From Amphiscolops sp. MND2022 (Eukaryota): a stretch of 64,000 nt of DNA. This document shows positions 1 through 64,000 of the stretch, piece after piece (position 1 is the stretch's first letter; each line of letters begins with the position of its first letter). Where the stretch lies: NCBI GenBank assembly GCA_964187785.1, contig OZ076417.1, forward strand, positions 22,816,001 to 22,880,000. Reading direction: 5' to 3'. Made by a program: the position numbers and the translations under genes. The notes below the pieces were generated by a model. It saw nothing but the letters and a program-made list of their open reading frames with translations. It had not been told where the DNA came from and searched no databases.

Positions 1-182
1 AGTGCGGTCTCCACGACTAACATAATTTCTGCACAACTTCCAGCGTACCGTCAATCAGTTGTCAAGTTCTCCTGTAGTGGGCCAAAGTGAGTGATTTGCT
101 TGATTGCAAATTCCTTATTTTGATTTTTTTCTTCCTTTTTTTCATTTCTTGGTATGTTCGTTACTTGTGTGAAATGTTTCAG

Positions 183-3100
183 CTGGTCCTTCGGGGTCAA
201 ACGGTGAAGGGAAAACTTGTGCCAAGACTCGTTTCTCGTTTGCGGCGGCTGCGCTTTGACCACGACAGTATTATATGTTTGTTGTATTTGTCTTGATGGT
301 GTGTAGGAGTATAACAGAAAATGTTTTGCATGTATTGTTTCTGATGTCTCTGATGGGGCAGCCCTACCGTGTACGTTTCAACATGCTGCTAGGCTGGGTG
401 AGGTTGTCGCCTCTGAAGTGTAGAATCGAACGATTGAGCCTGTTGTGGCAAGTAAGTAGATCCTCGTTGTTATGGTCTTGTTCAAGTTGTTTAGGAGTCT
501 GTTGGTTGCATGGTAGTGTTTATGTGGTTTTTGTTCTAGAGTTTTAAGAGTTAGTGGAGCGCATGGAGCAAAGTCTGGAAGCTGCTGCGCCAACCCTACG
601 TCGTCCTAAACGGTCGTACAGTTCTCGCTGCCGACTCCGACGTAACATTGTTGGCGACCATCCTGTGTACTCGTTGTTTATCAGTGGGTCCAGCGTCGGG
701 TCAGATGAAAAGTTTTATTGCCGTATTTGTCATCGTGATGTGTCGATGCATTCTGGAGGTGCTGGAGAGTTCAGTCGGCATTTCAATGGAGACCGCCACT
801 GGCAAGCAGATGTGACGTACCGGGTCCGTGAAGGCTTGCCTGTGTATATTAAACGTAAGGATCCTCTGGAATTGTCAGTTGAGCAGATTGTCGATTACTT
901 GTTGCGACCTTGCCGAGGCCTTGCTGAAGGGTTTAGCTTCCCTGAGGACTTGCTGCCTGCCTGCACTCGAGCGGAATCGACGATTCCTCTGCTGACGTTA
1001 GTGAACTGTCCGTTGGAGCTGCTACGATGTAGGGGTAGCTATACCCTGTTACGAAAACTGTGGGAGTGTTTCCTGGCTACTCTTGGGCCTGAGAACCTTT
1101 TGTATAGTCTCAATTGGAGTCGTTCTGAATCGCTGGTTGGCTTCTTCGACGATTAGTTATTGTATTGCTAGCGTTGTGTTGATGAATAAGGGCATGGTGT
1201 GCAGCTAGGTAGCCAATTCGGTGGGTTATTATATTTGATCATTTTGTTTAGGCATAAGTCTGTAAAGTTCTATTTCCGCGGGCGTTGCGTCTGTTGGTGG
1301 CCGGTATTTCATCCTATCGTGACTACAGTGTAGTCTTTGTGGAAGACGCGGCTGAGGTGAGCTGTTATGTGCAGACCTGGGATGACCACTCATTGCTGAG
1401 CTTTTGTGTTCGAGTGGAAGCCGCTGGACAGCGCGTGCCATATGCGGAACTGGCTGGGTTCTCACGTGTCGTGGGTAGTTTGCCAAGTTGTCAGTTGGCG
1501 TTGTCCCTAGTACGCGTACTGAATGACAATCGGGTGGATGGTCGGCAGTTTAGTGTATGTCGTCAATTTACGGAGAACATGTTCTTGAAAGTGTATCAAG
1601 AGTCGCATCAGTCTGTTTTTGGTGGATTGGAAATTACCAGCCTGATAGACTTCCTGATGTTGCATCTTCGTGGCGCGTTGCAAGAACCTTGGATGGAGGA
1701 CGTGGTGGTGTTGCGTCGCCGTGTCGTTGCTGGACATGTGTCGTTCAAGGATTTACGAACAGGGGAAAATGAACTCATTCCAATCTGGGACTCAGTTTGC
1801 GAGTTCGTTCGCTTTTCTGGACCGCGCCACGTAAAGTGTGAAGCTGATAGGGTAATACTTTTGTGATGATCATCATTTACTGCTGGCCGGGATCTGTTCG
1901 GTTAGAAGGGCTCATTTGTTGTGTGTGTATTTAGATGTGCAGGATAGATTGGCTGATCAGTTCGGACAACACCAATGTATTGCGGACCGGGCTCCTTGTG
2001 CTCTTGTTAGATCTTTGTGAGTGTTGAATTTGAGATTTTCCGGGGGTTTCCTTACTTGAAAGAATATTTTGTTTTTTTTTCTCGTCATTGATTCCATAGT
2101 TCCATCATTGTTAGCCGTTGGATATTGGTCGTTTTGTTTAGATGCAGTGACTTTTGTGAAGCACCAGACTGGACGAAGGATTACAGTTTCCACAAGTATA
2201 TGGAGTTGTGCAGTTTCTTGTATTGCCTGCTTTATCGTAGTCGGAAAGTGTCATCTCTGCCTGGGTTAAACACATGGGAAGACTATATGGATCCGGCAAA
2301 GATTGTTTCCTTCGAGATGGTTCAGACGTCGGAATTCTTACGGAATCATGATTTTGGAAAGACTTTGAAGAATACCAAAGGAGGTGAGGCGCGAGAATTT
2401 CGTGGTCATTGCCGTGAATTCGTGGCCCAACTAGTGGACGGTATTTTGTCGTCACGGGCTGCGTCATCTGTTTTGGTGCAAGAGCAGTATAGTTTCTGTC
2501 CTGAGTTATCTCTAGAGGGTGACGACCAGAATGTCTTCAGCGTCTTTAACAAGCTTTTGCGTGTGTTGGAGTGGAGCGGAGTCGTGACTAGCACAGAGTC
2601 TAATGTAGCAGTGGAAGAGTTTTTGACTTTCGTGGTGGATATTCGGGCGCCACACGGCAGTAGTGGGCGCAGTGCTTCGGATATTGGCGACCTTGTGGCG
2701 TACCTCTTGGCAGATTTTGGCTTTTTGGCACGGCAGAATCTGTATCGTGTTGTGCTGCCTGGTTGTTCTAAAACCTTGTACTGAGTTTCCCATCGTGAAC
2801 ATTGATTTGTCAGATTATGAGGTTCCCCGGCTTGTAGTGTTATCCTGTATTCGTGGGGTACAAAGTTGTGTGTCAGCAGCTAATTAAAAGCAGAGTTCGT
2901 TCCTCACGAAACATACAATGGAGTCTGTCTGGAGTGCAGTCGCTGATTGTCGTGCTTTCATGTCTGCTTCCCAATTTGTTCCGTGGCTAGATATTTGCGG
3001 TGTGGAACAATCTGCTTTCGTTGAGCGTTACATGCAGCGTTACATTGTTTGTCGCGCATTTGTCTCGCAAGAAGTAGAAAAGTGTGCTTATCAACTCTTG

Positions 3101-3379
3101 TGTAGTGCTAACAAGCGTGTTCATAAGTCACGTTCTGCGAGCGATGCGGAGTCATCAGCAACCAGTTGTGCGGGAAGTGCTCATGGGAGTGTCGTGGGTG
3201 TTCCGACCTGCAGTGCTAGTCGTGAAGGCAAAAGAGAAATGGCTGCCAGCTTGTCGCTGAAAAAGAGTGGGAAGGAAGTAGAGTCGCAGACTGTGAGTAA
3301 AAAGAGGAAAACGACTGTGAAGACGTCTTCATCGCAATCCAAAGACAAATATCCTCCTGATATCGTCATTTCTCATTGA
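183..3379 (+). pseudogene. Antisense multi-exon gene inside Gypsy copy C: BED-type zinc-finger, hAT-transposase-like protein (disrupted)
   Basis: ORFs 554-1156 (HPVYSLF...FYCRICHRDVSMHSGGAGEFSRHFNGDRH = C-x2-C-x16-H-x5-H with an upstream aromatic motif), 1285-1866, 2125-2784 and 2918-3379 (KKRK tail). In-frame GT-AG introns at 1221-1251 and 1852-1934. Clear homologue at 20457-21870. Confidence 0.75.
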
Positions 3380-4860
3380 GTCGTACTCAAGGCGTCGAGT
3401 CGTCTAAAGTCAGGATTAGCATTAGGTTTAGGGTCAGGTCTCAAGTTGTACTTTGCTATTTTTCTCGGGTTATATCCGACGTTTGTAGGCGGTGATCTTG
3501 GGGGAATAGGGGGACTTTCAATGTGTGGGGGGCTTCGATTATCCCCAACGTCAGTAGTAGGATTTGAAAAATCCGGTGACGTCGGCGTCACGTCATTTGT
3601 GTCTTCATTTTGGTTTGTTGGTACCTGTGGCGTCGTTGCCTCGTCATTGGTGTTTGTTAATTTTTGTGTTATTACTTGTTGATTATTATTCGTAATTTCT
3701 GACGCCTCGTGTTCGTCGATTTGCTTGCCAAAGTCCAGTTCCCAAGATACTGCGTACCATTCTTTGTGCGACATTTTGACGTCCGGGTCTGGAAGATATT
3801 CGTTGCATCGTTTTGTGACGTCGGGTATGTGTTGTTCTGGCGTAAAGGTCGTATTCGTATTCTATGTAGTGTCTGTGTGTATCTCGTACCAATTTTTTGT
3901 ATCGTGTAGTTGTCATATGATGGCACTTTTATTACTATGTACGGCCCTGTCCAGATGCAGTCTTGAAATGCGAATTTTGTCGGTTGATTGTCGGCTTTCG
4001 TGTTGAGGTTATAGCAATAGTCATTTATCTTGAGTGGAGCTGCGGACGCTTTGCGGTTGTAATAACTTTTGTATTTGAGATAAGACAGCAAAATATTGTC
4101 TTAAGCTGTCGCGCGCACTTTGTCAAATTGTTTTTGGAGTTGCTCTGCTGTATCTGAATTAGGCGTAGTTTTCAACTTCGGTTTAATGCCCACTTTTAGA
4201 TCAAGGACATTGTATGGTGTTCGTCCATGGAATACTGTGGATGGTTCGCAGCCTACAACTTCATGATACAATGTATTATAGTTCATGAAGGCAATCTGAA
4301 CGTTTTTGTGCCACATTAAACGTCTTTCTCCCGTTGATAATTCTAGAGCTGTTTTAATTGAAGCATGCGTTCCTTCAAGGATTCCGATTGTTTGTGCGTG
4401 TTTCGTAGAGGCATGACTACTTTTTGTTTCTAATATCTGTGTTATCTCTGCGACGACTTCTGATCTGAATTGGGATCCTTTGTCTGATAGAATTAGTGTT
4501 GGCAAAAATGCGTGTCTCGTCATGACATCGACAATACATCGTCCTATTGTCTTTGCTGTGGTATTCTGCGTTGGGCACGCTAATAAGTAGCGTGAAAATA
4601 CAATGTTCATTGTTACGATGTTTTGCTATCCTGAAGAAATTGGTAGGTTCGGTAGTATGTCTACTTCCAGGATATCTTCTGGTCCCAAGACGTCTTCCGT
4701 TTTGTTGATCATTTTTGGTCTGATCTGATTATTGCTGATTCTTTTGTATTTGATGCAGTCTTCACACTGAAGCACCCATTGTTTGATTCTTTTTGCTAAT
4801 CCGGCGTAATGGTATTTTGATCTGCATTCTTGGATCATTTTTGTGATTCCTGGGTGTGTC
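3373..4860 (-). pseudogene. pol: Gypsy integrase region (H2C2 zinc-binding, DDE core, GPY motif, C-terminal extension), frameshifted
   Basis: HPGITKMIQECRSKYHYAGLAKRIKQWVLQCEDC; LEVDIL; SDKGSQF...ILEGTH; WTGPYIV; C-terminal KYNLRPDPKPNANPDFRRLD. Confidence 0.92.
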
Positions 4861-5497
4861 CCATTTGTCCGTGAATTGTTTTGAGAAGTTCTGCAATCAA
4901 GTGCTCAGGGATTAGTATTTGATGATGTGTGACTTGTCCACATTCCCCATAGTATTTGCGCATTAATATACCGTCCTTGACTATTAATCTATTTTCACGG
5001 ACTAATAGGCGTTTCGTTTTCGGGTCAGTTTGTAGGAGGTGCTTGTCATGTTCTTCACAGAAATTTTCTCTTAATTGCTATGAAAACCAGATCTGAGTCT
5101 TGTTCGACTCTGATACGTGCATCTTCTTTGGTTGCCTCAAAAGTATATGATGCTTTGTTCATTGGAGTTGGGGTCGTTTCTTTGATGGACAGTTTTATTT
5201 TCGTCATCTTCTCGTCGGGCGCATTCTCTCTTGCTTGTTCTTTCTGCAGTAGGGTTTTCTCTTCAGTTTCGATCGTTTTTTCTGGAAGGAAAAAAATTTT
5301 TCTTCGTCCTCGTCATCTGTTGATTGTAGGTTGACTTGTATTTGTCAGATTGTGAAGTCATTTCTGATTTTTAGCTTGACTCTTTTTTTAGGATTGAGGT
5401 CAATTCGCGATAAGAAATCTGCCGCCATGTTTTGTGTCCCGGCTACGTGCATGATGTGAAAATTGAATTGTAGTACATAGTCGCATGCGTTCCATAG

Positions 5498-5836
5498 TCA
5501 CACGGTGTGGGGGAAAATAGCCTTTGTTTGGAAAAACCTTGTTACCGACCTGTTATCGGTCATTACAAGTGTCGGTACGATTTTTTCCCATAAAATATGG
5601 CTGTATTCGACAAATGCATGGTATACTGCTAAACACTCTTTGCAGTAGATTGACAATTTTAGTTGAGCTGGAGAAAATACTTTCGATCCAAATGCGACTG
5701 TGGCGAAGGTTTTCTTTTTTGAGTTGAGTTTTTTGTCGTTATCTTCTTCTATCATTAGCGCATAGCCTGAGGCGCGGAAACTGGCGTCCATCATTAGGAC
5801 GTATTGGTGTAATGTGATTGGTTGATTGAAAGCCAA
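5498..5836 (-). pseudogene. pol: Gypsy RNase H fragment
   Basis: YVLMMDASFRASGYAL...VAFGSKVFSPAQLKLSIYCKECLAVY...VMTDNRSV. Confidence 0.9.
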
Positions 5837-6109
5837 TCCGCATGCTTCCGCTAACGCCGCATTGATCGCTTTGTAGCTGTCTAGTAGGTCTTGTTACCTT
5901 GATTTGTCTATCTGCTTTCAGCATTTCGTAAAAGCCTAGTAATTTTTCTGACAGCTGCTGGATGTAGTTGCGGCAATAGTTGACAAAGCTTATTTATCTT
6001 TGCACTTGCTTCTTTGATTTCGGGAATCGCACGTTTGCTAAGAATTTTTGGAGTTTGTGATCTTGAGGGCGATTCCTTGCGGTGTTATAGTTCTTCCGAG
6101 GAACTCGGC

Positions 6110-6745
6110 CTAAGTTACTCCGAACTGGCATTTGTCAAAAGATAGTTTGAGTCCTGCTTGTCTGATACATGCAAAGACGGCTCGGATGTTGCGTATTAGC
6201 TGCGTCAAAGAATTGGCAGCTATTCCAATATCGTCCACATCTTGCGCACACTGGTCGGCTTTGATCACTTCGTCTGAGTACTCTCTCATGAAACTTGAAA
6301 ATGCTGATAAGGCTCTGCTTAATCCTTGCGCTAGTCGTTTGTAGGCAAACGTCCTGCTTGCGAAGTTGAAAGCCAGCATTTCTATCGATCGCTGATCTGC
6401 CATTTGTAGGCAGTGATATGCCTGAGAGCAGTCTAGTTTACAAAACAGTTTTTTACCATCTAGGTGTTGTGCTGCGTCTGACAGGGTGCTGACTGGGTGA
6501 TTGTTATTGATGTAGTAATCTGAGATTAGTGCGTTTATTTTTCTTAGGTCAACGAGTAGTAGCAATTTTCCATTTGGTTGGCGCTGTGCAAAAATCGGGC
6601 TTGCGTATTTTGAGAAAGGCAGTGTCGTTATTATGCCGTACCTGTGCATTAGCGCTAACTCGACTGTTAGATCTTCTTTCAAATTGATTGGTACTGGTAG
6701 GCTTTGTGAATAGATTGGACGTTCATCTTTCGGAGTTACTTTCAC
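6110..6745 (-). pseudogene. pol: Gypsy reverse transcriptase fragment (catalytic YVDD altered to DVDD)
   Basis: SKYASPIFAQR..NGK..L.VDLRKIN; KLDCSQAYHCL; LAQGL; AQDVDDIGIA; LKLSFDKCQFG. Confidence 0.95.
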
Positions 6746-7708
6746 TTTAAAGGTGTTGTTTATGTCAATGTCGAGCCGGTGTCGCGCAAAAAAATCGTTG
6801 TATTCGACTATCGTTTGCTCTAATTGTTTCCTATCATTTCCTTTGATCTAGGAGCCTTCCCATTGGAGCAGTTCTAGGAATTGTTTTCTTGATGCTTGGT
6901 CTTTGGTTGGATCTATTTATTCTTTTTTGATGAGTTCCCGGATTTCCTTCAATATTCGTCGTTGTAGTGGCGTATGCTCTTCTTCGTTTCCTGGACTCTC
7001 AGGTGTAGGAAACCAAAAATGTCCGTCGTTTTGTCCGTCGCTTGGATTTCATGAGTTCATTCACATACATGTGAGTATCATCAGGGTCGTGTAATAGTTT
7101 GATTATGGCAGTGTCAACTAGTCGTATTTGTTTCGTATCTTCAGGTTTGAGGATTTGTAGTTCCGCCAATTTTGTGTGATTCTTAATGAGAGGGTAAAAT
7201 CTGTCAAATTGGCTATTTTGATGTTGAGTCTTTTGTTGTGGGCCGTCGCCAACGCTGGTGCGACGATGATGATGGCTGTCTCATCGAATTGTGGTAATGG
7301 CTGTGCCGTCCCAGTGACGACATTTGTATTCGTGGTGATTACTATTGCGCTCACTGTTGTTGTTTGTTCGGGCAGTAGCGTTTGGTTTCCTTCTGCCATT
7401 ATTTGGAGTGATTTCAGAATGCAGTTTTTCATTTCATCCTTCATGGCCAACGTCATCTCGACGTGCGGGAAGTTGATGATACCGTTCGCTGTATCTAGTA
7501 TCTGGTACCGCTTGGTGATTTCGCATGAATTTCAACCACAATATGGGGAAGGACGTCTTTGAGCGGATGACGAAGGTATCTGTGAATGTGCACGTCCCTA
7601 CGTTGAATTGTATATCGGCCGTGGCTATTGGTTGTTCTAGCTGGGTGTTTGCACATTCAATTTTGAGAAGAGGTTAGGGGTACTCCTTTATGATGAAGTT
7701 TTCGCGGT

Positions 7709-9775
7709 TCATTTTGATTGCATTGTAATCCGAACACGACATTGCATTGATGAACGCTGTTCCATTGTTATTTCGCCGAACTCGAGTGGTAGATAGAGCA
7801 TCCGTCGTCGTTTTTTCAGCGGTATTGTGTTTCCCCCTTTTTCACTTATGTATTCTTTGATACAGTTGAGCGAGACGGGTAAGTCATCCAGGAAGATAGG
7901 TTTCGTGATGGAGCCGTTGGTATGTTCCCTTGGTAGTGGTGATGGTGATTGTTCATCGGAGGCGTTTGTATTTTGGTCTGTTACTGTCGCAATGGGTTGT
8001 TCCTTATAGGTGAGTGATGATTGGTCGGGCCTGTCCCAGGGGTCACATCGGTAGTGTTTGTCGAATACATAGGTTCGCTCTTGGTCTGATGCTGGTAGTG
8101 GTCTCTTTGTCGTCATATATTGGTCTGCATAGTCATTGATCCAGTCTGGGTATTCTCTTTGTTGGTCATGTTTGGCGTTATGTCTTTTTATAGTGGCGAT
8201 GGTTTGTCGTCTTCGCCAATCCTCTGTAGGTGTCCCATTGCATTCCGTTGTTATTTCGTTACTGTGTTTGGTGGGGGAATCTTGTATTGAATACGCCCTC
8301 GCGTTTACTGTTTCCCCGAAGCGCAGGCGCGGCGTAATTAGTTTTTTGATTCTTCGGTAGTTTTGGTTGTTGTCTGTTGGGCGGGGTATCCGCCTTTCTT
8401 TTTTGTTGGAAATGACGCTTAGGTCGCGGATCGTTGGCTGAGTTGGCTCCATTCCAACAATCTTCCTTTTATGGGGTTTGCCGCAAGTATCGCATTTAAG
8501 CGTGTTGCCTGCATTATTTTTGGATTGGCCATTAGTTCTCCGTTGCTGCTGCCATTTGTCTCTTTTCAATTTTTGGCATTCTGCTTTGAAATGGCCAAAT
8601 ATATTGCAGCAGAAGCAATACCCTTTTTTGGTGTTTTGGGTAGTATTTTCGGCTGGTTAGAATACAGATTTTGTTTGGGCTGGTTCTATTTTGTTTAAGG
8701 ACACCAAAGTGACCTCGTATGGCGCACCAAGGCCGTTGAGTCTCATTTCTCTTTCCATGTGAAGCACAATGTCATTGTACGGTTTGTCCTCAAGATATGC
8801 CCTATTGAGTATTTTCTTGACATGGTCGGGCATCTTGACAAATATATAGCTTTGTCAATGAACTGTTGGGCCTCTGATACCAAGGCTTCTTTGGCGGTTT
8901 TTTGGAGTACGTCTAAAACTTATTGGAGTTTTTGCGTTGAGGGATCGAATCTGTGTGCGTCCCATTCGCATCTGGTATTTGCCTTTGATAGGTAGTCGCC
9001 GAAACGACGTTTGAAAATCGTCATTTTTTCTTCTAATGAGTCTTTTTTCGAATCCTCTATGTTGCAAAACGCTTGTAAGGCGTCTCCTCGAAGTAGGGAA
9101 AAAGTAGTTTGTTTTTTGGATTTCCGTGAGATGTGGATACATTTTAATATTGTTGCGGAAAGGTCTTCGAAAAGCTCAAATTTTTCAGATTTTCCGTCAA
9201 AAGTTGGGAGTGATCCCGTTAGGGCTTTTGGCATAGGTAGTAGGGTACTGTCGTTCTTTTCCGCTCCAAAAAGTGTTCTGGCTACCGCAGGACGCTCTAT
9301 TGACGCTGGTTGGCTTTGAGACCTTATTTTTGGTCTTTTCGGTTGGTTGGTGGAGTCGGTTAGCACTCCTGTCACCATGTTAGACTACTAAACGGGTCAT
9401 TGTTTTGAGTAGAGTTTATTGTAACGGATTTGGTAGGGGTGTAGAAATTCCTAGTTTCCTTTTCTGTTTCCTCCTCAGTGTTTTCTCTTACACCTTCTCT
9501 TGTTTCAGGCTTTAGCAGTTTCAACATCTCCACTTGGGATTCTCAAAGAAATTTTTGATTTCGGAAGAAAATTTCTCTTTCAATGAAGCTCTTAAACTCT
9601 CCAAGAAGCTTCCCTCACTCCTAGGGGGTTTTGGTTTCGTAGGTCTCACTACGGTTGCGTCCTGGTCTAAGGGACAAGAAATTCCTACCTTTATTGGTGA
9701 AACAAAACCTTCACTAACTCTTTCGGTGCTCTGCTGATGATTGTTTTTTCTGTTTTGGCTGCTTGTAGTCGACAT
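7709..9775 (-). pseudogene. gag: Gypsy gag (frameshifted) running into a protease start whose DSG motif is deleted
   Basis: ORFs 9521-9775, 8920-9378, 8855-9142 and 7709-8569. Homologous to copy D gag. Zinc knuckle CDTCGKPH. LYLPLEFGEITME..AFINAMS lacks the catalytic DSG. Confidence 0.85.
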
Positions 9776-10238
9776 TTTGGGTCAAGAAAGTTTGACTTGC
9801 GAAATTCAATTTACTTTTGCGTTATATTTTCAACAAAGTTGAAGAAATAGGTAGAGGCAAAAGAATTATAGCTAAACTGGTTTACACGAGTGCAAAACGA
9901 CTGAGCTCCTCAATCAACAAAGTGCATCATGTTTATACCCTCCAGCATCATTTGATCACGAACATATTCCTAATTTTCCTCGAACATTTAGTCACTTCCT
10001 GTTTCCCTGGTGAAAAAAAAAATATTTTTGATCCCAAATTTGCGTCGACATTTCGTCAAATTTTAAGACACGGCAATACTTTTTTTGATATTAGTCATTT
10101 ATCACGAGTATATTATTTCATCCTGGCGTCCTTTTGCTTGCTCCCAAGCAGGAAGTAGATATTACTTCAGTCTATCAAACCGGAAATGATTCCCTGTTTT
10201 ACTGATTTGGTTTGCGGGAATTTGACGCTGAGATGACG

Positions 10239-10300
10239 CTGACGTGAACAACTATTACCTGATTTTGGACTGACGTGAACAACTATTTCCTGATTTTGGA
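10239..10300. repeat. Two tandem 31-bp direct repeats
   Basis: ctgacgtgaacaactattacctgattttgga followed by ctgacgtgaacaactatttcctgattttgga (1 mismatch). Confidence 0.9.
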
Positions 10301-11573
10301 CTTCAGCTTGATTAAATGTGATGACTAATTTTCAAATTATGATTATTTGAGAGATGCTAAGAAGATATTTTGGCGGATTGGAAATGATGAACATTTAATT
10401 AGAGACAAAGTTTAACATTTATGAAGACTGGTATATAAATTAACAACACATCACAAAACTGGTTTGACGTGACAATTGCGATAAGTTCATAAATTCAAAT
10501 GAACACGCCGATACAATTTGTAATTGTATAGTAATAACTTTATAGCGGGTTTAGCAACAATAAATTCAACAAAGAACTAGCGTAAAAATGTGATAAAAAA
10601 ACAATCATTGAATGTAAGCTTAGCAATCCCCATTTGGATTAGACTCTGGGATGACTTCAGATTTTTGGCAAATTGTCTGACGGAAAGTTGACGCGACTCC
10701 TAAATATTATTTCATTTCTTTAGTTAGATCAGTCGCCCATTAAGTGTGCTTATCAAGTCAGGTTCAATACCATAATATCTATTTCCTCTCTTTAAAGACA
10801 ATATGATAGCTATTTTGATCGAATCACTGCATAATATTGACAATTTTTCCCCAATTAACTCAGCAGATTTACTCAATTAAAGCGATTTCTTAGGCTTGTC
10901 AACGTAGTATTGACGTTAATTATTGGCAAACTTGGCAAACCGTCCTATTTGACGCAACGTTGACGGGCGTTTTGGACTTATTCTTTGAGTGATGGCCAAG
11001 GCTGTGACGTAGTCATGGCGGATTCTTGGAATGATTTCTAATATAGCCAGTAGTACAGGCGTATAATCGGAATGATTTTCTGCTATGCGAGGAGGGAGCA
11101 GTGACGTCACTTGGTATATTTCCAAAACTTGTCTCCGTTCTATTGGCGAAAAATGTACATGTATGCTTATTCTCACTGCCGCTTTGTTTACTTAGCGCAG
11201 TATTGTCGTCCTAAATCACACTAATTGCTGTTCAAAGTGCAATTAAGCTGCCTTTCTTAGAAAAGGCTTTTTTCCTCGGCGCGCCATCTCAAATGTCATT
11301 TCTGTTTTAGCTCTGATTGATGTTCTTTCTTAGAGATGATTTTGGATATGTTTTCATTTAGATTCGTTTATGATCTCCTTATCTTAAAATGAGTTTTAAT
11401 TTAGTTTTCAGGTGGCGAATGTTTCTGATTTGGCGTGACAAAACCGTCTTACCGGAAATACGTGAAAATAATTTCAGTTCATTTGTTCTTTATTTCCATT
11501 TTCATTTGAAACTTGCGTAAAGTAGACATTTGTTTTGCATTTTCAGTCACAGTTTATTTTAAGTTAGTTTTAG

Positions 11574-11677
11574 GTTTACCAGTTAAAAGAGGACTTCGGA
11601 AATCTCAGATTACCTCCGTGTCCTCTTCCGATTCTGAGTCGTCGACGACCACATGCCAGACCGGGAGCGGGCTGTGA
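11574..11677 (+). other. Putative terminal coding exon of a small plus-strand spliced gene (LPVKRGLRKSQITSVSSSDSESSTTTCQTGSGL*)
   Basis: ttttag acceptor at 11572-11573, open frame to TGA, AATAAA at 11724-11729, and a similar exon at 30447-30514. Confidence 0.35.
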
Positions 11678-11740
11678 CACTACCGGTACTGAACAACCTA
11701 ATGTCATTATAAGGAGTTTAGCTAATAAATAGACACTTAC

Positions 11741-11911
11741 TTGCAATGATTGCAACTTTATCGATGCGGCTAAATGGCATTTCATACACCATCAGTAGGT
11801 TGAAAACCCAAGATGCAAAACAATTGGAAGAGGAGACAGAAAAATCGCCGTCTATGGAGAACCCAAAGTTTGAGTTGTAATAATAATCATATTCCACCGA
11901 CGAAGTTACAG
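11741..11911 (-). CDS. EGF-repeat gene, putative exon 4 (AVTSSVEYDYYYNSNFGFSIDG...SWVFNLLMVYEMPFSRIDKVAIIA). May instead read on to the stop at 11718.
   Basis: ttgtcag acceptor and GTAAGT donor, both phase 1; 171 bp; in frame with the preceding phase-1 donor at 12884. Confidence 0.6.
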
Positions 11912-12884
11912 CTGACAACGTTAACAGGAAACCTTAAACAAAAAGGTTCGTTGGCTTCTCTAACAACTTCAGGAAGGAACATTACTAGTTTTCGCCCACA
12001 TTCCAACTTTTGAAGGCAAAAATTGTTCAACGTTTTTTCCAATAAGGTTGCCAAATTCTAATTTCATATTTGAGTTTAACTAACTGACAGATAGTTTATT
12101 TTCATTTTAAAAACAGCAAACAAAAGCCAATGAACATTTATGCAAAGAATTTTTGAAGGGAGTGTCTCAAAAATCACGAAACTCCTCAAAACAAAATGTA
12201 CTTTTAGACATTGCAAAATTTGAGCTCACTTGCCGACCTAATTTTTCCGTATTTTTTCTCAAATTGCTATATAAATTTGAAGCGTTCTTTATAACTAAGG
12301 TACACTAGGAAAAAACTGAATTTATGGAATCAAAAAACAGCTAGATCGCTGATTGATCATCGGGATAAGCGTGAGATTCAAACAACGATTTTAAAGTATA
12401 TAAAAAACACTAATGGCTAACTAGAACTAATGTGGAGTTTTTTTCGAACATAGGAGCTCTTTTTCAGTGAGCAATGTTTTCTTCAATTTTTCAAAAAACC
12501 CCCGCCAAAATCACCACGATGTTTTCAGGCATCCGAATTGAGTGCATAACTATGTTTGATTTTCGACTTTGTCTCCGCAGGAAGTTTACTTGGCTAATAA
12601 TCTTCAAGAAATTGTTTCAGATTTTCAGGTTATTTAGACTAAGGATAACCAAGCTGGTCAGGGCATAGGACCAATGCCCAACATTTTGGAAAACTTGGCG
12701 AATTTTGATTAATTTTATCTGGGAAAAATCTACTTGAATTTAAAGTTGAAACACGGCGTTTTCGTTTGAACTTTCAAAAGTTAGTTCTTTCAAAACCCAG
12801 TTTGGAAATCAGCGGAAACTATAAACTGCAGTTACGAACAAAAAACCGAACGTCTTAACTATGATCAATCAAAAGATTTCATAC

Positions 12885-14687
12885 CGCAATCGAAGGATCC
12901 AACTGTATTGATACAATATGAATTAGCATTTGGATCGCAATTATGAACACCAGTGCTGCATTCGTCGACATCTTGACACAAATTTGTAGATTGGACTCTC
13001 TGGTAGCCATCATTACAGCTACAAACGAATGTTCCAATTGTATTCGCACATGTTTCCAAATCACTGTTACAAGTATTCAGACATTCATCAACATCCTCGC
13101 AATTGGCTTCCGAGGATTGTCGTGAAAAACCATCTGATTCACATGGACAAATGAAAGTTCCAACAGCGTTTTCACACCGCTCGAACTGTCCTACGCATGA
13201 TTCAGCAGCTGAATTACACTCATCAATGTCAGAACATGTTGAACCTTCTGTTGATCGCTCGAAACCTGTATCGCAGACACAGCTGTAACTACCTTCTATG
13301 TTTTCACACCTTTCGTTTGATCCAACACACTGATTAACATTATTACACTCATCGACATCTGAACAATCTGCTGATTCAGACAACCTCTCATATCCAGCCG
13401 ATTGACAAGGACAGCTGAACGTGCCTTCGACATTTTTACAGTTATCAAACGGTCCTGGACAGGGGTTTTCCATCGAAGTGCATTCATCAATGTCCGTACA
13501 TTGGGAACTCCCCCATACTGTCTGAAACCCAGGGTCGCAATTACATGTATAGCTTCCCACTGAGTTCTCACATCCAACGCAAGCTTCTGGTAATTCACAT
13601 TCGTTAATGTCCGAACAATCAACCGATTCAGACGCACGTTGATAGCCCGGTGACTCGCAAGGACAATCGAAACTACCAATGTTATTTTGGCAATTGTCAA
13701 ACGGGCCAGGGCATGAATCAACGGACGATGTGCATTCATCTATGTCTATGCATTCTAAATTGTCCGAGAGTTCGAATCCGGTTTTGCATTTACAAGTGTA
13801 GCTGCCTTGTATATTTTCACATTCCTCGTTCGTTTCAGGGCATGTACTTGAAACAATGCATTCATTTACATCTGAACAATCTGCTGTCTGCGACAACCGT
13901 TCATACCCAGATGATTCACAAGGACAAGTGAAACTTCCCACCCCATTAGCACATACATCAAATGGACCCGGGCAAGGGTCTTCTTGAGTTTGGCACTCGT
14001 CGATGTCTGTACATTCCGAAGTCTGAGTGTTTCGTTCAAACCCTGCTGATTCACACTGACAGCTAAACCCTCCAATTTCATTGATGCACGTTTCATATTG
14101 TCCTGTACATGTATTTGTGTCCATACTACACTCATCAACGTCAGTGCAATCTGAAGATTCCGTCAACCTCTCAAAAGCAGAAGACTCACAGGGACACTTG
14201 AAGCTTCCTACTTCATTTTGGCACTGGTCATAAGGACCCGGGCATGCATTTTCGTCGTTGCATTCATCTATATCAGTGCAGTCTAATGCATTCCCTATCC
14301 TCTCAAAGCCGGGTTCACAAGGGCAGCTGTAACTTCCGATTTCATTCTGACATTGGTCTTGTAAGCCTGGACAAGGATCTTGATTGCTTTGACATTCATC
14401 GATATCAGCACAATCAGAGGTTTCAGTTTCACGTACAAAACCAGCAGACGCGCAAGGACATTCAAAACTTCCAGCAGTGTTGAGGCAAAAGTCGAAAGCC
14501 CCTGGGCAAACATCATCTTCAAAATTGCATTCATTTGTCTCATAGCATGACGCAGTTCCGTTTCCCCAATCTATTTGCTTTTCATACCCAGGAAAACAGT
14601 AGCAGTCGTAACCTTGATTGACTAAATTCGCACAAACTCCTGCCTCCAGTCCACAGATGTTCTCAACACCTTCGCATTCATTGACAT
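12885..14687 (-). CDS. EGF-repeat gene exon 3: 13 complete plus 1 partial calcium-binding EGF domains (fibrillin/fibulin-like repeats)
   Basis: Repeated D-I/V-D/N-E-C...C-x-N-x-x-G-S/T-F/Y-x-C-x-C...G-F/Y consensus with no stops. ttttttattag acceptor (G|AT, phase 1) and TGC G|GTATG donor (phase 1); 1803 bp = 601 codons. Confidence 0.95.
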
Positions 14688-15067
14688 CTAATAAAAAACA
14701 CTTGATAAGAGTCCTCTTGCAAACAAAGAAGATAGCAATATGACAAAAGGTATTTTTTTCAAAAAATGCAATTCGTCGACAATTCGAGTAAAAATTGTTC
14801 ATGACGATAGATATTTTCCTCGAAACAAGGGAAAAGAACAGTTTTTGAAAAAAGATGCCGACGACAAAGTAGTCACACTGTGGGACGGTGGTCCCGATTT
14901 CTATAGCTTCCTATTTAAAAAACAAAACTTGAACCTACCAGCTTCTACCAAGCGTTCAACGAGACTAGAGCAAAATGTCACGTTTTGGATGAAAACAGAG
15001 CATGTTTTGTGTGAAGTAACACTCAGGGTTGATGTATTTTCAGGTTTCAGATCCAATCCACAAATAC

Positions 15068-15214
15068 CATCCAGAGGGCAGTAGGCGAGAGAGAAATCCG
15101 ATTCGTTCCGCTCCGCACCCTGCTTCAAGCAATCGTCTTTTGAGAAACCGTGGTACTGAAATGTCGCAATTTGTCGACTATGTTCTGGCGACACTTTCAC
15201 ATCACAAATCGACA
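15068..15214 (-). CDS. EGF-repeat gene, putative exon 2 (SICDVKVSPEHSRQIATFQYHGFSKDDCLKQGAERNESDFSLAYCPLD)
   Basis: ttttcag acceptor and GAT G|GTATTT donor, both phase 1; 147 bp; splices in frame to DVNEC. Confidence 0.7.
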
Positions 15215-16016
15215 CTGAAAACAGATTTCTTACTCATTTCCTATCGACGAGAACGGTAGACTGGTTACCATTGCCAGTCAAATACTAACTCATTAGAAAA
15301 GAAACAACCGAAAAGGCTGACATGTTTTCCCATAAACTTCGCCGCTTTTCATGGAAAACGAGTCTTTTTTGAACACATAACATATCAAACACTGGTATCA
15401 ACAATGTTCAACTACCATATGTGTCAATTCTTTCTGATTGACCGAAAAATTCAGTACAATTAGGAGACGTGGATAAAATGGAGAAAACTGGTATTTTTAT
15501 CAATTTTTGTTTTAGTTTCTTTACCCACGATTCACCACCTCTGTTGTATTATATACGTATGTTCAAATGACGGATTTCAAATAATTAAGTTCACTTACTT
15601 TCCTTCTTCTACGTTCAACGACAAAACAACTTAGTAGCATAATTAAAGATTAGCATTCGTCCGGCGATTTTTCACAAAAATTTCGCTAGAACAGAAAAAG
15701 AACCCCAGGAAAAGGGGCCAGCGCACTTGGCAAAAGACAAAATTTTTCAGTGCTACTGATTAACTTTGCCTTCATCGCTACCGAAAAGATTTCAAAAAAG
15801 ACAAACATTTTTGCATTTGGTCAATAAATGTTTCCCTGAGAAATACTTCCGCATGAAATAATTTTGTCAATTAAAAAGTTTGAATAAGGACGAATAAAAG
15901 TACTAACGGGTCATTTCTTTCTCAAACAGTTCAGCTGAAACAATTCAATGAACTTTGAGTGAAATTGAAAAACTTTCATGATTGAATTTTATGTTGCTAA
16001 GAAATATTTTGCTAAC

Positions 16017-16332
16017 GGTTGGCAAAAAATGTAACTTCTTTTACCACAGGAGCCACTTTTCTGGAATCTCGAAACTCTTCTGACGCAATAAAACATGTAC
16101 AATTTTTCGTATTGTGGTTGTAAGTCCTCAAATTGGCTTGACCTTCTGTTGCCCTTTCACACAGAAACGAACACATGGGTTCTATCGTAGGCACCATAGT
16201 GACCAAGGTTTCCACAAAGACACTATTGTCGATGATCACATCTTGGGGGGTTTTGACGACCAGAGATGTTCCAACAATAAATAGGGATGAAACAATTATT
16301 GAGATGAAACTGATAAGGAAAGTTGACTTCAT
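16017..16332 (-). CDS. EGF-repeat gene, putative exon 1: signal peptide plus PAN/apple-like Cys module
   Basis: MKSTFLISFISIIVSSLFIVGTS hydrophobic N-terminus; CSFLC...TYNHNTKNCTC; AAC C|GTTAG phase-1 donor in frame with exon 2. Confidence 0.7.
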
Positions 16333-17925
16333 TTCATGAGAATGAAAGTGTTCGCATTAGTTGTTCAATTGGTATAGTTCAACATGGAATAATTCTTGAA
16401 GCATCTGCTATCAACGAATTCCAGCTTAAATAAAAATTTTTAGCCTTTCGAGGTTCAAAACATTGATTACGTAATTGATCAAAAAAATTGATTACGTAAA
16501 TACAGTGCCATGTCTGATTGTCAAATCACACTCTGAGAACACAAAGATAATCCCGCTATTTCTAATCAAAAATTCTTTTCTGACTATCTGAATATTTCAA
16601 CCATGTCTCTAAAATCGTTGCAAAAACAGTTTCTACAAAGGTGAACCTGGATTTCATGGTCCACGAGAACAAAACAACTATCTTTGTTGAATCTCCATTC
16701 ACAGAACCGAGGAAAGCTGCTAACACCGGATTTTTGAATTTTTTTCGACAGGCAGAAAGCACGTTGGGAAACAATGGCGTAAAATAACAATTGGCTGTCA
16801 AAGCCATAGATATATTGCAGCTTGAACAAAAGTTGGAAAAAATTGATTGGAATTTCTCATTGAGTATTCAGAGTGAACAGAATTTTAAGAGATCTAACAA
16901 TGAAGAATTTTTCTGAAGTACTGATTTCGAGAGACAACAATGAAATAGCTGGATGTTTCCCTTGCTAAGCGCTTCCAACAAGCTTCGGTGCAAAATTCAT
17001 TGAATTGGAATTTTTCAACACTTAAAACCGACGGCGAAAACCTCAATACATTCATCTCTTCGAAGTACTGACGTTTTAATTTCAAGTTTTACAAATTGAT
17101 CAGAAAAGAATAAAGAAATGATGAAAACCCAAAACAGTGAAGATTAATGACATTGAACTGATTGCTGCTGCAATGTGATCCTACTCGTATCTGCTTTAAA
17201 ATTCCTACCAAAAAATGGCGAACTTTGTGGCATGAAAAAAGTGGAATAGTTCATAAACTCTCTAAATAAAAACTGACTGGAAAAAGTTCACGAAAAAAGC
17301 TGCATCCAAAAGTATATTCCAAATTGTCTGATTTCTAATTTTCAATCAACAGACATCAAAGGTCAAGATACTTCTGTAACTTTGACACGATCTGGATAGA
17401 TATTTGCATTTATTGTACTTGTGTTTTAATAGGGAAGGTAATGTTATATTTTATATTCGAGATGACGGCGAGGAAGTACTTTGAGAAAACGCTTACAGAG
17501 CTGCAGATATTAGGTATTCAAAATGAGTATGGTGATGAAGATTTATTGTCCGTCTAAAAAGATTACCAAGGAAAAGGAGTTTGCAAAATTTTTGGCTAAT
17601 GTTTACAAAGTATATACGTCATAAGTCTGCTAATATTATAGACAAAAATTCTGGTTAAACTACACGGATTGGATGGAGATGAATTAATCTCATTCATCAT
17701 AACACCCACCGGTTTTTGAGAAAAAACTTTGAAGCACTGGTTTAGGCGTTGTATGAATTCTTGAGTCAGAGGAACTTTTTAGGAGTTGGTTTCTAAATCA
17801 GAACTGTGGAGAGGATGATAAATTTCTAGAATCTACTAACAGTGTTGTTTTACAAGTAGGCGTTAGAGTTTGGTTTATTAATAGTTACTTTTGTTTTTTT
17901 TTCAGATTTTGTATTTTTACCTTTC

Positions 17926-18062
17926 GTAGAATTCCAGTAAGTTCTTAGAAGGTTAGAGTCAAAGCAGCTGGTGTAGAATTCCAGTAAGTTCTTAGAAGGT
18001 TAGAGTCAAAGCAGCTGGTGTAGAATTCCAGTAAGTTCTTAGAAGGTTAGAGTCAAAGCAGC
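17926..18062. repeat. Tandem repeat, 47-bp unit, about 2.9 copies
   Basis: gtagaattccagtaagttcttagaaggttagagtcaaagcagctggt repeated head-to-tail with identical units. Confidence 0.95.
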
Positions 18063-18379
18063 GTGTTCGTAACAAAGCATGACTTTCAGTGTGAAGTTTC
18101 AAAATACAGGGTGTTTACAGCAAGCTGGAAATTTTTAAGTAGTTCTTGCTTTATAATTGTTAAATGTAGAACATTTTGTTTAAACTGAAACGACAGATCT
18201 ATTAGGGGCGTTTGTTTTTAAAAAAATGTATTCCGGAAAATTGTTTTGGCGGGTAACGGTTTCCGGTTTTCGAGAAACACATTTGCGAAAAACACGCTGT
18301 GCCATGAAATTTACTGAAGAACAAAAGGTCTTTATCATTGGCACTTTCTGTGGAGGTGAAGTAGCTGCAGTTGATCTTC

Positions 18380-18660
18380 AACTGTGATGCCATGATACAT
18401 TTCCTCAAGAACTTTCGAACACCTTGCAGCACCCACTTCAACTGCTTCTTGCCGCATCAACTTCGCTGACTCAACTTCAACTGTTCTTTGACAACTCCAC
18501 TTCTGCAGCTTCTCTTCACGTTCAACTGCCAACTGGTACTCGTCGATCAATACAGATGAATGTTTCAAACTTTAAACTTGACTATATTAACTTCCATTAA
18601 CTCAAAATCAAACTTGTATATTGTAATCTTATAATCGATGTCTATTGTAATCTAATATTC
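18380..18660 (+). repeat. Partial LTR-like repeat related to 19536-19982
   Basis: tgtgatgccatgatacatttcctcaagaactttcgaacaccttgcagcaccc matches tgtgaagcattgatacatgtcctcaagaactttcgaatatcttgaagtcaccc; paired tgtaatc motifs follow. Confidence 0.5.
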
Positions 18661-19535
18661 GCATAACCCCCCCATAATTAGTGCTTTTTAATCCGAGTAG
18701 TACCCCTCCTATAATTACTCTCTAACCGCAAGAATTATATCTATATACTCTTACAATCGCTCTTTGTATTATACTCTAATACACCTATTATCCATCTTTC
18801 TTTTACAGTACACAAGTCCTTCTTATGGAACAAAAATTTTCTGAGATTTTTTTACAGTACACGAAATTTTCTCCTTCGCCCAAAGATTTTGAATTTCTTA
18901 TTTCTTTTAAATTTTTCTTTTGAAACGTTTTCACCCCACAAAATGTGAACGAAAAACTTTAACATTTTTTCGTTCTCTTTTGGTACAACAACTTTTCACA
19001 CATTTGAAACATTCCAACTTTAGAACAAAAACAAATTCTTTGCATCTGTTCACTAGGCACTTCTGTTGAAAATGAACACTACTTTGAACCTAGATTTTTC
19101 AAATCTTCTTCACTTTTGGTTCAAACACCCGCCACTGTTTGTTCACAACTCATTGACAACTTCGTAGAATCTTTCTTCAACAAGAAAAGTATTCAATTCT
19201 GAATAACTCATGTTGATGTACAATATATTTTTTCAAATAAGCCGAGGGCAGAAACGGCAGAAACGCAGAAACGAAAAATTAACACAAAGTAGTAAACAAG
19301 TTGTCAATCACTAACTTGAACACAATTGTCAGTCAAGAAAACTGAAACTTTTGCACCAATTTGAATCGTCACTTACGTAAGAAGTCAAATCGTCTTAGGT
19401 TGTTCTCACTACTTAAGTATGGTACGCTTTAGAACAAAACTCATGCATACAAACCTATAAAAAACCAAAACTTCAGAACTCCACACTTCAAAGTGCAGAT
19501 ATATAATTTTAAATTTTCAAAAATTCCCGGTTGAT

Positions 19536-19982
19536 TGTGAAGCATTGATACATGTCCTCAAGAACTTTCGAATATCTTGAAGTCACCCAACTTTAGAGAG
19601 ATAGATGTCACTTCATTTGTAGTTAACCGAAGTTGACTAGATTGCCGACACTTGAAGATAACTTAATCAATACGTTGTGACAATATAATTAGTAACCCAT
19701 CTAACTCTACTACTGTTGTCGCTATTGAAAAAATAGCATGTCAATATAACTAATTGTAATCATTTGTAATCATTGATGAATTTGTAGACTATACCTACTC
19801 GGAGAAAATTAGAGTATTAACTGAAGAACGGTATCTATCTAAAAGAAGTACTCAACAGAGATATTGCAAGATAGTCAGCTAATCAGTAACTTGGTACCTT
19901 AGCGAATTTGCTGTTAAGAATCTTAGACTTCTTATGTGCTCTATCAAAGAAATAAAAAATACAACAATACACATATTTAACA
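19536..19982 (+). mobile_element. Probable solo LTR related to the family 2 LTR
   Basis: TG...CA ends and AATAAA near 19951. Motifs shared with 32990-33250 (tgtaatca-tgtaatca; caagatag; ttgct..aaga.cttaga.ctt.ttatgtg; atacac..tttaa). No target-site duplication found. Confidence 0.5.
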
Positions 19983-20202
19983 GCTCACAACACAAGTTTT
20001 TTCTAAAATACGAAATAACTGGACGTTGCGAAATACCAGTATTTAGCCATGGATTTCGCCCGAGTTTTTGAAAATATCAACAAAAACGGCATTGGGATCA
20101 GTCCACGCTCAATTCCGTCTGCAAGTGAAGCGTAAAGCGCCAACATATCTCAAGTTATTGTGTCTCGTTGGTGCCAAAACAAAATACCCAAACAGTTGCG
20201 CT

Positions 20203-20402
20203 NNNNNNNNNNNNNNNNNNNNNNNNNNNNNNNNNNNNNNNNNNNNNNNNNNNNNNNNNNNNNNNNNNNNNNNNNNNNNNNNNNNNNNNNNNNNNNNNNN
20301 NNNNNNNNNNNNNNNNNNNNNNNNNNNNNNNNNNNNNNNNNNNNNNNNNNNNNNNNNNNNNNNNNNNNNNNNNNNNNNNNNNNNNNNNNNNNNNNNNNNN
20401 NN
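20203..20402. other. Assembly gap (200 N)
   Basis: Run of N. Confidence 1.
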
Positions 20403-20456
20403 GTCTTCATACATATATATACATATACGTGTCTTCTTTTCTTCGTCTTTTTCCAG

Positions 20457-21870
20457 GTGTTGGGGGCAGATTGGTATTTAATTGCCGATAATATGATCGT
20501 GTATCGCTTTGGCTTGTTGCGGTTTGTCCTTGATACTTGATCTGCTTGTTCTGACTGTTTGTGTTTCTTCCGATTGATGCTTGTAATGCTTGGATTGTAT
20601 TTTTGTGTTGTTGGGATGACAGTTCCGTCTTTTATAATTTGGTGTTGTTTTAGTCCATATCAACTTCGTGAAGATGCGGCAGCAACGGAGTGATTACGGT
20701 TTTCATGGGTAGAGTGAGATTTGTCATTTCGTCTACTGTTTGTTGTTAAAGAAACGCGTACCATCTTCGCTGCCCGGTATTCATGACTGGGAAGAGTACA
20801 TGGACATAGAGAAACTTGCTGTCTATCCCGTTGCTTCGATGGATACTTTCTTAGACAAATGCGATTTCGGCGTGAACTGCTTGCAGGGAAAACGACTGAA
20901 ATTCAAGAACTCCGCTTGCTCTGCCGTGATTTTTTGGATCAACTAGTTACCGTAGTTTTAAACAGTCTAAGTGTGTCGTCAAAAATTGCGGAGGAGCGTT
21001 GTAGTTTCATTCCCGAAAATCTACTGGAGGGTGATGAACATGCCGTTTTTCTTTATTTGCTGATTTGACAAAGGTGTTGGTTACATGTGGGGTGTTATCT
21101 TCTGACGAGTCAAATGCTGCTGTTACACAGGTTAGTAGTTATGTTGTGGAGAAACGGAGAAACGGAGATTGCACGATGGGTCAGAAGTCAATGCCAGCGA
21201 GATCCCTGACGTGGTTCAGAATTTGCTCCGCGATTTTAGTTTTCATGCTCGTCCGGAAGTTTGTCGAGTATTGAAGTTATGTTGTTTGGTTATTGGTTTG
21301 CCCCGTGTTGTTTATCCACAAGTATCTTTTAATCTGAGTGGCAGCTCTTTTAGTGAATCTGCTTTCCAGTGCTGTTTGCGGTTAGTGCAGAGTTACGTGA
21401 TGAGTGCAGGGTATGAGCACCAGTCATTCTTCACCGATTCGACTCTGGATGCTGTTCGGAGTGCTATCGCAGATGCTGGTGTTTTTCAAGTCACTCCTGG
21501 CTATGACATCTGGAAAATTTATGGCGATCCTGTTGTGGAGTCCTTTATCGCTGATTATCAGAAATTGTATTGTTCCTTTTTACTGGAGCGTCGTGAGTCG
21601 TCCGAAAGATATTATGTTGAGTGCAGTAAAGCGAACAGACTTGCTCGTGTCAATGTTGGGGCTTTCGGGTCCGAGACGGGCAGTAATGTGAGTGTTGCAT
21701 CTAAAAAGAGGAAATGAGGGAGCGTGGCATCCCGCAGTGGTAATCCCGTGTCAAAGATCGGTAAAAATAGTGTTGGGCAGTCTGGTCCTTCGAAGAAGGC
21801 AAAGGGTACTAAGAGGAATCAAAAGAAGAATCCAGTGAAGAAAGAGACCCTGATGTCGTGCATGGAATAG
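20457..21870 (+). pseudogene. 3' portion of the antisense gene of copy D (homologue of 1935-3379)
   Basis: VLGADWYLIADNMIVYRFGLL; SSLPGIHDWEEYMD; LLEGDE; RVLKLCCLV. The Lys-rich tail continues in frame past TGA 21717 to TAG 21870. ATTAAA at 21901. Confidence 0.8.
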
Positions 21871-22072
21871 CAAAGCTGCTCTGAATTACTTTTTCACTTT
21901 ATTAAAACTGTGTCATCTTGTTTTATTGTCAACATTCTTTGTTCTGTATTTTCTAATTTCGCTTGCGAATTTGTTGTTTATGTGGCAGGAATTAACGTAG
22001 TCTTTCCGGTTTGGTTTGATACCTTAATTTTTTCATACAGGTTTGAGTTGGACGTGAGTCTTCCGTAGTAAC

Positions 22073-23868
22073 TTAGTCGAGAATTCTGAAGTCAGGATTT
22101 GCATTAGGTCTCGGGTTAGGTCGCAAGTTGTATCTTCCCACTTTTCTAGAATTGTATTCAACAACTATAGGAGGTAGTTCAGGGGTTTTGGGCGGTGGTG
22201 TTAGAATATAGGGGTCGTCACTGACATCCAGATTAAATGACGTAACGTTATCGGAGGATGTTTTATCCCAATCAGAATTTTCAACTGTGGCTGTTTTAAC
22301 CACTTCGTTGTCAGCTGTTGTTGCGTCAGCTTCCGTCTTGTCTGTGATCTCCGTAATTGTTGCTTCTTCTGACGAGTTTTCTGTAGGCATTCCGAACAGA
22401 ACTTCTCCGAAATCGGTTTCCCCAGCTTGAGCGTACCAATCATTGTGGGTTGTTTTAACCTCTGGGTCTGGAATGTAATCTTCTCGTCTGACTGTTACAA
22501 CAGACACTCGCTGATTGGACGCATATAGCCTTAGGGGAATTCTATGGAGTGTTTGCGTATATCGTGTACCCGTTCGACGTACGACGTAATTGTTGTTTGA
22601 AAGCACTTCAACGACTACGTAAGGACCAGTCCAGATGCAATCCTTGAAAGCGAATTTCATTGACTGATTGTCCGCTCTCGGGTCCGCTCTCGGTAGCAGT
22701 CGTCGTTGACTTTGAGTGGTGTAGCAGTCGCTTTCTTGTCGTAATATTGTTTGTATTTAAGGTAGGACTGCATTAGGTTGTCTTTGGCGGCTTGTGTATC
22801 TCTGCTATTTGTAGCTGTAGTTCATCCGTTAGATCTTCGTTATTGTCTTTCTTCCATTCGGGTTTTAAGCCAAGTTTGATGTCCAGGATGTTGTACAGAA
22901 TGCGTCCGTGGAGCACTGTCGTAGATTCACAGCCTAAGCTATCGTGATAGCTTGTGTTGTAGTTCATGACTGCTATTTGGACGTATTTATACCACATTGA
23001 ACGTCTCTCTCCCGTTGATATTTTGAACGAAGTTTTCAGAGAGGCGTGTGTCCTTTCTAAATGCCAATTGTTTGGGCATGTTTCGTCGATGCGTGGTTTA
23101 TCTGTATGTCAAGTGTTTGGGCAGTTTAATTGACTACCTCAGATCTGAACTGTGATCCCTTATCCGTTAGTTTGACAGTTGGTAGGAAGCAATGTCGTGT
23201 CATTACATCAATGATGCAACGTGCCACTGTTTTTGGTGTCATGTCTTGAGTTGGGCACGCGAAGAGGTAACTTGAGAAGACATCCATCATCGTGAGGATG
23301 TGTTGATATTTATTGGATGAAAGTAGATTTGGCAGTATATTGACTTCTAGGCAATCCTGTGGTCCCATTGTAAATTCGGTGTTGCTCAACATTTTGGGAC
23401 GTATTTGTCTCGTGTCAATTCTCTTGTTGGAAATGCAAGTGGACAACTAATTACCCAGGCGTTGAGTTTCAGTGCAAGCCCCAGGAAGTAATACTTCGCT
23501 CGGCATTCTTGTATCATTTTTGTGATTCCTGGGTGTTCATTCGTTTTCCCATGTAGGGTAGACAGCAGTTCAGGAACTATGTGTTTCAGAATTATGACTT
23601 GATTATGCGTGACCGATCCGTCTTCTCCGTAATGTTTCCGCATAAGTACGCCATCTTTCATGATGATTCTTTGTTCGTGGCGGAGTAGAATCCTTCCTCT
23701 TGGATCTGTATTTAAGAGATGCTTGTCATATTCTTCGCAGAGTATTCGCAATTTTAGGGCTTTAAGGAGAAGATCAGCATCTTGCTCGTTTCTGATTCGT
23801 GCATTTTCTTTAATTGCCCCGAACGAGTATACTGCGGAGTTGAGCGGTACTTTGATAGCTTCTGTCAC
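22073..23868 (-). pseudogene. pol: Gypsy integrase region, copy D
   Basis: HPGITKMIQECRAKYY; LEVNILPNL; TDKGSQF; WTGPYVVV; YNLRPNPRPNANPDFRILD. Confidence 0.92.
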
Positions 23869-23953
23869 TTTTGTTTATAGGCCTTTTTCGTGTTCGTCAA
23901 TAGCACGTTGTTTGCTGAGTGCTTTTCCGACCAAGAGTTCCTGTTCTGATTCT

Positions 23954-25445
23954 TCAATTTTCTTCTTCGTCTGCCAGGAATAAAAGTTGTTCTTCGTCAG
24001 CAACGTCTGATGATTGTAGGTTGACCTCTATTGGTGATGTTAGGATGTCGTCACGTAATTGCAGTTGCACTTCTTCTTTTGGGGTGAGTTCGAGTCTTGA
24101 TAGAAAGTCTGCCGCCGTATTTTGGGAGCCTGCTACGTGCATTATACGGAATTTGAATTGGTGGACATAGTCGCAGGCGTTCCACAGTGCAGGTGGCGCG
24201 GTTTTTCTTTGGAAAAATCTCGTCACCGAACGGTTGTCTGTCAGGACCAGTGTGGTATCGTTGATTCCCATAAGATGTGATTATATTCAAGGAATGAATG
24301 GTTTATAGGCAAAAATTTGTTGCAGTAAATTGACATTTCAGTTGTGCGGGTGAGAAAACACGCTATCTAAACGCTACTGGTACGAAGGTTTTCTTTTTAG
24401 AGATTTTTTTCCGTTCGTCGTTTTCTTCAATCATAAGAGCGTAGCCTGATGCACGAAAACTTGCATCCGTCACTAAGACGTATTGTTTGCCTGCTATGGG
24501 TTGTCTGAGTGTCACTCCACAGGCCTCCGCTAGACTGGCGTTGATTTCTCTGAAATTGTCGACGAGTTCTTCCGAAATTCTGATTTTGGAGTCGGCTTTT
24601 GGAAGTTCGTACATACCGATGAGTTTTTCTGACAGCCGCGGTATGTAATTTTGGCAGTAGTTTACGAAGCCAATGTATTTTTGAACTTGTTGTTTGGATT
24701 TTGGGGAACGAAGTTTGGAGAGAAAGTTTTTGACTTTTTGGTCCTGCGGGGCTACTCAGTCTGGAGTGATGGTTCTTCCGATGAATTCCACTTGTGTTAC
24801 TCCAAAATGGCATTTTTCGATGGTCAATTTTAGTCCTGCTGTTCTGAAGCACTTGAAGACTGCTCTGCTGTTTTCGATGAGCTGTTCCGTTGTATTCGCG
24901 GCTATGCCAATATCGCCAACGTATTGTGCGCACTGATATGCTTTGATTACGGAGTCAAGATACACTCGCATGAAGCTCGAGAAGGCTGATAGGGCTCTGC
25001 TTAGTCCTTGGGGTAGGCGACGGTAGGTAAACGTCCTACCAGCAAAATTGAAAGCCAGTAATTCTCCTGACCTTTGGTTTGCCATTTGGAGGCAGTGGTA
25101 CGCCAGGGAGCAGTCGAGCTTGCAGAACAGTTTTTTCTCTGCTAGGTGTTGCGCCGCATCTGAAAGTGTGCTGACAGGGCAGTTGTTGTTAATGTAGGCA
25201 TCTGCGATGAGTGCTTTGATCTTGCGCAATTCCAGGAGTAGTCTCAGCTTGTCGTTGGGTTTCCGTTGTGCAAAGATAGAACTGGCATACTTGGAGAAGG
25301 GGAGTGTCGTAATTATGCCGTATCGGTACATGAGGGCTAGTTCCACCGTTAGGTCTTCTTTGAGATTGATCGGGACTGGTAGGCGTTGTGTGTACAAAGG
25401 TATGTCATCTTGTGGGGTTAGACTAACTTTAAATTGCGTATTCAT
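23954..25445 (-). pseudogene. pol: Gypsy reverse transcriptase plus RNase H, copy D (YVDD altered to YVGD)
   Basis: KLDCSLAYHCL, LPQGLSRA, AQYVGDIGIA, VTDASFRASGYAL, TDNRSV, ADFLSR. Confidence 0.93.
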
Positions 25446-25924
25446 CTCAATATCTAGTCTATGGCGAGCGAAGATATCATTGAATTCAGTAATTGTAGCT
25501 TCTAGGTTTTCACGATCTTTTCCCGTAATTAGTGAATCAGTCTATTTGAACATTGAGAGAAACTTGTTGCGGGATTCTGTGTTTTCAGTTGGATCGAGTA
25601 ATTCAAGTTCGGCTAGTTCCGGTAATTCTTTCAGGATTCTCTTCTGAATGGGCTAGTGTGCTTGTTCGTTTCCAGGGTTTTCTGGGGTTGGGAAACGAGA
25701 ATATCTCCTCGTTGTCTTCGGGTCGCTCCACTTGCATCAGCGCATTGATGTACGTTACAACATCGTCGTGTTCTGTTAGGAGGTTAAGTTGACCTTGCAG
25801 CTATGTCAACCGGACGGATCATTTTCGTTTCTTCCGGTTTCAGGATTTGTAGTTCAGCTTCTTTGGTGTCTGCGGGTATTGTATAAGGAAAGTCCGTTGT
25901 ATTGGCGATCTTTATTGCTACCTT

Positions 25925-26758
25925 TTAGTCTCTTGCAGTTGTTATTGCCGGGGCTAACATTAGTTTCGTGCATTCGTCGAACTGTGGTAGGGGTTGGATA
26001 GTCCCAGTTCTTGAGTGATCAGTAATCACTGGTATGGATGCGTAGACGATACGGGTAGAATGTGCAGGTATCGCGTGTTTTGCATCCGTTTTGATCACGA
26101 TGGGCTTGAGGTTGCATTTCTGCATTTCATCGGTGAGTGCCATTGTGATTTGGGTTTTTGGGAAGTCTTTTGTTCCTTGGGCTGTGTGTAGGATTGCTGC
26201 ATGTTTCCGCAGGAATGCTAGTCCTATGATGGGGAATGACGTCTGGTTCATGACAAAGAACGTTTCTTCAAAATTGTAATCCCCTCTTTTGAACCGTAGA
26301 GTGTACGTTGCAAGTGGTTGTGCTAGTTCAGCTTTAGCGTACTGAACTTTGAGGGGTGGTGGTGCCTTATTTATGACGCATTGGCTGGCAGCTTGTCTGA
26401 ACTTTTCAGCGTCCCTTTCACTAATAGCATTAATATACGCACCTGAGTCGACTAGCGCATCAATTTTGACGGTGTTGAATTCAACTGGTAGAAAGAGCAT
26501 GCGTTTTTTCTTTTTAAGGGCTATTGCCGACATTAACGGAATGTAGTCGTCGTCTTTGTCATGTTGGATGAGTTCTTTGATGACATCTAGATCTTCGGGT
26601 GGTGTTGGGTGACATTCTGCTGTTTCTTCGTGGTTGTTCGTCATTGCTGTGGCTGGCTCGGTTTGTGGTGGTGATGAGCAGAAGAAGCGTTCTCTCGCTA
26701 TGTTTTGCTTGTCGTGCCCATACCGTTTTGCCTTCAATGCAGATGATGTTTTCTGCAT
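25925..26758 (-). pseudogene. pol: Retropepsin-like aspartic protease, copy D
   Basis: VKIDALVDSGAYINAIS...FPIIGLAFL. Confidence 0.9.
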
Positions 26759-26812
26759 CTATTGGTGTGGACGTGATGGTGACTGGTACTGTCGAAGACG
26801 GTGCTGTCTTTT

Positions 26813-28594
26813 TCAGGATTGGCGACGGAGGTGATGGGAATTTTGTTGTTTCCGTTGACTGGGCTTGGGGTTTGGGACTTGAATCTTGAAGGAGAGTTTG
26901 TCCGTATCGTATATGGTCGGTTCATCCCATGGATCGCATCTGAAGTCCTTATCGTATATATAAATTCGTCCAGTTTTTGATTCTGGCAGAGGTCGTTTGA
27001 GTGTCGCATAGTTGTCGGGCGACTCCGTTATCCATTGGGGTTGTGGTGTTGGGTTTTCTGGGGGTCTGGCATTATGTCTGAGGATCATGCCTACGTTCCA
27101 GCGTCTCTTCCAATCTTGGGTTGGTTCTTCGTTGCATTCCGTCATGACATCATCTTCGTAGCGATTTGGGTATCTTCGATCGTATATGCCCTCGCGTCTA
27201 CAGTTTCCAGACGTCCAGAGAGGACGTGGTAGGCACGGGCTGTTCACTCATTTTGTTGGTTGGTATGGTAAATTCTCGCTTTCTTTTCCTGGGATCATTT
27301 GCCGCATTAGCTCCGTCCCAACAATTTTCACTTTTGTGCATTTTCCCTCACGTGTCGCACTTGGATTTTGGTACTTCATTTTGGTTTGAGTCAGCGGTGC
27401 CCGTTTTTGTTGCGTAATAGCGTTCTTTCCGTAGTCAGCGACCCTGTGCTTTGTAGTAGCTATATTTGCCACATTGGAAACAATAACCTCTCTGTTGCTG
27501 TTCCTTTTTGTGTTCCGTCACTACAGCGTCCACTGTGTTGAGTGGGACTAGGGTCTTTTCGTCAGGCGCGCCTAGTCCGTTTAATCGCATCTCTCGTTCG
27601 AGATGTAGGACTACATCGTTTTAGGGCTTGTCTTCTAGGTATGCCCTGTTGAGGATCTTTTTAACGTGATGCGGTATTTTTGCGTATATGACCCTGTCGC
27701 TTCAGAACCGAAGGCTTCTTTGGCAGTTTTCTGCAGAGTGTCCAGGAGTTTGTGGAGTTTTTGTTTTGTGGGTGTAAAATGCAGTGCATCCCATTCACAT
27801 CTAGCTTTTGCAGAGGATTGGAAATCCCCAAAACGACGTTTGAATGCCGTTATAACTTCTAGGATATCGTTTTTAGCATCCTCAAGATTGCAGTACGCTT
27901 GAAGTGCGTTTCCTCTAAGTAGCGAGTTGAAGTAGTTGATTTTTTGTATCTCAGTTAGATGAGGGTTTACTTTGATGTTATTTCGGAATAGGTCCTCAAA
28001 AAGTTCAAATTTCTCGGACTTACCATCGAAAACATGAAGCGAAGCAGTGAGTGCTTTCGGCATCGGGAGTAGATTGGAGGATGAGAAAGTTTCCAGCTGA
28101 GGCGAACAGTATTTTAGATGTTGAAGGACGCTCTTTTAGCGGTTCACTAGGTACACGTTGTTGTTTCGGTCGCTTTGTGGGTTGATTTTTAGAGTCATTG
28201 AGGACTCCTGTCACCATGTTACGACTGTTTACCGGAGTTGTTTTGAACTTAGTCGTAGTTGATATTTTTACAGGTGTTGACGTTCTAGCTACGGAGATGT
28301 TTTCTGTTTCAGAGTCAGAGTCTCGGTCTTCCAGATGAATGGGACGTTTTTTACTGAAAGGTGCTATTAGTTTGAGCATTTCCTTTGATTTTCTGCTAAT
28401 ATCTTTGCTAGATCAGACATAATTTCTTTTCTGAAAGACGTTATTGTTTCGCCTAAGTTCTCAGGTTGCATTCTAGGGGACTTGCTGGAACTTGCTACAA
28501 GGTTTTCAGGAGGATTATTTTCAGTTACTGAGGTCTCAAAATCTCCAGAAACTAGCTCAGCTACCGCTTTCATTTTCTGACTTCTAGCTGTCAT
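26813..28594 (-). pseudogene. gag: Gypsy gag, copy D (frameshifted)
   Basis: MPKALTASLHVFDGKSEKFELFEDLF; degenerate knuckle CFQCGKYSYYKAQ near 27460-27490; homologous to copy C gag. Confidence 0.87.
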
Positions 28595-29687
28595 TTTTCA
28601 GTTGAAAAATAGAGTCTCCGGCAAAAAGTGAATTCTTCGAAAAAGTTTTTTGTTTACCATTGGAACAACGGAATGGTTTAAGTTTATGGCAAATCACAAA
28701 GTTAATTAACTGAATTTAAATGTTTGATCTAGATATTTATATCTTCCTAGCATTATTTGTTCCTCACCTGAAAAATCCTAGGTAATACAAAATTCAGGTT
28801 CAAAAAGCGCTTATGATACAAATTATTTCAATCCTGCGTCAAAAATCAGGTATCGAAATTCCTAGTTGCGTCGCTATTCCGTAAAAACTTGTTTATATCA
28901 TTTTTGTTCAGGCAATTCCATTTGCTGTTTGAGCTTCAAAATTGCGGTGAAACAAAAAACTAGTTGATATTTTCATCACCGTAGCCAGGCCGGCGTGATC
29001 AATTAGTCAATTTCCAACTTAGGACGTTGATATTTGAAGCAAAAGCAAGAGAATGACTCGCAAAAATTCTGACGGAATTGAAACGGAGCAAAGAAAACTC
29101 GAGAACGTGAATATTTAGATGTTAACGGGGAACAAACGATGCTAAAAAGGCATAATGATGATCGACTACTTTTTTCATAAATTAGACGAATAACTTTACA
29201 TCAGAACTCACATTTGACCTATATGTGGTCTTACCGGAGTGAATACAAAAGTACAAACTTCGAAGTACAATTGAGTAGGCTAGTACCCATCGCAAACATC
29301 GGTTATTTAATGCACAAACTAACAGAATAATATTTAACATAATCATCAATTGGGATTCAGAGTGCCAGCGTCAACCATCAGGGTAATTTGGCTACCGAGA
29401 TAGCGCTTAGTTCTGAGCTGACGTTGATTTTACGTTACCTTCTGTGGAAAATCTCTTTGGTAGATTAGTTACTACTAAATGCATGAAAAATCCTAGTGTA
29501 ACGTAAGGTAAACATGACTATTGGATTAATGTAATAGCACAATATCATTGATGTGTAAAACATAGTTTCTAATTCTCCTCTACAGTACATCTTTCCTTGC
29601 ATGAAGAGTTATTTCTAAGATCCTTTTAGACGCGTTGATTAAAAAAAAATTCGTTTGAATTTCGTTTGAACTAATACTTTATGGCAA

Positions 29688-29811
29688 CAATCTTACAATT
29701 CGCTCCGTAGATACTCCGTACGTATTAAGATCAGTTATAGCTATTCAGCGGAATACAATCTTACAATCTGCTCCATAGTCGCTCGGTACGTATTAAGGTT
29801 AGGTATAGCTA
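29688..29811. repeat. Diverged tandem dimer, about 68-bp period
   Basis: caatcttacaattcgctccgtag...gtacgtattaagatcagttatagcta versus caatcttacaatctgctccatag...gtacgtattaaggttaggtatagcta. Confidence 0.8.
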
Positions 29812-30446
29812 AGCAGCAGTGGCTGACGGATAGAAAGCGGAGAGCTTAGTTGATTTCATTCTCATTCTCTCAGCTAGTTGGCGTTGCTAGGGGCAACTAA
29901 GAGCAGTTCTATTAGCTTGAGCTCAAATAATTCAGTTAAGGAGCGACGCTATTGGTCCGTAAAAACAGAAGCACCGGTTACTATCTTAGTTGAGTGATGC
30001 TGTCATAACGTTGTACACATTTGCTTAAAATCACTTGACTGCGATTTTAAGTGAGTATTTGACAACTACCTTAATACTGGAAAACAATTCCATTATACTT
30101 TTGTATGTTCTTTCATTTTATATTGTATGAACTCCGTTGAGATCACGGAGCTAAATGTTATCGTTGATAATTTCTTTTTAGGGTGGAGAAGAAAAAAATC
30201 ATCCCATTTTGGAAAATGTTTCTGTTTTAAAATTTAGGTCGGTATGGAAAGTTCAGAAGATTAGACCGGAAGTAGAGAGTAGCTTTACATGTGAAAACAT
30301 TAGACCGGAAGTTCTAGCTAATTTAAATCATTTCCAAAAATATTCCGTAACGCTTACGTTGAAATTCCTAGTTTTGGAAGAATATCTACAAGTAGCCTAG
30401 CTGTACTGTAAGTAAAATTAAATTGATTGTTTAACGGTACTTGCAG

Positions 30447-30514
30447 TAGCCGCGTCCTTTCCCTCTCCCCATCACGGAGTAGAAAGTGCAACCACGACCG
30501 GGAGCGGGTCGTGA
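30447..30514 (+). other. Putative terminal exon (AASFPSPHHGVESATTTGSGS*) after a 39-nt GTAAGT...TTGCAG intron (30408-30446)
   Basis: Canonical splice sites; same phase and same C-terminal motif as 11574-11677. Confidence 0.35.
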
Positions 30515-30529
30515 CATCGACATATTCTG

Positions 30530-31335
30530 TTGATAAAAAAATTTCCCACAGGCGAAAAAACTCCCACACTGTGATCAACATTTGGGAATGTGGGCGAAAA
30601 CATCTCCCTGGCGCTCAGAAAGTTTCATTTTGCCCAAAGTCTCACAGCGCCAAAAAATGTCCAACTTTGCCGAAAAGCCCTATTCCCGATATTATTACAT
30701 TGCTGACGTTATTAGCTGTTTTTGTTCTTTGACAGTTACACTTTTCCTATGTTTATACTTTGACGAAGCTATAGCATATCTTGATATATCAGAAGACACT
30801 CGTTTCCATACCTTTGTACATTGAGACGAGTCGTCTGCCAATCAGAATCGAGCACGAAACATCAGTCGGAATTGTGGATAAACTATACCGATGGCAAATA
30901 TATTATTCCGCAGGCGGATAAAATTTTCCGCATGCGAAGAAAATATTGCGGGGGCGGGTAAAATTGTTCCCGACGGCGGCTGGCATCCAAAAACAGCAAT
31001 TTTACCCAAAGTCTCACAGTGCCGAAAAACTCTACAACCTATCATAATACATTGCCGAATCTATTCCCGAAATAGATTCGGCAATGTATTATGATAGGTT
31101 GTAGGGTTCCAATCTTTATACAGCACATCTTTATACGTTAGCAAACAATCGGTTCCATACCTTTATGCATTGAGTCTAGTCATCAGCCAATCAGAATCGA
31201 GCATGACCCGAGTCGGCAGCCAATGGGTACACACCCACACTACACGACTCGAGTCGTCAGAATCGAGCCTAAGCGAATCCAGGGGTGGAAGACCCTTCTC
31301 GGCTCGTGCCGAGTCGCTATAGCCTATCTTAAAAC
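30530..31335. repeat. Diverged tandem duplication (about 350-370 bp period) containing a perfect 34-bp inverted repeat at 31032-31104
   Basis: cccaaagtctcacag at 30633 and 31005; ttccataccttt...cattgag...gccaatcagaatcgagca at 30804 and 31153; perfect hairpin with a 5-nt loop. Confidence 0.85.
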
Positions 31336-31389
31336 ATGGAGGGTCTTCCAACCCCCCTCCCCCCCACGTGATCTGCTCATCCTCTTACT

Positions 31390-32570
31390 ACTCCTCTGTC
31401 AAGACCGAAATGACTTTCACCAAAAAACACAATATTGAAAAACCCAACAAAAAACGAAACGAAAAATCTAAAACACAGACTCCAAAGGCAGTACCCAGAA
31501 AGACCCTCAAAAATGACCAATGCCGTTACTGCAAAGTCACACGATGACTGATTGTCCCAAACTAGCCAAACGGCGTAAACTTGAGGAAGACCACAAAGCA
31601 GAAAAAAGTCCGAATTGTAACACACCAGACCATGAAGAGGGAAACTTTTTCCGGCGCAAACATGGAAAATCGCCCACCGAAGTGGAACCTAACAGAAGCT
31701 CAAAAAAAGTTTTTGAAACCTATAAACAAGCAAGAAAACCAATAAAACCTAAAATAGATCAATCACAACAATCCTCCTCTGAGGATTTAAACAAGAACGG
31801 CCACCTCCTAATGAACACCACTCTGAGTTAAACAACGCAAAACCACAGGACGACAGCCAGCGTCCAGTGGACACAATCATCATATTGTTCGAACAACTAA
31901 CTACAGAACCAGACTCAACACCCCAAGAAGCTCCAAACCTGCGAACTCCCACAAGAAGCTTTATATGAACTCTGGCGAGATGCACCTGACAACAACTTCA
32001 CCAACACTCCACAAAACACTTCATCAAACACAAACAACACACCCTAAACTCACAACACAAAAACTCTCTCTTGCAATGACCGCTTTTAGATGAAGACATC
32101 TCTAACCATATACTGTTTGACAAGGAACGAAATTTGTCATACTTACCAATTTCAACCTCGCTAACGATAAACGAAAACGCCACGTTTATCACATGCCAAC
32201 GGACATTGAACAACTCACGCTTGACGGTCTAATAGACACGGGAGCCCTCACACGCGCAATCTCTGAACAAGACCTCAACAAAATCAAATTACTTGCCAAT
32301 GCAGCAATAAAAGAAACTAGAACACTGCCAAATTTTCAAATCATGGTCGACAACAATCAGTTAGAGGTCCCCATTGGCACCGTTTTAGTTAAATTTGAAG
32401 TGCCTGCCTTCATGTTAAGAGAAAATTCTTTCATGGAAAATCTACCAAATCCCTTCATTGGCTTATGTTTCCTTAGAAGGAATAATGCCATCTTCAATGT
32501 CACCCAAGGCATCTTAACCTTTCCCAACCTCTCAATGCAACTTAAACCAGATACCCAAACATTGATTTTG
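31390..32570 (+). pseudogene. Isolated Gypsy fragment: gag C-terminus plus aspartic protease
   Basis: Knuckle remnant CRYCK..SHTMTDCPKL; LTLDGLIDTGALTRAIS...IGLCFL, similar to the family 1 protease. Confidence 0.85.
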
Positions 32571-33250
32571 TTTTCTGCAGATCACAGATGACGTCAACAG
32601 ATTGATACTCGGTTCTTTGAGTCTGGTTTATAATCTAATTTATAAATTAACACTGTTAAGTACAGTCCTGTGACAAAAGAATGGAACTCCTGTTTGGTAA
32701 TAAAGTTTGGCACGCCGAATGAGATTGTGACTTTTTCAAAACCTGTCACATTCCCGAAATATGATAGAAAGAAAAATATCTTGGATTTTTGTCTAGTTTA
32801 CATTCCTATAATTTTGGAAACACTAAAACGAATGAGACAAATTTGCGAGAAATAACTTTCACATGTAAATCTTTGGAAATTGAGTTTTGACCTAATAACT
32901 TGACAGATGTCATACTAAACAAAAATTGACACTTTATAATTAAGATGCTGACATTTACTAATGTTTTCAGTGAAAAAAAATTTTGTTATAAATCTTTGAA
33001 TGAGATGTAATCAAATGTAATCACTGAAGTAGATACGGTAACTCTATAATCAGAAGAATAACTCGAATCTTATATTCAAGAAGCCTTCTCATCTAAGAAG
33101 AGAAAGACCAGAATCTGAGATCTCAGTCATACTAGAACTTGTTGAAATCAAGATAGCTACGAACAGAGTTTTGCTCAAGACTTAGAAACTTTTTATGTGT
33201 AACTTGAAAAACCTAAAACGAAACTTATACACTGTTTTAAGTAGTGAATT

Positions 33251-33266
33251 TGGCGCGATCACGACA
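33251..33266 (+). promoter_or_regulatory. Candidate tRNA primer-binding site (TGGCGCGATCACGACA) just after the LTR-like segment
   Basis: A TGG-starting motif directly 3' of the LTR-like sequence and upstream of gag. The cognate tRNA is not verified. Confidence 0.55.
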
Positions 33267-33457
33267 ATTCTCTTCTCTCTTCCTCTTGTTCCTCAAATTT
33301 TCTCCTCCTGTAAATCTTTTCTCAACATCTTCATACGCTATTTCTGTGTTCGACACACAGTCTCTCATCCTCTTTTCATCATCTACCTAAAATTGGATTC
33401 GTGTTGATATGGTTCTGACTACATAACAAACGTAATTCCTGTCAGTTATTCTTCTGT

Positions 33458-33706
33458 TCCGTTCCAACCACTTTTAAAGTGATACGTGTTGGTAATTCTT
33501 TTCCGTTACAAACACAACGAAAGTGATTCGTGTTGGTTTAAATTACTCCGTTCCAACCCCCATAATGGTGATAGGTGTTGGTTGAAAAAAGTATCTCCGT
33601 TAAAACCACTGCATCAGTGATTCGTGAAGGTTTCATCTTAACGTTCCAACAGCAGACGTGCGATACTTGTTGGTTTTTTATTGTGCTATCCAGCGATCAC
33701 TGCTGG
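33458..33706 (+). repeat. Array of five ~45-bp hairpin-forming repeats plus a sixth short hairpin in the 5' leader
   Basis: Consensus tccgtt-CCAAC-cac-N7-gtg-at(a/t)c-gt-GTTGG-t; units start at 33458, 33502, 33547, 33596 and about 33640; CCAGC/GCTGG hairpin at 33690-33706. Confidence 0.85.
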
Positions 33707-35242
33707 TTTTTTTCAGGTTCTAGTCGTTCGAATCAACTCGTTTGCGTTGGCACACCTTTTGTACAACAAAGTTTTCATTCAACCATTTGTAGTACAACTC
33801 TTTAACACCTTCTCATTTATCATACATTCCTTTTTCCTAGACAGTGCTAACAATATTACAAGCAAAATATTTTACAAATTACGAAGGAACCACACATTAA
33901 AAGTACAAAGCTATATCATAATATAGATTTTGTTACAACCTATAATAACAGAACAATAATCATAGAACATTACATAACCCTTTCTATAAATGCCTTCAGC
34001 TGATGATCTAGTACACTTCTCTGGTTTTCCTTTGGATTTATCGCAGGTCTTGCTCTTTTCTTTGACAAATTTTTGGTTCCTTTTATACCCCAATTCTAAC
34101 ACAGTTTTCTACACAAACCCCAACACAGTTTTCTATCTATTTCACATTTCTAAAACTCTATGTTACTCAAAATAATACTCTCCTTTTTGGTCTTTTCGGA
34201 ATATACATTTTGTTCTTTGATACCATATGTAACTAATGAAATTTTACTCCTTTTTTATGCTCTTTTTCTATTTTCCTCCAAATCCTCTTTGTAGAACAAT
34301 TCTTCCCATGCCGTACAATTTTCAATACAGAATATCAAATTATCCACTACCTTCATCCTTTATTCAAACATAATAATGCTTTAAACAAACATATTTTTAT
34401 GCAAAACTAAAATCACACCTCCGATACAAAATGCTTCCAACTCCATTTCAACTGGCTTCACCTCAACATAGAAACGTACGTACGTACGTTCAATAACACA
34501 AGATATCAAACGACTTTTAGATATCCTTATCTTTCAAAACACAAAGGCACTTCCATTTGAAACAGAAGCACATTCCATTCATACACTTCCATTGTTGAGA
34601 GAACATTTGGACCCATAATTTTATTACATACTCTATGAACCTCTCGATAATAATACAGCGCAAAACCTATTTCAAAAAATTTTTAACCCAGTTTCCGACA
34701 TCAACTCTGGAACATATTATCGAACAGTTTATGCACAAAGTATTCCAATACCAATTCAAACTGTTTTTGTCACATAGTCAGACAAACAAATCGAATACAA
34801 TTAAAATCTAGACCACATCTTTTAAACAAACCATCTCACCTAGAGAGTTTTAAAGATAAACATGACTATTTCGATGTCAAGACGTCGAAACAAAAAGTAA
34901 AAGACAAGGAAACCCTCACTACTGGTTACAATAAGTGACACAATTCCAATACAATTTCTTCCAAATTATAAAAAGGCAGTGAAGATAGTATACCTTAAAT
35001 CAATATCTTCTCTCAATTTCTACTCAAGAATTTTTAGTTCAACTATCAATTACTCTGAAGAGAAGAAGATCAAGCTGCTTATATCAACTTTCCGCAAAAT
35101 TTCATAAGTACAGAACTTTGGCCGTTTATCATATAAGAAGAATGTAAACACTTTCTTCACAAAGATCCTACAACAGTGCAAACACCTTTTTTTGACATTA
35201 TCTCTTTTGATACTTTCTTCATTATAGAACACTCAGAAACAT

Positions 35243-37440
35243 TTGATAGAAGACCATATTTTCACTAACACTCATATTTACACTGATAATAGTTCAGACA
35301 ATCAATATCCGGACTATATTATTAGTAGACCACAAACTGAACAACATGAAACAATTCATCCAGATCCATCACATTTATCTGACGAAACTTTACAACAAGT
35401 TCAACAACAAAATCAAAATACGATTACTTTTGCTACTACGTTAACGATTCCAGATCAAAATACTACAGATACACATAGCTTTACAATCACTACAGATTCA
35501 GACATTCTGTATATTCCTACAAGACGAAAAACTGAAACTAATGCTAACTTGTTTCAAAGTAAAAGCGACACTATGATACATCCACTTTAAACACACAAAA
35601 TTTTAATACTACACATTTACAAACGTCTTCTCAGCAAGTACAACGAACTTATGATCCACCTCCAGTGCCACCTGAAATTTTCGCGAGTAACATTCCTCAA
35701 CTCTCCACAGCAAGGCTCATCAAATTCGAATAACAACACTCTACAAAACACTAACCAAACTCAACCTCAACAAGTGAACACAAAACCACAAACAACTCTT
35801 CGTACACCATCATAGACTCTAGTTCAAATTTCTACTAAATAACAACCTCTTTTCACTATTCATACGATTCGTAATTATTCACCATTAAAACCTACAACTT
35901 CTAGGAAACTTTCTAGACCTCCATTACCTACCTCTCCGAACAATCCACTTTCATGAAACGTAACCAGTACTAAAATGAATAATATACAACAACCATATCA
36001 CTCATCTGTAACTCAAATTAATAACACCTCTCTTCCAACAAAGTCCCTCTCTTACTCACACATATTCACATCCTTCCAATCATATAGAATCTTCACTAAG
36101 TCCTTCAACTATTAAACGAACAAACCCAAAGAGTACCATCACTACAACTTTACCACTTTCCAATACTCATAATGTACCTCCAAATCTGAATATGAATTCT
36201 CAACCAATGCTTTCTTCGACAATACCTATTTCCACTATATCTAACCCAACATATATGAACTCATCTGCTTTCACTTCAGAACCTATTAAACCCTTTGATG
36301 GCTTGGATCAAAATTATACATCTGAAGATTATCTACAACAAATTGAAGCACTAGGATGCACTAGAAGCACTACAACATTTTCACTAGGGTTACAACCTTC
36401 AGCTGACCATGAATATGAAATTTTTGCACGCTCGACTTATGGCTTTCTTACAATGTTCATTAACTGGTACATCCCTTATTTGGTACCTTCGCCTCAATGA
36501 TACTTACAAACGAGACTGGTCTGGTTTTGTAAAAGCTTTTAAAAAACAATTTTCTTCTCAAAATAACGCTTTTTGCGGTCAAGTCGAAGCAGTTACACTT
36601 GTTCAAAAGGATAATGAGGCAGTTCTTCACTTTGCCTTGAAAGCTTACAACTAGTTGAAAAAGGCTGGTGTAATGAAAATGCCTTAACAATAAACCTCAA
36701 ATATAACGAAATTTTTTAAAAGGATTACCAAAAACCTTAAAGACTGCAAATGAAAGATGAGTATAACACACTTTTACTGTATTAGAACCTTCATACCCCA
36801 GTTAAACTTGTTGACGCTGAAGATTTTGCAAATGACAGAATTCGTACACACGATCTTACTCTTGAAGTGAATAACCTTGCCACCCAAATACAGTCTCAAA
36901 ATTTTGAACAATCACAAAACGCTCAATTCATGTTTACTCAACCACAGGATCCTAACAATGAAACGAAACCTGCATATAAAACAAATTGCTCCTACTGTCA
37001 TCGAACAAATCACTCTATTTTATCGTGATTCAAACAACATGAAGATGAAAGAGAAGCATATGCAAGATCAAGGTCTCCACAAAAATCTTTTGTACAAAAT
37101 TTCTGTTCCAACTCCAATGACAAAACAAAACGAAATGGCGACAATTCGAATGAGTACTCTAACCGACGTAGCAGTAGAAGTACAGCAAGAAAGAATTTTT
37201 ATAACAAAAATAATACTTCACAGAATAGATATGGTTCTACATCTTGCGATCAGTATACTTAAGACAGAAGTACCACTGCTCAACATTATACACGCTCTCG
37301 ACATGATAATTATTTAGGAGATTCTCGATCTTATCGTTCTCCATACATATCTTAAAGATCACCTTACAGACGAGATTCCCGTCACAGATACTGCTCACGT
37401 TCATATTCAAGAGAAAACACATTTCGAAGGTAAACACATT
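35243..37440 (+). pseudogene. gag: gag of copy A (may extend upstream to about 33990)
   Basis: PIKPFDGLDQNYTSEDYLQQIEA; CCHC knuckle CSYCHRTNHSILS* near 36985-37030; Arg/Ser-rich C-terminus. Confidence 0.8.
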
Positions 37441-37599
37441 CTAACACACTCAATACATAACAGTCACAAATTTCGAACAATCCTATCAATTTTGAAGTAC
37501 ACATGTATCAACCTACACAAATGCCTAAAGCTCTAATAGCAACCAGTTGGTTCTAGTCATTCTATTCCCACACTGCAGAAAAACAAAGTAAAAATAACA

Positions 37600-40500
37600 A
37601 CCCATCACGACTAGATAGTTCATTTCTTTTAGACAGCGGTGCTTCTACTTCAGTACTTACTTGTCATACTTATTTTACTATCGCAAAACGTCTCAGAATA
37701 ACGAGTACTAATAAAACACATAATACTTCAAACCCAAAAACTGTTGCTAATCAAACAGAAGTTCCCATATTACACTATGTTACTCTCACTTTGAATGCCA
37801 CTTCTGAAGACATTTCTCGTCAATTCATTATCCCGTTTGCAGTTGCTGACATCAAACATAACATCATTGTTTCAATACTTTCCACGAATGAAGCCAGGTT
37901 CGAAAGTTTGGATATTGAATCCAGGCCATTCTTCGGAGAATATGTACAAAATATTGACACCCAAGATTTTACATAACAATTCAAACACCACTCGAAAGAC
38001 TTTCCTAATCATACCAAAATTCATCATTAATGTCCAGAGAATACCCATAATTTTCATACAATTATAGAATTATTTCTAGAACTCAAAAACATCTAAAACC
38101 TAACTCCTCCAAAATTGATCATTTTCCTATACAAAACTATAGCAGTCTTCATTTCACAACCACACCCAACAATCATTTTTTCCCACCTTTACCTCAAACT
38201 TACTTTTCTGTCATATTACGTACAACATTCAACTTTATGGAAGCATTCACTAATGATAAACCATATACCTGTGCTACAATCCTACAAAACACTACAAATG
38301 ACATCGCAACTTTACCTCCCGGAACTATTGGATACCTTGAAGTTCCTAAACGAACGAAAAACCTAAATATTACAAAGTTCATGACATCAATTCTCTAGTA
38401 CACAATGTTGCCCATACAAACCATTCTGAAATTACAGAACCAATTCCACAAACAAAATACGCTCCTCAGTACGCACATGATACATCACACTCTCAACATA
38501 TTTCTCTACACCATGTCTATATGACTGACGTATCTACATTAAATATTAAATTAAACTCAATACACAATGTTATGTTTTCTTCTCATAAAACTGAACTTTT
38601 TTTTCTACCCTTCCAAATACAAAATAAATTCAAAATTTATCAATAATTCGTTTTTCAGTTTTCTGATCTTACAGACACCAAATATGTAACTCTTTGTAAT
38701 TTACTGGTCAAACACAAAAACTATGATGCTACTCAAAAAAGATGTAGAAAAGATTTCTACTCCGTTTCGTATTCGACTCAACCCCAATGCCCAACTTCTG
38801 AGACAATGTTCGTCTAAAGTCCCAATCATTATAATAGAAACAAAACGAATGCCCTTCTCGAAGAACTTGAAAAACACAACAATATTAAACAAATCGGTTC
38901 TTCTCCTCAAATCGGTTCTTACTAGTATTTCATCCGGTGAGAAACTCTTTGCTTTTATCAGCAGTTTTTATGGTCTCAAAGGCTTCTCCAATTTTTTTAT
39001 TGAACAAATGTTTTCATTCTTCAAAACTCTTACTGACCAAGGTTCCGCTCTTGCATATATTAATGACATTTTACTCCTTTCTAACTCTAAAGAATACATG
39101 TTCCAACTTATTGAACAACTTCATATCATAAATACAAAACACAATCTCAAACTTGCTCCTGAAAAATTCTTTACCCAAAATCTATCATACGCTTGGAAGA
39201 AATCTTTATGTTGCTGACATGCTCAGTCGTTTATTTACTAAAGCTGAATTACAAATGAATTAACTTAAACATAAACAACTACCTGCACAAATTGACTTCG
39301 CAATTTTACGAAACAACACTCTTAAACCTGTGCATTAGTTAATTAAAAATGAAGAAGTCTTACAATTTTCTATACGAAATAATGACAAAGGTAACGATGT
39401 CAATTGTCAAACCTCTTGACTTGTTCTCAATTAATTCCATTACACTTTTTCAGACACAGTTAAAAACCCCTAATAAAAAGCACAATAAATCTATTTATCA
39501 GCAACCTCTTCTACTCAATGATACTGATGTCATCAGTGATGACGAAGATCATATTTACACTAGAATTCCAAAGGACACAACTCTTTTCACACCTGACAAT
39601 ACTCTTACATTTGACAACCACTCTACTATACCAAATCCCAAAACTGATACGCTCTCTACTAATGCTACAGAGACACAGCATCATATTAAACTTTCTACAC
39701 ATTGCTCACAAATCATCACTTTTTATGACCCATCCTTCATCAAATACAAATATTGTTTTCGAGGCCTTTTCCAACCTGATGACTACTCCCTAGACTTACA
39801 AACTCAATAAGCAACAATCCCAAGACCCAGTATTCAAAGTTGTATTTTTTGACTTTCGCTAAATACAAAACCTGACTCTTTGACACCTCAAATTACTGGT
39901 ACTCCCTGTTTACATGCCAAAAAAAAATTTTCTCCCAACTTTTCATCGATGATTCTACAAACTTCATTTGCCTTTATTCAAAGCATTAAAGTACTTCTGA
40001 CACACAAACAAACCTGAATTCTAACATCCTTCAACCCACTTTTAAACTCTGTCTAGCCTTTCGTCTATTTCGAACAAATTTCAATAAACTTCATGACCGT
40101 TGTCACACTGGTATAAAAGTCACATATAACACTTTCTCACAGTACCAATATATTGCTTTTCTTGAAAATTGGCGTTCCATTTTAATACATGACTGTCTTG
40201 AATGTCAAAATAACAAGCATTTCAACCAAAAAGTTCAATCTGCTCATATACAATTTTTTCCTGAACATGCTCCCTCATTCACTTACAGAATTTCCATGCA
40301 CACAAAAAGTCCTATAAATCCTCCGTCTTAGAACAAGTCGTACATAAATGTCATTGTTGAGGCCTTTAGCCACTTTGTTGTGTCAGTTCCTATAAAATCC
40401 AACAACTCAAAAACTGCTGGTAAATCACTATTTCACCTTTGGATTATCAAACTTGGTCCACTTATCTATCTTGTTACTGATCGCGGATCAGATTATATTA

Positions 40501-41033
40501 ACACAGATATGGCACAACTCTCTACTCTTATGGGTATTCGTCACTCTCCTAGAACTCCTCACTCCCCTTGGGCAAATGGACTCGTTGAAGTTCAAAACAA
40601 AAATATTGGTACACATCTTCGTATTTTCCTTCAAAAAACCCCTAAAGATTGGGATCGCCAAGTTCATATGTACGCTTACGCCCCTAATTCACAACATCTT
40701 TTTATAAACGTTTCTCCTCGTGAAACTGTGTTTCACACATGTCCTCGAATTCCACTTACCTTTGACTTGAACCTCAATCGAGACTCAAAAAGAACATGTA
40801 TTTCAAAAAGATGTTCTGGTTTGCCTGAACATTCTCATTATGACAATACCGATTTGAACCCATTCTTTTATCGTACACGTTCGAAACACTCGCCCTCAAT
40901 GGTTTCTTGCAGTAGAAACTGCTATTTTACAAAATTGTTTTACGGTAAACTGTTCAAAAAATTAACTCTCAAGCTTATATTACAAAAACACACCATAAAA
41001 ATAAACCTATTCATCTTGGAACTTTCGTGGTAG
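37600..41033 (+). pseudogene. pol: pol of copy A: protease, internally deleted RT/RNase H, integrase
   Basis: FLLDSGASTSVL (about 37625); TPFRIRL..YINDILLLS; jump from the RT end to ADMLSR; IN core LVTDRGSDY...WANGLVEVQNK. Confidence 0.88.
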
Positions 41034-42794
41034 AACCCAATTTTTCACAAGTTCAATTTTCAGACAAACTCAAACCAAAGATGGTTCCACCTTTCATACG
41101 CATAGAAACCATTTGATACCTTATTTTTCAAAAGAACCACCTCTGTATCCTCATCTTCAAAATTTCATGCGTTTTTCAGACTCCATCAAATATGACACTC
41201 CAAAACCAATTAAATATGCAAATAGTGACTGATCCCCTTTTAACTCTGATGACACAGTATAAGATGAAACCTCTTCAGAAAAAAAACATCTTTGTTTATC
41301 AACCACCAAATCCCACTTTTGAAAATACTTCATTCACTAAAGATAACTCATTCTATGAACCAATTAGAAAATCTCATCAAAATATTTTTCCTGACAGAGC
41401 ACGCCATCCATCTCAAAATGACCTTTTAACCCCTCACACTTCGCATAATCGACAAACAAAAACTCATCGAAAGTTGTGAACAATGAAGATACACAGTCTT
41501 ATCAAAAACTACCATCCTTGATACTTCTTCTGAAACATCTCCTTCTGCTCCAAACTTACCATCTTCTAGTTCTGAATGTCAATTAACTATCATATCCCAA
41601 CCTCGCATTGTGGAAATGTTGCCTCCGTCCAAACGACCAAAGTCATACATTCTACAGACATCTTCTAGAACTCTTTTTCCTCCTACAACTTCATACACTG
41701 GAAGACCAAAAATATCTGAAAAACCTACAACTCCTAGGTCTCAACCACAAGCCGTAACAGTACAAACTCCTTTATTTCATGTACCTAATCCTGAAACTGT
41801 AACAAAATTTGTTGATTGTAAACAACCTACTGCTACTAAAACAGCACGACTACAACCTCAAAAAGATATTCTACACATACTTGACACTGAATACCCAACT
41901 ATTTTACACTTTCCCTCTTCTGAAACAGGATCCTCTACGAAATCACAAATCTATCCTACTTTAAACTAAATTAGACAGCAATTTACTCTATATAGTCTTT
42001 TAGAAACCACTTCACGCGACTACTTACCATAACAAAAATTTCAAGTTCCATCTTAGTTCCTCCACATCGGTACAACCTTGAACAACTTGCGTCACGTAGA
42101 CCTAGTTCTGATACTTCCACTCTAAACTTTTCTTCATTAAAGTAACTCGGCACTTCGTCTTTTACATCAACACGCCCAACCCCTTTCATCTGATTCAACC
42201 TCAACCCACTCCTCAGATTTTGTTCCTAATTTTACATCAGGTGTTGATACTGATTCCTTACTCTCTTCAGACGTTCAAACAGCGTACTTTTCTGGTAATT
42301 TCTTTCTGAAGTACTTATTCTTACTCCTGTAGCGCCACACGTACGAATTCGTAGTAATTATGTAGAAATTTTGTAGAAATTAAACAGAACAATCTAGACC
42401 TCCAACTCGGTTTACCGACTACCCAATACGTGTTGATGGTACAACTGTATACGAACCTCAAACTGATCCTCGTTTCACTATGCTCACAGAACGATTCATT
42501 AACGATACCGACACTCTCTCAAACAAAGAGAAGAAACAGAACTAAAAAGACTTCAAAATCCAAATTCGAACTTGAATTTGAAGTCAAAGTAAAATTTTTA
42601 GGTTTGAATCCACATCCCATACTTCACGTTCCTAAACCTGAAGAAAAAACACCTTCTGCCCCTTTCATGGTCACATACATTGAAATTCACGATGATCCTG
42701 ACGGCCCTGATATAACTTATGGTAATTATATTTTGTAACCCATACTCTGGACTTACATATACAATCTCCTTTTAGTACAAAGTTGTTCCCTTCT

Positions 42795-45133
42795 TTGACA
42801 AATATAACCTTTTCTTTCTTACTCCTATATATTATATTACACACGCTATTCCTATTGAACTAACTGATACTGATAGTTATCTCCCGCCTACGACCCAAAT
42901 ATTACGAACCTTAAGCTTTCTCATTATACCTGTGAAAAACAACATAACTTTTGTCAATTTGATCTTTTAAATGTTCTCTAGGTTCAATTAAAATAGTTTT
43001 GTTGAAAGAACTGTATAGAATCAGAACACAACAACACTTTACTTGATCCTCTAGAATGTAAAAACTTGTATAGATATCTTAATGGTCCAACAACAAAATT
43101 TTGAACAACTTTGATTACAATAGACCTTTACTCTTCTTGAAGATCATTATTTCTCAGGAACAATTGGATCAAATTCAAACTCCTTTTACTGTTTACTGGT
43201 ACTTTCACAATTAAGCCTGCTGATAAAAATTGACTTTATGATCCATTACGAAATCCTCTTCACGACTGTCCAGCCCATCACCAACTTGAAGTTACCTTAG
43301 TCAGTTGGACATTTTCAGTTTCCGAAGTAGAAGTTACAAATGATGACGCTGAATGTGTAATGATAGTTGATGGTCACACACTACCATGTTACTTCGGCGA
43401 TAGTTTTTGTAAACCACCACGAAAACTCCTTCTACCTTAGTTTGGTTTAGCGATGAATTTTGTCTCATTTTTACATTAAAAGATTTGTTGGACGAATGAC
43501 TAAAATAGAAGATAGATACTGGATTGAAACTGACTCTTTTGTACACACTTCAGTTCCTAAAAAATCGGACACCACTACTGGTATTAAAGGCACACCCTTT
43601 CCTTGTGTACATGCTCCACATACACGAAATTCACCTAACCGTAGTTTTTCACGCTACGAAGTTTTTCCACATTCTTAAACATTTTATAGTAACCCAGAAC
43701 CTTTTTATACAACACAAAATTCGGACCTTTTTGTTACATATATTGATGGTTTCAATATGCATACAGGACAGCTAAACACTCAATCTGTAATTAATGAAGT
43801 TATCTCAGAGAAACTAGTTTTCGACACCAACAAAAATAAATACGTTTTTCCTGCACTCAATGTTCCAAATATTTTTGCTATCATTGACTATGATGCACAT
43901 GTCAACACAAAAGTTGATTACGCTATTAATCATGTCTTCCACTCCATGACAAAACTAGAATTAAATACCCTTCAGAGTGAATTAGAACGAAATCAACTCT
44001 TTACTAAACTTGCAATGTCAGTAAAAACCCCTCAGCTTGCTGGATTCTTTTCAACAGGAATTAGAGGCAACTTCGTTTACATAGAAGGTTCCACTGCATG
44101 GCCCATGATTGTCCAATTTTCCTTTCAACAATATACAAAGCTGATGGTTGTTTTGATTGCATTCCCATACAGTTCAAAGATACTCTTATGTACGTTGATC
44201 CTATCACCAGACAAACCTACGATAATGCTACTCCTATAACATGTGATAATAATCCACGAAACAGTTTTGAACTAGATCCAGATGCGGATTATCAAGACTA
44301 TTACATTCTTAGACCCGAACCGATAAAACGGAAACCACAATTTATGTTCACGCCATCTCAAATTAAAACTACAATACGACCCAATGCATTTACAGCTCAA
44401 GATGCTGTTATATATTCTAATGCAGATCTTGACCATGTTTGGAACAGAATCTTATTTCCAAAACATGGTGACACTCTTCAACTTTGAGGAAAAGCTCTTA
44501 GTTACTCTTTAATTTCTTCAAATACACCAGATTATGCCTATTCTCCTCATGAAAATCCTTCTAGGACATTACGTATTGGACTACAGGATAAACTCTTTAA
44601 CTTAACCCCACTTTTTGCACCCACAAGGTTCTCTGATGCTTTTATTTCATTGTTTGGATACCCATGTTGTATCTGCACACAAGGGGAAATTTTTTGACAT
44701 TTCATTTATTACAAACAATCTTACCACTTCTTATCAAACTTTACAGAACACGTTCGATAAAGTATAACTTGAAAAATATATCACTTTTCTTAGTTCGATA
44801 GCACATGGTTTTTTCAATATTCTTACAGCTGAAATCGTCAACGACCTAAAAGATGCTCATGTACAAAGACCATTACCGTCCATTAGAAGTTCACACCAAC
44901 ATTCCTTGTCAACTATAACTGAAAACCAAGTAGTTGAATCTTCTTACAATTCAGACGATCCAACAAATCCTTCGACTAAACGTTCTGGAATTATTTCACC
45001 ACCTTTCTTTACAAAGCGTGCAAAACGAGTTCCAAAGATAGCAAAATTTAAAGTCTTTCCGAAACGGAAAAGATCCTTCAATCAACAAAGTAAAAAAAGA
45101 CAACTTCATCAACAATACTTTACCATTACATAA
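42795..45133 (+). pseudogene. env: env-like glycoprotein of copy A (class III, chuvirus-G-like pattern)
   Basis: Signal-like TNITFSFLLLYIIL; SHYTCEKQHNF; ELERNQLF.KLAMSVKTPQLAGF...EGSTAW.YDCP...CFDCIP...MYVDPITRQTY...ITCDNNP; hydrophobic TM segment near 44640-44730; basic tail. Confidence 0.8.
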
Positions 45134-45208
45134 TTCTACATTCGCTCATTTTTTTTACTGTCAATCCAAAGTCAAATGATTATCCTTTAAGTACCACTTC
45201 TGCCAATA

Positions 45209-46700
45209 ATGAGAATAAAAGTCCAGTCAAATTGTATTCAAAAACAAACTACCCTTTTACTCAGTCAGTTTTTTAAACCAGGTCATTCTGACTTTTCACT
45301 TCTCTGCCGCCTACTTGGAACAACTTCCTCTTTCAACAATTTCTGCACTCAACATTTTCTACACTCTACAAAATTCTCTTCACAAATAAAATTTCCTACA
45401 ATACCGTCTTCAAACATTGAGCTCCTTCCTCCAATAGAAATCACCCCAGTGATAGAAATTACTGTTCACCGTCCAACTAATCCGACAACAAAAGTTAGAG
45501 TGTTAGCACATCCCCAAAGACTGCTGATAAAGCAACTCGTTAGTTTACACTTTCTCATATAATTTTCACTATAACACAAGCCCAATTAGATCCCCAAAAC
45601 CAACTTGGACAAAATACTACAGATCTCACAACTCAGCCTTTATTTAATGATTATCCAGTCTTCTTCTTGGAAGCCCTGGAACAAGATCAATCTACAATTA
45701 ATCATGAACAATTTGAACAACATAATAACTCTCCGAACAATCAAAAATCTCCAGAAATCATTTCAAATGACACATCAGGCAAAACTCCACCAACACCAAA
45801 AAAGAAATATCCGGCTTTTCTATCTTCACCCATGTTACCACCTCTTCTATCTTCAAAACCTTCACCCTCTACGAATAGAGATGACCATTTGATAGCAATC
45901 CTTTCTCAAGATCGCTCCACGTTTAAGTCACAGTTCACTTCTTTGTACATGCATCCTACTGATTACATTTTCAAACTGTATGTTAAATATCAAGCTTTTT
46001 TTACATTCATCGCCTTTAAAATAATGTCTCCATACCAATACTGGCTTGACAATGTTGTCAAAAGATTTTCTCTCCAGTTTAACTTTCTTCGTTCATCTAT
46101 CTACGATTTAAAAACTGACGAAAATGATCCTTCATTTCTCTCTATTGCACAAAAAGCCACCTATCAAGAACGTATACTAATTTTCTACAGTACAAAATAC
46201 CATAGAACCAAATTTTTGACAATTATAAATACATTTATCCTTCCACAATGACAAACCTACATACAATTGATCACTCTAAACTTACGGGATTATTACGTAA
46301 CTTTGTTTCCATTAAACAATATTTTTGCCTTCTTCCTCATAATGATACATGACCACTTATTGTACCTCAAGATTATCCCATCCATTTCGATGAGTTCTTG
46401 GTGCCTTGCAACAATCCTACACAAATTGTCGAACCACTAACTGTTTTTAAACATATTGTTTTTTCACCTCCTGGCCATAAAGACACCTCATATTAGACAG
46501 CACTATATAAGCAATCGTACTCCTATAATGAACTGCTCTTCATCTCTGCAAAAGTCATTTCATTCATGGTCAAACAAAAAGAGAACACAAAGCTACCCAT
46601 ATAGAACAACATCGACCTCCTAGAACCTCCCAAGCTACTTCTAACAAAATTACTGTCATGTTAAGACTTCGCACTCTTTGCGACATAACTGAAAAAAATG
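45209..46700 (+). pseudogene. Fourth ORF of copy A, unknown function (homologous to 51000-52535)
   Basis: ORF 45667-46251 with SLYMHPTDYIF, then downstream IKQYFCL..HNDT*PLIVPQDYPIHFDEFLV. Confidence 0.6.
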
Positions 46701-49480
46701 AACCATACAAATAAACTTCTTCTGATACACCTCTCACAACTCTTACTCGAAACATAGCCGGGTATGAACGAAGTTGAAAACTCTCACAATCACTTAATCT
46801 GGATTCTCGAAGATATCCCAATCTTCACAAGCAATTCAAGCCGCTCTGGAATCTTCGAACAGCCTTTTGTCTTCTATTTAACTAATCTTAATACTCCACA
46901 GGTAATACAAATATTTGTTTTTGGAGGGCTCCTGATTTTCTGGTATTCTTTCTTGATTTTTGTACCCATGATACAGGTAACATTCTTGAACTTTTTTCCG
47001 GTATACTACATCTAACGTACACCTAACATTTCTGTTACAATTCAATTATTTAGAAACCATTTTTCACCAAAATCTATCTAACTTTTGTTACACTCTGCCT
47101 TATCGTACATCAAACATGTCATAACTTCTTTTGAACATCAAACTTCTAACACTTGAATTTTCATTATAAACTATATGATACAAATCAAAAAGCACCATCA
47201 AAGATCCACGTGTTCAAACTTCTTTTGTTCTAGAAACGTCTCTTCCTCCACCTCATTGTTTGTTGCCCCTTGGCTCACACCGTTAACTACCACATTCTTC
47301 TACCAGGATCTCTCTAGTTCGGCTTCTTATTCTTCGTCTGCTTCTTCCACAGTGCCAACTGTCTTTTACCAAGACATACCAATGGCTTGTTATTCCGTTC
47401 TTGAATGGCTTCTCCAGAAACTAAAACAATGGCACTTGTTAATTTTCACAATGCAAACACTCTTAAAGCTGCCATATTCCACACAATGTCCTTAAAATTA
47501 TCTTTTGAAATAAACAATAATGTAATCACGCTGGCCATTTACAGGTCCTTTCTCAAAGTCTCATACAACGTTTGCAAAATCAAACAAAAAAATCTGCTTT
47601 GAATAATATCACCGTCTACATGTTTATGGTAAGAATGTAGCCATCTGTGAAGCGACATACTGTTCTTGTCATCTATCCTCCTTTACTAGTAAGGATCAAT
47701 TTTTTCAAGCCGCCCTAGAAGACTCACGTCAAGGATCTAATGCTAGTATGTAAGGTTTTGGCTAGCATCAGAAACTTCAGAAATACGTCCCTGAAGTACT
47801 TCAAGCCTTCCCGCCATCAAAACATCCGTTTTACTGACCTGATGACGACTTCTCTTCATCACTACTTCACTAGTCTTCTAAAGTACTTTTTTTTGTCAAG
47901 AAAATTTGTTGGACTTTAGATATCTTATTTCGGAAGGACAATACTTTCAGGAAGACTCTAACAGAGGTGCAGTATTAGGTTTGAAGGGAAGACAAATTGA
48001 TGGTGAAGAGTAAATTATCGTTGTGAAGAGATATAAATCAGTTTAGTGCTTTACAGTATTGGCAATGGTATTGGATACAAATTAGGTAACGCTTGATTAC
48101 ATCAAAATTCAGAGTACAAATTTCTAGTCTAGACATCGAGCAAGGAGTGGGAGGATGAATGATCGAATTTAGATTACAGGTTTATCATCCGACCTGGTTT
48201 TGAAACAATATATATCTTCAACAAATTGGGTTATCAGAGGTGGGTCGGTCAGGTATGTGAATGTATATTTGAGGTTGGCTCTAATCGGTTGAGGTGGTTT
48301 TAAATTGTTTAGGAGAGTTTGGTTTATGGTGTATAGGACTGAGAGAGGACGTGAGGTTATGAATTATATTTTACTGGATTTGGATATGTTTAAAATTTTC
48401 ATCAAGTTGTAGTACATGAAGTTGTCTTATTCTTTCCTTACGTGAGATTCGGGCGAATATGCAATTTTTATTTTGAGATCATTAAAAAGGATCGGAATTA
48501 GGTTTTAATTTTCATATTGAGTTGAAGTGAGGTTTAATAAGGTATGATGATTGGGTTAATTATAGTTTAACATAAGATTTTGAAATGTTGCCTATGCATT
48601 TTTTGAAGTTTTATTCATTTTATGAGCTGTGTATGTTCCGTGGGGGTTTTGAAAGTTTGAAAGTGCGAGATAGTGATTGACAAGTGAAGGAGTGGCGAAG
48701 AAAAAGCGAAAAAATTCTTAGGTTTCATGTCAACATCTTTTGCGTCTTTTTGTTAAAAACAAAAATTAGGTAATTTGAGAAGCCTTGGCGGCAAGAAGGC
48801 GGCCTGAACAAAGTCAAAAGGTTCAAAAACAAGTCATTTATTAGTCAATGTGTCTTCATATTTTCATCATGTGAAGCGGGTAAAAGAGTAAAAAGAAGAA
48901 CTTTTTCATATGGAAGTGACCATTAAATTTTTCATTTGATTGAAAATCAAACATACAGTGAAAACACTTTCAATATGTGAACTAGGAGAAGTAAAAAGAA
49001 AGTTAGAGTGCCAGTAAAACCGAAGTTACTGACATGTAAAGTTACGTTTTTTGGAGAAACGGGTAGAAATTGGAGTTTCGTGTAAAAAAATGTTTTAAAA
49101 AGGAGATGAATTTCTGAACAATTGTTTAAAACACCACATTTATAGTCAGAGGGATTGTAGTGAACATGCTAAGATAATAAGTTAAGATAAATAGTGGCTC
49201 GAAATTAGAGGTGAACAAAGTTAAAATTTATTAGGTCAAAAAACCAACTTTTTACCAAGTTTTCTAAAGAAAAAAGTTTAATAAAAGACTATTATGCAAA
49301 AACACTGTGGGAACAAACAAAATGAAGAAAGAATGATAGAGGGAGGCACTGATGAAAAAGTTTAAAAGAAAAAATGTTCTTCACAGTGATGAAATTGAGT
49401 ATAATTTTCGAAAAAGTACAGTATATTTTTGGAATGGAGTTATGTCAACTTCTTGAAGAGAGGTTAGCATCGGAGAAAGA

Positions 49481-50010
49481 TCAAAAAGGGAATTGTGGAA
49501 TGGGGGGTGTAAGAGGTTCTATTCTAATGGGAATTAGCGCTGGGGATAAAGGGGGTAAATGAAATGGGGAGGGATTGCAAAAACTATGTGGCAGGTGGTA
49601 ACGACGTTGGGGAAAACAATGAAAACGATTAGAAAAATTATGAGGGGATATTTGGACGCTTAAGGCAGGGAATTGGGCGACTTTGTACGTTGTAGATTTA
49701 AATTTGGCCAATTTGGGAGCGTTTGAAAATGGTTGACTAAAATATTTACATTTTGAGTAACTTTATCTAAATTAGCATCTCGTTCAGTTAACAATTCACC
49801 TAAATAAAGTTCGTACAATTTCAGTGCGTCGTAATACCGAGTTAAGGTTTGCTTGTAGACGGCAGTGTGGACTATTCTGTTTGTTGGAGTTCCAGCTTCA
49901 CCAAGCAGTTGAGGACGTTTTGGGTGACGGGGCTTTCGCCTTTGCAAGTCCTGGGTTAACTGTCGAACAGCGGAGGGTTTCTACAAATTGGGGGAAGAGG
50001 CGATAGCATC
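49481..50010 (-). other. Additional sense-strand ORF remnant in the 3' region of copy B
   Basis: QRRKPRHPKRP...YKQTLTRYYDALKLYELYLGELLTERDANLDKV; more GC-rich than its flanks. Confidence 0.3.
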
Positions 50011-50999
50011 TTGAGGCAGAAGTGGAAGAGTCCCAGCAGAAGTGAAAGAGTGAGAAGAGGCGGTGAACAAAGAAGGAATGGGCGGCAAGAAGGGCTTGGT
50101 AGAAGGTGTCGTCAATTGTAGTTGATTGAGTGGAAGATGTGGATGAAGGTGGAGGAGAAAGATGAGAGATTTTTTGGCAACTGAAACAAATGTGTGATAA
50201 TTATTTGAAGAGATGTTTTTATATATGTATGTGTCGAGTTTGAAATGTGTTCGTGTTTGTGTTCGAAGTGTTTTGATTAATTTTATTGACACGACGAGAG
50301 GATGCTGAAAATGAGAAGATAAGAGGAAAGTGATTTTAAAAGAGTAAAATGTAAACGATAGAGTGATTTTGTAAAGTAGGAATTTGATGGTAACATTGAA
50401 ATTCATATGTTTTGATTTTTTTATGGACTGGCAACGAGATTTGGACAATGAAGTAATCTTGGGAAGATTATGCGAAATCTATACAACCCGAATAGAAATA
50501 ATTTTGTCTGAAAAGTAAGAACTGAGAAAACAAGTGTATCCGAAAAGATTTTCAATTGAAATGTAACATGAGTATTTGAAATTTGGAGGACAATTTTTCT
50601 TGAGAAATAAACAATTACATTTTGATAAAAAAAATTACTGATATACTAACTTTTGTCACCTGTGAAAAACGAGTAAGTGGAGGTTTTTGTGAAAAGTGAT
50701 GATATTAAAATGCAGAACAATATGACAAAAGAAGTGCGATAAAAAATGTCCATTATGAAAAGTGAACATGGTAATTTTGTACGATGTACAATTTGAACTT
50801 GTCATTTAGACATAGGAAGAATGATAAATTTGCATTTTGAAAGAAGCAAAACGTGAATGAAAGGGGAAAAGTGGAGAGAAAAAAATCTGTCTAAATCAAT
50901 CAAAAAAGAGAAAAAATAAAACCAAAAAAATTTGAAACGAGAGAAAAAAATTTATGAGAAAATATCGAAAGTGTTTTGTAATTATACCTAAAATTGGAG

Positions 51000-52535
51000 G
51001 AGTAGGAAGTGAAGGGTTGAGAATTGGAGAAGAGAGATAGGGTGAAAGACGATTTTCAGAAGAAACAGTGAATGGCGGAGTTTAAGGAGAACAAGTGTTT
51101 TGAGAAAGTCATTGACATGTATGGCAGAGAGCGTGAGAGATTGAATATCATTACTACGGAGTTGGAGGAGTTTTTGAAGATTGCAACAGCTATCTAAAAT
51201 ATGATTGAGAATTACAAAAGGATCGGTATTAGGAGAAGGTTCAGTATGTTGACGGAGAAGGTTCAGAAATTCAGTGACAAAATTGTCAGTTGGGCATGAA
51301 ATTGAGTTGACACATACATTTGGGTTAACAGCTTGAAGAACATAGGATGAAGGAAGTTTTGATACAAAGGTGGAAGGAGGAACAATGGAAAAACCTTTGT
51401 TAGGAGTGATATCTTTTGGAAGTTTTATTGAATTTATCCGTTACTTTATTAGTGTCTGGAAAGCATTTGTATTGTTTTTTAAGAATAAAGGAATGAAGTT
51501 TAACAAAGATAAAGTTCAATTGTGCAATTGAGTAGTGTTTATGAACGAGTGAAGTGTAGAGTGAGCGAGAGTGATCATCGAGAGAACTTCAATGATTTTA
51601 CCTATTCTTGGGAAGAAATTTGGTTCTTTAGTAGGGATGTGATGCTCGAGAAGAAAATCATCATTAAGATTGAGTGCTTCGTGTGGAACCAAAAGTGGAC
51701 GAGTGGGGTCACGGTATGTAGCAAGCATGTAGTATTGTTCAATTGGGTCATAATTACGGAATGTACCAATAGTATAGAGGTGATTAAGGAGTAGTGAGAA
51801 TGAAAAGAAAATGGTGAAGTGATTTTAGAAACTTGAATTTTGAGGGTGTTTTTAAGAAGTGTTTGATAGGTTTGGTGATAAAGTTTTTTGACGGAAGAGC
51901 AGTGGAAGTATCATTGGCCTTAGTAGTAAGATCATGTTGAGTGGGTTTTTCGAAAACTGAATTGGAACTGAAAGAAGCGAATGCATTTTTTTGCCAGGAT
52001 AAGAATTGTTCTAAGTTTTTGGAAGCATATGCAACATATTGGTCGAAGTATTGATCTTGCGGAAAACGAAATTTATAGGTAGTAGGGGTCATGTAAAGAG
52101 AAGGAAGATTAGCTTTGAGATTAGGGTGCGTGCGAAGAAATTTGTTAGTCATAGTGTTTGTTTAAGAAGGATTTTTTACAGGATGAAGTACAGGAGGAAG
52201 AATACCCGAGTCGATGAAGACAGGAACTTCAAGTATATTATATTTTTGGTGGGAACAGTATAGGTGGCATTATCAATAGTTATATGGAGGTTACTAGGTG
52301 GAGGAGTAGGTAAATGGCGAGTGTTAAGAGTAGAGGAGTTAGGTTGAAGATTTACAAATGAAGCATTAGAAGAGGGTGGTTTAATTTCATTAGTGTGTTC
52401 AGGAGTACAGATGACTTCAAGATTGATCGGCTCAAAGTTATGAGGAAGTTCAAGAGTACCAGATTTAAGAGACAGAGGGGGAGAAAATGAAGCAGTGCTA
52501 GAGAGGAGTTCTTCATCACAAACAGGTGAGGTCAT
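51000..52535 (-). pseudogene. Fourth ORF of copy B, unknown function
   Basis: MTSPVCDEELLS...; SLYMTPTTYKF; IEQYYMLATYRDPTRPLLVPHEALNLNDDFLL, matching ORF4 of copy A. The lower boundary is approximate. Confidence 0.6.
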
Positions 52536-53079
52536 TTTAGGATATATACTCTGTTAAAAATATATCAGAAACATAAAATGTACCAAAAAGTTTTGATGAG
52601 AAGATTCAGATAGTGGAGACGTACAATCTAGAAAGAAGATTTTCGGAGATATAAATGACGGTTGATTAGAGAATAAAGATATAGCAAGACAAGTGATATG
52701 TAGAAAATTTCTAGAAAGATCATTGAAAAAATGCCTTTTGGAAAGTTATGTTAGAGTGAAATCAAAAGTAGAGTTTCGAAAATAGCAACTTAACGATGAG
52801 AAGAAAATATGAAAAGTGATGAAAGTGAGGAAGAGAAAATGGTCTAAAGTGATTCAGGTGGAAAGCGACATGATGAATATATTTTAGCGTGGCTTTCAGG
52901 TGGATTGAATATACCATTGACAGACGGTAATGGGATGTCATTAACTTTCATAGGTGGTGGAGTAGGAGTATAGTTTTTTGGTTGATTGCCATACGTTGTG
53001 TATAGGGAAACTATTAGAAGAGCTGTCAAAGTTGGTATCTTCAGGAGATATGGCATTATGTAAATGAGAATGAGAAAAC

Positions 53080-55599
53080 AATTATTGTGAGTGTCGAGGT
53101 GAAAAATTATTAGGTGGATTAGTATATAAATTGTAATTACGAGGAGAGGGTGAAGTATTATCAGTTACTTGAAGAGTGGAAACAAGAAGATATGGTAGAG
53201 AAATTTTAAGTGAGGAGAATTTCCTGATGGATGATTTTTTAATTGGTGATCTTTTCATGATATTTTTGTTTTCAAGATTTAAGACTTTAGATTTGATTTT
53301 GGGTTTAAAAAAATGATTTTAAAAAAAATTCCGTTTAGATTTATGGTGTGACGGGGACGGAGTATCAGAATCATCGAGTCGGAATTGGAATCAGAGGTTT
53401 TTATCATACCAGTCATCGTTGTTTTGGTTACAGATCCGAAAAAGCCATAACCAAAAACAGAAACAAGAGAGAATTGTTTTTAAAGAAATTTGTTAACGGT
53501 AAAGGAGCGATAAACACTGAGGAGTGATAAAAGCAAACTGAAGAAAGAGAGCAGTGGAAAAACAAATTCCCTATTGAGATAAAATGGAGCAGGGGATCCA
53601 AAGAGTTTGATAAAAGCATCAGTGAACCATTCAGGTGTTTAAAAAGGGTTAAGTTCAAGATATAACCATGGAAGAAAACTCAAAAAGATTTATATGGATT
53701 ATTTGGAAGACGTTCAGGGGATTGTTTACTAATGAATTCATACCTAATAGCTTTACCAAGAAAATGTAAGGTATTATCAGAATGTTTAGTGAAAAGAACA
53801 TGATTCCAAAAAAGTTTGAGTTCTTTCTGGGAATAAATACCTGCAACTTGGGCAATAAAGGTGTTAGGGCCAATAGTGGCCTAAATTTGGGTAGGTTGAA
53901 AGAGTTGAGGAGGATCTTTTTCAATAGGTTATGGGGTTAGAACACAACTAAAAGTATTAATCAGTGTCAGTGTCGAGAGCATAACGTTATGTGGGTTGTT
54001 TTGAAATGGTATTTGGTTAGCGTATTCAAAAGTTTGACGAGTAATAGGGTCAACATACATGACAGGGTCAAGATATTCAACAGGGATTTTGTCATAGCAT
54101 TGTTTAGTCAAGTATAGAAGAGAGGGGAGGTGAGGACAATCATAGAGCCAAGCAGTTGAGCCTTCAACATAAAAAAATTACTACGGTTTTGAGTTAGGAG
54201 AAAACCAGCAGTTGTCGGTTTTTAACAGACATTGCTAGTAAGGTTAAAAGTTGAGTTCTTTCTACTTCACAAAACGTGTGAAAGGTGTTGAGTTCAGCAG
54301 CTGACAGTGCTTTAAAAACAAGGTTATTGGAGTAATCAATTTTAGTGTTTATATGCGCTTCATAATCTATAGTAGCAAAACTGTTGGAGGAGTTTAAAGC
54401 AGAGAAAAAGAGTTTATGTTGATTATGAACGAGTTTATCAGAAACGAGTTGAGTGGAGAATTGTTCATCTTCAGGTAATTGAAGGATTACGTTTACCAGT
54501 ATGCGTATTAAATCCTTGTTTACATGTAATAAAGAGGCAGGGTATTGAGTTTATAAAGGTGTGTGGTTGTTGCAAAACGTTGTATTTGGAGAAGATTTCA
54601 AAACGAGAGAGTTGGGTTTGAGATTTGAAATAACGATAAAGTGTTTCGGAAGGAATATTAGAATGATTGTTATTAAAGAAGTGTTCAGTTCCAAGCCAAT
54701 AGCGGTTTTTGAGTGTAGACATTCGTCCAATAAAGGAGTGAATTGCAAAATGAGGCATAGTTCTTCAGGGAACCAAACAATGGTGAATGGAGAGAAAAGT
54801 GTGGGCTTACAAAAACCATCATCATGGAGACAAGGTAAGGTCTGTCCATGATAAATTATTTTATTATCTTTATCATCATAGGTGATTTCAATTTCTCGAA
54901 CAACTAAGAGCCAACTATCTTTTCCGATTATATACTCATAACGGTCTCAACAAACGTCTTTTTCTTTAGGGGTTGCGTGTAAAAAAGTTGAGAGTTTGGT
55001 ATCCAAGGAAAAGCGACATAGTGAAAAGTGTTGAGTTTAGTAATACGAAAAGGAGGTCGTTTTGTTTCAAGGAGGCGTTGTTTTTGAATATCATCGAAGA
55101 AGATGAAGGAGTTACTTTAATCAAAAGTGTTAGGTTGAGGATTATCCGATTACCATTGAGATGGCGAATAGCATGTTTGCATTCGGTTGGGTCTTAAGTA
55201 CGAGGGCTTTTCATGGTATTTTGATAATAATCAGTACCATCATGTCTGCGGTATTTATAATCAGATCAACCACAGACGAATTTTCCGCGTTTGAAATGAG
55301 CTTCACAGGTCCACGCTTTAAGGCGTTTAGCTTTAGCGCGGACAAATACATTTGCAAAGGCACGAGTGCTTTCAAAAGCGGAAGGAACTTGAGCACAAGG
55401 TTGTACTCGATTTAAAATGAATTGACGGAAGGTATGTTGTCTAGAACAATCATATTGAGATACCACGAGACAAGAAATTTGAGGATCATTAGGATCCCTC
55501 AACGATATCAGTTGAAGAGTCAAGAGAAAGGATGAGGTGGGTGAAATATTTGAGGAGGAATAAGAACAAAAGAAAATAGTGTTTAGAGGAAGATATCAT
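53080..55599 (-). pseudogene. env: env copy 2 of element B
   Basis: MISSSKHYFLLFLFLLKYF signal; VSQYDCSRQH...QPCAQ...RAKAKRLKAWTCEA...CG; EVERTQLLTLLAMSV; CYDKIPVEY..MYVDPITRQT; TM segment near 53500-53600. Confidence 0.82.
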
Positions 55600-56089
55600 T
55601 AGAACGATTAAAACTGAGCGGTATATTTTAAGAATGTGAGAGTATTCAAAAATGTGGTAGATCCTTGAAGGAGAAATTCATCAGTCATGGTGTTTGTTTG
55701 AGAAGGGTTTTTAGCATGTTGAAGTACAGGAGGTAGGATACCAGAACTAATGAAAACGGGATTTTCAAGGATATTATACTTTTTCGTAGAAGGAAGAGTA
55801 TAAGCAACATTGTCGATGATGACTTGGAGGTTAGTAGGTGGAGGAGAATGTGAGAGGCGAGTTTTGAGATTAGAAGAAGAGGTTGAGTATTGGTTGAAGA
55901 GGATGATTAAATATCAGATAGAGTTGTTTCAGCAGTAGGAATAATTTCAAGAATAATGAGATCGGAGTTATAAGTAACTTCAAGAGTGCCGGATTCAAAA
56001 AAAATTGGTAATAAAAAGGCGATGCTGGAAAGGAGTTCTTTTTCATGAGTAGAGGAGGTTATTACTTTTAGGTTAGAACTAATTTTGGA

Positions 56090-58251
56090 TGTCAGAAAAA
56101 CTAGGTGACTAGTTTCAACAGGTGATTAGTTTTGGATTTAGTATGAGGAGGTGTATCAGAATCAGAGTTAAGATCGGAGGGCTAAATCATAGCGGTCATC
56201 ATTGTTTTGGTTAAAGTTCCAAACAATCCATAACCAAAAACAGAAAGAAGAGAGATATGTTTTTTAAGAGTTTTCTTAACAGTCAAGAAGCGATAAAAAA
56301 CTAGGGAGTGTGTTGAGAGCAAATTGAAGAAAAAGAGCAGTGAAAAAATAAATTCCACATTGGTTTAAACTATAACATGGATGACCAAAGAGTATAATGA
56401 AGGCATCAGTGAACCATTCAGGTGAAAAGAAAAGATTTGAGTTTAACATATATTCATGAAGATCAATTCTGGGTGATTCATAATGACTATTTTGAGGAAT
56501 CCAGAGGGTTGTTAACTCATAAATTCACAACTAATGGCTTTACCAAGGAGTTGTAAGGTATTATCGGAGTGTTTTGAAATAAAACTCGATTCCAAAAATG
56601 TTTGAGTCCTTTTTGAGAAAAAATATCTGCATCTTAGGCAGTAAAATTGTTTGGGCAAAAGTAGTTTGAATTTGAGTTGGTTCGAATAAAAGAGGAGGGT
56701 CTTTCTTTAAAAAGGTTGTGGAATTAAGACATAGTATTGATCTGTGTCAGGGTCAAGAGCAATAACATTTTGAGGGTTATTTTCACATGGAACCTTCGAC
56801 GTATAGAAAATGACTACGATTTTGGGTGAGGACAAAACCAGCAAGTTGTGGATTTTTAACAGACATTCCGAGGATGATTAAAATTTGAGTTCGTTCGACT
56901 TTACAAACAGTGTGAAGATTATTTACTTCAGCAACAGACATTGTTTCAAAGACATGATTAATAGAGTAGTCTATTTTAGTATTTATGTGAGCTTCATACT
57001 CAAAAGTGGCAAAATCATTAGAGGAGTTTAAAGAAGAAAAGAAGTTTATTTTGAGCATGTACAGGTTTACCGAAAACGAGTTCAGTGGAGAGTTTATTTA
57101 AATGTTAATCTACGAGCAGTTGAAGAGGATTGCGTTTGCCAGTATGCACATTGAATTCTTCGTTATATGTATTAAAGAGGTGAGGTCATTTGTAGTATAT
57201 AATTGTATAAGTAGTCGTATATGTTGTATGAGTAGTGTATAATAAAAGGTGTGAGTTTATTGCAAAAATTTTACTTTCGGGGAAGACTACAAAACGGGAG
57301 AGTCGAGTTTGAGATTTAGAGTCATGGTAGGAAATTTCCGAGGGAATGTGAAATTTTATAATTAATAAAGAAGCGTTCAGTTTCAAGTCAATAACGGTTT
57401 TTGTGTTTAGACATACGTCCAATGAAAGAGTGGATGGAGATAACTAAACAAAGATCTTCGGGGAACCAAACAGTTGTGAATGGAGTTTGAATGGCAAGGC
57501 AGGGTAAAGTATGACCATGATAACTGATTTTTTGTTTTCTTTATGATCATAGGTTAATTCGATTTCTCGAACGATTAAAGACCAGCTATCTTTTTCAATT
57601 ATATACTCATAGCGTTCTCAACAAACAGCCTTTTTTTAAGAGTTGAGTTTAAAACAAGTTGAGAGTTGGCTATCCAAGCAATAGCACCGTAGTGAAAAGT
57701 GTTAATTTTAGTTTTACCGAAAGGAGGTTGTTTAGTTTCAAGCAAGCGTTGTTTTGGAATATCATCAAAATAGGTTAAGGAGTTACTGTAATCAAAAGCA
57801 TTAAGTTGAGGGATGTCAGTGCCATTTAGGTGACCGATAGCATGTTTGCATTTCAGGAGGTCTAAAGTACGAGGGCGCTCCATTGTAATTTTGTGGTAAT
57901 CAGTACGATCATAGCGGCGATATTTGTAATCAAATTGTGCACAAACAATTTAACGTAATCTTCACAACTCCAAGCTTTGAGGCGTTTAATTTTAGCGCGG
58001 ACAAAAACGTTAGCAATAGCACGAGTGCTTCCAAATGCTGAAGGGGCTTGAGCACAATGTTGTAATCGGGTTAAACTGAACCGACGGAGGTTGTGTTGTT
58101 TAGAACAACCATAGTGAGGTACTAAGAGGTCAGAGACATGAGGCTCATTAGGTTCTACTATATCAGTAGAGAGTCAAGTGAGAGAATGAAGAGAAAAAAA
58201 ATTTGAGGAGGAGGAAAGCGAAAAAACTGAGTGTTTGAAAGAGGAAGTCAT
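56090..58251 (-). pseudogene. env: env copy 1 of element B
   Basis: MTSSFKHSVFAFLLLKF signal; HYGCSKQHNLRRFSL; MERPRTLD..CKHAIGHLNGTD; CKVERTQILIILGMSVKNPQLAGF..YVEGS; TM segment near 56300-56400. Confidence 0.82.
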
Positions 58252-59399
58252 GAGAGGAAATTAAAACTGAGCAGTATATTGAGGAAGGTGAGTGTGTTTA
58301 AGAAAGTAATGGATCCGTAACGGAGGATTATCACTTACAATACTATTAAGACTAGTGACAATAAAAGGTTGAGGGATAGATTTAAAGTTGACAGTAGTAT
58401 GAGAAAGGATAGGATGAGGACTTAATTTATGGATTTGAGCTGTGATTTCAAATTTAATTTCAAGGTTTGTAGTGTCCAACCGGTGAAATTCTTTTTGACG
58501 ATGTTCGTCAGAAATATGTGTATTGGAGTTTAGTTTATGAGTGGCGGAGTATAAAAATCGGGGATCTTGACGAACACTAGTGACAAGAGTATTTATGACA
58601 ATTAGAGGATAATCAACACAGTTAGGTGTAGGGGGAGTAGAGTATTGATCAGTGGTGAATTCAATTCTGAGGAGATGAGAGTCGGAAGAAAGAACACTGT
58701 TTCTTTGAGAAGTGGTTCTAGAAAAGATATGACCGGTATGATTAAAAGAAGAAGGTAAAGATCGATGGGAAAAGCAACGTCAACACCAGAGGTAGGAATA
58801 TTGTTATTAGAGGAGAAAGATTCGAAAGAACGAGGTTGAGTGTGGTGTCTTACTTAAGAAGAAACAGTGCTTACAAGTGAAGGAGTGGGAGAAGGAGAAA
58901 AACGAGGGAGTAAAACGACGGAAAATGGCTAATGCACTTAGAGTTGTCAAATGTCAAGCATAATTAGGTGTCTAGACAGGAGACAGTATAGGACACATCT
59001 GGCAGTTAATGCATTTGGGAGATGGATTTAGTTTCGAGGAAGGAAACTAATAATAGGTTTCGAAGTATTGAATTCTTTGGGGGAAGGGAACGTAAGTTGT
59101 ATGGAAATTGGGGAGGTCGAATGTGAGTGGGTAAAGTTGGAGCATCAGAGAAAGGTTTAAATGTACAGTCAGGTGAGTCAGCAATACGGGGAAAGATTTT
59201 TGGAAAGGAGGTGGAATGGTAGATAGGATGGTGGATTTTTTCAAAATCAGAGTCAGTAGAGTTAAAGGAATCATCGAAATTATCATGTGGAACAGTAGAA
59301 GGAGGAAGATTTTGATAAGTAGGGGGAAGGTGAGAATATGGTTTTGATTGAGCAATGGGTTTAACAGAAGTGTGCGATTGAAATTTTTCAAATGGATTA

Positions 59400-62300
59400 T
59401 CATCATCGGGTGGAGGGCAGTTAGAATTAATATCTTGTATGAGTCAGTATCAAGAATATTGGAAGAGAAGGTGTTGAATGATATAGACGGAGGTATGGGA
59501 AAATAATGAATTCTTTAGGGTAGTATTGTATAATAAGATTTCTATGAGTGTAGAATGTAGAACCATCATGGGCAATATGTTCATAAGTAACATCAGAGAG
59601 ATGTTATATAATTTAATATGGACCCAGACGAAGGGGTTTGAGTTTATTCGAGAATATAACAGGTTTAAAATTGGTGTGTATAACAGAAGTGTTCGGAGGG
59701 AGTTGTTTTAAGTGTGTAGTTTCAAAGGCGGAATTTTGTGAGTTTAGTTTATTAGTAATATGGCGATGAACAGTAGAATAGATTTCTATCATTGCGTGTT
59801 CAGCATAGAGTAGCCATGGAGAAACAGGTTTGTTTATAAGTGAACGAAAAATGGATTGAGATCTTGATCACAATATTGTGTGTGAGGAGGAAGTGAATTG
59901 CAATTTGTGCATTACAAGATTTAGAGGAGTCGCGTGTTAAATTAAGGGAAAGTTTCATGGGATATGAGGATGAGTATGAAAAACAATTTGGAATGGGGAA
60001 AGTTTAAGTTTAAGATAGACGATTAGTATTATGAGCATAAGCGTACATTTGAGTTTGGAATGATTAACTATTTGGAGGGTTTCGAAACATTGACGGAAGT
60101 TTTCAGAGAAAAGCTTTACAGTGGGTAAAGGAGGAAGGATCAAAGAATGGTGGTGAGCTTGTAGAAGTGGATTTTATGGGAGTTTGGATAATAGTATTAG
60201 AACCGAGACTTCATTAAGAAGAGCGTAGTCATTATTGGAATTTAAAGTTGAAGAGTTTTCGATGTTAGTTAAAATGTCTTGAGAGAGGTGAGAGAATCAT
60301 CAAAATTGTGTTGTTGAATTTCAGCTAAGAGAGAGTGGATAATATGGAATGATTGAGGTTGTTGTGAAATTTGGTGAAGAATCCTTTGAGTACCATGATC
60401 ATCATCTTCCTACGAGTCAATTTCATTGAAAAGAGCGTTTTCTGGGAGAACGTTTCAACTTAATTTTTTATGTTTTTTTTCTACTTATTCAAAAAGAGTG
60501 AGACCGATTGAAAGGAGACTGAATCTAAGTGAGTGTAAGTAACAGTATTTCCTTTGTCTAAAATTTGGAGTGTGAGTTTATCATCACCATCAAGATTGGG
60601 TGGAAATCATTTGTCTGAGTTGTTAATACAACTTCATGATCAACAAGGCAGGGGATTTGTTTCAATGAATTATTGGGTTTGAGTTGAATAAATTCAATAA
60701 GCGGAGGAAGGGTTTTCTGTTGTAATTGACACATTTCATTTGTGATTTGAGAAAAATCTCGACTGAGCATATCAGCAACAATCAGATTTGTACCGGCTGA
60801 GTGAACAATTTGGAGAATGGAGAGTTTGGTTAGTAACATTTGGACTTTATTATGTCTTGGAGTTAGATTTCTTTTACGAGTGAAGAGAAAAAAGGATTGG
60901 ATTATGATCTGTAAAAACAGTGATTGCAAACTTAGAGCCATTGATAGTAAATTCATATTGTGAAAGAGCAAAGGTTATAGCGCAAAGTTCTCTATCAAAG
61001 GTAGAGAGTTTTTGTTCTTGAGTTCTTAAAATTCCAGAGTTATAATCAATAATTTACATTTTGTTATCGGAGTTGAAATATTATTGAAAAAATATTGCAC
61101 CTAGACCAACTAGGGAGGCGTCAACTGTAATATGAACGGCGTGAGTTGTATTAGGGATTGCAAGTTCAGCATCTTTTGAGGGGTAAGATTTCATTAAAGG
61201 GTTTGTCTAGTTCTGGAGTCACTTCGAAGGAAATATCGTCACTGAGGAGGGTATAAAAACGTTTAAAAGAGATGAGGAGTTTGTTCATTAAATTTAAGTA
61301 AAAGATCATTGAACCAATAAATAGCATTAGTTCAGTTTTAGAGGTGACAGTTTTCAATTTGTGTATACAGTCAACTTTAGATGAAATTGGTTGAATAGTA
61401 TTTTTGCCAGTTTCATGTCCAAGAAATTTGACAGTGAAGAGAATATGAAAAGATTTTTCAGAAGCTATTTTATGATTGTTGGAGCTACAGATCTAGTGTA
61501 ATTGTTCGATCAAATCTAACATATGAGTTTTGGTGTGAGCAAGAAGGAGAATATCGTCAATATAAAAAAGTATAAAGCCTTCATCAATGAGTTTTTGAAA
61601 AAAAAGAATACATTTGTTTGGTAAAAAACTTAGGAGTCATTCAAGACCGTGAAACCCTCGGATAAAAGCATACTATGTCTAGTAGAGTTTATCTTCAGAT
61701 GAGAAACTAGTAAGAGAGATGGTTTCTTCATGTAGAGGAGCATGTGCTTGAGCATACATGAGGTCAATTGCAGACTTGAATTTTTTATTTGCGCGTGCAA
61801 GTTGAGGAGCTAGAGGTTCTATAGGCCAAGATTCAAAGGACTGATCGGTGTTAGAGTTTAAATGTCGAGCGTCAAGAACTACTTTTATCGTATCTCCTTT
61901 GGGGATACTAAAGAGAGGATTTTAAAAAGTTGTACCGTAAATGAATTTATCAAAGGGTTTGGAGCCAATTTGTCTAATAATATTATGGTGTTCTAGTTCA
62001 TCGAGTAGCTTTTTAATTTTTATCACTATAATGAATTGGGACTTTAGTGGGTCGTTGATTTTGGAGTTTAGCGCTTGCTTTTAGGCGAATTCTAAAAGGA
62101 GTGTCCATTTTACCAACATCATTACGATGAGTAGCATAACAATGTTGATATTTCACCAAAATGGAGCAAAGTTTTAAATATTCGTCATCAATGACGTCAG
62201 AGTATTGAAAAATATATTTTTTTGAGAAATTGATGAACATCTGGAAAATATGGTAAAGATGGAAGAGGGTGTTTTGAAAATTGATATGGTCGTAAATTAT

Positions 62301-63200
62301 TATTCTCAACAGTGGTTCTTTTAAGAGAGGAACGGCGAACAGGAGGTTTCGGTTCGAAAGATCATGGAAGTATGGATGAAATATAGTGTGTATCAAAAAC
62401 TTGACATAATTACCTTTATAGTGTGGTTGTTTAATGATAATTGCGGGGACTTCAATATTACTAATATCCTGGTGATAGGGTAGCTGGATGATGAGTAATG
62501 TTTTGAATTGAGACAGAGCAACTATTGGGTTCAGTTTTAAGATTTTGATAAACTTGGGGGAAATTAAAAGTGGAGTTGAAGCCAGTTTTAAAATATGGAT
62601 GTGTGGGTTGATGGAAATATGATTTCGTTGTCAGAATTGTGAAAGGTTAATGGGGGAGTAGGTGGGATTGGGAAAAGGAATGCTTGAGAGGCGTTTGGTT
62701 TAAAGTAGATTTTTTGTTTAACCTTAATTGTATAAATATAGGAGATATAAGGGTAGTCTTTTTCTTTATGGGCTATAAAAGGAAGAGTAGTTACGCGAGA
62801 TTCATGAGGTGTATTAAAAGTGGGGGACGTTTGTTAAATGTCATGTGTTCTTTAATATTTTTCAAAGAAAGGAGTTCCAAGATTGTTATTATTGTTATTT
62901 GCAACCGCAAATGGGATGACAAGGTTACGAGTACTTCCATGGATAGAGGTTTGAAGTCTTAGAAATACATTAAATAAAAAAGGGACCTTCAGTAGCTTTA
63001 TTAGCAACTGTAAAGACTTTAAGCTCATCGTTTTGAGGAATTGTTTTGGAACATTTGAGAAAATGATCAGCTACGATTGTGGAAGTGGGTAGATTTGAAA
63101 CACAAAAAGAGGCACCGATATCTATCAGGAATAAAAGTTCTAATTTTGAAGTTAGAGAGTTGTCTTCGGGTGGTTTGAAAATTTTGCGATTGACAAACCA
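59400..63200 (-). pseudogene. pol: pol of copy B: protease, RT (YIDD), RNase H, integrase with the core apparently deleted
   Basis: LFLIDIGASFC (about 63110-63140); TPFRIRL..RPTKVPIHY; FYIDDILLLA (about 61550); ITVDASLVGLGAI; GTNLIVADMLSR; jump to QMYAYAHN. Confidence 0.88.
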
Positions 63201-63285
63201 GGTAGAAGGAGCGATAGCGTTAGCTTGAATATTTGAACTTTGAGAACATGAGGAGGTGTTTGGATGTTACATATTCATTTCAAGT

Positions 63286-64000
63286 TTACGTTCTGTTGAG
63301 GGAGAATGATGAATATTGGGGCTGGTTGTTGAGTAAGATTGACAGTAGGCTTATATTGAGAATTTGAGTAATTTGAGTTTGAGTTAGAGTGAGATCGACT
63401 TCGTTAGGGATTAGAACGTGGTTTAGAAGGAGAACGGTATGGTGTTTTATAGCGTCTAAACGGGNNNNNNNNNNNNNNNNNNNNNNNNNNNNNNNNNNNN
63501 NNNNNNNNNNNNNNNNNNNNNNNNNNNNNNNNNNNNNNNNNNNNNNNNNNNNNNNNNNNNNNNNNNNNNNNNNNNNNNNNNNNNNNNNNNNNNNNNNNNN
63601 NNNNNNNNNNNNNNNNNNNNNNNNNNNNNNNNNNNNNNNNNNNNNNNNNNNNNNNNNNNNNNNNTAAGATTTATATGGACTACGAGATGGTGTTGAATTG
63701 TGATAGTGGGGAGAAGGATAAAATGAGGGTGAAGAGACGTTTTTGTAATGTGGATCATAACAAGATCGATTAGGATCATAATATGGAGATTGGTTTTGAA
63801 AAGGGTGGTTATGATAATATCTTGGGCAAGAATTTGAACGAGAATGAGAACAAGATTTCAACGAGATTCTCGCGAGAATCCTTCGATAATGGTTACTATT
63901 GCTACGACTACGAAAACGAGGAGTTTGGTTATCATAATTATTGGAAGGTGTTTTAAAATGTTGATACAAATGGAGTAGGTGATTTAGATTGGAGTCTAGA
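63286..64000 (-). pseudogene. gag: Arg/Ser/Tyr-rich C-terminal region of gag of copy B (interrupted by the gap)
   Basis: RFRSRSNSNHYRR...SHSRSNS..RYY, at the same position before the protease as the RS-rich region of copy A. Confidence 0.6.
63465..63664. other. Assembly gap (200 N)
   Basis: Run of N. Confidence 1.

What the first reader, a model, noticed from the sequence alone, without database searches (positions are those of the whole stretch)
33458..33706. Array of 5-6 hairpin repeats about 200 nt downstream of the PBS: candidate packaging (psi) signal
Seen: units spaced 44-49 nt apart share tccgtt-CCAAC-cac-[variable ~7 nt]-gtg-at(a/t)c-gt-GTTGG followed by a U/A-rich tract. The variable cores tend to stay self-complementary (cactt/aagtg, cca/tgg, cactg/cagtg, gca/tgc). 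A sixth hairpin has CCAGC/GCTGG in place of CCAAC/GTTGG, a compensatory change. Units 2 and 4 have damaged outer stems. Known: retroviral packaging and dimerisation signals are stem-loop clusters just 3' of the PBS. Inference: a reiterated bulged-hairpin RNA motif for Gag binding, dimerisation or translation control in the enveloped element.
Basis: partly seen in the sequence, partly recalled or inferred. Interest (0 to 1): 0.7.

Follow-up and report, generated by a model that had tools for sequence, protein, structure and literature searches.

The report
Covarying bulged-hairpin array in retroelement leader
A broken, envelope-carrying retrotransposon in an animal genome has six copies of a small bulged hairpin just behind its primer site; the stems change letters but keep their pairing, so the element probably reads them as a folded single strand, most likely as docking sites on its genomic RNA, although that job is untested.

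Summary
They lie in the 1.18-kb leader between a PBS-like site (33251) and the gag ATG (34431) of a decayed gag-pol-env Ty3/gypsy element. Each unit: 5-bp lower stem, 6-nt 3' bulge, 3-5-bp upper stem, variable loop. u0 differs at six stem positions, all as three compensatory pairs; a structure model built from u1-u4 finds it, a sequence-only model does not. Over six units 5 of 10 pairs change on both sides (0 of 500 shuffles); only a 6-nt bulge fits. Against: folding is no better than shuffles (z -0.07), pairing does not fix the strand, fixed-stem covariation rests on u0, and no DNA of other copies was reachable. Best reading: a reiterated RNA docking module of the genomic RNA; Gag/NC packaging about 0.4, host-protein RNA control about 0.25. 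A new variant of known leader elements; not shown to be psi.

The parts
32745..33248 (+). Inferred 5' LTR (about 504 nt; starts TGTCAC, 3' end an imperfect inverted copy)
   Evidence: Sequence. No second copy in the window, so the LTR is inferred from its ends and the site behind it, not shown by a pair.
33251..33266 (+). PBS-like site, tRNA-Arg(UCG/UCU)-like
   Evidence: Starts with TGG right after the inferred LTR; its complement resembles the 12-nt Arg_UCG_UCU tRNA end listed in PMC13524379 supplement 1 with one mismatch and one 2-nt indel (compared by eye). Host tRNA not available.
33270..33390 (+). Pyrimidine-rich tract between PBS and array, containing a separate 6-bp hairpin at 33344-33360
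   Evidence: Sequence; fold -5.8 kcal/mol.
33382..33407 (+). u-1: probable partial unit (bulge and 3' arm clear, 5' flank lost, short upper stem)
   Evidence: 3' half hit by the sequence-only model, E 4.4 in the window and 0.083 in the leader; 6 of 8 Watson-Crick pairs plus one G-U; not found by the structure model. Uncertain.
   Evidence: Second-best non-training hit of the structure model in 64 kb, absent from the sequence-only hits; 8 of 8 pairs; spacer behind it matches the spacer behind u1 at 7 of 8 bases.
33458..33492 (+). u1: intact unit, 10 of 10 pairs
   Evidence: proposed fold is its minimum-energy fold (-6.2).
33502..33536 (+). u2: unit with two broken lower-stem pairs and unpaired core (6 of 10)
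33547..33581 (+). u3: unit with one broken upper-stem pair (9 of 10); core pairs C-G, A-U
33596..33630 (+). u4: lower stem largely broken (1 of 5), upper stem intact (5 of 5); core pairs U-A, G-C
33640..33673 (+). u5: one base shorter; one compensatory pair in the upper stem; folds with a 6-nt bulge shifted by one base
   Evidence: Best non-training hit of both models; folds.
33690..33717 (+). Short hairpin (33690-33706) followed by U7 and an acceptor-like CAG|G; related to the units but not a full unit
   Evidence: z -3.2; not hit by the unit model; the T7-CAGG word occurs once in the window, both strands (noticed after the fact).
34431..41250 (+). Decayed gag-pol (many stops and frameshifts); gag ATG at 34431
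   Evidence: Frame from 34431 begins like P0238, a 1556-aa relative representing 2407 sequences; Pfam Retrotrans_gag, RVT_1, Integrase_H2C2 (below cut-off) and rve (above); stops counted.
44065..44484 (+). Fragment of env (class III / gB-like fusion glycoprotein family)
   Evidence: Pfam PF24664 Monjiviricetes_fusion, E 2e-7, 29.8 bits against cut-off 27.

Best explanation
The array is a tandemly amplified, structure-selected module of the element's genomic RNA leader. Each 44-49-nt unit folds into a 5-bp lower stem, a 6-nt bulge on the 3' side, a 3-5-bp upper stem and a loop of free sequence and length. The stems act as scaffold (letters change, pairing stays); the bulge (first two and last base invariant in 6 of 6 units) and the unpaired GUU just 5' of the stem are the likely recognition surface. 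Six such sites 160-420 nt behind the PBS give avidity for a protein, most likely the element's own Gag through its single CCHC knuckle, so that the unspliced RNA is selected for capsid assembly. SHOWN: repeat, position, covariation between units. INFERRED: that the folded strand is the RNA (from the element's polarity only), that broken pairs in u2/u4 are mostly decay after insertion, that the ligand is Gag and the job packaging. Odds: pairing is under selection about 0.8; it acts as RNA about 0.7; Gag/packaging about 0.4.
For: Structure model from u1-u4: of 28 hits (E<=10, 64 kb, both strands) the two best outside the training set are u5 (17.6 bits) and u0 (13.0 bits), both adjoining the array; the sequence-only model's 23 hits do not include u0. 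Scored on unpaired positions alone, 1254 of 1,020,552 background registers equal or beat u0 and 0 of these 1254 have 8 of 8 pairs; u0 has. Four compensated pairs among the 8 fixed pairs of u0-u5 against 0.56-1.36 expected, p 0.0005-0.015 by transition bias. Variable core: 7 of 9 cells Watson-Crick in u1-u5 in four different pair types, chance 0.26 per cell, p 0.002 uncorrected. 5 of 10 pairs change on both sides, 0 of 500 shuffles, slid controls 0-1. Bulge length 6 gives 24 of 29 paired cells and 6 extra pair types; the ten other lengths give at most 12 and 2. Position between PBS and gag. 44 of 120 listed Gag relatives carry one CCHC knuckle. Uncompensated stem changes (8 of 96 positions) fit the at most 12-13% decay implied by integrase divergence. 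In Rous sarcoma virus psi, stem structure rather than sequence was needed for packaging (PMC5035970, passages).
Against: Whole array folds at shuffle level (z -0.07; 92 of 200); single units z +0.2 to -1.0. In leader context inter-unit helices compete and the lower stem is formed in at most one unit per setting. RNAalifold on a MAFFT alignment gives only -0.48 kcal/mol and another upper register. Without u0 the fixed-stem covariation is not significant (1 pair, p 0.20-0.45). No G-U pair occurs in u0-u5 and the minus strand folds as well or better, so nothing in the pairing selects RNA(+). Units are paralogues in one copy, six sequences only; u0 was seen by eye before the model was built, and the alignment is fitted to the structure. 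The lower stem has a rival register four bases on (18 of 30 against 24 of 30). Nothing links the array to Gag; 76 of 120 Gag relatives show no knuckle (lengths not checked; many are short).
Confidence: 0.4

Rival explanations
1. Same RNA structure, but the ligand is a host RNA-binding protein and the job is nuclear export of unspliced RNA, translation control across the 1.18-kb leader, or control of splicing at the acceptor-like site that directly follows the array.
For: All covariation evidence applies equally. The leader is long, holds 11 ATGs before the gag ATG and a pyrimidine tract; a T7-CAG|G word, unique in the window, lies 34 nt behind u5. Some errantiviruses carry IRES elements (PMC3383448, passage). 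Reiterated internal loops as export-factor sites in the MPMV CTE: recalled, not read here.
Against: No transcript data (none listed). Donor-like sites upstream are weak (3 with up to 2 mismatches). Export elements are usually 3' (recalled).
Confidence: 0.25
2. Neutral tandem duplication of a chance hairpin; compensatory changes were made by hairpin-templated (template-switch) mutation, not by selection.
For: Tandem 5'-UTR repeats are common: 19 of 49 Drosophila LTR elements (PMC8872304, passage). Folding at shuffle level. Fixed-stem covariation rests on one unit. u2 and u4 have lost lower-stem pairs, and share changes, which may predate insertion.
Against: Template switching copies an arm through and should erase or fill the bulge; u0 has compensations on both sides of an untouched 6-nt bulge, and the bulge length is constant in six units while loop length varies. 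The bulge and flank are as conserved (0.83-0.86) as the stems (0.83) while the core is free.
Confidence: 0.15
3. Double-stranded DNA element: repeated sites for a host DNA-binding protein (insulator, enhancer or heterochromatin tag), as in the gypsy, ZAM, Idefix and Tirant leaders.
For: This is the known role of 5'-UTR repeats in errantiviruses: 12 Su(Hw) sites in gypsy, HP1 and RpL22 binding in ZAM/Tirant/accord (PMC3383448, PMC8872304, PMC5408687; passages). Position is the same.
Against: A duplex-reading protein gives no reason for paired changes in both arms or for a self-complementary core of free sequence. The inverted half-sites differ in sequence in u0.
Confidence: 0.12
4. The hairpins act in single-stranded DNA or antisense RNA, for instance as pause or protein sites at the end of minus-strand synthesis, just before the PBS is copied.
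For: Minus strand folds slightly better (z -1.15 against -0.07); u0's upper stem forms at 0.75 on minus against 0.06 on plus; DNA parameters give the same helices; no G-U pairs in u0-u5.
Against: The differences are not significant (26 of 200 shuffles as good). G-U pairs occur on the plus strand in u-1 and in the short hairpin behind the array. No precedent found in the papers read.
Confidence: 0.08

Closest known systems
Retroviral packaging signals in the 5' leader, especially Rous sarcoma virus M-psi / mu-psi (three stem-loops, UGCG tetraloop bound by an NC knuckle; PMC5035970, passages)
   Same: Stem-loop cluster just 3' of the PBS and before gag; stems kept by pairing rather than sequence; element encodes a CCHC-type Gag; the bulge reads A-UNCG-U in u1, u2, u4 and u-1.
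   Different: Here one module is repeated six times in tandem; conserved bases are in a 3' bulge and 5' flank, not in an apical loop; the UNCG-like word is absent from u0, u3, u5 and would be closed by a single A-U pair that no fold predicts; host element is Ty3/gypsy, not a retrovirus; no functional data. In that paper the tetraloop mattered for NC binding but not for Gag selectivity.
Tandem 5'-UTR repeats of Drosophila errantiviruses (gypsy Su(Hw) insulator, ZAM 307-bp, Tirant 102-bp, TERM motif; PMC3383448, PMC5408687, PMC8872304, passages)
   Same: Tandem repeats in the leader of env-bearing Ty3/gypsy elements, variable in copy number.
   Different: Those are described as duplex DNA sites for host proteins; the passages read mention no conserved fold. 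The units here are shorter (44-49 nt) and show compensatory changes around a fixed bulge.
Ty3 genomic RNA cis elements (PMC11381356, passages)
   Same: Same superfamily; structured 5' end holds priming, dimerisation and packaging functions.
   Different: Ty3 dimerises through a 6-nt palindrome in a hairpin apex and its packaging sequences are stated to be not precisely defined; no repeat array. The loops here share no palindrome.
gB-type (class III) env-carrying Ty3/gypsy elements of invertebrates (PMC13524379, abstract and passages; Oikopleura Tor, PMC4402516, passages)
   Same: gag-pol-env order, class III fusion family hit, Arg-type PBS as in several elements of the paper's table.
   Different: Phylogenetic placement not tested. 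A word search of that paper found no use of 'packaging' or 'UTR', so leader RNA structures are not treated there.
Hepatitis B virus epsilon (recalled, not read here)
   Same: Lower stem, 6-nt bulge, upper stem, apical loop; a packaging signal of a reverse-transcribing element.
   Different: Epsilon's bulge is on the 5' side, binds the polymerase and templates priming; it is not a tandem array. Analogy of shape only; Rfam gave no match.

Membership tests
Retroviral-type packaging signal (psi) | Lies in the leader between PBS and gag on the genomic strand | tested here: met
   Array 33409-33673; PBS-like site 33251; gag ATG 34431. PBS and LTR are inferred.
Retroviral-type packaging signal (psi) | Secondary structure kept by compensatory change | tested here: met
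   Between paralogous units of one copy only; fixed-stem signal depends on u0.
Retroviral-type packaging signal (psi) | Stable, well-defined fold in context | tested here: not met
   z -0.07; competing inter-unit helices; RNAalifold -0.48 kcal/mol. The copy is decayed.
Retroviral-type packaging signal (psi) | Conserved in independent copies of the element | tested here: inconclusive
   No DNA of relatives could be fetched; the related element in the window lacks its leader.
Retroviral-type packaging signal (psi) | Selective binding by cognate Gag/NC; necessary or sufficient for packaging | not testable with these tools
   Only the presence of one CCHC knuckle in 44 of 120 Gag relatives.
Dimer initiation signal (kissing loop) | Conserved 6-nt palindrome exposed in a hairpin loop | tested here: not met
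   Apical loops are 3-5 nt, different in every unit. A 6-nt palindrome occurs once, in the 5' flank of u5.
Errantivirus 5'-UTR DNA repeats (insulator/enhancer type) | Tandem repeats in the leader of an env-bearing Ty3/gypsy element | tested here: met
Errantivirus 5'-UTR DNA repeats (insulator/enhancer type) | Sequence-specific binding of a host protein to the duplex; insulator or enhancer activity | not testable with these tools
   Paired changes argue against duplex reading alone.
Any Rfam family | Match to a covariance model | tested here: not met
   32500-34500 against 4227 families: one hit at E 4.5, outside the array.
env-carrying Ty3/gypsy element (gB-type) | gag, RT, integrase in Ty3/gypsy order, followed by a class III env | tested here: met
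   Pfam hits in that order; rve and PF24664 above cut-off, gag, RT and H2C2 below; tblastn of intact relatives.
env-carrying Ty3/gypsy element (gB-type) | Paired LTRs; placement in the errantivirus Pol tree | tested here: inconclusive
   No 3' LTR in the window; no tree was built.

The most novel reading that the evidence does not exclude
A high-copy family of gB-type enveloped Ty3/gypsy elements packages its genome through a modular, tandemly amplified psi: six or seven identical-geometry bulged hairpins whose 6-nt bulge (a UNCG-like word closed by one A-U pair, forming a compact three-way junction) binds one single-knuckle Gag each, while the acceptor-like site behind the array lets the translated RNA drop PBS and psi together. 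This would be the first defined packaging element of an animal Ty3/gypsy and would reinterpret some 'DNA' leader repeats as RNA signals.
Probability: 0.15. Interest if true: 0.8.

Novelty: new variant of a known kind. Interest (0 to 1): 0.5.

Why it matters
Packaging sequences of Ty3/gypsy elements are poorly defined even for yeast Ty3 (PMC11381356, passage), and the leader repeats of enveloped gypsy elements have been read as DNA insulators or enhancers. A 35-nt module with a fixed bulge, natural compensatory variants side by side and a family of hundreds to thousands of protein-level relatives is a small, directly testable candidate for a Gag-RNA recognition site in the sister group of retroviruses. 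If it is neutral or DNA-level, it is one more leader repeat.

Tried and rejected
Other copies of the leader: no genome is held; no sequencing run was listed for 33000-34000 (no evidence either way), so no reads could be laid; exact unit patterns gave 0 stretches in viral contigs and metagenome contigs; integrase queries gave 0 confirmed loci of 8, 93, 44 and 55 candidate stretches in viral, metagenome, viral and genome contigs. Chance gene calls over the array in other copies: a 76-aa open frame found no candidate and 3 weak hits to long repetitive proteins with no tblastn match to the window; rejected. Coding repeat: units read as 12 similar codons, but spacings 44, 45, 49, 44 break the frame and all six frames have stops; relatives' Gag starts at 34431; rejected. 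Tandem Repeats Finder does not report the array at score 30. Rfam: nothing. The short hairpin at 33690 and a weaker candidate at 33733-33750 as further units: the first is not hit by the model, the second does not fold as supposed; rejected as full units. Exact PBS-word search of the errantivirus table: 0. Host species: not determined; one paper search on a guessed taxon was seen as a listing only and not pursued. Earlier findings of the scan: none for this genome, this DNA or the integrase. Literature: no paper held all of 'LTR retrotransposon, covariation, stem-loop, array, primer binding site'; searches (listings) showed no such array; the library lacks most subscription papers, so absence from print is not established. 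Supplements of the other papers were not opened.

Full report
Context. The finding lies in a decayed LTR retroelement on the plus strand. Pfam finds gag (36388), RT (38690), integrase zinc finger (39990), integrase core (40332) and a class III fusion glycoprotein fragment (44065) in that order; only the integrase core and the env hit pass the curated cut-off. Intact relatives exist in large numbers in unnamed ENA assemblies: 526 integrase hits among 636 candidates, 120 listed, clusters of up to 415 members among the five looked up, and a 1556-aa Gag-Pol representing 2407 sequences. That protein aligns from residue 2 at 34445 and its first residues match the frame from the ATG at 34431. A 504-nt LTR-like stretch ends at 33248 and is followed by a TGG-initiated site whose complement resembles the Arg-UCG/UCU tRNA end tabulated in PMC13524379; no second LTR is in the window, so both are inferred. 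The leader is therefore about 1180 nt. The host is an animal by gene content (an EGF-repeat frame); the species was not determined.

Observation. Four 36-nt units at 33458, 33502, 33547 and 33596 form a repeat family, and a fifth at 33640 aligns with one gap. In register each has a 6-nt flank, a 5-bp lower stem, a 3-bp upper stem continued by two pairs of free sequence, a 3-4-nt loop, a 6-nt bulge on the 3' side, and a U/A-rich spacer. u1 forms 10 of 10 pairs, u3 9, u5 8 of 9, u2 and u4 6.

A missed unit. 49 nt before u1 lies u0 (33409-33445). It differs from u1 at six of 16 fixed stem positions, and the six form three compensatory pairs: two in the lower stem (C-G to U-A, A-U to G-C), one in the upper (C-G to U-A); the bulge stays 6 nt. 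I saw it by eye and then tested it. A covariance model from u1-u4 only, run on 64 kb, both strands, gave 28 hits at E<=10; the two best outside the training set were u5 (17.6 bits, E 0.04) and u0 (13.0 bits, E 0.56), the next 12.1 bits. The same alignment without structure gave 23 hits, u5 first among non-training hits and u0 absent. E-values of these models are rough. Independently, scoring only unpaired positions, 1254 of 1,020,552 background registers reached u0's score, and none of them had 8 of 8 Watson-Crick pairs (one had 7); 26 registers in all had 8 of 8. A further partial unit at 33382-33407 is suggested by its 3' half and 6 of 8 pairs plus one G-U, but the structure model misses it; I left it out of the main counts.

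Covariation. With each unit's observed number of changes thrown at random on the 16 fixed stem positions, 4 compensated pairs were seen in u0-u5 against 0.56, 0.72 and 1.36 expected for no, 60% and 90% transition bias (p 0.0005, 0.0014, 0.015); for u1-u5 alone 1 was seen (p 0.20-0.45). The two free pairs are Watson-Crick in 7 of 9 cells of u1-u5 and 8 of 11 with u0, in four pair types, at a chance of 0.26 per cell (p 0.002, register chosen after looking). On the model-fitted alignment of six units, 81.8% of 55 cells pair and 5 of 10 pairs change on both sides; 0 of 500 shuffles reach this and slid registers give 0-1 (the fit favours the structure, and u5's upper stem was left unaligned). On plain coordinates, a bulge of 6 gives 24 of 29 paired cells and 6 extra pair types, the ten other lengths at most 12 and 2; the lower stem gives 24 of 30, its best slid rival 18 of 30. 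Bulge and flank are as conserved as the stems (0.83, 0.86, 0.83), with the first two and last bulge bases and the last three flank bases invariant in 6 of 6.

Against. The array folds no better than its shuffles (z -0.07; minus strand -1.15), single units neither. In the leader context neighbouring units pair with each other and the proposed lower stems are mostly not formed. RNAalifold on a MAFFT alignment, which misplaces the gaps of u0 and u5, gave -0.48 kcal/mol and another upper register. In isolation the lower stem forms at 0.96 or more in u0, u1, u3, u5 and not in u2, u4; the upper stem at 0.87 or more in u1, u4, u5 and 0.33 or less in u0, u2, u3. Part of this is decay: gag-pol is full of stops, and 74% integrase identity to a 209-member cluster implies up to 12-13% change per site, against 8 uncompensated changes in 96 stem positions. 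But u2 and u4 share changes, so weak even-numbered units may be ancestral. No G-U pair occurs in u0-u5, and minus-strand and DNA parameters give the same helices: the strand is inferred from the element's polarity alone. No DNA of any other copy could be obtained, so the decisive comparison across copies is missing.

Mechanism. Free stems, a free loop and a fixed bulge plus flank are the pattern of a protein-docking module on a single strand. Six of them shortly behind the PBS suit Gag: 44 of 120 listed relatives carry one CCHC knuckle (in this copy the motif ends in a stop), and a single-knuckle Gag would gain from repeated sites (inference). A host RNA-binding protein (export, translation, splicing at the acceptor-like site at 33707-33717) fits the same evidence. 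Kissing-loop dimerisation is not supported, since loops share no palindrome, unlike Ty3 (PMC11381356, passages). I put selection on pairing at about 0.8 and Gag-mediated packaging at about 0.4.

Known systems and novelty. Tandem leader repeats are common in LTR elements (19 of 49 in Drosophila; PMC8872304, passage) and are described as DNA sites for Su(Hw), HP1 or RpL22 (PMC3383448, PMC5408687, passages). Structured leaders that direct packaging are standard in retroviruses; for Ty3 the packaging sequences are not precisely defined. The survey of env-carrying gypsy elements does not use the words packaging or UTR (PMC13524379; abstract, passages and one supplement searched). Rfam has no match. 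Ten searches of the held library showed no covarying tandem bulged-hairpin array in a Ty3/gypsy leader (bear on this; listings only), but the library is incomplete. Unchecked notes of this scan describe covarying hairpin arrays in other retrotransposons, so the theme recurs. Verdict: a real feature, better supported than first stated as a conserved fold, unproven as psi; new variant of a known kind; interest 0.5.

Noticed in passing
window 33707-33717 (+): T7-CAG|G, a splice-acceptor-like word, directly behind the short hairpin that follows the array; the only such word in the window on either strand. If used, PBS and array would be cut from the translated RNA.
   Followed up: partly
window 33502-33536 and 33596-33630: u2 and u4 share changes (first lower-stem base, bulge variant) that u1, u3, u5 lack: possibly a two-unit duplication or alternating strong and weak units; a slid lower-stem register pairs 18 of 30 cells.
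   Followed up: partly
window about 48000-64000 (-): A second, related C-rich gag-pol element on the minus strand (tblastn), tail to tail with the first and with its leader outside the window; it holds an internal duplication of about 3.5 kb at 70-74% identity (52136-55673 against 55672-58325).
   Followed up: partly
window 30770-31206: Near-perfect inverted repeat with 38-nt arms (31028-31108) next to an 88-nt direct repeat pair (30770, 31119).
   Followed up: no
window 12868-14910 (-): 681-aa open frame with 14 calcium-binding EGF matches, a host gene exon among retroelements.
   Followed up: no
window 17926-18062: Exact 47-nt tandem repeat, 2.9 copies.
   Followed up: no
window 3394-9243 and 22076-28072 (-): Two decayed copies, about 67% alike, of another Ty3/gypsy lineage with a DUF1759-type Gag; the unit model finds no array in them.
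   Followed up: partly
window 34160-34291 (+): A 44-codon hydrophobic upstream frame in the leader, 271 nt before the gag ATG; may be a decayed small ORF.
   Followed up: no

What the first reader, a model, noticed from the sequence alone, without database searches (positions are those of the whole stretch)
45209..46700. Conserved unknown fourth ORF downstream of env in both retrovirus-like elements
Seen: copy A has SLYMHPTDYIF and IKQYFCL...D.(*)PLIVPQDYPIHFDEFLV. Copy B (51000-52535) has SLYMTPTTYKF and IEQYYML...DPTRPLLVPHEALNLNDDFLL. The motifs are in the same order and the same position after env, despite high divergence. Known: Gypsy elements normally have at most gag, pol and env. Inference: this is an accessory gene like those of complex retroviruses, or a matrix-like protein co-captured with the glycoprotein. 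I do not recognise the family.
Basis: partly seen in the sequence, partly recalled or inferred. Interest (0 to 1): 0.7.

Follow-up and report, generated by a model that had tools for sequence, protein, structure and literature searches.

The report
Extra gene after retrotransposon envelope gene
Two decayed virus-like jumping elements in an animal genome carry, after their envelope gene, a real extra gene of a protein family not found in the libraries searched, which most likely helps the element control its own expression, as accessory genes do in complex retroviruses.

Summary
Confirmed, with corrected coordinates. Both Ty3/gypsy-type elements have a class III env (PF24664) followed about 300 nt later by a homologous gene, ORF4: A ~45571-46851 (+), B 52535-~51080 (-). 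Both window copies are broken.

Unbroken relatives of 410-600 aa exist. They include clusters of 1036, 502 and 252 members and about ten subfamilies with 26-53% core identity between the main groups. Unbroken A and B forms share 40% identity over 307 aa (E 6e-60).

Layout: acidic disordered N-terminus, basic patch, conserved ~265-aa core, C-terminal long helix, no membrane segment. Folding was poor (pLDDT 53-56), except a ~45-aa SH3-like barrel whose nearest matches are Tudor/KOW/chromo barrels, all non-significant. There was no significant Pfam, NCBIfam or PDB match, and only one marginal PHROGs hit.

A second conserved unknown coding stretch lies between pol and env, so ORF4 is probably the fifth gene.

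Best reading (0.4): a soluble, probably oligomeric regulator of the element's transcription or RNA export, made from a spliced mRNA. Rivals: anti-silencing factor (0.25), matrix-like protein (0.15), captured nucleoprotein or phosphoprotein (0.1). Function is inferred, and the host is unidentified.

The parts
45571..46851 (+). ORF4, copy A (broken: about three frame changes and in-frame stops)
   Evidence: tblastn of unbroken P0046/P0047: aa 15-222 at 45571-46164, 212-367 at 46128-46595, 383-448 at 46616-46813, end to 46851; 47-65% identity, E to 1e-64
46255..46395 (+). Part of ORF4-A coding the SH3-like (Tudor/KOW-type) beta-barrel (approximate)
   Evidence: Mapped from relative P0271 aa 152-198 (pLDDT 72-83; matches) through
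51080..52535 (-). ORF4, copy B (broken: about three frame changes and stops); ATG at 52535
   Evidence: tblastn of unbroken P0006/P0005 covers aa 1-491 in four pieces, 50-69% identity, E 1e-114
55671..56065 (-). Second, 5'-only ORF4 copy (aa ~4-134) between the two env copies of element B
   Evidence: tblastn P0005 E 3e-25; 70% nt identity to 52136-52536; differences by codon position 7/10/23, P=0.004
52551..52568 (-). Branch-point / pyrimidine tract / AG, splice-acceptor-like, 16 nt before the ORF4-B start
   Evidence: Seen directly. Weak: the pattern was set after seeing it, occurs 8 times in 15.5 kb (shuffles 10+/-3), and has no match at the equivalent place in A
45276..45570 (+). ~295-nt spacer between env and ORF4 in A (308 nt and 67% pyrimidine in B, 52843-52536)
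42760..45270 (+). env of element A: class III / gB-type fusion glycoprotein, broken (ends approximate)
   Evidence: PF24664 E 2e-7 at 44065-44484; tblastn of env parts of P0073-P0075
52845..55595 (-). env copy 2 of element B, broken
   Evidence: PF24664 E 6.7e-5 and 7e-4; tblastx to env A
56130..58200 (-). env copy 1 of element B, broken, tail shortened
   Evidence: 72-74% nt identity to env copy 2; tblastx
42150..42740 (+). ORF-X of A: second unknown conserved coding stretch between pol and env, broken (5' end approximate)
   Evidence: A vs B E 2e-6 and 2e-5; 0 of 1000 shuffles, z 8.4 and 7.9
58261..58850 (-). ORF-X of B (172-aa open stretch 58779-58264)
   Evidence: no Pfam, NCBIfam or PDB match
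36000..42140 (+). gag and pol of element A (PR-RT-IN order), broken
   Evidence: PF03732 E 1e-4, PF13975 E 0.05, PF00078 E 0.009, PF17921 E 0.001, PF00665 E 3e-9
59000..64000 (-). gag/pol of element B, broken, runs off the window
   Evidence: Collinear tblastx matches to A, 29-70% identity; 0 of 4 pieces scanned gave a retroelement Pfam hit

Best explanation
ORF4 is an accessory gene of a lineage of envelope-bearing Ty3/gypsy elements with the order gag, pol, ORF-X, env, ORF4. SHOWN: it is protein-coding, 410-600 aa when unbroken, sits behind env, has diverged with the element, has been under purifying selection, and has no membrane segment. INFERRED: it is translated from its own spliced mRNA, because it is the last gene and lies behind a ~300-nt spacer. 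It most likely acts as a soluble, oligomeric, nuclear regulator of the element's own expression. On this reading the basic patch takes it to the nucleus, the C-terminal helix multimerises it, the core with its SH3-like barrel binds the element's RNA or chromatin, and the acidic disordered N-terminus recruits host transcription or export factors. That is the job of Cer1 CERV or of retroviral Rev/Rex/Tas-type proteins: an element that splices several downstream genes must still transcribe and export its unspliced genome.
For: Coding and conserved. Unbroken relatives; 81 of 279 stored relatives are full length; 11 of 15, 11 of 15 and 6 of 15 listed members of three big clusters are >=400 aa, at median 97.0, 94.6 and 96.8% identity. 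Core aa 96-360 has 23 residues invariant in 12 of 12 subfamily representatives, while the termini drift. Third-position bias P=0.004. Linked to env beyond the window: 6 of 279 relatives are natural env/ORF4 junction products. Soluble: highest 19-residue hydropathy 0.9-1.2 in 4 of 4 tested. Basic patch in 72 of 81; net charge -4 to -12 in the first 90 aa of 8 of 8. Disorder at aa 32-93 and long helix at 421-471. Barrel modelled in both runs; nearest neighbours are Tudor, KOW, PWWP and chromo barrels. Precedent: CERV is a 517-aa nuclear protein from a spliced mRNA, needed for genomic RNA export (PMC10309623).
Against: No function was tested. Models are poor overall (mean pLDDT 52.8 and 56.3; pTM 0.29 and 0.34). 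The barrel matches are non-significant (Foldseek E >= 1.1; Z <= 3.5 over ~40 residues) and tie with myosin, UBE2O and cold-shock barrels, so they show a common fold, not a function. There is no arginine-rich RNA-binding motif (11-15 Arg in 410-560 aa for 7 of 8 shown). The basic patch is short and absent from subfamily C. The export-signal-like pattern (44 of 81) is loose and had no null. The acceptor-like motif is not enriched and is seen in B only.
Confidence: 0.4

Rival explanations
1. ORF4 is a counter-defence factor. Its Tudor-like barrel mimics or competes with host Tudor or chromatin readers (piRNA or histone-mark silencing), or it blocks a restriction factor, as VANC does in plants or Bet/Vif in retroviruses (the latter two recalled).
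For: The top Foldseek rows are PHF1/PHF19/MTF2 Tudor domains (probability up to 0.77, rmsd 1.2 A over 31 columns). The gene is kept across about ten subfamilies with very large copy numbers. A Tudor-bearing Gypsy is described in a brown alga (PMC12477816, passages).
Against: The matches are non-significant (E 1.1-1.6; Z 3.4 tied with non-Tudor barrels). Only two aromatic residues in the barrel are invariant (Y255, Y269), so a methyl-binding cage is doubtful; this was not tested residue by residue. A highly conserved core fits a fixed partner better than an arms race (inference).
Confidence: 0.25
2. ORF4 is a particle protein, a matrix- or tegument-like linker between the Env tail and the capsid.
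For: It lies directly behind env and is duplicated with env in element B. Env has a long cytoplasmic tail. A-B divergence is similar to that of env and pol.
Against: No Met-Gly start (0 of 81), PPxY 1 of 81, P[TS]AP 0 of 81, acidic rather than basic N-terminus; a loose YPxL pattern was in 16 of 81. No hydrophobic segment. In mononegaviruses the matrix gene lies upstream of G (recalled), which fits ORF-X better than ORF4.
Confidence: 0.15
3. ORF4 descends from a negative-strand RNA virus gene (nucleoprotein or phosphoprotein) captured with the glycoprotein and now serves as an RNA chaperone or packaging helper.
For: Env belongs to PF24664, which covers Monjiviricetes glycoproteins. The size of 410-500 aa fits a nucleoprotein, and disorder plus coiled coil fits a phosphoprotein (recalled). 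In chuviruses G lies between N and L (PMC7642597, passages).
Against: The best-modelled part is a small beta-barrel, whereas these nucleoproteins are all-helical (recalled). gB-type env has been with Gypsy pol since early animal evolution (PMC13524379), so no recent viral cassette is needed.
Confidence: 0.1
4. The similarity is chance, or the region is non-coding 3' sequence.
For: Both window copies are broken.
Against: Shuffle tests, hundreds of unbroken database members and third-position bias.
Confidence: 0.01

Closest known systems
HSV/gB-type env-carrying Ty3/gypsy elements ('ancient errantiviruses', Chary and Hayashi, PMC13524379)
   Same: gag, PR-RT-IN pol and a class III glycoprotein in gag-pol-env order, in an animal genome, in many copies
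   Different: That paper treats three ORFs. Its main text has 0 hits for 'ORF4', 'accessory' and 'unknown function', and four family motifs were absent from its 7 held supplements (those files may hold no sequences). Here there are two further conserved genes.
Cer1 and its CERV protein, C. elegans (PMC10309623)
   Same: LTR element with a ~500-aa accessory protein of no outside homology, several domains joined by linkers, and a helical multimerising part
   Different: CERV is spliced partly from gag-frame exons and has a Cys loop and a G-protein-like domain. ORF4 is a separate gene behind env with no conserved Cys. No sequence link was tested directly.
Complex retroviruses with accessory genes behind env (spumavirus bel genes, deltaretrovirus rex; listed in PMC2238898)
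   Same: Position 3' of env; probable spliced expression
   Different: Different family (Retroviridae) and different env class; no significant Pfam or PDB match to any of their proteins
LTR elements with extra ORFs: bdelloid ORF3s (PMC5408684), planarian Burro (PMC6431247), MDG1 sORF1/2 (PMC11952523), Anakin BEL-Pao with chuvirus G (PMC7642597)
   Same: Capture and retention of extra genes by LTR elements
   Different: Those are recognisable enzymes or domains, short ORFs upstream of gag, or env alone. None seen is a 450-aa unknown gene behind a class III env.
Tudor / KOW / PWWP / chromo (SH3-like) barrels, e.g. PHF1 Tudor
   Same: About 40-45 residues superpose (Z 3.4, rmsd 2.8 A, 43 aligned)
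   Different: Non-significant, no sequence match, first strand poorly modelled, cage not shown

Membership tests
Ty3/gypsy (Metaviridae) env-carrying element | gag with retrotransposon capsid domain | tested here: met
   PF03732 E 1.1e-4, just under the curated cut-off, in A
Ty3/gypsy (Metaviridae) env-carrying element | pol order PR-RT-RH-IN | tested here: met
   PR (weak), RT and IN in that order in A; RNase H was not detected in the broken pieces; B is collinear
Ty3/gypsy (Metaviridae) env-carrying element | class III / gB-type env after pol | tested here: met
   PF24664 E 2e-7 in A, 6.7e-5 in B
Ty3/gypsy (Metaviridae) env-carrying element | paired LTRs, primer-binding site, polypurine tract | tested here: inconclusive
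   No LTR pair for A and no purine run of 11 or more behind either ORF4; A's 3' end abuts B near 47878, and B runs off the window
Ty3/gypsy (Metaviridae) env-carrying element | RT phylogeny inside Ty3/gypsy rather than BEL/Pao | not tested
   No reference RT set was at hand; Pfam gag and integrase hits are of the Ty3/gypsy type
Viral matrix protein | matrix fold | tested here: inconclusive
   Models of low confidence; searches
Viral matrix protein | membrane-targeting N-terminus or late-domain motif | tested here: not met
   Met-Gly 0 of 81, PPxY 1 of 81, P[TS]AP 0 of 81, acidic N-terminus 8 of 8; loose YPxL 16 of 81 without a null
Monjiviricetes nucleoprotein | sequence or fold match to N | tested here: inconclusive
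   No Pfam or PDB profile hit; models too poor to exclude
Tudor / Royal-family reader | SH3-like barrel | tested here: inconclusive
   Barrel at pLDDT 72-83; Foldseek E >= 1.1, Z <= 3.5
Tudor / Royal-family reader | conserved aromatic cage | not tested
   No residue-level structural alignment was available; only Y255 and Y269 are invariant aromatics in the barrel
Rev/Rex-type export factor | arginine-rich RNA-binding motif | tested here: not met
   11-15 Arg per protein in 7 of 8 shown and no Arg-rich run in the alignments; so not a member, at most a functional analogue
Rev/Rex-type export factor | leucine-rich export signal | tested here: inconclusive
   Loose pattern in the last 90 aa of 44 of 81, no null
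Rev/Rex-type export factor | oligomerisation, nuclear shuttling, binding to a response element | not testable with these tools

The most novel reading that the evidence does not exclude
These are 'complex' invertebrate errantiviruses with two lineage-wide accessory genes, and ORF4 is a transposon-encoded counter-silencing or chromatin/RNA-reading factor whose Tudor-like barrel subverts host piRNA or histone-mark silencing. A 2019 review knew of no transposon-encoded factor against the piRNA pathway (PMC6719617, passages).
Probability: 0.15. Interest if true: 0.85.

Novelty: new variant of a known kind. Interest (0 to 1): 0.58.

Why it matters
Env-bearing Gypsy elements are usually described as three-gene 'simple' retrovirus analogues. 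This lineage has kept a ~450-aa gene behind env, and probably a second between pol and env, through deep diversification and large recent expansions. That parallels the step from simple to complex retroviruses in another family. ORF4 is a protein family with no significant match in the libraries searched and with many natural unbroken members. It is therefore a tractable candidate for how a very abundant element manages RNA export or escapes silencing, about which little is known in animals.

Tried and rejected
Library searches that found nothing significant:
- Pfam: 46 window pieces (none for ORF4), 5 relatives, 8 relatives plus one downstream piece (best E 0.016), 16 barrel fragments (best E 0.06).
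- NCBIfam: 0 of 8.
- PHROGs: 1 of 4 at E 5e-4 to an unknown family, not repeated in the others.
- PDB sequences with four ORF4 profiles: best E 0.065, a designed coiled coil. ORF-X: 0.
- Phage genomes: none. GTDB genomes: 30 pattern matches, none confirmed.
- Rfam: 0. tRNA: 0.

Fold searches: the full model gave only generic coiled coils, Z <= 6.3, and nothing at E <= 0.001. The core model gave nothing at E <= 0.001 in PDB or BFVD and Z <= 4.5. No matrix or nucleoprotein stood out, which does not exclude them.

Readings rejected:
- Start at 45209: no homology.
- Two overlapping genes with stop-start coupling at 46248: unbroken relatives are one ORF.
- A shared further ORF behind ORF4: only scattered hits of <= 23 bits.
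- LTR pair for A: none.

Host lineage: a recalled guess (acoel-like worms) could not be tested, so no host is claimed. All listed relatives are unnamed ENA records. The 541 weaker hits were not shown, so remote relatives in other hosts may hide there.

Literature: 8 searches found no description of this gene; subscription papers, Repbase and Dfam were not covered.

Full report
Setting. The window is animal DNA (a calcium-binding EGF repeat stretch at 12865-14910) packed with decayed LTR elements. Element A lies on the + strand, with gag, protease, RT and integrase pieces at about 36000-42140 and a PF24664 (Monjiviricetes-type, class III) env at about 42760-45270. Element B lies on the - strand from the window end to about 48000 and is collinear with A. 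The two meet tail to tail near 47878, where GC skew flips. No LTR pair was found.

Observation. The A and B pieces align at E 3e-9 and 4e-6, and 0 of 1000 shuffles reached either score (z 11.7 and 7.1; wrong-frame decoys z -0.4 to 3.5). The piece starting at 45209 is unrelated to ORF4. Against unbroken relatives, copy A maps to 45571-46851 and copy B to 52535-51081, each with about three frame changes and some stops. A third, 5'-only copy lies at 56065-55671, between two env copies in B.

Unbroken relatives. A broken B piece found 3 proteins of 490-499 aa among 1575 candidates. An A piece found 37 among 906, mostly 413-475 aa. A profile of 13 divergent members found 38 among 5673, including a remote 602-aa protein at E 2e-16. 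An exhaustive profile search gave 691 representatives at E <= 0.001, of which 150 were shown, mostly fragments. Clusters at 90% identity hold 1036, 502, 252 and 161 members; these may include repeated assemblies of one host. Of 15 listed members in each of three clusters, 11, 11 and 6 are >= 400 aa, with median identity 97.0, 94.6 and 96.8%, which suggests recent expansion with the gene intact. All records with a listed source are unnamed ENA proteins, so host and host range are unknown. Unbroken A and B proteins share 40% identity over 307 aa, E 6e-60. A tree of 30 rows places the window's A pieces with the A group (100/100) and its B pieces with the B group (98/95); the bootstrap had not fully settled and 10 rows were under half filled.

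Selection and linkage. Among 12 subfamily representatives the core (aa 96-360 of P0046) is 26-53% identical between the main groups (63-82% within the A and C groups), with 23 invariant residues, while the termini are far less conserved. Between the two B-type copies in the window, differences in two ungapped blocks fall 7/10/23 on codon positions 1/2/3 (P = 0.004). Six of 279 stored relatives are natural env/ORF4 junction proteins, one from subfamily D, so the link to env holds beyond this window. The DNA context of unbroken copies could not be read.

Anatomy. The N-terminal 90 residues are rich in Ser, Thr and Pro and acidic in 8 of 8 shown; a basic patch precedes the core in 72 of 81 full-length proteins. 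There is no hydrophobic segment in 4 of 4 tested. AlphaFold2 was weak: mean pLDDT 52.8 for the whole protein and 56.3 for the core. Both runs built a small three-stranded barrel around the most conserved motifs (pLDDT 72-83 in the second). Its nearest structures are PHF1/PHF19/MTF2 Tudor domains by Foldseek (E 1.1-1.6, rmsd about 1.2 A over 31 columns) and, by VIA-align, Tudor, UBE2O, PWWP, chromo, KOW, myosin and cold-shock barrels tied at Z 3.0-3.5 over about 40 residues. This points to an SH3-like barrel but is not a family assignment. The C-terminus is a long helix (aa 421-471) that matches only generic coiled coils. No library gave a convincing hit (see Tried and rejected).

Expression. 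ORF4 is the last gene found and follows a spacer of 295 nt (A) or 308 nt (B). In B a branch-point, pyrimidine tract and AG ends 16 nt before the start. The motif occurs 8 times in 15.5 kb, as shuffles predict, was defined after inspection, and is not matched at the equivalent place in A, so it is only suggestive. Spliced expression is an inference.

A second extra gene. Between the end of pol and env, A (about 42150-42740) and B (about 58850-58261) share another coding stretch (E 2e-6 and 2e-5; 0 of 1000 shuffles) with no Pfam, NCBIfam or PDB match. An unbroken env-derived protein begins with its own hydrophobic leader (P0073), so this stretch is probably a separate gene. No homologue search was left to check it. 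Being upstream of the glycoprotein, it is the better matrix candidate (gene order recalled).

Mechanism. I favour a soluble oligomeric regulator of the element's transcription or RNA export (0.4). The coding status, conservation, position and lack of a membrane segment are shown; splicing, nuclear location, oligomerisation and RNA or chromatin binding are inferred from the layout and by analogy with CERV. The absence of an arginine-rich motif means it is not a Rev/Rex family member. Counter-silencing (0.25), a matrix-like particle protein (0.15) and a captured nucleoprotein or phosphoprotein (0.1) remain open.

Literature seen. PMC13524379: abstract, first parts of sections 5 and 6, passages, and two term searches of its 7 held supplements. 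PMC10309623: abstract and section 9. PMC5408684: abstract and outline. Passages only: PMC6431247, PMC2238898, PMC6719617, PMC12477816, PMC6338049, PMC7642597, PMC12440569, PMC11952523 and PMC6451197 (not used for any claim). Extra ORFs in LTR elements, including downstream of env, are known in general. Eight searches found no account of this gene; the library lacks most subscription papers, bioRxiv supplements were closed, and repeat databases were not searched.

Verdict. The gene is real and of an unassigned protein family, in a known kind of element with an unusually complex gene set: a new variant of a known kind, interest 0.58.

Noticed in passing
window 42150-42740 (+) and 58850-58261 (-): Second unknown conserved coding stretch (ORF-X) between pol and env in both elements, with an acceptor-like motif ending at 58718 in B. 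It is a better matrix candidate than ORF4; no homologue search or fold was left for it.
   Followed up: partly
window 58200-52845 (-): Element B has two env copies (72-74% nt identity) with a partial ORF4 between them. Database proteins P0073-P0075, P0137, P0199 and P0278 are similar env/ORF4 junctions, so this block recombines often.
   Followed up: partly
window 50200-49660 (-): Protein-like open stretches (100 and 106 aa) about 900 nt behind ORF4-B; possibly another gene. No convincing counterpart in A and no Pfam hit beyond one weak match.
   Followed up: partly
window ~548-9240 and ~22070-28070 (-): Two further Ty3/gypsy elements of another type, 67% identical to each other, with RT, protease and integrase hits; no env was looked for in them.
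   Followed up: no
window 12865-14910 (-): 681-aa open stretch with 14 calcium-binding EGF repeats (E 2e-98), probably a large host exon.
   Followed up: no
window 32121-32591 (+): Isolated retroviral-type protease fragment upstream of element A (weak PF13975), from another decayed element.
   Followed up: no
window 31028-31108: 38-nt inverted repeat, 97% complementary, with a 5-nt loop.
   Followed up: no
window 33458-33631 and 17926-18066: Four 36-nt repeats spaced 44-49 nt near the 5' side of element A, and a three-copy 47-nt tandem.
   Followed up: no
window 33000-47878 and 47878-64000: Strong strand-specific C-over-G skew (0.2-0.5) marks both elements and flips at their junction.
   Followed up: partly
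protein P0283 (602 aa, 7 members): Most distant ORF4 relative, with a longer N-terminal part and no C-terminal coiled coil; useful for profile searches.
   Followed up: partly

Follow-up and report, generated by a model that had tools for sequence, protein, structure and literature searches.

The closest described relatives of the locus analysed here are env-carrying Ty3/gypsy elements, the "ancient errantiviruses", whose env is of the HSV/gB type (PMC13524379). As far as that report describes them, our locus shares with them the gag-pol-env order, a gypsy-type reverse transcriptase (RT) and RNase H, a viral fusion glycoprotein and an invertebrate-like genome. It differs in that an extra ORF follows env, another possibly precedes it, two env genes are present, and all are broken. 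In its main text, that report nowhere uses the phrase "two env". Concerning Anakin, a BEL/Pao element with a chuvirus glycoprotein (PMC7642597), the likeness lies in an env of the same Monjiviricetes family (PF24664) carried by an LTR retroelement. Unlike Anakin, the pol at our locus matches gypsy-type profiles and Ty3 structures, and the passages on Anakin make no mention of a duplicated glycoprotein. The complex LTR insertions described in PMC1950507 resemble our locus in that one insertion has two parents, with the same two candidate mechanisms. They hold a third, internal LTR, whereas the join here lies inside coding sequence with no LTR between the copies. A literature survey made mostly at abstract level turned up no description of tandem env genes, two in number, in a single retroelement.

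The window, the whole stretch of 64,000 nucleotides that was analysed, contains a tandem env repeat within a dead retroelement (Table 1). Comparison of the window with itself by blastn gave three blocks, collinear with one another: 54158-55673 with 56790-58325 (72%, E=0), 53334-54009 with 56131-56790 (74%, 8e-110) and 52136-52536 with 55672-56063 (70%, 8e-40). The two env genes are 72-78% identical, and copy 1 and copy 2 are 78% identical over 2115 aligned columns. The collinear, diverged env genes and the homology to the ORF4 start that had been proposed from the sequence were thus recovered at 70-74% identity. The three start codons named in that proposal (env1, 58251; env2, 55599; ORF4, 52535) are all present, and both of its DNA motifs were found in two places, 52186/55722 and 55608/58261.

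Table 1. Features of the two-env element, in window positions
Feature	Positions	Strand	Basis or nearest match
ORF4 of copy 2, broken, 3' end approximate	50988..52535	-	68% to P0303 (first 130 residues)
env2-ORF4 spacer, present once in window	52536..52852	-	
env2 of copy 2, broken fusion-glycoprotein gene of full length	52853..55599	-	PF24664 E=5e-9
Pre-env2 stretch, final codons of upstream frame plus 9-nt gap to env ATG	55600..55671	-	
Non-homologous join, copy 1/copy 2	55668..55675	-	breakpoint scan (2-lnL interval)
ORF4 stub of copy 1, ~130 codons, 1 stop, 1 frameshift	55672..56062	-	73% to P0304
Short link at missing env tail and spacer (~0.75 kb), exact ends ambiguous	56063..56130	-	
env1, broken incomplete fusion-glycoprotein gene, copy 1	56131..58251	-	68.5% to P0004
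env1 internal gap, ~148 nt; env2 54010-54157 without counterpart	56790..56791	-	
Pre-env1 stretch, counterpart of the 73 nt following the join	58252..58325	-	self-blastn, breakpoint scan
Open stretch (172 aa), frame upstream of env1, pol end or separate ORF	58261..58779	-	homology to neighbour 42399-42675
Approximate site of missing integrase zinc finger and core	60020..60150	-	no rve match
RNase H remnant	60860..61179	-	Pfam RT_RNaseH E=4e-15; PDB 4ol8, 7q5b E=0.0024
RT remnant, copy-1 side	61280..62020	-	Pfam RVT_1 E=3e-5, under curated cutoff

Several details of the earlier note had to be revised. The switch it placed at about 55688 moves to the join in Table 1, and the homology it saw to the ~90 bp preceding env1 shrinks to the 73 nt between the join and env2. 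The region 56050-55690, described as homologous to the ORF4 start, is the somewhat longer stub, which has no ATG at the homologous start. The proposed repeated unit (pol end, env, ORF4 start) does exist as a repeat, but is not whole, env1 being incomplete. As for the pol end, the repeat takes in no more of the upstream frame than its final ~20 codons, which may belong to pol or to a separate ORF. Over 17 codons, the pre-env1 stretch differs from copy 2 by 8 synonymous and 3 replacement changes.

The env genes were identified through Pfam PF24664 (cutoff 27 bits), with 35 bits for env2 and 96 bits for the intact relative P0004. By its Pfam family and by analogy with chuvirus glycoproteins, the product is a putative class III (HSV/gB-type) protein, a class marked by a five-domain fold and conserved cysteine bridges. 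The env ORF lies downstream of pol, as in env-bearing Ty3/gypsy elements. env2 spans all 918 residues of P0004 (69.8% over residues 1-918) with 14 stops and 16 frameshifts. env1 is without reference residues 483-531 and without the C-terminal tail, tail and spacer together amounting to a loss of ~0.75 kb. Over the first 745 reference residues, the tally is 6 stops and ~14 frameshifts for env1, against 12 and ~15 for env2. Both env genes are dead. This heavy breakage had not been mentioned in the first reading.

We then examined whether the two genes belong to different subfamilies, as the earlier note had suggested checking. Both are ~69% identical to P0004 and only 46-50% identical to P0019, P0025 and P0013, which rules out different subfamilies. 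Among 138 close proteins compared (those with fewer than 25 common columns were dropped), the listed ones inside the shared region are about equally near env1 and env2; tail-only fragments favour env2 because env1 lacks the tail. P0180 is the only natural protein that clearly separates the env copies (7 vs 18 sites, upstream sequence included), and the env signal region gave no clear lineage assignment. On these comparisons, env1 and env2 belong to one env subfamily. The subfamily of these partners makes up 525 of 6020 member sequences (a hand sum, in which counts favour young copies), so a random neighbour would seldom be as close.

The differences between the copies are concentrated at silent sites. 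At fourfold-degenerate sites, 48 of 120 differ between env1 and env2, against an expected 16% (0.163; p=5e-10). With pairing by nucleotides only (485 codons), codon positions 1, 2 and 3 differ at 0.157, 0.175 and 0.326 (p=1e-11), the third-position excess appears in all four segments, and dN/dS between the copies is 0.30 (0.22-0.39). With this excess, the copies are not a neutral duplicate of one inserted copy. The upstream and downstream parts come from elements that diverged while functional. Decay is similar on the two sides of the join, with 20 of 665 and 27 of 723 codons disabled (p=0.46) and 54 and 60 private replacements among 401 residues. Equal decay is non-discriminating, because an unrelated neighbour (42738-45295; 67.5%, 3 stops, 13 frameshifts) has decayed to a similar degree. 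A stop at reference residue 213 is common to both copies, as is one frameshift pair at most 3 codons apart.

ORF4, which like the frame upstream of env1 matches no Pfam family, bears on the same question. The stub (390 nt) is the next feature after env1 and is 55% identical to ORF4 of copy 2. Among the natural proteins, P0304/P0305 cluster with the stub and P0303 with ORF4 of copy 2, on quartet sites of 9:0:0 and 6:0:0, a shared 4-residue indel and branch support of 92/96. Quartets using P0307 were weaker (1:2:0 and 0:5:1), and no branch of the ORF4 tree reached the starred threshold. The different natural relatives of the two ORF4 starts and the shared indel, together with the silent-site excess, indicate that two sister lineages of one env subfamily were joined.

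At the join, upstream pol, env1 and the ORF4 stub meet the downstream 73 nt, env2 and ORF4 at a single non-homologous junction, where the coding sequences of the two parents adjoin within an interval of 8 nt. The donor homologues have 6 of 10 bases in common there, a level matched by 12% of random joins. The breakpoint scan revealed no LTR-like or host sequence at the join, and an internal LTR shared by two parents, as in three-LTR complex insertions, is absent. A splice-acceptor or TATA-like reading of the join was dropped by eye, the sequence being AT-rich and decayed.

Concerning the pol side, the RT and RNase H are of gypsy type, judged by RVT_1 (weak), RT_RNaseH, RT_RNaseH_2 and Ty3 PDB matches; BEL/Pao-specific Pfam matches were absent from 58300-63400. 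For the RT remnant, Pr125Pol entries (E 1.5e-5 to 2.7e-5) score slightly above the Ty3-type RT entries 4ol8 and 7q5b. No rve match was found in the two-env element, whereas one is present in the plus-strand neighbour. In that related neighbour RT precedes integrase, and its integrase region (39800-40650) has no collinear counterpart in the two-env element. A weak, sub-cutoff match to the C-terminal SH3-type domain of integrase remains. No LTR pair was found in the window, the 5' end of the element lying beyond 64000, and 47500-52000 holds no run of at least 11 purines that could be a polypurine tract. We give about even odds to reading this dead element of Ty3/gypsy type as a single old insertion made from two sister lineages of one env-bearing subfamily.

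The earlier note had proposed a template switch between two related genomes or an old duplication. That two related genomes were joined is borne out by the silent-site excess and by the separate relatives of the ORF4 starts. A template switch is the joining route that we favour; we put a non-homologous switch by RT at roughly even odds. During minus-strand synthesis, RT would copy one RNA through ORF4, env2 and 73 nt further, and would then switch, guided by a few shared bases, to a co-packaged sister RNA at about codon 130 of its ORF4. After the jump env would be copied a second time, adding ~3.5 kb. The recombinant would have integrated once and then decayed. Later events probably removed the segments now missing from env1 and integrase, and the element need never have required two working envelopes. 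The similar decay on both sides, the close kinship of the partners and the lack of an LTR at the join count for a single product. Microhomology-guided duplication in HIV-1 is a parallel, as a non-homologous downstream jump that recopies sequence, but involves short motifs rather than ~3.5 kb from two diverged lineages (PMC13288777). According to the same source, non-homologous switches in HIV-1 make up 0.1-1% of events and are outnumbered 100- to 1000-fold by homologous switches. This rarity weighs against a switch, as do the chance-level shared bases at the join and the large deletions common here, three of them on the copy-1 side. The two-env structure is most likely a one-off recombination scar and not a working two-envelope virus. 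One decayed recombinant copy would then record an exchange of whole env modules between sister lineages of an abundant env-bearing gypsy family.

A narrower form of the switch, which we consider rather unlikely, would make the join the 5' end of a subgenomic env RNA, where RT ran off and was forced onto the co-packaged sister genomic RNA. By our estimate, random placement over ~8-9 kb of upstream sequence would put the join at most 100 nt from the env start ~1% of the time. In Oikopleura, Tor3b/4b elements make env mRNA from an internal promoter, so that an RNA starting shortly before env, where this join sits, has been described (PMC4402516); a promoter of that kind in the present family would be hypothetical. 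If the join does coincide with an env RNA start, it would be a direct trace of how env genes are captured or swapped, so far argued from trees, and would preserve the way in which gypsy elements acquire or exchange env.

Among the alternatives, a later genomic deletion is a real if doubtful candidate. Two sister insertions of one orientation, lying one inside the other or side by side, or linked beforehand through their LTRs, would have been fused by a loss of several kilobases. The window is crowded with gypsy-type remnants, among which two related elements lie 18.7 kb apart in the same orientation, and the copy-1 side has three other large gaps. The natural proteins P0306 and P0308 likewise fuse mid-env straight to mid-ORF4. 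Of the complex elements identified in plants, the great majority arose from recombination between independent insertions, and template-switch complexes numbered 2 among 4704 elements in the scan of PMC1950507. On the other hand, the deletion would need ~4 kb or more, and over 10 kb for adjacent insertions (estimates), compared with ~0.15-0.9 kb for the other gaps. It leaves unexplained both the close kinship of the partners and a position 73 nt before the env start; in addition, neither an LTR remnant nor the remainder of copy 1 ORF4, that is, a second copy of its 3' part, was found in the window.

It is very unlikely that the element replicated with both envelopes under selection, perhaps for a wider range of cells. 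Long coexistence would also produce divergence under selection, and the end of the stub shares one open frame with the pre-env2 stretch (a 101-aa ORF, 55608-55913) that ends 9 nt before env2 and could keep stop-start coupling. The natural protein P0163 contains an in-frame env repeat (520 of 552 residues identical). The reading frame is kept across the join, and a two-env lineage of short duration may have existed; chance gives an in-frame join one time in three. Against such a lineage, the two env genes form one subfamily, the stub shows no greater decay than the complete ORF4 (73% vs 68% to the nearest relative), and its own lineage has an ordinary ORF4 elsewhere, as P0305 continues beyond the join position. 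None of the 348 proteins retrieved crosses the join, nor do any of the 4 matches (among 7 candidates) to the junction frame, both comparisons being protein-only and of low sensitivity. The search for further two-env copies, run on proteins only, returned no second copy of the join; should the join recur in the genome, it would mark a lineage that carried two envelopes. The suggestion of an element with broadened tropism is not supported, given one subfamily, two dead and similarly decayed genes, an incomplete env1 and no second copy of the join among the proteins searched, and the two-env element offers no evidence on tropism.

A chimera of assembly or reads is highly improbable: the scaffold is repeat-rich with two N gaps, but the copies are ~22% apart with a codon-patterned excess and are neither haplotypes nor a collapsed repeat, an assembler would find no long overlap to use at the join, and the nearest gap (63465-63664) is 7.8 kb off. 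Tandem duplication inside one already inserted copy, followed by neutral decay, is the least probable of all, and the "old duplication" in this form is refuted. The shared stop, 20 of 401 residues common to both copies against P0004, and near-identical internal repeats in the natural relatives P0001 and P0163, seen in a screen for shared 8-mers, speak for it. Against it, neutral decay should leave the three codon positions equally diverged, yet the third is about twofold higher; the two copies of ORF4 differ in their nearest relatives and in a lineage indel; of the 14 frameshifts in env1, only 1 is nearly matched in env2; and the 20 shared residues fit parents nearer to each other than to P0004.

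Comparison of the window with itself revealed three collinear blocks of 70-74% identity (E = 8e-40 to 0), far beyond chance, and the start codons and motifs that the earlier note had reported for the two envelope genes, env1 and env2, were present in the sequence. The ~800 nt apparently unique after env2 is mostly a C-terminal tail missing from env1. The note had also described a switch, at about 55688, from homology with ORF4 to homology with the stretch preceding env1. The switch was found, but by a breakpoint scan the right-hand part begins at 55675-55668. Left of this join lies an ORF4 homologue (the ORF4 stub of copy 1) and right of it the homologue of the stretch preceding env1 (copy 2), with no foreign sequence between the two sides; the env2 ATG follows 73 nt later.

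Relatives were collected from ENA records with a single-frame piece of env2 (176 residues); of the 116 proteins that it matched, 114 carry Pfam PF24664 (Monjiviricetes fusion glycoprotein). The best full-length match for both env1 (68.5% identity) and env2 (69.8%) was P0004, an intact protein of 918 residues from a cluster of 424, versus 46-50% for the natural env proteins P0019, P0025 and P0013. The two genes therefore belong to one subfamily, not to different ones as had been considered. Unlike them, the env of the plus-strand neighbour is of another subfamily, with P0019 as best match (67.5%). The pol of the studied element carries gypsy-type RT and RNase H; compared with the neighbour, it lacks the zinc finger and core of integrase near 60070. 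ORF4 has natural relatives among the proteins searched. Two records, P0306 and P0308, read from mid-env directly to mid-ORF4, implying an internal deletion common to both.

Both env1 and env2 are dead. With a frameshift-aware aligner, whose calls are approximate, we counted 14 stops and 16 frameshifts in full-length env2; up to reference residue 745, env1 had 6 and 14 and env2 12 and 15, with no difference in decay rate (p=0.46). In addition, env1 lacks reference residues 483-531 and ~0.75 kb comprising the C-terminal tail and spacer together. Since intact proteins of the subfamily keep the long tail, its loss is probably a deletion; alternatively, env1 might derive from a short-tailed lineage.

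A single inserted copy that is duplicated and then decays should diverge equally at all codon positions. Differences between env1 and env2 at positions 1, 2 and 3 were 0.167, 0.165 and 0.312 (401 clean codons), with a third-position excess in 4 of 4 segments and a dN/dS of 0.30 (95% 0.22-0.39). Nucleotide-only pairing, used to take out protein-guided bias, gave 0.157, 0.175 and 0.326 (485 codons). Of 120 fourfold sites, 48 differed, where base composition predicts a fraction of 0.163 (p=5e-10), and the silent excess was ~0.38 substitutions per site (0.21-0.62). The ORF4 starts displayed the same pattern (24, 25 and 41 differences at positions 1, 2 and 3; 100 codons), and in the pre-env stretch 8 codons were synonymous, 3 replaced and 6 unchanged between copies. 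Independent evidence comes from the natural proteins that resemble ORF4: the stub is like P0304 and P0305, the full copy like P0303. This grouping was borne out by quartet sites (9:0:0 and 6:0:0), a 4-residue indel in common and one branch with 92/96 support in a tree built without P0306 (a partial row); quartets with P0307 were weaker (1:2:0 and 0:5:1). P0305 runs beyond the join position as ordinary ORF4, and the lineage of the stub therefore exists without the join. In the env region natural proteins sort no clear way between env1 and env2, which is what parents differing mainly at silent sites would give. On the other hand, the two genes have in common one stop (reference residue 213) and a near-coincident frameshift pair, which speak for a single duplicated copy; these would be explained by mutations that arose in parallel or by a short tract of conversion. 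The silent excess and distinct ORF4 relatives contradict the old duplication of one inserted copy raised in the earlier note and support its other proposal, that two related genomes were combined. The element is a real, old, single chimeric copy built from two sister lineages.

Other two-env copies were sought among proteins only, a weak test: a 101-residue frame across the join matched four proteins among seven candidates, none crossing it, and none of 348 fetched proteins aligned across it. Nearest-relative identity was 73% for the ORF4 stub and 68% for the full ORF4, so the stub is no more decayed, and private replacements were 54 and 60 of 401 for the two copies. Decay thus seems to have set in on both sides together, and the element seems to have had no long phase as an active two-env lineage. 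A broadened tropism, as once suggested, found no support, the genes being dead and of one subfamily. Internal repeats occurred in 3 of 265 fetched proteins of at least 150 residues. Two are env proteins of another subfamily with near-identical in-frame repeats: P0163, in which the units are offset by 771 residues and agree at 520 of 552 positions, and P0001, with an offset of 162 residues. Recent duplication or faulty assembly could explain these repeats. If the records are correctly assembled, internal env duplications occur in the wider family.

As the mechanism of joining we favour non-homologous strand transfer to a co-packaged sister RNA, to which we give about an even chance. During minus-strand synthesis, reverse transcriptase would leave one RNA for the other and land at a site that, on the genome, lies 3.5 kb downstream. 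The geometry of the join is consistent with such a jump, the two partners are closely related (525 of 6020 member sequences belong to their subfamily, a hand sum biased to young copies), and the join bears no LTR trace. Counting against transfer, the bases common to both sides are at chance level, and such events are rare (PMC13288777). Two insertions, nested or adjacent and joined by a later deletion, are a somewhat less probable source. Relatives crowd this region and deletions are frequent in it, and in plants DNA recombination is reported as the usual route to complex elements (PMC1950507). The equal decay of env1 and env2 does not discriminate between the mechanisms, because the unrelated plus-strand neighbour is similarly decayed. 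No outer LTRs or target sites were recognisable within the window; the remainder of the element lies outside. A variant of strand transfer deserves note: in some Tor elements a promoter within the element drives a capped env RNA (PMC4402516), and run-off at the end of such a subgenomic RNA would force a switch, which by analogy could fit a join 73 nt before the env start.

Judged by sequence, the element looks like the gB-type env-bearing gypsy elements described in PMC13524379. It is not Anakin, whose pol is BEL/Pao (PMC7642597), unlike that found here; nor is it a three-LTR complex. No retroelement with two tandem env genes was reported in the literature searched, which took in few subscription papers and no supplements. 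Dead copies, recombinant or rearranged, are nonetheless an ordinary class; the significance would be greater if the join marks the end of a subgenomic env RNA or recurs elsewhere in the genome.

Features of the window
Feature	Position	Strand	Remark
Studied element	beyond 64000 to ~47900-48000	-	ends where G/C strand skew flips
Conserved frame before env	58261-58779	-	~200 codons; no Pfam family
env1	ATG 58251	-	
ORF4 stub	56062-55672	-	
env2	55599-52853	-	
ORF4	52535-50988	-	~500 codons, after env; no Pfam family
Plus-strand neighbour	33000-47900	+	gag, integrase, related env
gag/protease-like fragment	31300-32580	+	short; abrupt end near 32580; no Pfam match
88-nt direct repeat	30770-30857, 31119-31206		81% identical, 349 nt apart
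Gypsy-type remnants	3300-9300, 22000-28100	-	67% identical to each other
47-nt unit	17926-18066		three near-perfect tandem copies
EGF-repeat frame	12865-14910	-	681 aa, open, intron-free
N gaps	20203-20402, 63465-63664		

The plus-strand neighbour adjoins the studied element tail to tail, with no recognisable LTR between them; its env has gaps, and between its RT and its RNase H ~0.6 kb seems to be absent. The two gypsy-type remnants, in the same orientation and 18.7 kb apart, match RT, RNase H and integrase, and no env was found in either by Pfam. By eye, the gag/protease-like fragment resembles these two elements. The 88-nt repeat sits upstream of the plus-strand elements. The EGF-repeat frame, whose 14 calcium-binding EGF stretches point to an animal host, is apparently a host gene or exon amid retroelements.
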